Shown one piece after another: positions 1 to 40,271 of a DNA stretch of 40,271 bases. Made by a program: the position numbers and the translations under genes. The DNA is from Anaerolineales bacterium. GTDB taxonomy: Bacteria; Chloroflexota; Anaerolineae; Anaerolineales; DRMV01. Numbering within the stretch: position 1 is the first letter of the stretch; each line of letters begins with the position of its first letter. The notes under the pieces were generated by a model, which was not told where the DNA came from, ran no database searches, and saw only the letters and a list, made by a program, of their open reading frames with translations. The stretch lies in contig JALSPJ010000117.1 of the NCBI GenBank assembly GCA_026985995.1, positions 1-40,271 on the forward strand, written 5' to 3'.

Positions 1-717
1 CAAAGCGACCGCGATACCCCTGCCCTGCGCGGGGTAAGCCTGCAGGTGCGGGCCGGCGAAATTTTGGGCCTGGCCGGGGTCTCGGGCAACGGCCAGCGGG
101 AACTGGCCGAGGTCATCGCCGGGCTGCGGCCCCTCACCCGGGGGCGGGTGCACCTGCTGGGCCAAGAGGTGACCGCTTGGCCCCCCGACGCCCGGGCCGA
201 CCTGGGCCTGGCTTACATCCCCGAAGAGCGCATGCGCGAGGGCGTCATCAAGCAATTCAGCGTGGCCGAGAACTTCATCCTGCGGGACCACTTCAAGCCG
301 CCCTTTGCCCGGCGGGGCGTGCTGCAGCCCCGGGCCATTGCCGAACACAGCGACCGGCTCATCGCCGCGTATCAAATCAAGACCCCTTCCCGGGAAACGC
401 CGGTGCAAAGCCTCTCGGGGGGCAACATCCAGAAAGTGGTGCTGGCCCGGGAGCTTTCCCGCGCGCCCAAGGTGATTTTGGCCGCCCAACCCACCCGCGG
501 GCTGGACATTGGGGCCATGGAATATGTGCACCAACAGCTGCTGGCCCAGCGGGAAGCCGGCGCGGCCGTGCTGCTGATTTCCGAAGACTTAGACGAAATT
601 CTGGCCCTGGCGGACCGCATCGCGGTCCTCTACGAGGGCCGCATCATGGGCGTGCTGCCGGCCGCGGCGGCCACGCCCGAGCAGTTGGGCCTGCTCATGG
701 CCGGTGTAGGGGAATGA
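1..717 (+). CDS. ABC transporter ATP-binding protein, C-terminal portion (5' end outside window)
   Basis: Frame 1 is open from base 1 (..ALRGVSLQVRAGEILGLAGVSGNGQ). It has the ABC signature LSGGNIQK, Walker B VILAAQPTRGLD and D-loop/H region, typical of the second NBD of duplicated BMP/nucleoside-sugar importer ATPases. The listed 46 start is an internal GTG. Confidence 0.85.
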   Translation, partial: QSDRDTPALRGVSLQVRAGEILGLAGVSGNGQRELAEVIAGLRPLTRGRVHLLGQEVTAWPPDARADLGLAYIPEERMREGVIKQFSVAENFILRDHFKPPFARRGVLQPRAIAEHSDRLIAAYQIKTPSRETPVQSLSGGNIQKVVLARELSRAPKVILAAQPTRGLDIGAMEYVHQQLLAQREAGAAVLLISEDLDEILALADRIAVLYEGRIMGVLPAAAATPEQLGLLMAGVGE

Positions 718-748
718 TGGTAAAATCCCCCGGGATGGGAGGTGGCGT

Positions 749-940
749 ATGGACGAAAAAGCCTTTCAGGAACTACTGACCAGCGTGCGGGAGGGCGGCG
801 CTATCTTGCGGGGCGAACAACCGCCGGCCCGGGTCTTCGTGATTACCGACACCCAGCGCCGCGCCCCAGGCCCCGACCCCAACCCCGCGGACGCACCCCG
901 GCCGGAAGAGCCCACCCGACCCCAGGAGCCGGGCCCGTGA
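749..940 (+). CDS. Small protein (63 aa); N-terminal 30 aa resemble the pre-HTH segment of XRE/NadS-type antitoxins, rest is Pro-rich
   Basis: ATG preceded by GGGAGGTGG with 5-6 nt spacing. [30 protein letters not shown] matches, from memory, the conserved N-terminus of HTH antitoxins, but no HTH follows. The stop overlaps the mgsA GTG (GTGA at 937-940). Confidence 0.4.
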
Positions 941-1458
941 CCGAAGCCGACTATTTGCGCGTCCCCCTGCGCGAGCGCAAGCACATTGGCCTGGTGGCCC
1001 ACGATGGCCGCAAAGCCGACTTGCTGGCCTGGGTGCAGGACCATCGGGACCTGCTGGCCCGGCATATGCTGTATGCCACCGGCACCACGGGCGCGCTCAT
1101 CCACCAGCACACCGGCCTGCCCGTCTATCGCCTCAAAAGCGGCCCCTTCGGCGGCGACCAGCAAATGGGCGCGCTCATCGCCGATGGCGAAATCGACATG
1201 TTGGTCTTCTTTTGGGACCCGCTGGAGCCCCAGCCCCACGACCCCGATGTCAAGGCCCTGCTGCGCATCGCGGTGCTCTACAACATTCCCACCGCGTCCA
1301 ACCGCTCCACGGCCGATTTTCTCATCACTTCGCCGTGGTTCACCCAGCCTTACGCGCGGCGCATTCCCGCGTATCATCGGCGCATTCACCGCCCGCCCTT
1401 CGTGGCGCCGGCGGAACCGACTGAGACGGCCGACGCCGCGCCTGAGGCCCAAACCTGA
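937..1458 (+). CDS. mgsA: Methylglyoxal synthase with Pro/Ala-rich C-terminal tail
   Basis: [80 protein letters not shown] is the canonical MgsA core. The GTG start at 937 is chosen because the upstream 65 aa of the 742 ORF are R/P-rich junk. Confidence 0.85.
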
Positions 1459-1491
1459 GCGCGCCGCGGGCGACGGTTCCCCAAAAGCAGG

Positions 1492-2481
1492 TCACGGACG
1501 CCGCGCAGGCTGCGGGGCCGCGTCGTCGGCTTCGCGGTCGTAGGCAATGGGCGGCACGGGCCGCGGCCGGGGCTGGGGCGCGCGCCGCCACCCCCGGGGG
1601 TAGTAGAAAGTCTGCCGCAGCTGCGCGGTGAGGGGCTGCCCGGCCAGCCGATAGCCCTGATAAGTGCCCCAAAACTGCCACCAGCGGAACTGCACCACTT
1701 CCCACGCCACCCGACGCCACACCCCCTGGTGCCAGGCGTGCCACCAATCGCTGAGCACATTGCTCACGAACAGACGCACCAAATCGCCCACGCCAAAGCG
1801 CGCCTCGGGGTAGATGCGCTTGAAGGCCATGGCCTCGCGGCGGTAGCGGTTGAAAATCTGCCGCGGGGCCTCGTCGTGCACATGCACGATTTCGGCCGCG
1901 GGCACATACACCACCCGATAACCCTGGGCCATGGCCCATTTGGCCCAGGCTAAGTCTTCCAGGCCGGGCAGGGTTTCGTCGTAAGGGTGCTGCGCCCACA
2001 GCGCGCGACGAATGGCCGCGTTGGCGTTGTTGCAAAAGGGGTGGTCCTGCACCACCGGCTCCTCACCATCGGGGAACCAGGCGGCGAAAATCTGGTGTTC
2101 GGAAAATTTGGTCGTGGCCGCGCCCCGCTGTTTGCCGTAGGTGACGGCCACCTGGGGGTCGGCAAAGGGCTCCAGCAGGCGCTCGAGCCAATCGGGGTAG
2201 ACCGGATACACATGCGCGCTGGCGTTGACGATGAACTCCCCGCGGGCGTGGCGAATGCCCACATTCAGGGCCCGGCCAAAGGTGAATTCCTCGGGCCGAA
2301 TGTGCACCACCCGCACGGGGTAGCGGCGGGCAATGGCCACCGTGGCGTCGATGGAGCCCGAATCCACCAGGATAATTTCGGGCCGCACGGTTTGGTGCAA
2401 AATGCCTTCCAACAGCCGGCCGATGTGGCGCTCTTCGTTGTAGGCGCGGATGACGACGGAACAACACGGCTTACCAGTCAT
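1492..2481 (-). CDS. Family 2 glycosyltransferase
   Basis: N-terminal SVVIRAYNEERHIGRLLEGILHQT..EIILVDSGSIDAT (GT-A fold, DxD-like VDSGS). Overlaps the upstream sulfotransferase gene by 11 nt. Confidence 0.85.
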   Translation of the reverse strand: MTGKPCCSVVIRAYNEERHIGRLLEGILHQTVRPEIILVDSGSIDATVAIARRYPVRVVHIRPEEFTFGRALNVGIRHARGEFIVNASAHVYPVYPDWLERLLEPFADPQVAVTYGKQRGAATTKFSEHQIFAAWFPDGEEPVVQDHPFCNNANAAIRRALWAQHPYDETLPGLEDLAWAKWAMAQGYRVVYVPAAEIVHVHDEAPRQIFNRYRREAMAFKRIYPEARFGVGDLVRLFVSNVLSDWWHAWHQGVWRRVAWEVVQFRWWQFWGTYQGYRLAGQPLTAQLRQTFYYPRGWRRAPQPRPRPVPPIAYDREADDAAPQPARRP

Positions 2482-3340
2482 GGCTCGTTTCGTAGCCCAG
2501 CTGGAGCAGCAAGTCGCCGGTGACCTGCTTGAACAGGTCCTTGAGCGCGGGGGTGAAATATTCCCGCCACGCGCCGGGCTGCCCCCGGCGGAAGGTACCC
2601 GACTGGCGGGGGCGAATGGCCGCCTGCAGGCGGGTGAGGGCCTCGTCTTCGGGCACGCTTAGGGGCCAGTTTCCCCGCTGGCGCACGAAGCGCAGCACCT
2701 GCTGCAGGGCCTGGCGGGGCCGCAGGCGCAGGTCCTCGAAGCGCACCACCAGCACGCCGGGCTGCTGCAGCCAGGCCAGGTAGCTTTCGTAGCGCGAACG
2801 CAGGTCCTCGAAGACCAGGCTGCCTTCCCGGTGCCCGGCGATGACGATGCGCAGCCGGCTTTCCAGGTCCGTGGCCACGGTGTTGAAGTAGGTGTGCCAT
2901 TCGTGATGGGGCTGCATGTCGGCGATATAGAAGGCGTGGGAAACGGCCACATCGCGCGGGTCGCGCACGATGTGCACCGTGGCCCAACCGGGGCGGCTCA
3001 GCCACGAGAGGTAGGGCTCGCGACCGGGCAGGTAGCCGTAGGCCACATCGCCGGGCTGTAGGGCCTGCAGGCGGCGCTGCACGGCCGAGGGCGGCAGCTT
3101 GCGGTTGGCCTCGTCGCGGTTGACCGGCGGCAGGCCGGGATTGACGAAGGGGCCGATGGCCGTAAAGCCCCGCAGCACCTGGTAGAGCAGGTGGGAACCG
3201 GACTTGGTTTGCGCGTTGCCAAACAGCCGCGGCGCAGCCAACAGCGCGGCCCGGCCATAGCGCCGCGCCACCTGCCAGCGACGCCAGCGCCAGCGCCAGC
3301 CTTTGACCCAGGCGCGCAAAGCAGCTTCCCAGGGGTGCAT
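2471..3340 (-). CDS. Sulfotransferase family protein
   Basis: 5'-PSB-like TKSGSH and 3'-PB-like IVRDPRDVAVS motifs, in line with PAPS-dependent sulfotransferases. Coupled to the GT2 gene. Confidence 0.7.
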   Translation of the reverse strand: MHPWEAALRAWVKGWRWRWRRWQVARRYGRAALLAAPRLFGNAQTKSGSHLLYQVLRGFTAIGPFVNPGLPPVNRDEANRKLPPSAVQRRLQALQPGDVAYGYLPGREPYLSWLSRPGWATVHIVRDPRDVAVSHAFYIADMQPHHEWHTYFNTVATDLESRLRIVIAGHREGSLVFEDLRSRYESYLAWLQQPGVLVVRFEDLRLRPRQALQQVLRFVRQRGNWPLSVPEDEALTRLQAAIRPRQSGTFRRGQPGAWREYFTPALKDLFKQVTGDLLLQLGYETSHDW

Positions 3341-3412
3341 CCCTTGGCCTCCGGGGCGCGCCGCGGGCCCACGCGGAGCGGTTCCCCCAAACCCGGCCGC
3401 CGACCCCGCGGC

Positions 3413-3457
3413 GCGAAAAGGCCGAGCCCGACCACCGCCGGGCCCGGCCTCGGGCTC
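3413..3457 (-). terminator. Possible intrinsic terminator after the BMP lipoprotein gene
   Basis: On the minus strand, GAGCCCG..CGGGCTC stem with a GC-rich interior, followed by GGCCTTTTCG. Confidence 0.35.
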
Positions 3458-3474
3458 AATGCCAGACGCGGGGC

Positions 3475-4566
3475 TTACCCACCGGGGTTCCAGCCGGTGT
3501 CGATGGTGCCGTCCATCAAGCCCTGGCGAATTTCGTCCAGCTTGTCTTTGACCTCTTGCGGCACCTGGTCCTCGAAGTCATGGAAGGGGGCCAAGCCCAC
3601 ATCGCCGAAGTAGTTGCCGCTGGGGAAGTTACCTTCCTTGGCCATCTTGATGAGGTCGAAAACGCCGTCGGTAATCAGCTTCATGGCGCTGGTGATGAGG
3701 CAGGGCCGCGCTTCGGGCACGGTGTACCACTGGTCCGTGTCAACGCCGATGCAGTAGACCCGCTCACCGGCCTTGGCCCGGCCCGCGACCTCGATGAGGC
3801 CGCCGTTGCCGGTCTTACCACCGGCGGCGAAAATCACATCCGCGCCCTGGTCCATGGCCTGCTTGGCCGTGGCCGCGCCCCAGGCCGGGTCGGTGAAGGC
3901 CACATCCAGACCGCCGGGGTGGTAGGTCATGAGCACTTCCACATCGGGGTTGACATACTTGGCCCCGTTTTCATAGCCGGTGCCGAAAGCCACCACCGGG
4001 GGCACCAGGTCCGTGCCCAGCACCGCGGCCACTTTGTTGGTCTCGGTCATCATGCCGGCCAGGGCCCCGGCCAGGAAGCCGGCCTGGTCTTCGTGGAAGA
4101 TGAGACCGGCCACATTGGGCTTGGCGTCGGCCTGGAACTGGTCCACGCCGATGAACATGATGTCGGGGTAGCGGTCGGCCATAGCCCGGGTGGCCTCACC
4201 CAAGGCGAAGCCCACGGTGACGATGACATCGTAGCCCTGTTCCGCGAAGAGTTGGATGTTGGCTTCGTAGTCCTTGGCGTCTTTGGTCTCGATGTAGTCG
4301 ATTTTGTCCGCGACGCCCTCTTCCAGGGCCTTTTGCACGCCTTCCCACGCGGACTGGTTGAAGGACTTGTCGTCGATTTCACCCACATCGGTGACCAGGC
4401 CCACGCAGAAGGTATCGGGGCTCTTGCAGTCCACTTCCGCGGCAGCCCCCTGCTCCTGTTGCGCCGCTTCGGTAGCCTGCTCCGCGGCCTGCTGCTGGCC
4501 ACCACAGGCCGCCAACGCGAGGGCCAATACGGCCAGCACGGCGAGCAGCCAATACCACTTCTTCAT
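3475..4566 (-). CDS. BMP-family (PnrA/Med-like) ABC substrate-binding lipoprotein
   Basis: MKKWYWLLAVLAVLALALAACGG lipobox signal peptide. The body (VGLVTDVGEIDDKSFNQSAWEGV.., FIGVD, GTD..PPVV, CIGVDTDQ) is typical of the BMP family. ATG at 4566 preceded by GGAGGAG. Confidence 0.85.
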   Translation of the reverse strand: MKKWYWLLAVLAVLALALAACGGQQQAAEQATEAAQQEQGAAAEVDCKSPDTFCVGLVTDVGEIDDKSFNQSAWEGVQKALEEGVADKIDYIETKDAKDYEANIQLFAEQGYDVIVTVGFALGEATRAMADRYPDIMFIGVDQFQADAKPNVAGLIFHEDQAGFLAGALAGMMTETNKVAAVLGTDLVPPVVAFGTGYENGAKYVNPDVEVLMTYHPGGLDVAFTDPAWGAATAKQAMDQGADVIFAAGGKTGNGGLIEVAGRAKAGERVYCIGVDTDQWYTVPEARPCLITSAMKLITDGVFDLIKMAKEGNFPSGNYFGDVGLAPFHDFEDQVPQEVKDKLDEIRQGLMDGTIDTGWNPGG

Positions 4567-4633
4567 AACCTTCTCCTCCAATCTTGAGGATGGTGCATGG
4601 CCAGGCCATGCTTGGGCGGACAAACACACTCAA

Positions 4634-4662
4634 AGTATACCCTACGCCACGGCCCAGGGCAA
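4634..4662 (-). promoter_or_regulatory. Sigma70-like promoter for the BMP lipoprotein gene
   Basis: Minus strand reads TTGCCC - 17 nt - TATACT, about 65 nt upstream of the ATG. Confidence 0.4.
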
Positions 4663-4696
4663 CCCCGCCGCGCGCAATCGGCCGCCCGCGCAGGCC

Positions 4697-4705
4697 TGGT
4701 ATAAT
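4697..4705 (+). promoter_or_regulatory. Extended -10 promoter (TGGTATAAT) giving a leaderless dinG-like mRNA
   Basis: TATAAT ends at 4705 and the A of the ATG is at 4712, 7 nt downstream. There is no SD between them. Confidence 0.5.
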
Positions 4706-4711
4706 GCCCCC

Positions 4712-7519
4712 ATGCGTGTGTTTGTGGCTTTGGACCTGGAAACCACGGGCCTGGACCCGAACCAGGACGCGATTCTGGAAATCGCGGCCGTGCGCTTTGT
4801 CGAGGGGGAACCGGCCGCGGAATGGCAAACCCTGGTCAACCCGGGTCGCCCCATCCCCCCGGCCATTACCCAACTCACGGGCATCACCGACGCGGAAGTG
4901 GCCACCGCGCCCCCTCTCGAGGCCGTGCTGCCCCAGCTGGAAGCCTTTGTGGGCAACGCGCCTTTGGTGGGGCACAACATCGCCTTCGACCTGGGCTTTT
5001 TGCAGGCGGCCGGGGTGTTCCACGACCATCCCGCGGCCGACACTTATCAGGCCGCGGCCGTGCTCTGGCCCCGCGCCCCCCGCTACGCGCTCTCGGCCCT
5101 GGCCCAGGCCTTGGGTTGGCCCACCGACGACGCGCACCGGGCCTTGGGCGACGCCCGACGGGCCGGGTGGCTCTTTTTGGCCCTGGTGGACGAAGCCGCC
5201 CACCTGCCCCCCGAACTGCTGCAGGAAATGATTCGCCAGGCGCGCAAAATCGACCCGCCCTGGCTGGGGTTGGGGGTGCTGCTCGCGGCTCAGGCCCGGC
5301 AGCAGCAGGCCGGCAAGCGCCCCCGAGGGCGATGGCAGCCTACCTTCCCCCGGCCCCGGGCGTGGGAACCGCCGGCCACGCCGCCCGAGGTCTCCCCCAC
5401 CCCGCTGGATGTGGACGCGGTGGTGGAGGCGTTCCTGCCCGGCGGCGCGCTGCATCAAGCCCTGCCCCAATACGAGCATCGCGCCGAGCAGGTGGAAATG
5501 GCCGCGGCCGTGGCCGACGCGCTGGGTTCCGCCCGCCACCTGCTCATCGAGGCCGGTACGGGCACGGGCAAATCCCTGGCCTATTTGCTGCCCGCGGCCG
5601 CGTTTGCCTTGCACAACCCCGGCTTCCCGGTGGTCGTTTCCACCCACACCAAGAATTTGCAAGACCAGCTGCTGCACAAAGACATCCCCCTGCTCAGCCG
5701 GGCCCTGGGCTGGGAAGAGCGCCTGCGGGTGGCCGTGCTCAAGGGCCGCAGCAATTACCTGTGCCCCCGTCGGCTGCAAGACATGCTGCGCTTGGGCCCC
5801 GAGAACGAAGACGAGGTGCGGGTGCTGCTCAAGGTGCTGGTGTGGCTCTATCACGGCGGCGAGGGCGAACGCAGCACTTTGAGCTTAGGCCGGCGCGACT
5901 ACGCGGCCTGGCGCAAACTCTCGGCCGAGGACGAAGGCTGCCAGGCCCAGGTGTGCCTGAACCGCATGGACGGGGTGTGCCCCTTCTTCCAGGCCCGTCG
6001 CCGGGCCCAGGCCGCGCACCTCATCGTGGTCAACCACGCGCTGCTGCTGAGCGATGCAGCCACGGGCGGCCGCATTTTGCCCGAATATCGGCACCTCATC
6101 ATCGACGAAGCCCATCATCTGGAAGCCGCAGCCACCGACGCGCTCATGGTCGCGGTGCGGGAAGACGACCTGCGCCGCCTGGCGCGCGAGGTGGGCACCC
6201 CCCAGCGGGGGACCTTGGGCCGGGTGTTGAACCTGTTGCGCGGACATCTGGCCTCTGCGCCCCAGCGCTTTACCCAGCTGCGCCAGCGCGGCGAGCGCCT
6301 CACCGAGGCCCTGTTCCAGTTCACCGAGCTGGGCAAGCGGGTGTTCGTGGTGCTGGAAGATGTGCTGCGGGAGCTGCACCAGGGCCGTCGACCGCAGCGC
6401 TACGCGCAGCAGGGCCGCATCACCCCCGCGGTGCGCACCCTGCCCGTGTGGGAGCGGGTGGAAGACGCCTGGAACACGGCCCGGGCCGCGCTGCTGGAAG
6501 GCCAACGCGCCTGGCAGGCCTTGTTGCAAGACGCGCGACGCTGGGCCGCGGACGCGCTGGAAGAAGACCCCGTGCTGAACGACGCGCTGGGTCGACTGGC
6601 TACTTTGGCCGCGGATGCCGAGGCGCTGCGCATCGCGCTGGACCAGTGCATCCTCGAGCCTGGCGACGACCAGGTGTATTGGGTGGAACAGGCCCCGGGC
6701 CGGCGGCCGGTGCTGTATGCCGCACCGCTGCATGTAGGCCCCCTGTTGGAAGAGCTCTTCTGGCGCGGCAAGGACGCGGTCATCCTGACCTCGGCCACCC
6801 TCAGCGTGGGCGGTTCCTTCGATTTTATCCGCCAGCGCCTCAACGCGTTCGAGGCCGATACCCTGGCCTTGGGCTCGCCTTTTGACTATGAAAACGCGGC
6901 CCTGCTCTACCTGGTGAACGACATCCCCGAGCCGTCGCACCCCAACTACCAGCGCACCATGGAGCGGGCCGTGTATGCCCTGGCCCGGGCCACCCGCGGG
7001 CGCATGTTGGTGCTGTTCACTTCCTACGCGCACCTGGAACGCACGGCCCGCACCCTGGCCGGGCCGTTGGCCGAGCTGGGCATCGCACTCTTTCGCCAGG
7101 ACGAAGGCGCGTCGCCCCACGCCCTCATTCGGGCCTTTCGGGAACACGAGGCCGCGGTGCTCTTCGGCACCCGCGCGTTTTGGGAAGGCGTGGACATCCC
7201 CGGCGAGGACCTCTCCGCGCTGGTCATCGCCAAGCTGCCCTTCGCGGTGCCTTCGGACCCGTTGGTGCAGGCCCGCTCGGAGATGTACGACAACCCCTTC
7301 TGGGAATACTCCCTGCCCGACGCGATTCTGGTCTTTCGCCAGGGCTTTGGCCGGCTCATTCGCACCCGCACGGACCGGGGCATCGTGGCCGTGCTGGACC
7401 GGCGCATGGTGAGCAAACGCTACGGCCAGTACTTCCTGCAATCCCTGCCGCCGGCCACGGTGGTGGTGGATTCGTGGCGCCGGCTGGGCCCCACCGCGGC
7501 CCGCTGGCTGGAAGGCTGA
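4712..7519 (+). CDS. dinG: DnaQ-like 3'-5' exonuclease fused to DinG/XPD-family ATP-dependent helicase
   Basis: N-terminus VALDLETTGLDPNQDAILEIAAV..GHNIAFDLGFL..HRALGDA (Exo I-III). Helicase part: GTGTGKSLAY Walker A, Cys cluster NYLCP..CQAQVC..GVCPFF (4Fe-4S), DEAHHL box, C-terminal FWEGVDIPG and QGFGRLIRT. Confidence 0.85.
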   Translation: MRVFVALDLETTGLDPNQDAILEIAAVRFVEGEPAAEWQTLVNPGRPIPPAITQLTGITDAEVATAPPLEAVLPQLEAFVGNAPLVGHNIAFDLGFLQAAGVFHDHPAADTYQAAAVLWPRAPRYALSALAQALGWPTDDAHRALGDARRAGWLFLALVDEAAHLPPELLQEMIRQARKIDPPWLGLGVLLAAQARQQQAGKRPRGRWQPTFPRPRAWEPPATPPEVSPTPLDVDAVVEAFLPGGALHQALPQYEHRAEQVEMAAAVADALGSARHLLIEAGTGTGKSLAYLLPAAAFALHNPGFPVVVSTHTKNLQDQLLHKDIPLLSRALGWEERLRVAVLKGRSNYLCPRRLQDMLRLGPENEDEVRVLLKVLVWLYHGGEGERSTLSLGRRDYAAWRKLSAEDEGCQAQVCLNRMDGVCPFFQARRRAQAAHLIVVNHALLLSDAATGGRILPEYRHLIIDEAHHLEAAATDALMVAVREDDLRRLAREVGTPQRGTLGRVLNLLRGHLASAPQRFTQLRQRGERLTEALFQFTELGKRVFVVLEDVLRELHQGRRPQRYAQQGRITPAVRTLPVWERVEDAWNTARAALLEGQRAWQALLQDARRWAADALEEDPVLNDALGRLATLAADAEALRIALDQCILEPGDDQVYWVEQAPGRRPVLYAAPLHVGPLLEELFWRGKDAVILTSATLSVGGSFDFIRQRLNAFEADTLALGSPFDYENAALLYLVNDIPEPSHPNYQRTMERAVYALARATRGRMLVLFTSYAHLERTARTLAGPLAELGIALFRQDEGASPHALIRAFREHEAAVLFGTRAFWEGVDIPGEDLSALVIAKLPFAVPSDPLVQARSEMYDNPFWEYSLPDAILVFRQGFGRLIRTRTDRGIVAVLDRRMVSKRYGQYFLQSLPPATVVVDSWRRLGPTAARWLEG

Positions 7520-7522
7520 GCC

Positions 7523-8893
7523 TCACCCCGCGGCCAGGCGCAACGCGATGCGGGTCGCGTGCCGCGCGGCCAGGGCGTAAAGGTCTTCCCGCAGGTTTTC
7601 GTTGGGCGCGTGCAGGTTGGAGCCCGGGTAGCCCAGCCCCGAGGTGGCCACCGGCAGCCCCAGCCGATGCACGAACAAGTGCCCCGGGCCCGTGACCCCG
7701 CGCAGGGGCACCTTGCGCATGGGCCGGGCATACACCTCCCGGGCCGCGGCCACCACCAGATCCACGAAGGGATGGTCCGGGTCCATCTTCATGGGCGGCA
7801 CCCCGCCCAAATCCACCACCTGCACATCGCCAAAGCCGTGCGCGTCGAAGTGGGCCCGCAGCAGCCGCGGGATTTCCGCGGGTTCCTGCCAGGGCACCAG
7901 GCGGAAGTCCAGCAGCGCGCGGGCCCGGGCCGGCAGCACGGTCTTCTTGCCCGGGCCCTGATAGCCGGCGGTGAGGCCGGCGATGTTGGCCGTAGGCTCG
8001 AACACGGCCCGCCGCTTGACCTCCAAGGGCACGGGCCCGGCGGGGTCGAGCCCCATGGCCAGGGCCAGTTCGGCGAAGGAACCGTCGGGCAGGTCGGGCA
8101 GCGCGTCCAGCAGGGCCACATCGCGCGGCGACGGCGGCGCGACCCGGTCGTAGAAACCTTCCACCTGCACCCGCCCATCGGGGCCCTTGAGGCTGTTGAG
8201 GGCCCACACCAAACGCCAGGCCGCGTTGGGCACCAGGGACCCCGCGATACCCGAGTGCATGTCGTGGGGCAGGGTTTGCACTTCCAGGGCCACATAGGCC
8301 AGGCCGCGGGTTCCCAAAAACTGCAAGGGCGTGTCGTGGGCGTCCACCCCGCCGAATTCCCAAATCACGCCGTCGGCCTGCAGCAGGTGGGGGTGTTGGA
8401 CCACCATACGGTGCAGCCCCGCGCTGCCGCCGCCTTCTTCGTCGCCTTCGACCACGAATTTGACCGTGACGGGCACCTCGCCCAACGCGTGGAGCAGGGC
8501 GTCGATGGCCAGCAGCCGGCTGAGCAGATGGCCCTTGTCGTCGCTGGCGCCCCGGGCGTAGGCCTTGCCTCCGCGACGGGTGAGCTCGAAGGGCGGTGAA
8601 TGCCAGGCGTCCAGCGGGTCGGGGGGTTGCACATCGTAGTGGTTGTAGAAAAGCAGGGTGCGGGGGCTGCGGCCCTGGCGCTCGGCATAGACCACGGGCG
8701 CGGCGTCGGCGAAGGTGAACACCTGCACCGCGAAGCCCCGGCGCCGCAGCGCATCGGCCACCCAGGCCGCGGCCTGGCGCAGGGCCTCGGGCCGGGTGTG
8801 CACGCTGGGGATGCGGCACAGGGCCGCGAGTTCCTGCAGGCTGGCGTCGAGATGCTCGCCGATGTAGCCGTCGATGGTCGCGATGGGGTCCAT
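7523..8893 (-). CDS. M20-family metallopeptidase (ArgE/DapE/dipeptidase-like)
   Basis: LLFYNHYDVQP, ARGASDDKGHLL, VEGDEEGGG are classical M20 metal-ligand motifs. The ATG lies 1 nt after the antiporter stop. Confidence 0.8.
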   Translation of the reverse strand: MDPIATIDGYIGEHLDASLQELAALCRIPSVHTRPEALRQAAAWVADALRRRGFAVQVFTFADAAPVVYAERQGRSPRTLLFYNHYDVQPPDPLDAWHSPPFELTRRGGKAYARGASDDKGHLLSRLLAIDALLHALGEVPVTVKFVVEGDEEGGGSAGLHRMVVQHPHLLQADGVIWEFGGVDAHDTPLQFLGTRGLAYVALEVQTLPHDMHSGIAGSLVPNAAWRLVWALNSLKGPDGRVQVEGFYDRVAPPSPRDVALLDALPDLPDGSFAELALAMGLDPAGPVPLEVKRRAVFEPTANIAGLTAGYQGPGKKTVLPARARALLDFRLVPWQEPAEIPRLLRAHFDAHGFGDVQVVDLGGVPPMKMDPDHPFVDLVVAAAREVYARPMRKVPLRGVTGPGHLFVHRLGLPVATSGLGYPGSNLHAPNENLREDLYALAARHATRIALRLAAG

Positions 8894-8894
8894 G

Positions 8895-10808
8895 TCACAC
8901 TTCCTCGAAACGCTCGACGGGCAGCACGAACGCGTTGACGCCGCCGATGACCACCCGCCGGGGGATGGGGATGGGCAGGCCGGCCTTCCAGGGCTGCAGG
9001 GCCCAATCGACCCGCCGACGGCACACCGCGTTCAGGGTTTCCACCAGGCGTTCCAGCTGCCCCTGGGGAACCGGCAGCAACAACACGGTGCGCTTTTGGC
9101 TCAAAAAGCCGCCTTCGGCCGGCAGGTCCACCGCGGGCACGCCCAGGCCTTCCAGCGCGGCCATGGCCCGGGGCAAATCGTCGTGGTGAATGACGGCCGC
9201 GGTGAGCGCGGTGATGGGCGGTTCGTCAGGGCTGCGGCGCAACCCCCGGCCCGGCCACGGCGGCACCGCGGCGTCGAGCACGGCCTGGTCCAGCTCGGCC
9301 ACTAAGTCGTGATACACCTCCTCCGACAGGCCGCCGGCGATGAGCAAATCGTGCAGCGCGGCCCGTTGGGCGTGGAAGGCTTCTTGTTGGGCCAGGCGCA
9401 ATTCCTCCAGGCCCAGCAAAGGGTGCTGTTGCAGCAACTCGGCGATGGCCTGCTGCAAACGCAAACGCCGCTGGTTCAAAATGGGCTCAATCTGGCGGAA
9501 AGTGGCCTCGGTGAGCACGCCTTGCTGGTACAGGGTGCGCACCCGTTCCAGTGCGGCCTGAGCGGCGCGCAGCCGGGCCCGCAGGCGCTGGAGTTCCCGC
9601 TCCTCTTCCGCGTGGCCAATGAGGCCCAACCGATGGATGAGGGGTTCGATGGTCAGGCCCTGCACCAGCAGGGTGAACAGCACCACGCCAAAGGCCAAAG
9701 CCTGCAACAGGCCCCGCGCCTGGGCGCCCAACACCGCCGGCAGGCCCAGCGCTAAGGCCAGCGAGATGGCCCCCCGCAGCCCGCCCCAAAACAGCACCGC
9801 AGCCCACCGGGGCGGTAGGGCCCGCCGCAGCACCGCGCTCAGGCCAAAGACCAGCACGAAGCGGGTCACCAGCACCGCACCAATGGCCTGCAACACCGCG
9901 TAGCGATATTGCCACACCAGCCCCAGGTCCACCTCCAGACCGATGAGCAAAAAGACGAAAGTGTTGGCCAGAAACGCGGCATATTCCCAAAAATTGAGCA
10001 GCGAGATGCGGGTGGTGGGGGTCATGCCCCGGGGGCCGATGTTCCCGGCAATCATGCCGGCCATGACCACGGCCAGCACGCCGCTCACATGGAAGAATTC
10101 CTCCGCCACCAGATACGCGCCATAGGCCAGCACCGTGGTCAGGGTGGTCTCGATGAGGTGGTCGTCGACCCGGGCGATGAGCCACGAGGCCACCAGGCCC
10201 AGGGCCAGGCCCACGAACAGCCCGCCCCCGGCCACCTTGCCGAATTCCACCACCGCGGGGCCCAGCAGGAACTCTTCCGCGCCCTGGGTGCGCACAACCT
10301 GGGCCAACACCAGGTTGAACACCACAATGGCCGTGCCGTCGTTGAACAGGCTTTCGCCCTCGAGCAAAATTTGCAGCCGTTTGGGCGCGCCCAAGGCCCG
10401 AAACAAGGCCACCACGGCCACCGGGTCCGTAGCCGACACCAGCGCGCCAAAAACCAGCGCCACGGGCAGGGAGAGGGTCTCGGGCATGGAGAGGGAGAGC
10501 CACCAGCCCACCATCCAGGTGGTGAGCAACACGCCGGGCACGGCCAGCAACAGCACCAGGCCCCACTCCCGGCGCAGCTGGTCGAATTTGATGTGGAACG
10601 CGGCCTCGAACACCAGGGGCGGCACCAGCACCGCGAGGATGATTTCCCCGCCCAGGTCGATTTCGATGTCGGTCAGCAGGGTGAGGGCCAGGCCGAAGAG
10701 CACCAGGCCTACGGTGTAGGGCACCCGCAGGCGCTTGGTCAGCAGGCCGACGAAAATGGCCAGCAGCAGCAAGCCCACGATGGCCATTTCCACCTGGATG
10801 AAGGGCAT
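8895..10808 (-). CDS. NhaP/CPA1-type Na+(K+)/H+ antiporter with coiled-coil linker and C-terminal DarA/PstA-like (DUF970, PII-like) domain
   Basis: Start MPFIQVEMAIVGLL at 10808, preceded by GGAGGAGG. TM core with SATDPVAV and ESLFNDG motifs. The last 106 aa align by eye to B. subtilis DarA (GGFL.., ..IGGVNAFVLPVERFEEV versus VGGATVFVLPVDEFHQF). The upstream 250 aa of the 886-aa ORF are R/G/P junk overlapping the next gene. Confidence 0.85.
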   Translation of the reverse strand: MPFIQVEMAIVGLLLLAIFVGLLTKRLRVPYTVGLVLFGLALTLLTDIEIDLGGEIILAVLVPPLVFEAAFHIKFDQLRREWGLVLLLAVPGVLLTTWMVGWWLSLSMPETLSLPVALVFGALVSATDPVAVVALFRALGAPKRLQILLEGESLFNDGTAIVVFNLVLAQVVRTQGAEEFLLGPAVVEFGKVAGGGLFVGLALGLVASWLIARVDDHLIETTLTTVLAYGAYLVAEEFFHVSGVLAVVMAGMIAGNIGPRGMTPTTRISLLNFWEYAAFLANTFVFLLIGLEVDLGLVWQYRYAVLQAIGAVLVTRFVLVFGLSAVLRRALPPRWAAVLFWGGLRGAISLALALGLPAVLGAQARGLLQALAFGVVLFTLLVQGLTIEPLIHRLGLIGHAEEERELQRLRARLRAAQAALERVRTLYQQGVLTEATFRQIEPILNQRRLRLQQAIAELLQQHPLLGLEELRLAQQEAFHAQRAALHDLLIAGGLSEEVYHDLVAELDQAVLDAAVPPWPGRGLRRSPDEPPITALTAAVIHHDDLPRAMAALEGLGVPAVDLPAEGGFLSQKRTVLLLPVPQGQLERLVETLNAVCRRRVDWALQPWKAGLPIPIPRRVVIGGVNAFVLPVERFEEV

Positions 10809-10810
10809 GG

Positions 10811-13255
10811 CTACGCCTCCTCCGCGGGCCGGGTGGCGGGCTGCCACACCCACGCGCCGCGCTGCCAGCGCAGCACCCCGCGCGCGTCGGCCGGCAGGCG
10901 CACCTGCGCGTCGCCCGGGCCGTGCACGGTAAGGCCCTCGCGGGTGCGGGTCAAGCGCCAGCCCCAGCCGCGCACGGTCAACGGTTCGGGCCACCACGAA
11001 GACCCCCGCACCCGCAGCCAGCGGGGCGCGACCTCCAGCCCCGCCACCTGCAACACCGGCCCCAGGGGGGGCAACGCGCTGATGGTATCCCGCCCGCCTT
11101 GGGGGGCGCCGGTGCGCGCGTCCCAGGCCTCGGGCAGGCCCTGGGCTTGGGCCATGGCCCGCCAGTGGGCCTTGGCCAGGCGATACAACAACGCCGCGGC
11201 CGCGTCCCGAAAGCCGTACAGCCACAACCCTTCCACCACTTGCACATTCCACAGCAGGGTCACCGCGCGCCACGCGGGGGGCGTATCTTGCCGCTGGCCG
11301 GGCACGATGGGCAACCCCCACGCCTGGCCAAAGCGCCGGGGGGTGACGATGGCGCTCTGCACCATGCGCGCCGCGTCGTCGGGGGTGAGCATCCCGGCCC
11401 ACAGGGGAGCCAGCAGGGTGATGTCGCCGGCGTGCAGGTCGGGCACCAACACCCGCCAGCGGTCCGCGGGGGCCAGGCCTTCGACCACCACTTCGGCCAC
11501 CTGCTTGAGGGGAACCGGCGCGGTGGCCACCCCCCGGCCGGCGAACCAGCGCCATTGGGCCGCGTCCAGGGTGAGGGCGGCCAAGCGGCCTTTGTCATCC
11601 CGCCCGCGCACAGTCACCCGAGCCGCGCGGGGACGCTGGTCCGCGCTGGTCACCTGCACCACCAGCCGCACCGGCGGGTCGAAGGCCAGGTCCACAGGGC
11701 GACGGCCCGGCCCCCGACCCCGGGCCACGCTGCGCCCCGGGGGGCTGTGGTGCGTATCCCGGTCCCGGTGGTGGGGGTAGCCCCGCTGAGGGTCCCACAC
11801 CGTGGGCAACAGCGCCTGCAGCGCGGCGCGGCGTTCGGCCCAGGCGGGGTCCGCCGGCTGCCCCGCGGCCCGGGCCAGGTCCTCCAGCGCCGCGAGGCCA
11901 CGGTAAAGATAGGCCAGCGCCGCGGGGGTTTCCAACACCCGCAAATCTACGCCGGGCGAAGCCGGTTCCCACCCCGCGCTCAGGGGAAAAGCGTCCAGCC
12001 CCAGCTGCAGGGGGTGCTGCCATTCAGGCCAGCCGTCCTGGTCCACATCGCGGTGGGGGTCGAACCAGCGATGCATCAGGGCCCGCAGCGCGGGGAACAC
12101 CCGGGCCGCGAAGCCCCGGTCCTGGGTGCGGTGGAACGCGCGCCAGGCCAGGTCGACCAGCAAAGGCGAAGCCAGGAAGCGCCCCCGCTGGCCGCCCAAG
12201 CCAGGGCTGCCGTCGATGAGCCCGGGCTCGGTTTGGGTGTGGACGAAATTCTCGACCCAGCGGGTCACCTGGTGGGGTTCGGCCCACAGGCCATAAGCCA
12301 CGGCCGCGTACCACGCTTCGGCCACCGCCAGGCCGCTCCAGGCGAAAGGGTGGTCCGCGCCGGTGCCGGCCGGCGAAAAGCCGTGGTCCGGCTCCCGGGC
12401 CCGCACGGGGAAGGGATGAGGCAGCGCGTCGGTGGGGCCGTGGAGCAACCGCAGGGCGAGCTGGCGGCCTTGTTCGGCCCACCAGGTGGCGTGGGGGTTG
12501 CCGGGGAACCCGACGCGCGGCGCGCGCTCATCGCTCAGCCGCAAGCGGGCGATGATGGCCTCCCAGGGCCGCGCGGCCCACCGCCGGGCTTCGGTGAGGG
12601 CCTGCTCGGGGTCCGGGGCCCACACCAGCACCGCGGTAAACCCCCGGGCCTGGTCGGGCTCCAGGGTCAGGTTGATTTGCAACCCGGGGTAGGGGCTGAG
12701 TACCGCGGCGGGGTCGCCGGTGAGGAAGAGCACCAGATGCCGCTCGCCGACCCGGGCCCGCAGCACATGCTGCCCGCCCCGCTGCCAGGGCTCGAAGGGG
12801 GCGTCGGTGGCGGTCAGCGGTTGCAGCACCGCGGCCCAGGCCCAGCGCCCATGCCAGGGCTGCGCGCCGCGCCAGCGCCACTGCAGCCGCAGCCACAGCA
12901 CCCGGGAATGCGCCACCCAGACCCACAGGGTGCCTTCCAGGCGGGCGATGGGCTGAAACGCCAGGCGGGCGTAATCACCGCCCCAGGCGTGCAACGCGGG
13001 CGGCTGCGCCCAGGCCGTAGGGTCTTGCCAGCGCTGGCCGGCGTGTTCCACCCAGGGGAACAGGTGCAGCCCGTGCACCCGCACGCCCGCGGAAGTGCGC
13101 AGGCGCAGGCCCCCGTCGGGCCCGGCCGCGGCCTCGAGGGCCCACACCACATCGTCGGCATACACCGCGGCGCCGGCGCGCGCATCCGCGGCCAGCACCA
13201 GGGGGTGGGCCGGCAAAGGCCGGGGGAAGGCCGAAGCCTGTTCGGGCGCAGCCAT
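10811..13255 (-). CDS. Large hypothetical protein, probable (alpha/alpha)6 glycoside-hydrolase-like fold (GH63/MGH1/trehalase-like)
   Basis: Long ORF with coding-like composition. C-terminal half shows QDGWPEW, FGQAWGLPIV and LLWNVQVVEGLWLYGF, reminiscent of the GH15/37/63 clan. Function is tentative. The stop lies 2 nt before the antiporter ATG. Confidence 0.55.
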   Translation of the reverse strand: MAAPEQASAFPRPLPAHPLVLAADARAGAAVYADDVVWALEAAAGPDGGLRLRTSAGVRVHGLHLFPWVEHAGQRWQDPTAWAQPPALHAWGGDYARLAFQPIARLEGTLWVWVAHSRVLWLRLQWRWRGAQPWHGRWAWAAVLQPLTATDAPFEPWQRGGQHVLRARVGERHLVLFLTGDPAAVLSPYPGLQINLTLEPDQARGFTAVLVWAPDPEQALTEARRWAARPWEAIIARLRLSDERAPRVGFPGNPHATWWAEQGRQLALRLLHGPTDALPHPFPVRAREPDHGFSPAGTGADHPFAWSGLAVAEAWYAAVAYGLWAEPHQVTRWVENFVHTQTEPGLIDGSPGLGGQRGRFLASPLLVDLAWRAFHRTQDRGFAARVFPALRALMHRWFDPHRDVDQDGWPEWQHPLQLGLDAFPLSAGWEPASPGVDLRVLETPAALAYLYRGLAALEDLARAAGQPADPAWAERRAALQALLPTVWDPQRGYPHHRDRDTHHSPPGRSVARGRGPGRRPVDLAFDPPVRLVVQVTSADQRPRAARVTVRGRDDKGRLAALTLDAAQWRWFAGRGVATAPVPLKQVAEVVVEGLAPADRWRVLVPDLHAGDITLLAPLWAGMLTPDDAARMVQSAIVTPRRFGQAWGLPIVPGQRQDTPPAWRAVTLLWNVQVVEGLWLYGFRDAAAALLYRLAKAHWRAMAQAQGLPEAWDARTGAPQGGRDTISALPPLGPVLQVAGLEVAPRWLRVRGSSWWPEPLTVRGWGWRLTRTREGLTVHGPGDAQVRLPADARGVLRWQRGAWVWQPATRPAEEA

Positions 13256-13272
13256 GGGCCCAATGCCCTGGA

Positions 13273-13587
13273 TTACAGCGCGGCCATAATGCGCCGCTCG
13301 GCCTCTTCGGGGTCCAAATCCAAAATCGAAACCAGCTTATTGCGGCCCGTGTGCCCGGCCACGATTTCGATGTTGCCTTTGGGCACCCGCAGCAAGCGGG
13401 CCAGAAAGCGAATGAGGGCCTCGTTGGCCTTGTTGTCCACCGGCGGCGCGGTGAGGCGAATGCGCAGCGTGCCGTCGTCCAACACCCCGGCCAACTCATC
13501 GCGCGCCGCCCGGGGAATCACCCGCACGGTCAACGCGGTGCCCCCACGACCGTTATGAAACTCGAACCGCCGCTTCTTCAAAACCAT
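13273..13587 (-). CDS. DUF167 (YggU) family protein
   Basis: 104 aa; LTVRVIPRAARDELAGV..LRIRLTAPPVDNKANEALIRFLARLLRVPKGNIEIVAGHTGRNK is the canonical DUF167 pattern. Start taken at MVLKK, not the 242-aa ORF start. Confidence 0.85.
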   Translation of the reverse strand: MVLKKRRFEFHNGRGGTALTVRVIPRAARDELAGVLDDGTLRIRLTAPPVDNKANEALIRFLARLLRVPKGNIEIVAGHTGRNKLVSILDLDPEEAERRIMAAL

Positions 13588-13628
13588 GGTGATGCCTCGC
13601 ACGAAAGAAGTGAGGCCGGTGCCTTGCC

Positions 13629-13889
13629 TCAAAACAGCAACAACAACACGCGAATGAGGAATTGACGCACCAGGCCGATGAGGATGATGAGCACCAGAGG
13701 GCTGAAATCCAGGCCGCCGATGGGCGGTACCACCTGCCGAATGGGCGCCAGCAGGGGCTGCACCACCCGGCCCAACGCCCGCCGCCACGGATGCCATGGC
13801 GGGACGAAGAAACTCAGCACGGCCTCCAGAATGACCACCAAAATCAGACCATCGGCAATTAAATTGATAAGCCAAATCAACAACGACAT
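13629..13889 (-). CDS. yggT: YggT family membrane protein
   Basis: 86 aa, two TM helices; ILEAVLSF..PW.P....L..V..PLL.PIR...P.IGGLDFSPLV pattern. Conserved neighbour of DUF167. Confidence 0.85.
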   Translation of the reverse strand: MSLLIWLINLIADGLILVVILEAVLSFFVPPWHPWRRALGRVVQPLLAPIRQVVPPIGGLDFSPLVLIILIGLVRQFLIRVLLLLF

Positions 13890-13921
13890 GCTTCAACCCT
13901 CCGATGCATAAAAGCGGCCCT

Positions 13922-13930
13922 ATTGTACCA
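13922..13930 (-). promoter_or_regulatory. Extended -10 promoter (TGGTACAAT on minus strand) for the yggT operon
   Basis: Reverse complement of attgtacca, about 33 nt upstream of the yggT ATG, which has its own GGAGG. Confidence 0.45.
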
Positions 13931-13955
13931 AAACCCGGCTCGTCGCGCGGGCTCA

Positions 13956-13964
13956 TGGTATAGT
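13956..13964 (+). promoter_or_regulatory. Extended -10 promoter-like element (TGGTATAGT) pointing into the repeat region
   Basis: A rare AT-rich match in a GC-rich spacer. It would start a transcript near 13971 that runs through both 50-nt repeats. Confidence 0.35.
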
Positions 13965-14010
13965 ATAGTCGGTTCGCGGCTTGACTGCCGCGCGCCCTCA
14001 TCCTCGCCCC

Positions 14011-14060
14011 CGTAGGGGAGGAGGAACCTGGCCGCCGCGAGGGGCCGGAGCTGCATGCAG
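14011..14060. repeat. 50-nt GC-rich repeat, copy 1 (hairpin-forming)
   Basis: cgtaggggaggaggaacctggccgccgcgaggggccggagctgcatgcag; 46/50 identical to copy 2, which lies exactly 170 nt downstream. Flanked by C-rich runs (tcctcgcccc / cccctccccc) complementary to its G-rich head. Confidence 0.75.
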
Positions 14061-14180
14061 CCCCTCCCCCTTACGAAGCTTGCTTTTATACACATCGCGC
14101 CGTCGAGGGTGAAGAGCATTTGCCAGGGCCGAAGGGACGGGTGCGGCTTGTCAAAACCCCTCCCCCTAACCCCCTCCCCT

Positions 14181-14230
14181 CGTAGGGGAGGGGGAACCGG
14201 GCCGCCGCGAAGGGCCGGAGCTGCACGCAG
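14181..14230. repeat. 50-nt GC-rich repeat, copy 2 (hairpin-forming)
   Basis: cgtaggggagggggaaccgggccgccgcgaagggccggagctgcacgcag. Preceded by cccctcccct, giving a perfect 10-bp hairpin CCCCTCCCCT-cgt-AGGGGAGGGG (14171-14193). Outer cccctccccc / ggggagaggg could also pair. Confidence 0.75.
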
Positions 14231-14426
14231 GGGGAGAGGGATTTTGAGCCCCACGGCCGCGCCAACGGCCCGCCGCCAACCATGGTGGCGAAGAAGTGTA
14301 TAAAAGTTGTAAGGAGGAACCACGCCGGTCCGGGTCAACCAAGCGGGCCCGGCGATAGGGCCAAGGCCGAGTCGGGTGTCGGGTTCCCCCTTTGGCCAGC
14401 ACGACGCCGTGGCCTGGAGGTGGATT

Positions 14427-15350
14427 ATGGCAATGGACAAGCCCGTCATCATCGCCGGCGGCACGGGCCTCATCGGTCGGGCGCTCACCCGCGCGCTGCG
14501 GGCCCAGCATGTGCCCGTGGTGGTGCTCACCCGTCGCCCTGAGGGGCAACGGAGCCAGCCAGGCCTCACCTTCGTCCGGTGGAACCCCGACGACCCCGCG
14601 GCGTTGCAGGCGACCCTGGCCGGTGCGGCCGCGGTGGTCAACCTCATGGGCGCTAACATCTCCCAGGGCCGCTGGACCGCGCGACGCAAAGCCGAGCTTT
14701 ACCGCAGCCGGGTGGCAACCACGCGCGCCCTGGCCCGGGCCGTGGCCGCGCTGCCCGCCGACGCCCGCCCCCGGGTCTTCCTTCAGGGCTCCGCGGTGGG
14801 CTATTACGGCGACCGGGGGGAGGAGCCCATTACCGAAGAAACGCCCGCGGGCGACGATTTTCTGGCCCGCCTGTGCGTGGATTGGGAAGCCGCGGCCCAG
14901 CCCGTGGCCCAGGCCGGGGTTCGCCTGGTGGTGCTGCGCACCGGCGTGGTGCTGTCCCGGGAAGGCGGCGCGCTGCCCTTGATGCTGCGCCCCATTCGCT
15001 GGTTCGTGGGCGGCCCCTTAGGCGATGGTCGCTTCTTCCTGCCCTGGATTCACATCGCCGACCATGTGGCCGCCATGCAATTCCTCATGGAACACGCTGC
15101 GGCCAGCGGCCCCTTCAACCTCACCGCGCCCAACCCGGTGCGCCAACGGGAATTCGTGCGCCAGGCCGCGCGGCTGTTGCACCGCCCGGCGTGGCTGCCC
15201 GCGCCCATGTTCGCGTTGCGCCTGGCCTTAGGCGAGCTGGCCACCGCGCTCACCGCCAGCCAGCGGGTGCTGCCCGCCCGCCTGCAGCAGCTGGGCTTTC
15301 GGTTCCGGTTCCCCACCCTGGAAGCCGCGCTGGAGGACCTGCTGGCATGA
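14427..15350 (+). CDS. TIGR01777/YfcH-like NAD-dependent epimerase (SDR fold with DUF1731 C-terminus)
   Basis: MAMDKPVIIAGGTGLIGRAL Rossmann motif; C-terminal RVLPARLQQLGFRFRFPTLEAALEDLL is typical of DUF1731. ATG 14427 preceded by GGAGGTG. Confidence 0.8.
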   Translation: MAMDKPVIIAGGTGLIGRALTRALRAQHVPVVVLTRRPEGQRSQPGLTFVRWNPDDPAALQATLAGAAAVVNLMGANISQGRWTARRKAELYRSRVATTRALARAVAALPADARPRVFLQGSAVGYYGDRGEEPITEETPAGDDFLARLCVDWEAAAQPVAQAGVRLVVLRTGVVLSREGGALPLMLRPIRWFVGGPLGDGRFFLPWIHIADHVAAMQFLMEHAAASGPFNLTAPNPVRQREFVRQAARLLHRPAWLPAPMFALRLALGELATALTASQRVLPARLQQLGFRFRFPTLEAALEDLLA

Positions 15351-16492
15351 CCGCGCCCCAAGTGTGGTTGCTGGACCTGGACGGGGTGCTCATCGAACCC
15401 CTGGGCTACCGGCGGGCCGTGCAGGCCACGGTGTTGCACTTCGCCCACCGGTTGGGGCTGGAACCCCCGACGCCCACGGACCCCGACATGGCCGCGTATG
15501 AGGCCTACGGCATCACCAGCGAGTGGGACATGACCCCGCTGATGCTGGCCGCGCTGCTGGAAGCCGCGCTGGCCCAGGGCTGGGAGCCGCCCCCCACGCC
15601 GCCCGAACCGGCCGCACCGCCTGTGCCGCGGGAGCAACGCCGACCCGTGCCGGCGGTGGATTACCGCGCGCCGGCCACGCGGGTGGCGGCCACGCTTCCG
15701 CCGGGGGCCTTCCCGGCTGCCCACGCGGGGGAACGCCAACGCGGGCCGCAGCCCCTCTTCCCCCGGCTGGCCGGGCTGCCGCGCTACAACCGCTGGCTGT
15801 TCGCCCACAGCCGGGATGTGGGGCGCTCGACCCTGACGCGCGCGTTTCAGCATTATGTACTGGGCCCCCAGGCGTTCGCCGAGACCTATGGCCAGCCCCC
15901 CGATTTCGACACCCCGGCCTTTTTGGCCACCTACGACCGCCCCCTGCCGCCCCAAGCCTGGCTGCGGGCCGCGCTGCAGGCATGGCGTGCCGGGCGTCTG
16001 GCCCTGGCCGTGATGACGGCCCGTCCTTCGCGGCCCCCGGGCGCGGGCCAGGGCTACGCGCCCGAAGCCGAGCTGGCCCTGGCGCGGCTGGGCTGGCCAG
16101 GGGTGCCCCACATCGGCTACGGGCATGTGCGCGCCGCGCACGCCCAAGGCGAAGGGCTGCTCAAGCCCCATCCGGTCCACGCGCTGGCCGCGCTCCATGC
16201 GGCCCTCAACCCCCAGGCCGCCCATCACAGCGTGGCCTGGGCCCAAGCCCTGCTGGAAAGCGGCAGTGGCGACGGCCTGCCGCCCGCGCTGGACATTACC
16301 GTGGCGGAAGACAGCCCCCCCGGGCTGCACGCGGCCCGGGCCGCGGCCGAGATGCTGCAGGCGCGCGGGGTGCGGGTGCGTTTGCGCCTGGTGGGCGTGG
16401 CCGGGCACGAAGCCAAGCGCCGGGCTTTGGCCGCGCTGGGCGCGCGGCTGGTTCCCCGGGTGGATGCAGCCCTTACCCCGCCGGGCCCATAG
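15347..16492 (+). CDS. HAD-superfamily-like hydrolase (long cap region)
   Basis: ATGA overlap with the upstream stop. N-terminal VWLLDLDGVLIEP (DxD motif I) and C-terminal ITVAEDSPPGLHAARAAA (motif IV-like). Specific function unknown. Confidence 0.6.
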   Translation: MTAPQVWLLDLDGVLIEPLGYRRAVQATVLHFAHRLGLEPPTPTDPDMAAYEAYGITSEWDMTPLMLAALLEAALAQGWEPPPTPPEPAAPPVPREQRRPVPAVDYRAPATRVAATLPPGAFPAAHAGERQRGPQPLFPRLAGLPRYNRWLFAHSRDVGRSTLTRAFQHYVLGPQAFAETYGQPPDFDTPAFLATYDRPLPPQAWLRAALQAWRAGRLALAVMTARPSRPPGAGQGYAPEAELALARLGWPGVPHIGYGHVRAAHAQGEGLLKPHPVHALAALHAALNPQAAHHSVAWAQALLESGSGDGLPPALDITVAEDSPPGLHAARAAAEMLQARGVRVRLRLVGVAGHEAKRRALAALGARLVPRVDAALTPPGP

Positions 16493-16511
16493 CCCCGGCT
16501 CGGGCGTGCGC

Positions 16512-17360
16512 TCAGCCTCCCAGCAGGGCCGGGGGAACCCAAAACGCGCCATACCCCGCGGCCTTGGCCGCCAGGGTTCCCCCCAACACCAGCAGCCCCA
16601 AAGCGATGAGCGCGTAGTCCGCGGGGCGGTAGCGCAGCTCCACAAGCCAGGTGCGGCGGGGTTTGGCGCCAAAGGCCCGCAGGTCCATGGCGTCGATGAT
16701 GTCCTCGCCGTTGAGGATGGCCTGGATGGTCACCGGCACGATGAGGGGGGCCAGGTTGCGGATTTGCCGGATGAGCCCGGCACCTTTGCGTTCCAGCTCG
16801 TAGCCCCGAGCGCGTTGCGCGTCCAAAGTGGTTTGGAAATCCCGGGCCACCGAAGGCACCAGGCGAAAGGCCAGGTCGGTAGCCACCGCGAATTTGTCGT
16901 TCAGCCCCAGGCCCCGAAAGGCCACCCCGTAGTGCGCGGGGTGAATGGTGAAGGGGATGAGCAGGCCCAAGGTGGCCAGGGTGAGCATGCGGGCGAATTG
17001 GGCCGCGGCAAAGACCACCTGCTCGACGCTGATGACCCAGCGCCAGGGGCCTATGGCGAGGGTAAACAGGGGGTGGGTGGTCTGGTAGGCTTCTTCGCCG
17101 CCCCGGCCGGTGAGCGCGGTGATGAGCACCAGGAAGGTGATGAGGGGCAGCACCACCAGCCAGAAGCGGCGGGTTTCCTTCCAGGTGAGCCGCGCGGCCC
17201 GATAGGTCAGCAAGGCAAAGGCCAGCCAGGCCAGCAGCCAGCGCAAATCCCACACCAGAATGACCGCCAGCATGGCGCAGGCGGTGAAAATGAGGCGCGC
17301 CCGGGGGTCCAGGCGTTGAATGAGGGTATTGCGGGGCTTATAGGCCCAGGTCACCAGCAT
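16512..17360 (-). CDS. ecfT: ECF transporter transmembrane (T) component, CbiQ/EcfT family
   Basis: LDPRARLIF.., multiple TM helices, AQRARGYELERKG coupling-helix motif. ATG at 17360 with GGAGG 9 nt upstream. Confidence 0.8.
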   Translation of the reverse strand: MLVTWAYKPRNTLIQRLDPRARLIFTACAMLAVILVWDLRWLLAWLAFALLTYRAARLTWKETRRFWLVVLPLITFLVLITALTGRGGEEAYQTTHPLFTLAIGPWRWVISVEQVVFAAAQFARMLTLATLGLLIPFTIHPAHYGVAFRGLGLNDKFAVATDLAFRLVPSVARDFQTTLDAQRARGYELERKGAGLIRQIRNLAPLIVPVTIQAILNGEDIIDAMDLRAFGAKPRRTWLVELRYRPADYALIALGLLVLGGTLAAKAAGYGAFWVPPALLGG

Positions 17361-17435
17361 GGGGAAGGCCTCCGGTGCGGCCGGGCCGCGGGTCGGTTCC
17401 CCCGCCACCCCACGACCCGGCCGCGCGTTGCGGGC

Positions 17436-18329
17436 TCAGCGCCCGGTGCGTTGCCGCGCGTTTTGATACGCGGCGTAAAGGATGGGCACCAGGACGATGT
17501 CGAAGACCAGGTTGGTGCCCGCAGCGGGCAGGAATTCGCCGATGATGGCCGTGGCCACCGAGTAGCCGTTGACCCAAATGTCGGCAATGGACGCGAAGCC
17601 CATGCCCACGATGACGCCCAACGCGCCCCACACCACTGCGGCGGCCACATCGGGCTGGGCGCGCAGGGCCCACCAGGCGACGAGCAAGATGGCCACCAGC
17701 AAAATGAGCAGCACGGGGGTCCATTGACCGGCGGTGGTGCCGGCCCAGGGGTGTTCCACCTGGGGGAAGAGCACGGTGAGCACCACGAAGAGCACCATCA
17801 GGCCGCTGACCCACAGGAGCACCTTTTTGGTCACCCGCACCCGCTCGTCCGCGTTGGGCCAGGCGTGCAGCAGGCCGGGAATCAGGCCCATGAGGCCGTT
17901 GCCCAGGTCCCACACGGGGTAAACGCCCCAACCGGTGAGCGCGTCGCCCAAAATGTTGCCCACCAGCCCGCTGAAAAAGCCCACCACGGGCCCGAAGGCC
18001 AGCCCCATGAAAATGGGAATGGCCACCGCCGGCCGCAGGGAGACGAAGCTCACCGAAGGTAGCTGGAACACATTGGTGGCCCACGAGAACACGCCGTAGA
18101 GCACCGCGCCAATGGCCATCATCACCACTTCGCGGGTGTTGACCTGCCAGATGGGCCTGGCCGCGAAGAAAAGATAGATGGCCATGACCAGCACCGCGCC
18201 GACGAAGTAGAGCACCCAACCCGCGCCCGTGGCTTTGTCGCCCTGGGTGAGCAGGTTGGCCAGCCACAGCACGATGGTGGCCGCCACCACCGCGCCCAGC
18301 ACTTGCTTGAGCATGGAACGACCCGCCAT
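17436..18329 (-). CDS. ECF transporter substrate-specific (S) component-like membrane protein, unusually long (297 aa)
   Basis: TREVVMMAIGAVLYGV..LRPAVAIPIFMGLAFGPVVGFFSGLVGNILGDAL..LGNGLMGLIPG matches the S-component core. ATG at 18329 preceded by GGAGGTG (5 nt). Sits between the A and T genes. Confidence 0.6.
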   Translation of the reverse strand: MAGRSMLKQVLGAVVAATIVLWLANLLTQGDKATGAGWVLYFVGAVLVMAIYLFFAARPIWQVNTREVVMMAIGAVLYGVFSWATNVFQLPSVSFVSLRPAVAIPIFMGLAFGPVVGFFSGLVGNILGDALTGWGVYPVWDLGNGLMGLIPGLLHAWPNADERVRVTKKVLLWVSGLMVLFVVLTVLFPQVEHPWAGTTAGQWTPVLLILLVAILLVAWWALRAQPDVAAAVVWGALGVIVGMGFASIADIWVNGYSVATAIIGEFLPAAGTNLVFDIVLVPILYAAYQNARQRTGR

Positions 18330-18345
18330 ACCAACACCTCCTGCA

Positions 18346-20001
18346 TCAAGGGGGTTCAACGGACAACGACGCTTCCAAATCGGCCAGGGAAACATCGGGA
18401 CGGCGGGCCCATTCCTCTAAGGTGAGGAACCGGCCCACCCGGGGCAGCCAACGGCGGTTGAGGCGCAGCAGGCTGGTGGGGCGCAGGTGACACTTTTCCA
18501 GCAGCGCGTCTTGGGTCAGCACTTCTTCGGGCGGGCCGTCGGCGATGATTTGGCCCTGGTGCACCAGCCACACCCGGTTGGCATAGCGCACGGCCAGGTC
18601 GAGGTCGTGGGTGATGAACACGATGGCCGCGAAGGGCATCTGGACGATGGCATCCATGAAGGCGATGTAGTGGCGGTAGTCCTGGCCCGCGGTGGGTTCG
18701 TCGAGCACCAGCACCGAGGGCTCCATGCTAAGCACCGCGCCAATGGCCGCGCGGCGCTGCTGGCCGAAGCTCAGGGCCAGGGGCGAGGTTTGGGCGTAGG
18801 CTTCCAGGTCCACGATGCGCAGGCTGCGTTCCACATTGGCCTGCACCCGCGCCTCGGGGAAGTCTAAGTTGCGCGGGCCAAAGGCGAATTCCTCCCACAC
18901 GGTGGGTGCGAAGAGCATGTGCCGGGGGTTTTGGAACACGAAGCCCACGGTGCGGGCCATTTGGGCCACCGAGGCGTCGCGGGTATCCCGGCCCTGCACC
19001 AGCACCCGGCCCTGCCAGGGTTTGGCCAGGCCAATGAGATGACGCACCAAGGTGGTTTTGCCCGCGCCGTTGGGGCCCAGCACGGCGATGACATCGCCGG
19101 GGTAGATGGCCGCGGAGATGCCGCGCAGCACGGGGCGCGCTTCGGTGTAGCCGAAGGACACGCGTTCCAGGGCCACCAGGGGTTCGGCCTCGGGCTGCCG
19201 CGCGCGGCGCGGGGGCGGTTCCCCCAGCAACCCCAAGGCGCGCAGCCGGCGCACCGCCACCCCCGCGGGAAGTTTGACCTCCTGGGGGTGGGCCACCTGC
19301 AAAAAGCCCTCTACCGGGCCGAAGTAACGCTGCGCGCCGTCTTCCAGGAAGAGCACCAGGTCGGGGTTGATGCGCAGCACTTCCTCCACGCGATGTTCGA
19401 TGAGCAGCACGGTTTTGCCGGCCGCGACCAGGCGGCGGACGAGAGCCAGGGCTTCGTCGACGCCGGCGGGGTCGAGATTGGCCAGGGGTTCGTCGAGCAG
19501 GAGCACTTCGGGTTCCATGACCAAAGTGCCGGCCACGGCCACTTTTTGCTTTTCGCCGCCGCTGAGGGCGTAGGTTTCCCGGTCGCGCAGGTGGGCGATG
19601 TCCAGGGCCTGGAGCACCGCGTCGACGCGACGACGCATCTCAGCGCGGGGCACGGCCAGGTTTTCCAGGCCAAAGGCCACATCGTTGCGCACATACGCGC
19701 CAATGATTTGGCGCTCGGGGTCCTGCAGCACAGTGCCCACCCACTGGCTGCGCTGCGCCAGGGGGACGCCAGTGGGGTCGCGGCCCAAAATACGCAGGGA
19801 GCCCTGCAGGTGGCCGCGATAAGCGTGGGGGATGAGGCCGTTGAGGATGCGCAGCAGGGTGGTCTTGCCGCTGCCCGAGGCCCCGGCGACCAGCACCAGC
19901 GCGCCGCGGGGCACGCGGAAGGAGGCCTCGCGCAGGGCGGGGCGGGAGCTTTGGCGATAGCGAAAGGCAAGGCGCTGGACTTCCAGCGCGGCGTCGGCCA
20001 T
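18346..20001 (-). CDS. ECF transporter duplicated ATPase (EcfA1-EcfA2 fusion, YkoD/CbrU-like)
   Basis: Two full NBDs: GASGSGKTT / LSGGEKQKV / LLLDEPLANLD and GPNGAGKTT / LSFGQQRR / LVLDEPTAGQD. ATG at 20001 with GGAGG 7 nt upstream. Confidence 0.9.
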   Translation of the reverse strand: MADAALEVQRLAFRYRQSSRPALREASFRVPRGALVLVAGASGSGKTTLLRILNGLIPHAYRGHLQGSLRILGRDPTGVPLAQRSQWVGTVLQDPERQIIGAYVRNDVAFGLENLAVPRAEMRRRVDAVLQALDIAHLRDRETYALSGGEKQKVAVAGTLVMEPEVLLLDEPLANLDPAGVDEALALVRRLVAAGKTVLLIEHRVEEVLRINPDLVLFLEDGAQRYFGPVEGFLQVAHPQEVKLPAGVAVRRLRALGLLGEPPPRRARQPEAEPLVALERVSFGYTEARPVLRGISAAIYPGDVIAVLGPNGAGKTTLVRHLIGLAKPWQGRVLVQGRDTRDASVAQMARTVGFVFQNPRHMLFAPTVWEEFAFGPRNLDFPEARVQANVERSLRIVDLEAYAQTSPLALSFGQQRRAAIGAVLSMEPSVLVLDEPTAGQDYRHYIAFMDAIVQMPFAAIVFITHDLDLAVRYANRVWLVHQGQIIADGPPEEVLTQDALLEKCHLRPTSLLRLNRRWLPRVGRFLTLEEWARRPDVSLADLEASLSVEPP

Positions 20002-20131
20002 GAGGCGCCTCCAGAGGGCGAACCCGTCGTTAGACACAACCCAGGGGGCGAGGGGAAGTTGCGGGCATGGGCAGAAGCGGGAAGCACGGCGCCAGCGCGT
20101 CAAGAACTAAACCGACGAATACGCGGATTTA

Positions 20132-20140
20132 TGGTATAAT
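20132..20140 (+). promoter_or_regulatory. Extended -10 promoter (TGGTATAAT) for the NTPase cassette
   Basis: Same 9-mer as the dinG promoter. It overlaps the minus-strand -10. A second weaker TGGTATAGC lies at 20209-20217. Confidence 0.4.
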
Positions 20141-20164
20141 AGAGATACATCCCAAAGATTTCAA
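20136..20164 (-). promoter_or_regulatory. Sigma70-like promoter for the ECF operon (TTGAAA-17-TATTAT)
   Basis: Minus strand: TTGAAA (20164-20159), 17-nt spacer, TATTAT (20141-20136). It predicts a leader of about 128 nt. Confidence 0.45.
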
Positions 20165-20236
20165 GAGGCAAACTTACCTCCTGCGCGCGGAAGGGTATTT
20201 GTAAGTGTTGGTATAGCATCACAAGGCGAAGGGGAA

Positions 20237-22402
20237 ATGGCGTCCACCAACAAAACGGCAAAAGCCCCCGAGGCCAACCTGTCACATCCCGAGCCGTCAA
20301 ACCCGCAAGTGGAGGCCGGGTGGCTCCACCAATGGTGGCATTCGTTAGGCATTGAATTGCAAACTTTCTTCTCTACGGCGCTTTTCCTGTCGTTGGTTTT
20401 GGGCATTTTTGTGGGCCTTACCAAAATATTCAGCGAGACCCATCGGGTGGCCATCTTGGAGGGAGATGGCCTTATTGTTTTTTATCCCCAGTATTTGCCT
20501 TTGCGTCAGGAACGAGAGCTTGTTATACGAACGAGTAAGCCCCAATCCGACTTGAAAGTGGAAATACCTGCTGAGCTCCGCATTCAAGCAGCCACGCCAG
20601 GACAAGGGGAGCGTTATGCGTGGCATATCGAGGGCGCGTATCAAGTGCTGACATTTAAAAGATTACACGAAAACAGCGAGCAAGTGTTTCTGCTTTACAA
20701 TTTAGGTGCCCAAAGCGCATTCGTCCAACAAGCGAAAATTGTGATAGGGGGCAAGGAGGAAGGGAAAATTTGGATCGAAGGGGCACTGATGGAGACCGCT
20801 CGCGCGGTAGGTACCATTGCCCTGAGTGCCCTGCTCGTAGGCGGCATGGGAAGCTGGGTTTGGAGCTCGCTCCGCTATCATCGTGAGCAGCGGCGGGAGA
20901 AACTCCGCCAGCAGTTTGTTGATTTTCGGGCGGCATTGAGCCAACAATTCCCAGAGCGTTTTGAACAGAAAATGCAACTTTTCCGGCCCTATTTATTGAC
21001 CTGGCTGCGTGATGAGGGGGGCGAAGCGCTGGAATATATAAACAAACTATACACATCGGCGGGACGAGAAGCAAACCTCCTCGAAATTTTAGAGCGTATT
21101 CGTCAAGAATACCCGCGCTGGATTCCCGCCACATTATCTTGGATGGCGTGGTTTATACAAAAGCAAGGGAAAGAAGGCCAAGACAATTTGGGCATCCACT
21201 CGCTGCTCTTCTTGTCCTGGCTACGACGAACCTTGCCTCAAACGCCGGGGGAGCAACACGCTCGCATTCGCCATCTGCTTCAAAAGTTGCAACCAGGAGG
21301 CGTGTCCCCCACTTGGCCCCCGGGCGCGGATGCTCCTTGTGCTTTAACCAGCCCTTTGCATACCGAAGAAAAAAGGGCCAAAAGCAATGCCGCGGCGCGT
21401 CTGCCCCCCAATTTATTCCCAGAAACCGAACTGGATGCGAGCCAAGCCCAAGCGCAATATTGGCTGTTTCGCACCGAAAATCGTCTGTTTTGGGATGAAC
21501 ACCCCCTGTTCCGGACCCTGACGCGTCATATTCGCCGCACCACCCATCCAGGGCAAACGGTCGTGCAAGTTCGGGGTCGCGCGGGCCACGGACGCACGAC
21601 GCTGACCCTGGCCGTAAGCCGTTATTTTCCATTCTCAGAATACTTTGGGGTGTACCTCGCCACCCCCGAAGGCGGGCAAGATTTGCGGGAAGTCTGGGCG
21701 CAACGCTTGTTGACTTTTGGGTGTTGTCATCTTATAGAGTGGCTCAAACTATCGCCCGAGGTAGATAAAGTTTTCTTACACTTAAGCGCCAGCGTATGGC
21801 CGCCAGCCCTGTTACAGGCTAAATTACTGCGCTGCAAAAACCGATGGCTTTCGTCAACCGAGAAGTCGAATCAAAAAAACTTGATCCAACCCATGCTCAC
21901 CTTGCTCCATACCTGGCTGCATACGGACTTACCCGCCATGACCCATGCCCAATCTTTGCAAGGCGCGCACTGGTGGGCCGCCTTTACCGAATTCCTGGAA
22001 CTCACCCATGGCCTGCGGTCCTGGCAAGGCGTCATCGTCGCCGTGGATTGGACCAAACCGAAGCCACCGCCCCTGGAACACTGGCAGGCCTGGCTGGCCC
22101 CCGCGGCCGCGTATTGGCCCGTGCTGTGGGTTTTGGTAACGCCGGAGGAAACGCCATGGCTGGCCCCTACCGAGGCGCGTTACGCCTTGCAATGGCGGGC
22201 CGAGGACCTGATGGCCATGTTGGAGCATCGTAAAGCAGTTCTCCTCGACAAAGAAGCGCCATTCTACGAGCCTTTCATCGAGCAGATTGAGGCGTGGGCC
22301 CGCCAGGCCGAAGGGAGCCCCCGGCGCTTGGCGGTCTTGTATCGTCGCTGGTACCGCCAACAAGCGCGCCAGGCATCCGACAGGGGAGAGACGCACGCAT
22401 GA
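20237..22402 (+). CDS. Two-TM membrane protein with extracytoplasmic loop and cytoplasmic degenerate P-loop (STAND-like) module
   Basis: 721 aa. Hydrophobic helices near aa 42-64 and 189-212 bracket a beta-rich loop of about 125 aa. VVQVRGRAGHGRTTL (aa 443-457; Walker A with Arg for Lys), VIVAVDW Walker-B-like strand, then VLWVLVTPEE and YALQWRAEDL, as in NOD modules. Confidence 0.75.
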   Translation: MASTNKTAKAPEANLSHPEPSNPQVEAGWLHQWWHSLGIELQTFFSTALFLSLVLGIFVGLTKIFSETHRVAILEGDGLIVFYPQYLPLRQERELVIRTSKPQSDLKVEIPAELRIQAATPGQGERYAWHIEGAYQVLTFKRLHENSEQVFLLYNLGAQSAFVQQAKIVIGGKEEGKIWIEGALMETARAVGTIALSALLVGGMGSWVWSSLRYHREQRREKLRQQFVDFRAALSQQFPERFEQKMQLFRPYLLTWLRDEGGEALEYINKLYTSAGREANLLEILERIRQEYPRWIPATLSWMAWFIQKQGKEGQDNLGIHSLLFLSWLRRTLPQTPGEQHARIRHLLQKLQPGGVSPTWPPGADAPCALTSPLHTEEKRAKSNAAARLPPNLFPETELDASQAQAQYWLFRTENRLFWDEHPLFRTLTRHIRRTTHPGQTVVQVRGRAGHGRTTLTLAVSRYFPFSEYFGVYLATPEGGQDLREVWAQRLLTFGCCHLIEWLKLSPEVDKVFLHLSASVWPPALLQAKLLRCKNRWLSSTEKSNQKNLIQPMLTLLHTWLHTDLPAMTHAQSLQGAHWWAAFTEFLELTHGLRSWQGVIVAVDWTKPKPPPLEHWQAWLAPAAAYWPVLWVLVTPEETPWLAPTEARYALQWRAEDLMAMLEHRKAVLLDKEAPFYEPFIEQIEAWARQAEGSPRRLAVLYRRWYRQQARQASDRGETHA

Positions 22403-23517
22403 GCCTGCCGGAAATATGCACCACGGAACAACCTTACCAGCCGCAACGGTTTGTACCGCGCCCTCAAACCGAGGACGCCTTTTGGGCCTGGCTCCAGGAG
22501 GCCCGGGAAGCCGGTGCGTACGCACCGATTCTGCTCCTGCAGGGCCCACCCGGTAGCGGCAAATCGTGGCTCTTGCAGAAGTGGCATGCGGACATCAATG
22601 CCGGCTACCCCCAGGAGGGGCTAAGAGCCGTGTATCTCCCCTGGGCGCGGCGGCTCACCGAAGAAGCATCGGACGCATCGCCCACCTCGACGCTCAGCCG
22701 CGGATTGTGGCGCGCGTTTATCGAGAAGGCGCCCCCGCCAAGACCGAGCGCGGTCGCTGGTCATGCCGCGGAGATTATCGCCTTTTTGTTCCAGCATTTT
22801 TTCGCCACCTACCCTCGTGCCCGCGGCCTTGTGCTTTTGGTAGATGGACTGGACCGTCTGGAACCGGCGCAAATTCGAACCGTGGAACGCGTCTGGTTGC
22901 GTCCTTTGTTGGAATCTGGCCCTCGCGGTCGCCCTATCTGGATGGTTCTGGTGCACTACGGCCGCATCGACGAACCTCGCCTGCGTAGTCAAGGGCAGCA
23001 GACGATTTTCCTGGAGCCTTGGCCCCCTTCAGAGGACCGGCCACGCCCACTTCGCAAGATATATGGGCAGACCTTCCACCAATTGGCAGGAACAGCGCCG
23101 GCTTTCGACTTTCGCTATCCTTTGCTCAACGCCTATTGGGATGCCCAACGTGCTGCGCTGGTTCCAGGCCCCAGCGCCCGCCACGCCTGGCGTTTGGCCC
23201 TGGCCTGTTTGTTTACCCGCCGGGCCGCGACACGCCCCTGGGCCGCAGCCCTGCAAGCACAAGATGCGGGCAAAGACTGGTTCGACAGCCCCGCGGGGCA
23301 AGCCTTCACCCGGGTCTTTCGAGCGCATGCCGCGCATCAGGATGCTTTCTGGCATAAAATCCGCGTGCAGGATGTGCCCGAGAGGGACCGGCGCCTTTTG
23401 CGCCCACTGCACGACGGTTCGTTTTGGCAAGTCGAATGGCATTTCTACCGGCTCGATGCTTCCCTGGCGCGCTTCTTTCACGACGCGGTGCACATGTTGA
23501 GCCAGGGGTCGAGGTAA
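22399..23517 (+). CDS. Minimal NACHT-like/STAND P-loop NTPase (NOD only, no sensor or effector domain)
   Basis: ATGA overlap with gene 1. FVPRPQTEDAFWAWL..ILLLQGPPGSGKSWLL (Walker A), LVLLVDGLDRLE (NACHT-style Walker B), IWMVLVHYGR, TIFLEPWPPSED. 372 aa. Confidence 0.8.
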   Translation: MSLPEICTTEQPYQPQRFVPRPQTEDAFWAWLQEAREAGAYAPILLLQGPPGSGKSWLLQKWHADINAGYPQEGLRAVYLPWARRLTEEASDASPTSTLSRGLWRAFIEKAPPPRPSAVAGHAAEIIAFLFQHFFATYPRARGLVLLVDGLDRLEPAQIRTVERVWLRPLLESGPRGRPIWMVLVHYGRIDEPRLRSQGQQTIFLEPWPPSEDRPRPLRKIYGQTFHQLAGTAPAFDFRYPLLNAYWDAQRAALVPGPSARHAWRLALACLFTRRAATRPWAAALQAQDAGKDWFDSPAGQAFTRVFRAHAAHQDAFWHKIRVQDVPERDRRLLRPLHDGSFWQVEWHFYRLDASLARFFHDAVHMLSQGSR

Positions 23518-23528
23518 GGAGGCGGAAA

Positions 23529-26500
23529 ATGAGCCAACACCCGGCGGTTTTACCGGTGCAACAGCGGCCCGACATTTTCATCGGCCGCGAAAAAGAGTTG
23601 CAAGAGATTCGTAAACTTTTGGAGGACCACCAACAAACCGACCGTACTCTGGTCATTGCCATCCGCGCCCAGGGGGGGCTGGGCAAGACCCGGTTGCTGG
23701 AAGAAGTGCTCATGCGCCTGGGCCATCCCTATGTGCACGAACGCCTGGGCCTCCAACAAGCGCCAGTAAAAGAGCCCTGGTCGTTTGAGAAGCCACGCTA
23801 CCTTCCCAGCGATATCCTGGATTTCGCCTGGCCCGAGCTCAGCGTACGCTCCAACTTTTTGGAGGCTATGCGAAAAAGTTTTTCCTGGGCCCAGGCCCGC
23901 GGGCAGTTAACTTTTTATGAACACGAACGCCGGCTGCGGGACTGGCAGCGGGCGCTGGTGGGGCAATATGATGTCAAGCAACTGCAGCAGCTCTTGAGTC
24001 AGGTCGAAGAGGGCTTCTGGAGGGACCTGAAGGCCTTCAAAAAAGAGGGAATACGCCTCGTCTGGGCCTTGGACACGGTAGAGCGTCTGGCAGTGCCGCT
24101 CGATTCGCCTATTTGGGGTATTTGGGGCTCCTCGCCAGAGGAGCGGAGAAAGCCCCTGGTTACCGAAGAAGAAGCCCTTTTCATCACCACCTTCTGGCTG
24201 CTGCATCACCTGAAGCAGGGCTCCTTCGGCCCCGCGGTGCTCATCCTTGCCGGTCGTGAGAACGAAGGGGAGCCCTTTTGGAACCAGCTGGAGCAAGCGG
24301 CGCAAAAAAGCGGGAACTTTATCCTTAAAACGATCACCCTGTCTGCTTTTACGCCAGGCGAAACAAAACGCTTCCTGCAGCGCATCTCGAACGCGCTTCC
24401 TGAGCAATCGCCGGCCAAGGAACACCTGCAGTCGCTGCTACAGGACGAGAAGTCCCTTGCCGTATTGCACCGCCTCACCGGTGGGGAGCCGGTACGTCTG
24501 GCCATGTATACCGATGTGTTGCTGACGAGCGACAGCATCCCCATACCGTTGCGGAAGCTGGCCCATCAGCAGATTCCCGACGAAGAAAAGGAGCGGTATC
24601 AGCATGTTTTGGAAGCCCGTTTCCTCGATTTGCTCTTTCGGCGCGCCCACGAGGGTGACCTGGCCAGCAAAATCCTTTTGGCTCTGACCCGTAGCCCCCG
24701 GGGGCTGAGCCCGTGTCAGGTGCATTTCCTGCTGGACGCAGCAGACGATAGAAAGCTGAAGCAATGGCGCCCTGACCCACAACGCCTGGAAGAAATCGAA
24801 GCCACATTTCATCAATTGCGGCGTTTGACCTTGCTCAAAATTCGCCAAATGTTTGGTGAAGAATTCCCCAACGGCCACGGCAATGGCTTCAACGGCCACG
24901 GTTGTCCCAAAGAGAAAACCCAATGGCGCTTGACCCTGCAAGACGAGGTATACCGCATTGTGGCGCAACATCTGGGTCAAAGGCGAGACGATGAAGAGTT
25001 CCAGATTGAAAAAGAGGTGCGGCAACGACAATATGAGAAACTGCAACGCTGGGCTGAATACAAAAGGGAGGCTTACCACCGACAGCAACATGCGCTGTTC
25101 CAAAAGGAATTGGCCGGCTGGCGCATGGAAACTCCGGAACAGGCTTTGCGCCTCCGTTGGCCTTCGTTAACCATTGCCGAGGAAAAGGAGCGTTGGTTCA
25201 TCGCCCAACAGATGCAATTTTGGGAGGCCGAGGCTTTGCATTATTATATCTTGCGAGACCCGGTTGCCGCGTGGAACTCGCATTATCTGGATTTGGGCGA
25301 AAGCCGATGGTATGCTAATCACTTAGAGGCAGAATTATTACTCCAACATGAGGTTTATTTCTTGATTGCACAATGGTCTAACTTGTTGCGTTTCGCTATA
25401 TGGCCGGAGAGATATGCTGGGAACTTTACGGAAAAGATCACACGCTTACAACGCGCGGTACGCACCGAAGCCACAGTGCGCTGGGTGAAGCGCTTCATCG
25501 GCCAACGGGAAGTGAAGCGCGCACAACAGTTGGCCCTCAACATAGAAGAGGCTATCAAGAAGTTGGTCAAACCAAATCGCGACGAGCAACAAGTAGACCG
25601 CGAAGCGCAACGAGCGTGGTTGCATCCCCTGAGCTGGGGCGAACGGCGCATCTGGCACTGGTATGCCGATATCCTGGCCGGCGATGTAGACACAGCCAAA
25701 CTCGAGCAGTTTGAAACCCTCATGGCCGACCTGGAACGCCTGTGGCAAACGCCACCGAACCAGGATGTGAGGCTTTCAGGAGATCTGGAAGGCACCCCCG
25801 GATGGGAGAATGTGCTCAAAACCGTCAAAGGGGTCCGAGGCATGCCCATGGCCCCGCGCCTGCAGCGCATTTTGGCCATCGGTTACAACTTCTTGGGCTA
25901 TGGATATGTCGTCGTGGGGAAATTCGTCCAGGGGGCCAAATTCTATCGCAAAAGTTTGTATTATATGCGCGACATCAAGTTCCCGGCCCAGAAAGCCGCG
26001 ACCCTCAACAACCTGGGGCGGGCGTTGACCGACAGCGGCCGACCCCACGAGGGGCTCATGTTGGTCTATCAGGCCCTGGCCTTACGGGAAGACTTGGCGG
26101 CCGCGGTGCCCTATGCCTATTCGTTGAACACGGCCGCGCTGATCAACAACAAATTGGGCCGACCGTTACGGGCCTTAGGCCAGGCTGCTCGCGCCGCGGC
26201 CATGTTCCGTCAGGCTCAAGAACCGCGCGGGCTGGGCTTGGCCCTCGTCCAGGTCGCCCTCGCGGCCCGACGCCTGGCCAAAAGCCCGGACCCTGGCTTG
26301 TTGCTCATGCTGCGCGGCGAGCCCCAGGCCCTCCTGCGCATGGCCGAAGAGGCGGCGCGCGAAGCCAGCGACATTTTCGACCCCCGCCATTGCGACGATA
26401 CCTCCCAGGGACAAGCGGCCTTCACCACGGTGATGGGGGTTTGCGAGCCCCTGCGTTGGATTGAAGCCCTGCGTGTCTTGGGAGAGATATATCAGGACCA

Positions 26501-27479
26501 AATGAGGGATAATCACACTCCTATGGACCTGCAGCGATTGTACGAAAAGAGCCTGGGCGTGTTCCATCAGGCCCTGGAAGAGGCCGAGGGCCGCGGCTGG
26601 CAAACCCTGGCCGCGGCGACGCGGGTCGATATCATCGAAACCCATTATTGGTACGCCTATTATTTGCGCCGTTGGCTTGCTCCAAAGCGGGATGACAAAA
26701 CGGCACAATTTACCCGGTCGCGCGGGCGCCTCCGACAGGCCATTCAGGACGGATTAAAGCTGATCGAGGAAGTTGTCGAGAAACAAGTTGTCCCTCGAGA
26801 GGCGGTGATTGCAGAGAAAGAAGAGGCCCAGCGCAGGCTGGAGGAGCGTCAAAAACTCGACCAAGACGGCCACCCCACTTTTAAGCCGCCCAAACGCAAG
26901 CCGGAACACACGCCCTATTGGAACCTGTTGGCCAAACGCTACCGTTTCGAGAGCGGTTTGTGGCTCGAACGCGCGTGGCTGGATTGGCTGCAGAAGGAAA
27001 GGACCACCAATGAAGAAGCGTTAGATATCGCGTCCCGCTCTCTGGTGAAGGCTGTGTTATATGGCCGCCTGTTCGGCCCCCAATCGCGCTCCATCCGCAT
27101 GGCTTTTCGCTTCGCGGAGCGCTATTTCCGGGAATGGCTCGACCCGAAACAAGGTGAAACGGATGAAGCAACGAAGCGGTGGGCAAAGGAGAACGCGCAT
27201 AAATTCTTTGCGTACATCCAGGGTTGGTGGGATATTTATCGGCGCAGTGACAATTTGAAAAATCTGATAGACAAAATCAAAGAGTGCCACTTTCAGGTTG
27301 CAGATTGTGACAAAATTTGCCAGGGCATTAGCGAGGAATGGCGCGCCTTCCAAGGCATCGCGGCCGACGACCATTCGGACCTGCCCCGCTGGCTGCACGA
27401 TGTCTACTTCCCGGAGGAGACCAACGGCAATGGCTCGAACGCTGTTCGTCACCACGCATCCCCCGGAGGCACTCCGTGA
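23529..27479 (+). CDS. Large STAND (AAA_16-type) NTPase with extensive TPR-like helical repeats; no recognisable effector or DNA-binding domain
   Basis: AAGGAGG 8 nt upstream of the ATG. DIFIGREKELQEI..LVIAIRAQGGLGKTRLLEEV, LVWALDTVERL, ILAGRE, ITLSAFTPGETKRFL, LTGGEPVRL (GxP). TPR-like block around aa 780-920 (NFLGYGYVVVGKFVQGAKFYRKSL.., ATLNNLGRAL.., YSLNTAALINNKLGR..). 1316 aa. Confidence 0.85.
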   Translation: MSQHPAVLPVQQRPDIFIGREKELQEIRKLLEDHQQTDRTLVIAIRAQGGLGKTRLLEEVLMRLGHPYVHERLGLQQAPVKEPWSFEKPRYLPSDILDFAWPELSVRSNFLEAMRKSFSWAQARGQLTFYEHERRLRDWQRALVGQYDVKQLQQLLSQVEEGFWRDLKAFKKEGIRLVWALDTVERLAVPLDSPIWGIWGSSPEERRKPLVTEEEALFITTFWLLHHLKQGSFGPAVLILAGRENEGEPFWNQLEQAAQKSGNFILKTITLSAFTPGETKRFLQRISNALPEQSPAKEHLQSLLQDEKSLAVLHRLTGGEPVRLAMYTDVLLTSDSIPIPLRKLAHQQIPDEEKERYQHVLEARFLDLLFRRAHEGDLASKILLALTRSPRGLSPCQVHFLLDAADDRKLKQWRPDPQRLEEIEATFHQLRRLTLLKIRQMFGEEFPNGHGNGFNGHGCPKEKTQWRLTLQDEVYRIVAQHLGQRRDDEEFQIEKEVRQRQYEKLQRWAEYKREAYHRQQHALFQKELAGWRMETPEQALRLRWPSLTIAEEKERWFIAQQMQFWEAEALHYYILRDPVAAWNSHYLDLGESRWYANHLEAELLLQHEVYFLIAQWSNLLRFAIWPERYAGNFTEKITRLQRAVRTEATVRWVKRFIGQREVKRAQQLALNIEEAIKKLVKPNRDEQQVDREAQRAWLHPLSWGERRIWHWYADILAGDVDTAKLEQFETLMADLERLWQTPPNQDVRLSGDLEGTPGWENVLKTVKGVRGMPMAPRLQRILAIGYNFLGYGYVVVGKFVQGAKFYRKSLYYMRDIKFPAQKAATLNNLGRALTDSGRPHEGLMLVYQALALREDLAAAVPYAYSLNTAALINNKLGRPLRALGQAARAAAMFRQAQEPRGLGLALVQVALAARRLAKSPDPGLLLMLRGEPQALLRMAEEAAREASDIFDPRHCDDTSQGQAAFTTVMGVCEPLRWIEALRVLGEIYQDQMRDNHTPMDLQRLYEKSLGVFHQALEEAEGRGWQTLAAATRVDIIETHYWYAYYLRRWLAPKRDDKTAQFTRSRGRLRQAIQDGLKLIEEVVEKQVVPREAVIAEKEEAQRRLEERQKLDQDGHPTFKPPKRKPEHTPYWNLLAKRYRFESGLWLERAWLDWLQKERTTNEEALDIASRSLVKAVLYGRLFGPQSRSIRMAFRFAERYFREWLDPKQGETDEATKRWAKENAHKFFAYIQGWWDIYRRSDNLKNLIDKIKECHFQVADCDKICQGISEEWRAFQGIAADDHSDLPRWLHDVYFPEETNGNGSNAVRHHASPGGTP

Positions 27480-28996
27480 ACGCTTTGCCAAATTCCCCTC
27501 GCGCGGCGCGGCCACAATTATGGGCGCGGCGTACTTTCCGCACCGTGGAAGACGATTGCGCCTGTGAGACCGCGCCTGCCAATGCGACGGGTGGGCTGCT
27601 CCATCGGGCGGCCATGGAAACGGCGATGGAAAACGACTGCGCGTGCCCAGCGCCAACGCCGGTGCGGCCTTTGCCCGCGGTCGACGCATCGGCTCCGCTC
27701 TTGACCCAGGTCGCTGAGGTATTGCAATGGCCCTTACGGCCAGGCTATTGGTTGCTCTTCAGCCCCTATACACCCCAGGGGCCGGTGGTGCTCAACGCAG
27801 CCGCGTATCGGCGCTGGCAGGCCTTTACCCAACCGCAGCCCATGGGGCACCCCATCGATGCGCAGCTGTGGGCCGCGGCCCTCATCTGGCCCCAGGGCAG
27901 CACACCGCCACCGCCGCCCATCACCCGGGCCACCACCCTGACCGCCTGGTTCCACCTTACGGACGCGTGCAACCTGGCTTGCCCCTATTGCTATGTGCGC
28001 AAGCGGCCCCGGGCCATGGCCTGGGAAACCGCGCGGCGGGCCGTGCACGACCTGGCGGCTTACGCGCGTCGTTATGGCTTCCAGGGCCTGAAGCTCAAAT
28101 ATGCCGGCGGCGAACCCACCCTCACCTGGGATTTGTTACAGCGGCTGCACCCCGAAGCGCGGCGCGTGGCCGAAAATGCGGGCCTGCAATTCCGGGCCGT
28201 GTTGCTCACCAACGCCACGCGCTTGACGGCCGAGCAGGTGCAATGGCTGCACCAGCAGCGCATCAAAGTCGCCATCTCGTTAGACGGCGTGGGCGACATT
28301 CACGACCGCGCCCGCCCCGCGGTCGATGGCCAAAGCGCGTTCCAACGCCTGGCGCATACGGTGGACCACATTCTGCTCCCCGCGGGCGTGCGGCCATCGG
28401 TCACCATCACCCTCACCCGCCAAAATGCACCTTACCTGGCCCAAACGCTGCAATGGGTTTTGGAGCGGGATTTGCCCTTCAGCATCAACTTCTATCGTCA
28501 ACCCTGGAACCTGCGCCCTCCGGAAGACCTGGCCCTGGAGGAAGAAACCATCATCCAGGGCATGCAAGCCGCCTTCCAGGTGCTGGAACGCTACCTCCCC
28601 ACCTGGCCGTTCCTCGATGGCTTGATGGACCGGGGCAGCGGCCTGCCCCACCAACATCCCTGCGGCGTGGGCCAGGCTTATCTGGTTATTACGCCTCAGG
28701 GACAAGTCGCGCCGTGCCACATGCGCCTGGAGGAAACCTTAGGCCCGGTTGGAGAACTCACCCCCGAAAAGCTGGCCCACGGCCCCATCCAAAACCTGCC
28801 CATGGACGCGCGCCCGGATTGCGCCTCCTGCCCCTTCCGCTATTTGTGCGCCGGGGGTTGTCCCCTGGAGACTTACCGCGCCACAGGGCGTTGGGATGCC
28901 CGCAACCCCAACTGCGCCATCTACCGCGCGCTGTACCCCGAAGCCCTGCGGCTGGAAGGGCTGCGCTTGCTCAAGGTGCACGGTCTGTTGGCCTGA
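27476..28996 (+). CDS. Radical SAM / SPASM-domain enzyme with 164-aa N-terminal extension (Cys motifs plus RRE/PqqD-like segment)
   Basis: CNLACPYCY (Cx3Cx2C, 27968-27991), GGEPTL, SPASM Cys clusters (HPCGVGQAYLVITPQGQVAPCH; CASCPFRYLCAGGCP; NPNCAIY). GTG 27476 overlaps the upstream TGA and has GGAGG 6 nt upstream. Alternative in-frame starts are GTG 27545 and ATG 27614. Confidence 0.8.
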   Translation: MNALPNSPRAARPQLWARRTFRTVEDDCACETAPANATGGLLHRAAMETAMENDCACPAPTPVRPLPAVDASAPLLTQVAEVLQWPLRPGYWLLFSPYTPQGPVVLNAAAYRRWQAFTQPQPMGHPIDAQLWAAALIWPQGSTPPPPPITRATTLTAWFHLTDACNLACPYCYVRKRPRAMAWETARRAVHDLAAYARRYGFQGLKLKYAGGEPTLTWDLLQRLHPEARRVAENAGLQFRAVLLTNATRLTAEQVQWLHQQRIKVAISLDGVGDIHDRARPAVDGQSAFQRLAHTVDHILLPAGVRPSVTITLTRQNAPYLAQTLQWVLERDLPFSINFYRQPWNLRPPEDLALEEETIIQGMQAAFQVLERYLPTWPFLDGLMDRGSGLPHQHPCGVGQAYLVITPQGQVAPCHMRLEETLGPVGELTPEKLAHGPIQNLPMDARPDCASCPFRYLCAGGCPLETYRATGRWDARNPNCAIYRALYPEALRLEGLRLLKVHGLLA

Positions 28997-29450
28997 GGCC
29001 CAGGTCCGTCAGAGGGCACGGGTGCGGCTCGTGGCGTTGGGCCTTCAGCAGGTGCACCACCTGCCACCCCCGGGCGCACAGGGCGTCGGCAATGAAGCGG
29101 CGATGGCACCGCCGCCAGTCCCGCTCCGCGCATAGCACCGCGGTGGGTTGCCGCGCGGCCAGGGCCTCCAGGTGCGCCAGGCCCCGGGCAAAGGCCTCGG
29201 TTTGCATGTAGGCCGGGTAAGGCGGCTGGGCATAGCCCCCCAACGCTTCCCCAAGCCAGTGGTAGCCCACGCCCTGGCGGGCCAGCGCGGCCGCCAACGC
29301 CTCCCGATTGAAATGCGGCCAGCGCCGGGAGCGGGGATACCGGCGCACATCTACCACCTGCTGCACGCCGGCCCCCTGCAATACGGCCCAAAAATCTTCC
29401 CACGAGCGGTTGCCATGTCCCACGGTGAACACGCGCCTTTTGTTGCCCAT
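28971..29450 (-). CDS. DUF488 family protein
   Basis: VFTVGHGNRSWEDF..VVDVRRYPRSRRWPHFN..YHWLGEALGG..AVLCAERDWRRCHRRFIADAL is the DUF488 pattern. ATG 29450 with GGAGG 6 nt upstream. The 3' end overlaps the radical SAM gene convergently by 26 nt. Confidence 0.8.
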   Translation of the reverse strand: MGNKRRVFTVGHGNRSWEDFWAVLQGAGVQQVVDVRRYPRSRRWPHFNREALAAALARQGVGYHWLGEALGGYAQPPYPAYMQTEAFARGLAHLEALAARQPTAVLCAERDWRRCHRRFIADALCARGWQVVHLLKAQRHEPHPCPLTDLGLRPTDRAP

Positions 29451-29484
29451 CGCGGCCTCCCGGGTCGTGGCTGGTTCCCCCACC

Positions 29485-29513
29485 ATGATAAAATGCTGAA
29501 ACCCGCAAGACAA
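29485..29513 (-). promoter_or_regulatory. Sigma70-like promoter for DUF488 (TTGTCT-17-TATCAT)
   Basis: Minus-strand hexamers with a 17-nt spacer. The -10 overlaps the plus-strand -10 of the SDR gene. Confidence 0.4.
29486..29494 (+). promoter_or_regulatory. Extended -10 promoter (TGATAAAAT) for the SDR gene
   Basis: The only AT-rich patch in the 82-nt divergent spacer, about 39 nt upstream of the ATG, which has GGGAGG. Confidence 0.4.
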
Positions 29514-29532
29514 GGCCCAAGGGAGGTGACCG

Positions 29533-30336
29533 ATGACGCAACAACCGGTGGCGGTGATTACCGGCGCGAGCGCGGGCATTGGCGCGGCCGCGGCGCGGCG
29601 TTTTGCCCGGGGCGGTTATCGGGTGGCCCTGGCTGCCCGCCGGGCCGAACGGCTGCAGGCCCTGGCCCAGGCCATTGCCCAGGAAGGCGGCCAGGCCCTA
29701 CCCTTGCCCACCGATGTGCGCCGGCCCGACCAGGTGCAGGCCCTGGCCCACGCCGTGCTCGAAACTTGGGGCCGGGTGGATGTGCTGGTCAACAACGCGG
29801 GGCTGGGCCGGCTGGCCGAACTCACCGCCCTGGACCCCGAGGCCGACATTCGCCTGCAGGTGGAAGTGAACCTGCTGGGCGCCATGTGGGTGGCCCGGGC
29901 CTTTCTGCCCGCCATGCAGCGCCAGCGCCGGGGCGTCATCATCAATGTGGCCTCGGTAGCCGGCTGGGTTGGCCTGCCCTTCTACACCGTGTACGCGGCC
30001 ACCAAGTTCGGCCTGCGGGGCTTCACCGAAGCGTTGCGCCGAGAGGTAGCCGACCACGGCATTCGGGTGGTGGGATGGTACCCGGGGCCGGTGCGCACCG
30101 AATTTGGCCAACATGCGTTTCGCGACGAACGGGTGCGGCCGCCCAAGCGGGGGCGCGGGGTGGCCCTGTCGGCCGAGCAGGCCGCGGAAGTGCTGTGGCG
30201 GCTGGCCCATCACCCTCGCCGCGGCCGCGTGTCGCCCTGGTGGATGAGCCCCTTGGTGTGGCTGAACGCGCACTTTCCGGCCCTGAGCGACGCGGTGCTG
30301 GTGCGTTGGGCCCGCCGGGTGCGCGCCGCGTCTTGA
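29533..30336 (+). CDS. Short-chain dehydrogenase/reductase (classical SDR)
   Basis: VAVITGASAGIGAAAARRFA (TGxxxGIG), NNAG, S..YAATK catalytic motif. Confidence 0.9.
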   Translation: MTQQPVAVITGASAGIGAAAARRFARGGYRVALAARRAERLQALAQAIAQEGGQALPLPTDVRRPDQVQALAHAVLETWGRVDVLVNNAGLGRLAELTALDPEADIRLQVEVNLLGAMWVARAFLPAMQRQRRGVIINVASVAGWVGLPFYTVYAATKFGLRGFTEALRREVADHGIRVVGWYPGPVRTEFGQHAFRDERVRPPKRGRGVALSAEQAAEVLWRLAHHPRRGRVSPWWMSPLVWLNAHFPALSDAVLVRWARRVRAAS

Positions 30337-30388
30337 AAAAGCGCGCGGCCCACGCCGGTTCCTCTTGGGGAACCCACGCGGGCCGCGG
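30336..30388 (-). terminator. Intrinsic terminator after dnaN (possibly bidirectional)
   Basis: Outer 8-bp stem 30344-30351/30381-30388 (cgcggccc/gggccgcg) and inner 6-bp stem ggttcc/ggaacc. On the minus strand it is followed by CGCTTTTTCAAGA. Confidence 0.55.
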
Positions 30389-30407
30389 CCGTGGCTCGAG
30401 GCCGGGC

Positions 30408-31535
30408 TTAGAGTTTGACCGGCATGATGAGGTGCAGAAAGTCGTCGCGCCCCACGGGCCGCAGCACGCCCGGGTTTTCGGGCGCGATGAGCTCCAAAGC
30501 CACATCGGGGGTGGGCACGGCTTCGACGGCCTCCCGCAAGAAGCGCACATTGAAGGCGATGGTGATGGCCGGGCCGTCGACCACCGCGGTCAGGCGGGAA
30601 GTGCTGGAGCCCTTCTCGTCCGCAGTGCCGCTGACCTCCACCACGCCGGGCGCATCGTCGCCGGGCTGAATGTCCAGCTTGACGATGTTGTTCCCCTCAC
30701 TGGCAAAGACCTCGGCTCGTCGACAGGCCGCCAGAAAGGCATCGCGCGCCACCACCACCCGGGTCTGATAGCCCTCAGGGATGATGCGCGGGTAGTCGGG
30801 AAACTTCCCGGCGATGAGCTGGGAGACTACTTCCACATGGTCCGTGCGGAAGACGGCCTGCTGGCGCTCGCTCAGCACGCCAAAGCGCACTTCGCCGGCG
30901 GTTTTGGAAGCAATGCGGGCCAGTTCGCTCAGGGCCCGGGCCGGGACTACCACCTGCCAGGTCACACCGGGGTCGGCTTCCAGGTCCAGACGGCGCACCG
31001 AAAGGCGGTAGCCATCGGTAGCGGCCAGCTCCAGGCGGGAGCCTTCCAAACGCACCGATACGCCCATGAGCACGGGCCGGGCGTCGTCCTTGGCCGCGGC
31101 GAAGACCACCTGCTGCACCACTTCCCGCCATTGCGCGGCCGGCAGGGTGACCGCGGTACCCTGGTCGTCGAGGTTCAGCGGGGGGAATTCGTCCGCGGGC
31201 AGGCAATGCAGGGTGTTCAGGCTGCCCGCGCAGGCCACCTGCAGAGTCTGGCTGTTTTCGTCGTAGGTCAGGTGCACCACATCGTTGGGCAGGGTGCTCA
31301 CCAGGCTGGAAAACAGGCGCTCCTCGACCGTGGTCGCGCCTTCTTCTTCAATGGCCTCGGGTTCCACCCAGCAGGTGATGGCCAGCTCCATGTCGGTGGC
31401 CGAAAGGCGCAGCCGCCCTTCGTCGGTGGCCAGCAGCACATTGCGCAGGATGGGGTTGCTGCTGCGGTGGTCGACCGCGCGGCCGACCACATTGAGCCCA
31501 TAGGCTAAATTGTCGCGGGGGACCGACACTTTCAT
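30408..31535 (-). CDS. dnaN: DNA polymerase III beta sliding clamp
   Basis: MKVSVPRDNLAYGLNVVGRAV..NPILRNVLLATDEGRLRLSATDMEL.., 375 aa. C-terminal LRPVG..DFLHLIMPVKL is typical. GGAGG 7 nt upstream of ATG 31535. Confidence 0.9.
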   Translation of the reverse strand: MKVSVPRDNLAYGLNVVGRAVDHRSSNPILRNVLLATDEGRLRLSATDMELAITCWVEPEAIEEEGATTVEERLFSSLVSTLPNDVVHLTYDENSQTLQVACAGSLNTLHCLPADEFPPLNLDDQGTAVTLPAAQWREVVQQVVFAAAKDDARPVLMGVSVRLEGSRLELAATDGYRLSVRRLDLEADPGVTWQVVVPARALSELARIASKTAGEVRFGVLSERQQAVFRTDHVEVVSQLIAGKFPDYPRIIPEGYQTRVVVARDAFLAACRRAEVFASEGNNIVKLDIQPGDDAPGVVEVSGTADEKGSSTSRLTAVVDGPAITIAFNVRFLREAVEAVPTPDVALELIAPENPGVLRPVGRDDFLHLIMPVKL

Positions 31536-31762
31536 CTCACGGCCTCCGTCGGGGGATATGACAAAGTATATCATAACGCTGGCATCAACAACACGGCGAC
31601 ACATCCAGGGCCTGGCACCACCAAGGCACCTGGCCTTTTGCGGTCCACGAATATGGCAAAAGGCGCGCCCATTGGGCGCTCGGTCAGGCAAAGTTACCGA
31701 TTTGCCAGCGGGCCTTTCTCGCTCCTGTCTTGCTCACAGCCCGTTTGGCGCCCCGAACCCTC

Positions 31763-31975
31763 TTACACGGCAACGGTCTCAAAGGTTACTTTCACCAGCT
31801 CTGTTTTCTCCTCCATAAAATTCAACTTCTCAAACCCTATCACCTTCCCCTTCTTGTCCTTCATCAAAACGATTCCCTCCCCCGTCTCTTCACACACATG
31901 CTCCTCTTCGGGGTTACCAAACCAAACCGTCAAAGTATTTCCTTCTCGGTCAAAATACACCTTTATCTCGGCCAT
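31763..31975 (-). CDS. DUF2283-family small protein (antitoxin-like partner)
   Basis: 70 aa. MAEIKVYFDREGNTLTVWF..GEGIVLMKDKKGKVIGFEKL is the DUF2283 pattern. Overlaps the upstream gene by 13 nt. Low G+C. Confidence 0.75.
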   Translation of the reverse strand: MAEIKVYFDREGNTLTVWFGNPEEEHVCEETGEGIVLMKDKKGKVIGFEKLNFMEEKTELVKVTFETVAV

Positions 31976-32289
31976 ACTCGTTTCCCTTCCTTTATCGCGT
32001 CGGTTGGATAAGTGGTTATCAAAAACCCTTCACCGTTGAGCCGCTTAGCGACCGCGCATACCCAACGCCCCAACCGCTCGGGCTTATAGAAAAGATACAC
32101 GCGCGGGTCCTTTTTGCTTACCCGTATCTCATCCGGATTGCGCAAAGTCTCTTGCACATCCGCTTCCCGTCCGCGCATCACGGGATGCTTGATTTCGGTA
32201 ATGATGCGCCAATAGGCTCTTGTCACGCGGACACGAAATCCCAAGGGAGTCTGCACTTCAAACAAAATACCACTGTTCTCTTGGGCCAT
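31963..32289 (-). CDS. Small toxin-like protein paired with DUF2283 (family not identified)
   Basis: 108 aa, basic; ILFEVQTPLGFRVRVTRAYWRIITEIKHP..LRNPDEIRVSKKDPRVYLFYK..GFLITTYPTDAIKEG. The position (toxin first, overlapping a DUF2283 gene) and the low-G+C islet support a TA module. Confidence 0.55.
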   Translation of the reverse strand: MAQENSGILFEVQTPLGFRVRVTRAYWRIITEIKHPVMRGREADVQETLRNPDEIRVSKKDPRVYLFYKPERLGRWVCAVAKRLNGEGFLITTYPTDAIKEGKRVWPR

Positions 32290-32295
32290 GCCTAA

Positions 32296-32304
32296 ATTTT
32301 AGCA
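32296..32304 (-). promoter_or_regulatory. Extended -10 promoter (TGCTAAAAT) giving a leaderless TA transcript
   Basis: The minus-strand -10 ends 7 nt before the A of ATG 32289, with no SD. Confidence 0.4.
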
Positions 32305-32375
32305 CAAGGCATCGTCCTGCGGCCGTGTCACCCACATCTACAATGCGCCAAACATCTGGCCAAAGAACCGCCGCC

Positions 32376-33902
32376 TCACCACCCACTGGCCAGCCAGGCG
32401 GCCACGGTGATGAGCAACAACAGGCCCAGGATGTAGCGCGCCATGGCCGCCATGACTTCGCCTTCGCGGCCGGTCATGCGGGTGGTGCTGGCGCCCACAA
32501 TGACCTTGGCCGGGGCCAGCACGGAACCCACGGCCGCGCCCGCGGTTTGCGCGGCCAGCACCAAAGGCACGGCCAGGCCCAGCAATTCCGCGGTGCGGCG
32601 CTGCAGCAAACCGAAGAGCACATTGGAATTGGTGTTGCTGCCGGTCATGAACGCGCCCAGCGCGCCCAGCCAGGGTGCGACCCACAGGTAAGCCGCGCCG
32701 GCCACCTGGGCCAGCCCCCGGGCCAGGGCTTCGGTCATGCCGGCGTGCTGCATCACCACGGCCAGGGCCATCATGGTGAGGATGCCGCCGGTGGCCTTGC
32801 GGGTACCCCGTACCGTGGCCCGCAGCACCCGGGCCAGAACGCCAGGCCGGTAGCGTCCACGCCAGGCGTAGAAAGCCGCGGCCAGCCACGCGGCGTAGAA
32901 CAGCCGCGCGCCCGTGTGCCGCAGCAGCACGATGCGCCGCCCGGCCTCCGCGGGCACCACAAAGCCGCGCGCGGTTTCCACCTGGGGGAAGGCGGCGGTG
33001 AGCACCACCGGGCTCAGCGCCGCGCGCACCGGGGGCACGAATTGCACCACCAGCACCACCGCGACCAAGAGGCCATAGCCAGCCGCGGCCTCTACCCACG
33101 CGGGGGAAGCCGCGGTGCGTCCGGCCGCGTTGCGCCGCGGGGCCAGGGCCAGCCCCACCAGCCCGCCGGCTAAGCTGCCGCCCAGCGCGGCCACGCTCCA
33201 CAGCCCCGCGGTGGCCAGAGCCCACTGCACCCCGGCCATGGCCAGGGCCATGAGCCCGGCCCGCCAGGCCAACCGCCGCACCGCGGCCCAGCCGCCCGAG
33301 GCATGGGCTACGGCCCAGCCGGTTCCCACCGCGGCCAGGCCCAGCAGCCCCGCGGCCCACGGCGCCACCTGCGCGCCCGGCCAGCCGCTGGCCGCTTCCA
33401 AGGCCCGAAACGCGGTGGCCAGGGAGCCAAAGGACACGGCCCACCCGTGCCCCACCGCGGGAATGACCACCGCGGCCAGAGGCGAGAAGCCCAAACCCAC
33501 CAGCAGGGGCGCGACCACGGCCACGGGCACGCCAAAGCCGCCCATGCTTTGCAAAAACGACGCGAAAGCCCAGCCCAAGAGCAAAGCCTGCATATCCCGG
33601 TCGCCAGTCAGGCGGGCCAGCGCGTGGGCCAAATCGGTGATGGCCCCGGCTTCGTCCACCACCCGGTAGAAGCCATAGGCGGCCCAAATGATGAGCAGCA
33701 CATCCAGGCTCAGCAGCAGCGCCTTGCCGTGGGCCACCCACAGGCCCCGGGCCGAAAGGCCGAACACGCCCACGGCCAGGGCCAAAGTGAGGGCATAGCC
33801 GGCCAGCCCGGCCCTGGCCGCGCTCCAGCGGTAGCGCAGCATGAGCACCCAAATGAGGGCCAACGGCGCAGCAGCGACGACAGGCAGCCAGGGGGCGCTC
33901 AT
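32376..33902 (-). CDS. L-lactate/glycolate permease (LctP family)
   Basis: 508 aa polytopic protein. N-terminal WLPVVAAAPLALIWVLML.. and TGSNTNSNVLFGLLQ motif are characteristic of LctP. ATGA overlap with the CPBP gene. Confidence 0.85.
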   Translation of the reverse strand: MSAPWLPVVAAAPLALIWVLMLRYRWSAARAGLAGYALTLALAVGVFGLSARGLWVAHGKALLLSLDVLLIIWAAYGFYRVVDEAGAITDLAHALARLTGDRDMQALLLGWAFASFLQSMGGFGVPVAVVAPLLVGLGFSPLAAVVIPAVGHGWAVSFGSLATAFRALEAASGWPGAQVAPWAAGLLGLAAVGTGWAVAHASGGWAAVRRLAWRAGLMALAMAGVQWALATAGLWSVAALGGSLAGGLVGLALAPRRNAAGRTAASPAWVEAAAGYGLLVAVVLVVQFVPPVRAALSPVVLTAAFPQVETARGFVVPAEAGRRIVLLRHTGARLFYAAWLAAAFYAWRGRYRPGVLARVLRATVRGTRKATGGILTMMALAVVMQHAGMTEALARGLAQVAGAAYLWVAPWLGALGAFMTGSNTNSNVLFGLLQRRTAELLGLAVPLVLAAQTAGAAVGSVLAPAKVIVGASTTRMTGREGEVMAAMARYILGLLLLITVAAWLASGW

Positions 33903-34813
33903 GCCCGGCCCTCCTCAACCGCGGGGCGCAGGCGTTCACGCAGCAGGAACCAGCCCACGGCCAGGGCCACGGCCAGCACCAGCCCGGCTTCGGGGCCAAA
34001 CGCGCCGCCGGTCCACCAGGCCGGGCCCTGCACCTGAGCCTGCCACCAGGGCGTGAGGTTCAACCCCGAGACCGGAAAGCCCAGCACCACGCCCTCGAAG
34101 AAGTTCCACCCCCAATGCACGCCCACGGGCAGCCCCAGGCCCCAGGGGGTAAAACCCCGCACCGCGGCGAAGAACAGCCCCGCGGCGAACAGCCCCACGA
34201 AGGCCCGCGGGCCAAAGGCCGGGTTGTCGGTGTGCAGTGCGGCGAACACCAGCGCGGAAAGCACCGCCGCGGCCCAGCGGGGCATGCCCTGGGCCAGGGT
34301 GCCATACACATAACCCCGCATAAGGGCTTCTTCGTACCAGCCCACCAGAGCGAAGGTGACCAGCCACAGCAGGGTGAGGGTCGCGGCCTGGGGCCACGGT
34401 GCGCGGCCCCACAGCCCGGGTTGCCAACGCGCGTGGCCGGTGAGGTACAGGGCCACGGCCAGGGCCATCATCATCAAGCCGCCCACGGCAAAACCCAACA
34501 GCGCGTCGCACCACCAGGGGCTGCGCATGTCCAGCCCCCAGTCGGCCCAGGTGGCCGGTTCCCAAAAGCGCCGGGCCACGGCCAGGGTGAGCCCCGTGGC
34601 CAGAGCCGAAATCGCGGCCAAGAGCATGAATCCCAGCAGGCTCATGCGCTGGGCCTGCACCTGGGCCAGCCAATCGACCTTTTGCAACACCGCCAGCACG
34701 GCCAGCAGGGTGCTCAGGGCCAGGGTGATGGCCATCCACGCCAGCGCGGTGAAGGCGACGCGCCAGCCCACACGCCAATGGCCTTGAGGGGTGAAAAACC
34801 AACCGCGCCACAT
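33899..34813 (-). CDS. CPBP-family intramembrane glutamic endopeptidase (CAAX protease-like)
   Basis: WYEEALMRGYVY (EExxxR), FAALH, VHWGWNF motifs. ATG 34813 with GGAGG 7 nt upstream. Confidence 0.8.
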   Translation of the reverse strand: MWRGWFFTPQGHWRVGWRVAFTALAWMAITLALSTLLAVLAVLQKVDWLAQVQAQRMSLLGFMLLAAISALATGLTLAVARRFWEPATWADWGLDMRSPWWCDALLGFAVGGLMMMALAVALYLTGHARWQPGLWGRAPWPQAATLTLLWLVTFALVGWYEEALMRGYVYGTLAQGMPRWAAAVLSALVFAALHTDNPAFGPRAFVGLFAAGLFFAAVRGFTPWGLGLPVGVHWGWNFFEGVVLGFPVSGLNLTPWWQAQVQGPAWWTGGAFGPEAGLVLAVALAVGWFLLRERLRPAVEEGRA

Positions 34814-34903
34814 GGTTCTGCCTCCTGGGGGGCACGCCACCGTGCCCCAACACGGAAGGAAGTATATCACTCGCGGCGTGCCATGGCCCCCGGTCGGTTC
34901 CCC

Positions 34904-34942
34904 AAAACAAAACCGCGCCGCGGTGCAGGCCCACGGCGCGGT
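34904..34942 (-). terminator. Intrinsic terminator after the DUF2089-to-DUF1540 operon
   Basis: Perfect 9-bp stem ACCGCGCCG/CGGCGCGGT with a 13-nt loop, followed on the minus strand by TTTGTTTTGG. Confidence 0.6.
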
Positions 34943-34962
34943 GCCTTTGGGGGAAGGCGCGC

Positions 34963-35178
34963 TCAGAGCTCTTCGTCTTCATCCCACAAGTCGTCGGCCT
35001 CCAGCTCTTCGGCCAGCAGGTCGTCGTCCCATTCCTCGGCGGTGTCGGCCTCCAGGTACTCGCTGGCGGGTTTGTAGGTCAGGCAGCCTTCGTTGGGGTC
35101 AATCTCGACCACCGCCGCGGAGCAGTACCCTTCGTCCAGGAAGATGCAATCCTCGTAAAAACAGCGGATGCGGGGCAT
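34963..35178 (-). CDS. Small Cys-containing acidic protein (DUF1540-like N-terminus)
   Basis: 71 aa. IRCFYEDCIFLDEGYCSAAVVEIDPNEGC (4 Cys) then a D/E-rich tail. GGAGG upstream. Directly follows the VKOR stop. Confidence 0.5.
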   Translation of the reverse strand: MPRIRCFYEDCIFLDEGYCSAAVVEIDPNEGCLTYKPASEYLEADTAEEWDDDLLAEELEADDLWDEDEEL

Positions 35179-35652
35179 TTATCCCCCTCCTGAGGGTGGA
35201 ATGGTCTCGGCCGCTTCCCAGGGTGCCGAGAGCACCCGAATGATAGCCAAAATCCACAGAAAAAGCAAGACCAGGGCCGAGACCACGCAGAAGGGGCAGA
35301 TGGCGTGCAGCACCGCGACTTCGATGTAGGTGAGGTAGGCCGAGTAAAGCACGCCCCACAAAGTGAGGCCAAAGACCGCGTACACCGCGGCCATGCGTTG
35401 CGCCGCGCGCAGGCGGGGTTCCGCCAGCAAAAGGGCGAGGATGAGCACATAGACCCCCGCGCCCAGCAGGGCGATGGGGATGCCGAACAGCTCCGCGTAA
35501 GGGCTGGAATTGACCACATCGCAGTCGCCGATGCCCGCGCACGCGGCCTCCTTGCCGGCCAGTTTGAGCCAGCTGAGGTACGCGGCGTCGAGCAGGCCCA
35601 CGGTGGCCAGGCCCAGCATGAGGCGGCGCCACAAAGCATCTCGAGCAGCCAT
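35179..35652 (-). CDS. Vitamin K epoxide reductase (VKOR) family membrane protein
   Basis: GLLDAAYLSWLKL, CAGIGDCDVVNSSPYA..GIPIALLG, and CPFCVVSA (CxxC in the last helix). ATG 35652 preceded by AAGGAGGG. Confidence 0.8.
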   Translation of the reverse strand: MAARDALWRRLMLGLATVGLLDAAYLSWLKLAGKEAACAGIGDCDVVNSSPYAELFGIPIALLGAGVYVLILALLLAEPRLRAAQRMAAVYAVFGLTLWGVLYSAYLTYIEVAVLHAICPFCVVSALVLLFLWILAIIRVLSAPWEAAETIPPSGGG

Positions 35653-35698
35653 GCTCCCTCCTTGGGGGAACCGGCGGCCCGAGGCCGAGCCGCCGGGG

Positions 35699-36082
35699 TC
35701 ATTCGAGAACGATTTCAACCCGTTCGCCGGCTTCGAGGTCTTCGACTTCCACGATGGGGCCCACCTGGTCGGCGGTCAACGCGGCTTCCAGCGCTTGGCT
35801 CAGGTCTTCCATTTCCTGGCCCGTCAGACCGGCGTAGCGTTGAACCCATGCCAACCCCCATTTTACCAATTTGAGGGGCACTTTGATATTGACTTTGGCC
35901 TTGCCGTTGGCCTCGTGCACCCGAATGCGAAGCCAACGCGCCCGGTGGCCCGTCGCCGGCGGCACCTCAACATCGACGGGCGGGGTGTCTTGCAGCGCGG
36001 CCAGCAGCTGAGCCGCCTCTTCGGCGGTGAGTTTGCCTTCTTCGACCATTTTGAGAATGCGCAAGCGTTCATCGATGGACAT
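35699..36082 (-). CDS. SHOCT-like/DUF2089-associated small protein
   Basis: MSIDERLRILKMVEEGKLTAEEAAQLLAAL is a SHOCT-type helix pair commonly found next to DUF2089 operons. 127 aa. GGAGG upstream. Confidence 0.55.
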   Translation of the reverse strand: MSIDERLRILKMVEEGKLTAEEAAQLLAALQDTPPVDVEVPPATGHRARWLRIRVHEANGKAKVNIKVPLKLVKWGLAWVQRYAGLTGQEMEDLSQALEAALTADQVGPIVEVEDLEAGERVEIVLE

Positions 36083-36141
36083 GGGAAGCCTCCGGAAGGG
36101 GGGAAGTTAGAGGGTAGAGGTTGGTGGTTGGTGGTTGGCGG

Positions 36142-37122
36142 TTAGAGGGTGGAAGTTGGCGGGTAGCGGGCGGTGGGTGGCGGGTGGCCGAGCAGGCGCA
36201 GGTAGGCTTCTTCCAAATCGGGCATGTCGGGCGTCAGGCTGCGCACTTCCGCGCCCAAAGCTTCCAAATCCGCGAACAGGCGATAGAGCGCGGCGGCCTG
36301 GGGCAGCATGACGCGCACCCGCACTTCGCCGTTGGTTTGGCCTTCCAGGCGCGCCTGCCAGCGGGCAGCCAAGGGCGCCAGGTCTGTGCCGGGCGGCAGG
36401 CGCAGGGTGAGCACATAAGCCTGGGCCGCGAACAGCTGCCGCAGGCCGTCGGGGGTGTCTTCCACCACCACCCGGCCGTTTTGGATGACGATGACCCGGT
36501 GGGCCAGGGCCTGCACCACTTCCATCTGGTGGGAAGTGAGCAGAATGGTCTTGCCCTCGTCCTGGGCCAGGCGGCGGATGAGGGCCACCAGGTCCCGCTT
36601 GGCCTCCACATCCAGGCCCAAAGTAGGTTCGTCCAGGGCCAGCAAGGGCGTTTCGCGCACCAGGGCCGCGGCCAGGGCCACTTTTTGCTGCTGCCCCCGG
36701 GAAAGGTGCCGGGTCTCGCGGTTCAGCCCTTCCAGGCCGAAAAAGTGCAGCCAGCGTTCCACGGCCCTGCGAGCCAGCCGGGAAGGCACGCCGGCGTATA
36801 TGGCGAAAGTTTCCAGGTTCTGGCGGGGCGTGAGACGCCAGAAGATGTTGCGGTTGCCTTCCAACACCGCGGCCACATGGCGATAGAGAAAGCGCTGGTC
36901 GTTGTGATCCCGGCCATACACCCGCACCTGCCCCGCGGTGGGCTTCACCAGATTGAGGATGCACTTGAGGGTGGTAGTTTTGCCCGCGCCATTGGGGCCC
37001 AGCAGGGCCACAATCTCGCCCTCGGCCACCCGAAAGCTCACCCCGCGCACGGCTTCCACCGGCGGGCGGTGCGGATACACCTTGCGCAGGTCGCGTACTT
37101 CCAGGGCCCAAGATTCCGCCAT
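36142..37122 (-). CDS. ABC transporter ATP-binding protein (ABC-2/DrrA-like exporter subunit)
   Basis: GPNGAGKTTT Walker A, LSRGQQQKVALA, LLALDEPTLGLD, SHQM. GGGAGG upstream of ATG 37122. Confidence 0.9.
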   Translation of the reverse strand: MAESWALEVRDLRKVYPHRPPVEAVRGVSFRVAEGEIVALLGPNGAGKTTTLKCILNLVKPTAGQVRVYGRDHNDQRFLYRHVAAVLEGNRNIFWRLTPRQNLETFAIYAGVPSRLARRAVERWLHFFGLEGLNRETRHLSRGQQQKVALAAALVRETPLLALDEPTLGLDVEAKRDLVALIRRLAQDEGKTILLTSHQMEVVQALAHRVIVIQNGRVVVEDTPDGLRQLFAAQAYVLTLRLPPGTDLAPLAARWQARLEGQTNGEVRVRVMLPQAAALYRLFADLEALGAEVRSLTPDMPDLEEAYLRLLGHPPPTARYPPTSTL

Positions 37123-37140
37123 TGCCAGCCTCCCCGCGGT

Positions 37141-37908
37141 TCAGTAGTGCGCCAACAGGCCCCGCTCTCGGGCTGCATTCTCCAGGCGACCATAAAGCGT
37201 CAGCCCCAGGGCGAAGTAGACCAGCGTTTGCCCGACCAGCACGGCCCACGCCGGCCAGGGGAATTGCCAGGCCAAAGTGCCGTGGCGCACATGGGTAATC
37301 AACATGCGGACGCCCTGGGCAAAGGGCAGCACATTCAGCCAGGGATAGCGGTCCACGGGCAGGGTCAACAGCCCGGCCATGACGAACTGCAGCACATTGA
37401 ACAGCTGGGCGATGTTCTTGTAGCGCATGGCCAACCCGGCCAGCAGGTAGCCCAGACCATAACCCGGCAGCAGGGTGGCCACATACAGCAGAAAAGTGGT
37501 CACGGGCTCCAGGCGCAACCAGCGGCCGGTAATGAGCATGAAAAACAACAACAGCCCCAGATTGGACAGAAAGTAAATGACGAAGCTGGCCGCGGCTTCC
37601 ACGGCCAAAATGCCCCGCAGCCGCCAGGGGGTCATGTAGAGCTGCTCCAGCAGGCCCTGCTGCGCGTACTGCATCACATTCCACGAGAAATTGCTCAGGC
37701 TCATGATGATGCCCACCCACAGCCAATAGCCCACCATGAGGCCTTCCTGGGTCTGGCTCACTTTGGGGCCGCCGCCCACATAGCCCAGGCCGAAATACAG
37801 AAAGACGAAGACGAGAATCAGGGTGACGAACTGCATGAAGAAATTGAGGCCATAGCTGCGCATGATGGCCCATTCTTTCTTCAGCGCGGTCCAAAACAGC
37901 GCCCACAT
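37141..37908 (-). CDS. ABC-2 type transporter permease
   Basis: Six-TM pattern. Start moved from the listed GTG 37923 to ATG 37908 because GGAGG sits 6 nt upstream of it. Confidence 0.75.
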   Translation of the reverse strand: MWALFWTALKKEWAIMRSYGLNFFMQFVTLILVFVFLYFGLGYVGGGPKVSQTQEGLMVGYWLWVGIIMSLSNFSWNVMQYAQQGLLEQLYMTPWRLRGILAVEAAASFVIYFLSNLGLLLFFMLITGRWLRLEPVTTFLLYVATLLPGYGLGYLLAGLAMRYKNIAQLFNVLQFVMAGLLTLPVDRYPWLNVLPFAQGVRMLITHVRHGTLAWQFPWPAWAVLVGQTLVYFALGLTLYGRLENAARERGLLAHY

Positions 37909-37929
37909 AAGGAACCTCCACACAGGGCG

Positions 37930-38349
37930 TCAGCTCGGGGGAGCGTCGTTGGGGGGCAGACCCCGCAGCCGGCGGGCGGCCTCGTCGGGCGTGATGCGCC
38001 CGGCCTCCAGCTCGTCCAGAATGCGCTGCCGCTCGGCCGACGATGGGGTTTTGGGTGGAACCGGCCCGGCGGCGGGCGCGGCTCCCATGGTCTGCAGAAT
38101 TTCGCGCAGGCGGTTGCGCAGGGTGGGGTACGAGAGCCCCAATTCTCTTTCCAGGCGTGAGAACTTGCCTTCGGCCCGCAGGAAGGCCTCGACGAAACGC
38201 AGCTGGGCTTCGGAAAGGCGCGCCAGAGGCGACGCCAGCACCGCAGAGAAGCGGCCTTCGATGGTGATATCGCACGCGTCGCAATGTAAACGGGTGACCG
38301 TGAGTGGGCCCTGGCAGAAGGGGCAACGGGCGGGAAGGGGCTGCGCCAT
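37930..38349 (-). CDS. DUF2089 family protein (zinc-ribbon plus HTH-like)
   Basis: CPFCQGPLTVTRLHCDACDITIEGRF.., LSEAQLRFVEAFLRAEGKFSRLERELGLSYPTLRNRL is the DUF2089 signature. AAGGAGG upstream. Confidence 0.8.
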   Translation of the reverse strand: MAQPLPARCPFCQGPLTVTRLHCDACDITIEGRFSAVLASPLARLSEAQLRFVEAFLRAEGKFSRLERELGLSYPTLRNRLREILQTMGAAPAAGPVPPKTPSSAERQRILDELEAGRITPDEAARRLRGLPPNDAPPS

Positions 38350-38377
38350 AAAAACCTCCTTTGAACTTTCGCTGGGT

Positions 38378-38406
38378 ATTGTACAGTATATTCAAGAAAA
38401 AGTCAA
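38378..38406 (-). promoter_or_regulatory. Sigma70 promoter for the DUF2089 operon (TTGACT-17-TACAAT)
   Basis: Near-consensus hexamers on the minus strand in the AT-rich spacer, about 28 nt upstream of the ATG. Confidence 0.55.
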
Positions 38407-38567
38407 GTGCTCTTTAGAAATTTCAAATCTCTACTTCAAGAAACAGAAGTGCGCCGTACAGTCCGCGCGGCAGCCTTTGAAGGCAGCAGGGGCCGGTTGC
38501 CCCCAACGGCGCATTTATAAGATTTTCGTAAGAAATTTGTACCCCGGCCCTGTTTGAGCCATCCCTA

Positions 38568-38576
38568 TGCTATAAT
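38568..38576 (+). promoter_or_regulatory. Extended -10 promoter (TGCTATAAT) for the thioredoxin-TPR gene
   Basis: Consensus TATAAT with upstream TG. It predicts a leader of about 93 nt. Confidence 0.45.
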
Positions 38577-38675
38577 GAAAACGCCCCAACCGGGGCCCTT
38601 CCCCGTGCATTGCAACACCATCGCGCCATCGGGCCCGCCCTGGGGGGCAGGCTCGTGGTGTTTTTGGAGGTTGGT

Positions 38676-39509
38676 ATGCCGCAAGCGGATATCGTCACGG
38701 TAAGTGAAGCCGATTTCGACCAGGAAGTGCTGCAATACTCCCGGCAACGGCCGGTGGTGGTGGATTTTTGGGCCCCCTGGTGTGGCCCCTGCCGGGTCAT
38801 CGGGCCCATCTTGGAACGCCTGGCCCTGGAGGCCCAGGGCGCGTTCCGCCTGGCCAAGGTGAATGTGGACGAAAACCCCACCCTGGCCATGCGCTACGGC
38901 GTGCGCGGCATCCCCACGGTCAAGGGGTTCGTCAACGGCCAGGTGGTGGGGGAATTCGTGGGCGCGCTGCCCGAGGCCCAAATTCGGGCCTTCGTGCGCA
39001 AACTGGCCCCTTCGCCGACGGACCTGGCTTTGGAGAAAGGTGATAGTTTGTTGGGTATGCACGACTGGCAAGGAGCGGAAGCCGTGTATCGGGAAGTGCT
39101 GCAACAACGGCCGGAACTGGCCCATGCCCGCCTGGGCCTGGCCAAGGCCCTCATCATGCAAGGCCGGGCTCGCGAAGCCCTGCCCTTGCTGCGCGATTTC
39201 CCCGCCAGCAAGGAGTACCAGGCCGCGCAAATGCTGCTGCCTTTGGCCGAAGCCCTGGTGTGGGCCGAAACCCACCCCGCGGGCGAAAGCGATGACCCCT
39301 TAGAGGCCATGTACCGCCGCGCGCTGGACCTGCTGCGTCGCGGCAATGTGGAAGCCGCCATGGACGGCCTGCTGGAAATCATTCGCCGCGACAAGCACTA
39401 TCGCGACGACATGCCGCGCAAGATTTTGCTGGGCATCTTCGAGGTTTTGGGCCAGCAGCACCCCCTCACCAAACAATACCGTCGGGAGCTCAGCATGGCC
39501 CTGTTTTGA
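38676..39509 (+). CDS. Thioredoxin-domain protein with TPR-like C-terminal domain (YbbN/CnoX-like)
   Basis: VVVDFWAPWCGPCRVIGPILE (WCGPC), GIPTVKGF, then a helical TPR-like half and C-terminal DKHYRDD..RKILLGIFEVLG. ATG 38676 preceded by GGAGG. The listed 38610 start is a non-ATG upstream extension. Confidence 0.85.
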   Translation: MPQADIVTVSEADFDQEVLQYSRQRPVVVDFWAPWCGPCRVIGPILERLALEAQGAFRLAKVNVDENPTLAMRYGVRGIPTVKGFVNGQVVGEFVGALPEAQIRAFVRKLAPSPTDLALEKGDSLLGMHDWQGAEAVYREVLQQRPELAHARLGLAKALIMQGRAREALPLLRDFPASKEYQAAQMLLPLAEALVWAETHPAGESDDPLEAMYRRALDLLRRGNVEAAMDGLLEIIRRDKHYRDDMPRKILLGIFEVLGQQHPLTKQYRRELSMALF

Positions 39510-39663
39510 GCGTGAACACGCGCGCTTCCAAATGCAGCGACGAGGCATCGACGAAAACGAAGCCTTTCAGGTCCTCAACGCGCCGGAACAGATTCATTTT
39601 GTTGGCCAAGGCCGGGCCATCTATCCATCCCGCACAAAGCATCGGGGGCGTCTCTATTTGCTA
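39505..39663 (+). pseudogene. Remnant of a DUF4258-family toxin gene (both ends missing)
   Basis: FEREHARFQMQRRGIDENEAFQVLNAPEQIHFVGQGRAIYPSRTKHRGRLYLL resembles the ..HA..RM..RGI....V..VL..P..I....GR..Y.S.....G.LYLL core of DUF4258. There is no start codon before the HA motif, and similarity is lost just before the hairpin element. Confidence 0.35.
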
Positions 39664-39690
39664 CCAGGGCTTTTTCAAATACTGATAAAG

Positions 39691-39763
39691 TCACACAGAG
39701 GCACGGGGAACACAGAGAAACGGGCGAAATTATCCTCTCTGTGTTCTCTGTGTCTCCGTGTGA
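39691..39763 (+). repeat. Long imperfect inverted repeat (28-nt arms, 17-nt loop)
   Basis: tcacacagaggcacggggaacacagaga / tctctgtgttctctgtgtctccgtgtga: 24/28 Watson-Crick pairs. Three of the four exceptions are G-U wobbles only if read as plus-strand RNA. Confidence 0.7.
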
Positions 39764-39910
39764 AATGTCAATCGGCGTTGTAGAAATCCCGGATGCTTCA
39801 CGCCGGGCGCGGCCACCTTACGGCATCGAATACCAGGTTCGCCAAGCCGAAAGCCTGGCGTAACCTCGCGCAGCAGAGGGCCATGCGCCATCACCGCCCC
39901 CGGGTACCGC

Positions 39911-40271
39911 CTATTCCTCCACACGAAGCACCGGCACCTGCCAGCCAAACAGCACCTGCAACGCGGCCCGGGCCTGGGGCCAATCGATATCCTGGTGGTT
40001 GCTCAACTCAATGTCCACCGAGGGGATGCCTAACACCCAGGCGGTCCAATCCACCAGCTGGCCCGTCAAGGCGCAGCCGTAATCTGACGGGGGGTAGCGA
40101 TAGCCCGTCGCCTGCGCCAGGGCCTGCGCCAGTTCCACCGAGGGCGGGTGCGGCTCGGGCCACCCACCCGGAAAGATGCCCAACGCCGCGCTGTGATAAC
40201 TCACCAAAGCCTCGGGGTGCACATCGGGCCGCAGCAGAAAATCCCGCAGGGCTCGGGTTTCGGGTTCCGAA
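39911..40271 (-). CDS. M14-family zinc carboxypeptidase, C-terminal portion (5' end outside window)
   Basis: The frame stays open to the window edge (SEPETRALRDFLLRPDVHPEALVSYHSAA..GQLVDW..PSVDIELSNH). The listed start is an internal GTG. Confidence 0.7.
   Translation of the reverse strand, partial: SEPETRALRDFLLRPDVHPEALVSYHSAALGIFPGGWPEPHPPSVELAQALAQATGYRYPPSDYGCALTGQLVDWTAWVLGIPSVDIELSNHQDIDWPQARAALQVLFGWQVPVLRVEE

Follow-up and report, generated by a model that had tools for sequence, protein, structure and literature searches.

Four genes in a 40,271-nucleotide stretch of DNA from an Anaerolineales bacterium (hereafter the window) raise the question of what several STAND-type NTPases and a radical SAM (rSAM) enzyme accomplish together. 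Below, we examine the operon, its proteins and its relatives. We consider the best explanation of the whole, with a probability of about one half, to be a conflict or signalling system of the STAND type, whose NTPase switch has as its core partner an rSAM enzyme with a built-in tail. Within it, the most likely overall role is biological conflict, with filamentous bacteria using the system for anti-phage defence or for programmed cell death.

Layout of the operon

The four genes, all on the forward strand, make up an accessory operon that lies in a low-GC island in this Anaerolineae (Chloroflexota) genome (GC 0.59 vs 0.70 and 0.66 in the flanks). They are called g1 (family A, 20237..22402, 721 aa), g2 (family D, 22399..23517, 372 aa), g3 (family E, 23529..27479, 1316 aa) and g4 (family F, the rSAM enzyme, 27476..28996, 506 aa). 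An independent prediction for this contig recovers all four, with 724, 372, 1316 and 506 aa.

The genes are tightly coupled. The ATGA overlap of g1 and g2 (22399-22402) and the GTGA overlap of g3 and g4 (27476-27479), the latter with GGAGG (27465-27469) 6 nt upstream, are found in the sequence as the initial annotation had described them. The 11-nt spacer between g2 and g3 is also correct, but the AAGGAGG that had been placed wholly inside it spans 23516-23522 and therefore overlaps the g2 stop codon (TAA, 23515-23517); the ATG of g3 is at 23529.

Upstream lies a low-GC intergenic leader (20107..20236, + strand), in which direct reading of the sequence reveals an extended -10-like TGgTATAAT (20132-20140). 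This element is missing from the consensus scan list because it has no good -35 element, and we only infer its role as a promoter. The downstream boundary is set, from gene calls and synteny, by a convergent DUF488 gene (28971..29450, - strand). It overlaps the final 26 nt of g4, leaving no space for a downstream precursor-peptide gene, and its synteny is identical in a relative with 82-90% identity (L002).

The NTPases

The first protein, g1, was delineated by hydropathy, an AF2 model (pLDDT 77.5) and a family alignment. Two transmembrane segments, TM1 (~aa 38-68, nt 20348-20440) and TM2 (~aa 183-210, nt 20783-20866), flank an extracytoplasmic all-beta domain (aa 72-180, nt 20450-20776), and a helical linker leads from TM2 to the P-loop NTPase (aa 439-650, nt 21551-22186). 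The Walker A motif GRAGHGRT (nt 21575-21601; GRAGHGRTT at aa 447-455) has an Arg in place of the Lys, and Walker B is VIVAVD (nt 22031-22051; VIVAVDW at aa 599-605). G447, G452 and D604 are invariant in the family, whose Walker A consensus is GxxGxG[KR]T with R in about half of the members. Foldseek gives weak matches of the NTPase part to NLR resistosomes and ORC1 (E 2e-3 to 6e-2) and of the outer domain to YcnI/PapD-like beta-sandwiches. The protein has no Pfam match, and only 11 relatives were found among 1.84 billion representatives. Membrane anchoring is limited to g1, since segments of transmembrane-strength hydrophobicity are absent from g2-g4.

The second protein, g2, is a minimal NACHT/AAA_16 NTPase, assigned by Pfam (AAA_16 43.7 bits, 5.5e-11; NACHT 29.8 bits, 6.5e-07; both above the gathering scores) and by its family alignment. 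Its Walker A is GPPGSGKS (aa 49-56, nt 22543-22566) and its Walker B LVLLVDGLD (aa 144-152, nt 22828-22854); G54 and K55 show no variation in the family, and D149 and D152 almost none. The C-terminal tail is winged-helix-like, and Pfam finds no effector domain in this protein.

The third protein, g3, combines an NB-ARC-like STAND NTPase with a long helical and TPR region, as seen from Pfam and its homologues (n=35). The P-loop AQGGLGKT (nt 23670-23690; QGGLGKT at aa 48-54) follows the family pattern GxGG[LMI]GK[ST], and Walker B is LVWALDTVE (aa 177-185, nt 24057-24083). Here G49, G50, G52, K53, D182, T183 and E185 are invariant. Pfam places TPR_12 at aa 823-895 (nt 25995-26213); among the three NTPases, TPRs are restricted to g3. 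The profile matches the TPRs of kinesin-light-chain, LGN and AfsR in the PDB (AfsR 5e-4), and the C-terminal ~270 aa are aligned by BLAST with closer relatives only.

The operon holds several paralogous STAND-type NTPases, as initially proposed. The same layout of the nucleotide-binding module had been claimed for all three proteins. At profile level it is supported for the families of g1 and g2 and for two further paralogues, B and C, that occur in related operons (hhalign probabilities A-C 97%, A-B 96%, B-C 97%, B-D 94%; A-D 84%, confined to the P-loop region), while for g3 the support is confined to the P-loop region (D-E 48%). No effector domain was found by domain search in g1-g4, profile searches detect no DNA-binding or nuclease domain in them, and PADLOC yields no specific match, the negative outcome that had been expected of a novel system.

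The radical SAM enzyme

NCBIfam, PDB and Foldseek searches together with an AF2 model (pLDDT 84.8) describe g4 as an RRE-rSAM-SPASM protein. An RRE-like domain (aa 76-135, nt 27701-27880) is followed by a Radical_SAM domain with the cluster site CNLACPYC (aa 165-172, nt 27968-27991) and by a SPASM domain with seven Cys (aa 396-480, nt 28661-28915), in agreement with the original assignment as a Cx3Cx2C enzyme with a SPASM-type Cys pattern. The best NCBIfam matches are PapB, nif11-rSAM, QhpD and the SCIFF maturase. All are below their cut-offs, and these nearest models are Cys-thioether maturases. CteB is the best match both in sequence (1.7e-23 in the PDB) and in fold (Foldseek 1e-16, 461 columns). 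We infer that g4 belongs to the thioether-forming type and resembles CteB, PapB and QhpD.

The N-terminal tail (aa 1-70, nt 27476-27685) contains conserved Cys motifs that are missing from the initial annotation. A leader-like strand, PQLWARR (nt 27512-27532), precedes the motifs DDCACE (nt 27551-27568) and NDCACP (nt 27632-27649). In the AF2 model the strand is confident (aa 11-20, pLDDT ~84) and the motif region disordered (aa 21-53, pLDDT < 50). Of the 120 nearest homologues, 119 carry one or more DC[AD]C motifs ~110 residues ahead of the CxxxCxxC site, and 99 carry two. Among rSAM homologues the copy number ranges from 1 to 5; some tails carry up to four CxC-type Cys in a run (DCDCNCAC, CDCDCDCAC), others single-Cys variants ([END]DCAP). 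Three loci (L066, L072, L077) encode the same module as a stand-alone small ORF (MxxMVLLxG...DDDCAC). Judged by these patterns, the tail resembles a substrate, or pseudosubstrate, fused to the enzyme, and the substrate that had been left unidentified is probably g4's own N-terminus.

Conservation of the cassette

Among 185,579 species genomes scanned, 398 rSAM relatives were found, and the neighbourhoods of 79 of these were examined. Dozens of genomes encode homologues of all three NTPases together and alongside a member of this rSAM family, which supports the four genes being one conserved functional unit. The order (A)-B-C-D-E-rSAM(-G) is conserved in roughly 45 Chloroflexota species (B-C-D-E-rSAM in ~45 of the 79 loci, often with A and G); the window operon, A-D-E-rSAM, is a short form of the long form A-B-C-D-E-rSAM-G. 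Homologues of g3 with 27-82% identity keep the same gene order. In 55 of 72 loci the gene immediately upstream of the rSAM gene is E-like; in most others the two are within ~5 kb or convergent. Tight junctions between them occur in distant homologues too.

The core pair of STAND-TPR protein and rSAM enzyme, adjoining or within ~5 kb, extends to at least six phyla, recurring in Actinomycetota, Cyanobacteriota, Acidobacteriota, Thiotrichaceae and Deferribacteres. NTPases in the position of g2 bear other domains there: a TIR_2 domain is joined to a D-like NTPase in four loci of actinobacteria, and also in one from Anaerolineales (1e-14 to 1e-20), Trypsin_2 and Trypco1 come with the accompanying NTPase in cyanobacterial relatives, and CHAT in those of Blastocatellia. 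Such fusions are hallmarks of NLR-like conflict systems. Furthermore, protein A of one locus (L009) carries an EAD7 adaptor (7.9e-16), and the long Chloroflexota form includes a small, separate NTPase paralogue with a C-terminal OmpR-type DNA-binding domain (profile vs PDB VicR, 4e-8). This DNA-binding subunit suits a regulatory role as well as an immune one. With these domains varying among relatives, the rSAM enzyme looks like the part that stays constant, a core or regulatory partner.

Filamentous bacteria predominate among the hosts, as has likewise been reported for such systems (PMC7159879). The neighbourhoods are not obvious defence islands, with only scattered toxin-antitoxin-like genes (L006, L007). 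A literature search found no paper describing this gene set, and the cassette is apparently a widespread, undescribed pairing of NLR-like switches with an rSAM enzyme of the peptide-crosslinking type.

Proposed mechanism and alternatives

In the mechanism that we favour, g1, g2 and g3 would assemble into a hetero-oligomeric, NLR-like, nucleotide-dependent switch. It would be tethered to the membrane by g1, for which the Lys-to-Arg change suggests a non-hydrolysing scaffold subunit, and whose beta-sandwich outside the cell could be a sensor or a membrane-directed output. The TPRs of g3 would provide a ligand-binding arm. The N-terminus of g4 would mimic a RiPP precursor, with a short hydrophobic leader-like strand, followed by a tail that is acidic and disordered and carries two Asp-Cys motifs; Asp and Cys are adjacent here, unlike in the Cys-X3-Asp motif used by PapB. 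Judged from pLDDT alone, the strand may dock on g4's own RRE, and the enzyme would then either modify its tail or be plugged by it. The TPR arm would read whether the tail is modified and whether it is bound or free, and so couple SAM, Fe-S or redox-dependent chemistry to oligomerisation. Outputs in relatives would be the TIR, trypsin-like and CHAT domains or the OmpR-type subunit. The short form has no such domain, and its output would therefore have to be the membrane protein g1 or partners encoded elsewhere.

The alternative that survives best, although we regard it as rather improbable, is a locus for RiPP-type biosynthesis or signalling. Here the rSAM enzyme would make a crosslinked peptide, derived either from the enzyme's tail, once proteolysed, or from a precursor encoded elsewhere. 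The peptide would function as a natural product or as a signal, secreted or inside the cell, and the NTPases would serve as ATP-dependent regulators like AfsR, LAL or MalT, for example of differentiation in filamentous bacteria, instead of immune sensors. The maturase class of g4 with its RRE, the stand-alone DDCAC ORFs, the AfsR-like TPRs of g3, the winged helix on the long-form NTPase and the lack of a killing domain in Chloroflexota versions all agree with this. However, the cassette has no leader peptidase, exporter or immunity gene, and in > 99% of homologues the enzyme carries its substrate module as a fusion, so that only a single turnover is possible. The window's short form also has no DNA-binding subunit, NTPases of other phyla are fused to TIR, trypsin or CHAT, and divergence is rapid in the NTPases (25-30% identity) but not in the rSAM enzyme, which is conserved (46-60%).

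It is also unlikely that the rSAM enzyme is the effector, one option of the initial annotation, in which the activated STAND complex would have it modify or damage a host or phage macromolecule or metabolite, like viperin or as an accessory of the Avap1 type. It is the sole recognisable enzyme of the window's cassette, Avap1 does contribute to KpAvs2 defence (PMC11564622), and generic PADLOC pVip models match g4 (3.5e-15, rSAM core only). Against this, the viperin NCBIfam score is 57 bits vs a cut-off of 180, the fold and domains, with RRE and full SPASM, are those of a peptide maturase, the conservation of the built-in tail argues for a target within the molecule, and elsewhere the STAND-TPR and rSAM pair accompanies canonical effectors (TIR, trypsin, CHAT) on top of the rSAM enzyme.

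Oxygen and redox state affect rSAM enzymes, and the CxC pairs are conserved (two pairs, four Cys, in most Chloroflexota), as would suit a metal, Fe-S or redox-sensing site in an envelope or redox signalling cassette with g1 as membrane sensor, its outer domain weakly resembling copper-binding YcnI; this is still less probable, as tails hold 1 to 8 Cys, including single-Cys DCAP variants, in a region predicted to be disordered, with motif number and spacing varying as in repeated core peptides and the acidic residues and leader-like strand being as conserved as the Cys.

Comparison with known systems

Like CteB, PapB and QhpD, to the first of which it is closest, g4 has a CxxxCxxC site, an RRE-like N-terminal domain, a 7-Cys SPASM domain and a candidate substrate rich in Cys and Asp/Glu. 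In contrast to them, its family-specific scores are far below all cut-offs, its substrate-like peptide is fused in cis at the N-terminus, and it is encoded with STAND NTPases rather than with peptidases or exporters. With AfsR/SARP and LAL/MalT regulators the cassette shares a P-loop STAND NTPase with C-terminal TPRs and, in the long form, an OmpR-type winged-helix subunit. However, the window system is multi-subunit and its g1-g4 have no DNA-binding domain, which in the long form sits at the C-terminus of a separate small paralogue.

The closest analogues are the FxSxx/AP-ATPase system and the Avs2-Avap1 operon; no described system with this gene set was found, in line with the initial annotation, yet STAND-rSAM coupling does have these precedents (PMC7159879, PMC11564622). 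The FxSxx-COOH system (FxsA, FxsB, FxsC, FxsT), described computationally by Kaur et al. in 2020 (PMC7159879, section 24), combines peptide processing with an AP-ATPase-TPR protein and a TIR-NTPase, and the modified peptide was proposed to be a signal or toxin for the NTPase system. The cassette differs from it in several respects. g4 is not FxsB (TIGR04269, 66 bits vs a cut-off of 370), g3 does not match the FxsT model (a cyanobacterial E-like relative reaches 38.9 bits, cut-off 300), and there is no HEXXH peptidase, vWA-MoxR context or FxSxx-COOH precursor, the substrate-like module being acidic, of Asp-Cys type and fused to the enzyme. The window also has extra paralogous NTPases, one of them membrane-anchored. 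Common to both are the genetic coupling of an rSAM-SPASM peptide maturase to an AP-ATPase-like STAND protein with C-terminal TPRs, TIR-NTPase partners (in actinobacterial relatives of the cassette) and enrichment in multicellular or filamentous bacteria.

The KpAvs2 operon, an experimentally validated anti-phage system, encodes Avs2, the radical SAM protein Avap1 and Avap2 (DUF6375). Avap1 is an accessory protein of unknown role, not viperin-like, that is needed against some phages and required for full defence against phage T2 (PMC11564622). While Avs2 has an Mrr nuclease effector, g3 has none and gives no PADLOC Avs match, and domain searches find no DUF6375 protein in the cassette. What the two have in common, with g4 and Avap1 compared by description only, is a STAND/NLR-like sensor and a radical SAM protein in one operon.

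Results

The cassette lies on the plus strand. Genes g1 (20237-22402, 721 aa) and g2 (22399-23517, 372 aa, stop codon TAA at 23515-23517) share an ATGA overlap, and g3 (1316 aa) starts at 23529, 11 nt after the g2 stop, and has a GTGA overlap with g4 (27476-28996, 506 aa), which carries a GGAGG 6 nt upstream. The four reading frames and their junctions are as claimed in the initial annotation, and the same genes were called independently in another copy of the contig. The motifs quoted there for the four proteins are all found, at positions that do not vary within the family alignments. One detail has to be corrected, namely the AAGGAGG at the g2-g3 junction, which is present but spans 23516-23522, overlapping the g2 stop codon.

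Compositionally, the cassette is an island, with a GC fraction of 0.59 compared to 0.70 on its left and 0.66 on its right. Its neighbours are an ECF-transporter operon on one side and a convergent DUF488 gene on the other. With 78-81% identity to its counterparts in Anaerolineaceae and Anaerolineales MAGs, DnaN assigns the window to the Anaerolineae (Chloroflexota). tRNA genes, looked for as island flanks, are absent from the window, the counts of internal promoters and terminators are no higher than the shuffled expectation, and in a presence/absence comparison at the syntenic site the SDR-anchored loci of the nearest genomes were found not to be syntenic with the window. A chance juxtaposition of the four genes is ruled out by the conserved gene order.

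Some features of the surroundings can be mentioned here. The last 26 nt of g4, the radical SAM enzyme (rSAM) gene, are shared with the convergent DUF488 gene (28971-28996), an arrangement also present in L002, a relative with 82-90% identity. Just past dnaN, a 70-aa DUF2283 gene stands beside a 108-aa gene without a Pfam match (31700-32300; 11896-12422 in locus L001), and the two may constitute a toxin-antitoxin-like module. The strongly positive AT skew (0.30-0.48) at 33000-35000, over the minus-strand lactate permease and Rce1-like genes, is probably due to strand and codon composition.

We now consider how widely the arrangement occurs. A scan with the rSAM alignment over one genome per species gave 398 relatives, and 79 loci were fetched; HMMs were built for each gene family and then mapped onto these 79 loci. 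In this conserved operon, paralogous STAND NTPases are coupled to one particular rSAM-SPASM family with an RRE-like domain. The cassette family comprises more than 1,400 rSAM homologues, no fewer than 80 species-level genomes and six or more phyla. It is essentially absent from viral contigs, where close relatives of the rSAM were not found. The rSAM is the best conserved part of the system (46-60% identity, compared to 25-30% for the NTPases). In about 45 Chloroflexota loci, from Anaerolineae, Ardenticatenaceae, Caldilineaceae, Promineifilaceae, Chloroflexaceae and Roseiflexus, the operon has a long form, (A)-B-C-D-E-rSAM(-G), in which A, D and E are the families of g1, g2 and g3, B and C are extra NTPase paralogues, and G is a small protein with two transmembrane (TM) segments. 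The short form A-D-E-rSAM is found in the window and in loci L005, L010 and L029. In the long-form locus L009, the C-terminal end of protein A is an EAD7 adaptor; downstream of that cassette (L009:18405-22553) there are genes for an ELP3-like radical SAM/acetyltransferase and for a DUF6345 protein.

Protein g3 has 35 homologues, and in each of the contexts looked at, one of them is encoded directly upstream of a g4 homologue. The co-occurrence of NTPase and rSAM, expected from the initial annotation, extends beyond Chloroflexota, where the rSAM also has an E-like STAND-TPR neighbour. In 55 of 72 loci the E-like gene is directly upstream of the rSAM gene, and in most of the others it is within about 5 kb or convergent. 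These counts are slightly too low, because frameshifts, which may be assembly errors or pseudogenisation, split E or rSAM in several MAG copies (L040, L042, L054, L026 and L022). The sole locus without an E-like neighbour is from Adonisia turfae (L047:4249-9858), with an RTX (HemolysinCabind) repeat protein encoded directly upstream of the rSAM and DUF1822 and CHAT-CHASE2 proteins upstream on the opposite strand.

Turning to the NTPases, the hallmarks of the STAND class, i.e. a P-loop with Walker A and an hhhhD Walker B, are present and invariant in the family alignments. Protein g2 is above the Pfam cut-offs for both AAA_16 (43.7 bits, cut-off 32.6) and NACHT (29.8 bits, cut-off 26.7), and in its family alignment both Walker motifs, A and B, are canonical and the C-terminus is winged-helix-like; it lacks an effector domain. 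Protein g3 has only a weak AAA_16 match (18.4 bits). Its P-loop is NB-ARC-like, with the family consensus GxGG[LMI]GK[ST], and an E-like relative matches NB-ARC and nSTAND1. The TPR array is confined to g3, as stated earlier, with none in g1 or g2: Pfam places TPR_12 at aa 823-895, and the g3 profile matched only TPRs in the PDB, those of kinesin light chain (KLC), LGN and AfsR. PDB searches with g2 or g3 as single sequences gave no match, and Pfam detects no nuclease domain in g1-g4. Families A, B and C align with each other, and B with D, at 94-97% in hhalign, and on these profiles the paralogy of A-D can be demonstrated. The relatedness of E to A-D is confined to the P-loop region.

The membrane-anchored g1 has no match in Pfam, NCBIfam or PADLOC. 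A full HMMER search of 1.84 billion representatives gave 11 relatives, single-protein patterns gave none in the species genomes, and a word-indexed search returned g1 alone. According to hydropathy and the AF2 model (pLDDT 77.5), TM1 (aa 38-68) is followed by an all-beta domain (aa 72-180), TM2 (ca aa 183-210), a strongly basic stretch, a helical region, and a P-loop NTPase (aa 439-650) with a helical lid. On the basis of the TM1/TM2 layout and the basic stretch after TM2, the beta domain is predicted to be extracytoplasmic and the NTPase cytoplasmic. The Foldseek matches are all weak, the NTPase part being paired with ORC1, RdrA and the resistosomes of plant NLRs, and the outer domain with beta-sandwiches of the YcnI/PapD type, so the assignment of a STAND fold rests mainly on the family profiles, which align with paralogues B and C at 96-97% (hhalign). 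The P-loop of g1 had been described as dead-looking. The Lys-to-Arg exchange is indeed present (GRAGHGRT), but the family motif is GxxGxG[KR]T with Arg in about half of the members, and it is thus a lineage trait and not a sign of decay.

Protein g4 is the CxxxCxxC and SPASM enzyme that it was taken to be. The cluster cysteines are C165, C169 and C172, and the SPASM domain is complete with seven cysteines (C396, C414, C449, C452, C458, C462 and C480; pattern C..C..CxxCx5Cx3C..C), all invariant across 47 homologues. The top PDB match is CteB, both by sequence (1.7e-23) and by fold (Foldseek, 1e-16); the Foldseek alignment covers 461 columns, which exceeds the rSAM core and SPASM. In the AF2 model, aa 76-133 (pLDDT 85-97) form three strands, a fourth strand and two helices, an RRE-like domain. 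The nearest NCBIfam models are all Cys-thioether maturases, PapB (139.6 bits, cut-off 340), nif11 rSAM (129.8, cut-off 518.7), QhpD (117.9, cut-off 453) and the SCIFF maturase (103.2, cut-off 425). Judged by these scores, g4 belongs to none of these four equivalogs, and its family is unnamed. A viperin reading is ruled out by the NCBIfam score (57 bits, cut-off 180) and by the architecture, and the match to the PADLOC pVip models covers no more than the core common to rSAM enzymes (positions 4-115 of 257).

Ahead of the RRE-like domain, the rSAM alignment shows a module consisting of P-[ILV]-[ILV]-L-[TS]-G, about 8 residues, and [DE]DDCACP[DE]; a second copy, "AFVLAFD ... NDCACPD", is usually present. 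One or more DC[AD]C motifs, ca 110 residues before CxxxCxxC, occur in 119 of the 120 nearest homologues, and two in 99, with the variants DCDCAC, DCDCNCAC and CDCDCDCAC in other phyla. The acidic Asp-Cys site is the invariant core of the tail, since the seeming exceptions keep a single-Cys [END]DCAP. In the AF2 model of g4, a strand at aa 11-20 (pLDDT ca 84) precedes a disordered stretch at aa 21-53 (to ca aa 70; pLDDT 24-53). A Blastocatellia MAG (L036:730-14170) has two tandem modules of E-like STAND-TPR, NTPase-CHAT and rSAM on one contig, the rSAM tails having the four-Cys motifs DCDCNCAC and DCNCDCAC.

In three species-level genomes, the same module occurs as a free-standing ORF of ca 70 aa between two tandem E-like STAND-TPR genes, and only there (L072:6719-6931, L077 at ca 6725-6958, L066 at ca 6740-6860). 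It reads MDxMVLL[VI]G..RR.E[ED]DDCAC[IL]H..., with leader and DDCAC in the same order as in the rSAM N-terminus. In a six-frame HMM and regex scan of all loci, the motif was found outside the rSAM solely in frameshifted rSAM genes and at these three loci.

Discussion

The variable copy number, the disorder, the leader-like strand and the thioether-type relatives lead us to infer that the tail is a cis-fused precursor or pseudosubstrate, which fits better than a structural metal site. In CteB, the seven-Cys SPASM has an iron site that stays open to a cysteine of the substrate, and this would fit a fused substrate.

Bacterial, plant and animal immunity all depend centrally on STAND/NLR-like switches. 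In the mechanism that we propose, the NTPases g1-g3 would form a hetero-oligomeric switch, anchored by g1, which would sense the outside or act on the membrane. The g3 TPRs would bind a ligand, for which the g4 tail is a good candidate, and the rSAM would either modify its own tail or be gated by it. The set of up to five NTPase paralogues in the long form suggests a bacterial hetero-oligomeric NLR assembly, which would be comparable in spirit to sensor-helper NLR networks. The observation behind the initial annotation is borne out, and its interpretation is supported in part.

Three other explanations have to be weighed. The first is a RiPP or regulatory locus. The kinship of g4 to the thioether maturases points in this direction; a separate precursor ORF with the tail motif is not present in the window. 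As for regulation, AfsR, LAL and MalT have an HTH or wHTH on the STAND protein, while Pfam and NCBIfam give no such DNA-binding domain in g1-g4, in line with the initial annotation; an OmpR/PhoB-type winged helix is found only at the C-terminus of long-form B, a gene that the window lacks. The second is that the rSAM is the effector, one of the roles originally suggested for it. The window cassette has no known effector domain, and the output of the short form may for this reason be g1 or partners encoded elsewhere. Across phyla, the effectors vary, with TIR_2 on the second NTPase in Actinomycetota and one Anaerolineales locus, Trypsin_2 and Trypco1 in cyanobacteria, and CHAT in Blastocatellia, but the pairing of E with the rSAM does not change, which makes a role of the rSAM as a core partner in regulation or signalling more likely than one as effector. 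The third, a metal or redox sensor, could draw on the Asp-Cys motifs but agrees less well with the tail properties that favour a fused substrate.

A more specific form of the core-partner reading, to which we assign a probability of roughly 0.2, is that the rSAM is a self-reporting sensor with a cis-fused RiPP-precursor tail, read by the g3 TPRs as an immune guard. The enzyme would continuously crosslink or hold its own N-terminal Asp-Cys tail, and the TPR arm of g3 would read the modification state. If SAM, Fe-S clusters or reducing power were lost, for instance to phage SAM-degrading enzymes or a metabolic takeover, NLR-like oligomerisation and effector activation would follow. If true, this would be a new immune logic, the guarding of radical-SAM chemistry, and the first rSAM maturase family with a built-in substrate, and it could account for accessory rSAM proteins such as Avap1. 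The cassette family is in any case large, conserved and taxonomically broad, and lends itself to asking what an rSAM does beside STAND switches. An enzyme that seemingly bears its own substrate, which would be a new architecture among RiPP-type enzymes, would allow simple in-vitro chemistry, with one protein followed by intact mass.

Comparison with known systems

As anticipated, the PADLOC v2 models (Avs1-5, bNACHT, pVip and others) give no significant full-length match for g1-g4: g1 and g3 have none, and g2 has only P-loop fragments with E above 1e-3. Full-text searches of an incomplete library likewise gave no paper on this gene set or on a substrate-fused rSAM.

Two systems come closest. 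In the KpAvs2-Avap1-Avap2 operon, experiments provide a precedent for an rSAM, Avap1, that is accessory to a STAND protein (PMC11564622). It differs from g1-g4, which have no PF19902/DUF6375, no nuclease and no Avs match. The FxSxx-COOH/AP-ATPase-TPR/TIR-NTPase system, which is a prediction only (PMC7159879), follows the same logic, but all family-specific tests are negative for the window cassette. Protein g4 scores 66 bits against the FxsB model TIGR04269 (cut-off 370), g3 has no match to FxsT NF040586, and there is no HEXXH peptidase or FxSxx-COOH precursor gene at 20107-28996 of the window.

Compared to the CteB/PapB/QhpD maturases, g4 shares the CxxxCxxC and SPASM cysteines but has no separate precursor gene beside it; unlike in that class, 119 of 120 homologues have the substrate-like module as part of the enzyme itself. 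The locus can be counted as a new variant among conflict or signalling systems that are built around NTPases and include an rSAM for peptide modification. What is unusual about it, and open to test, is the Asp-Cys tail on the enzyme.
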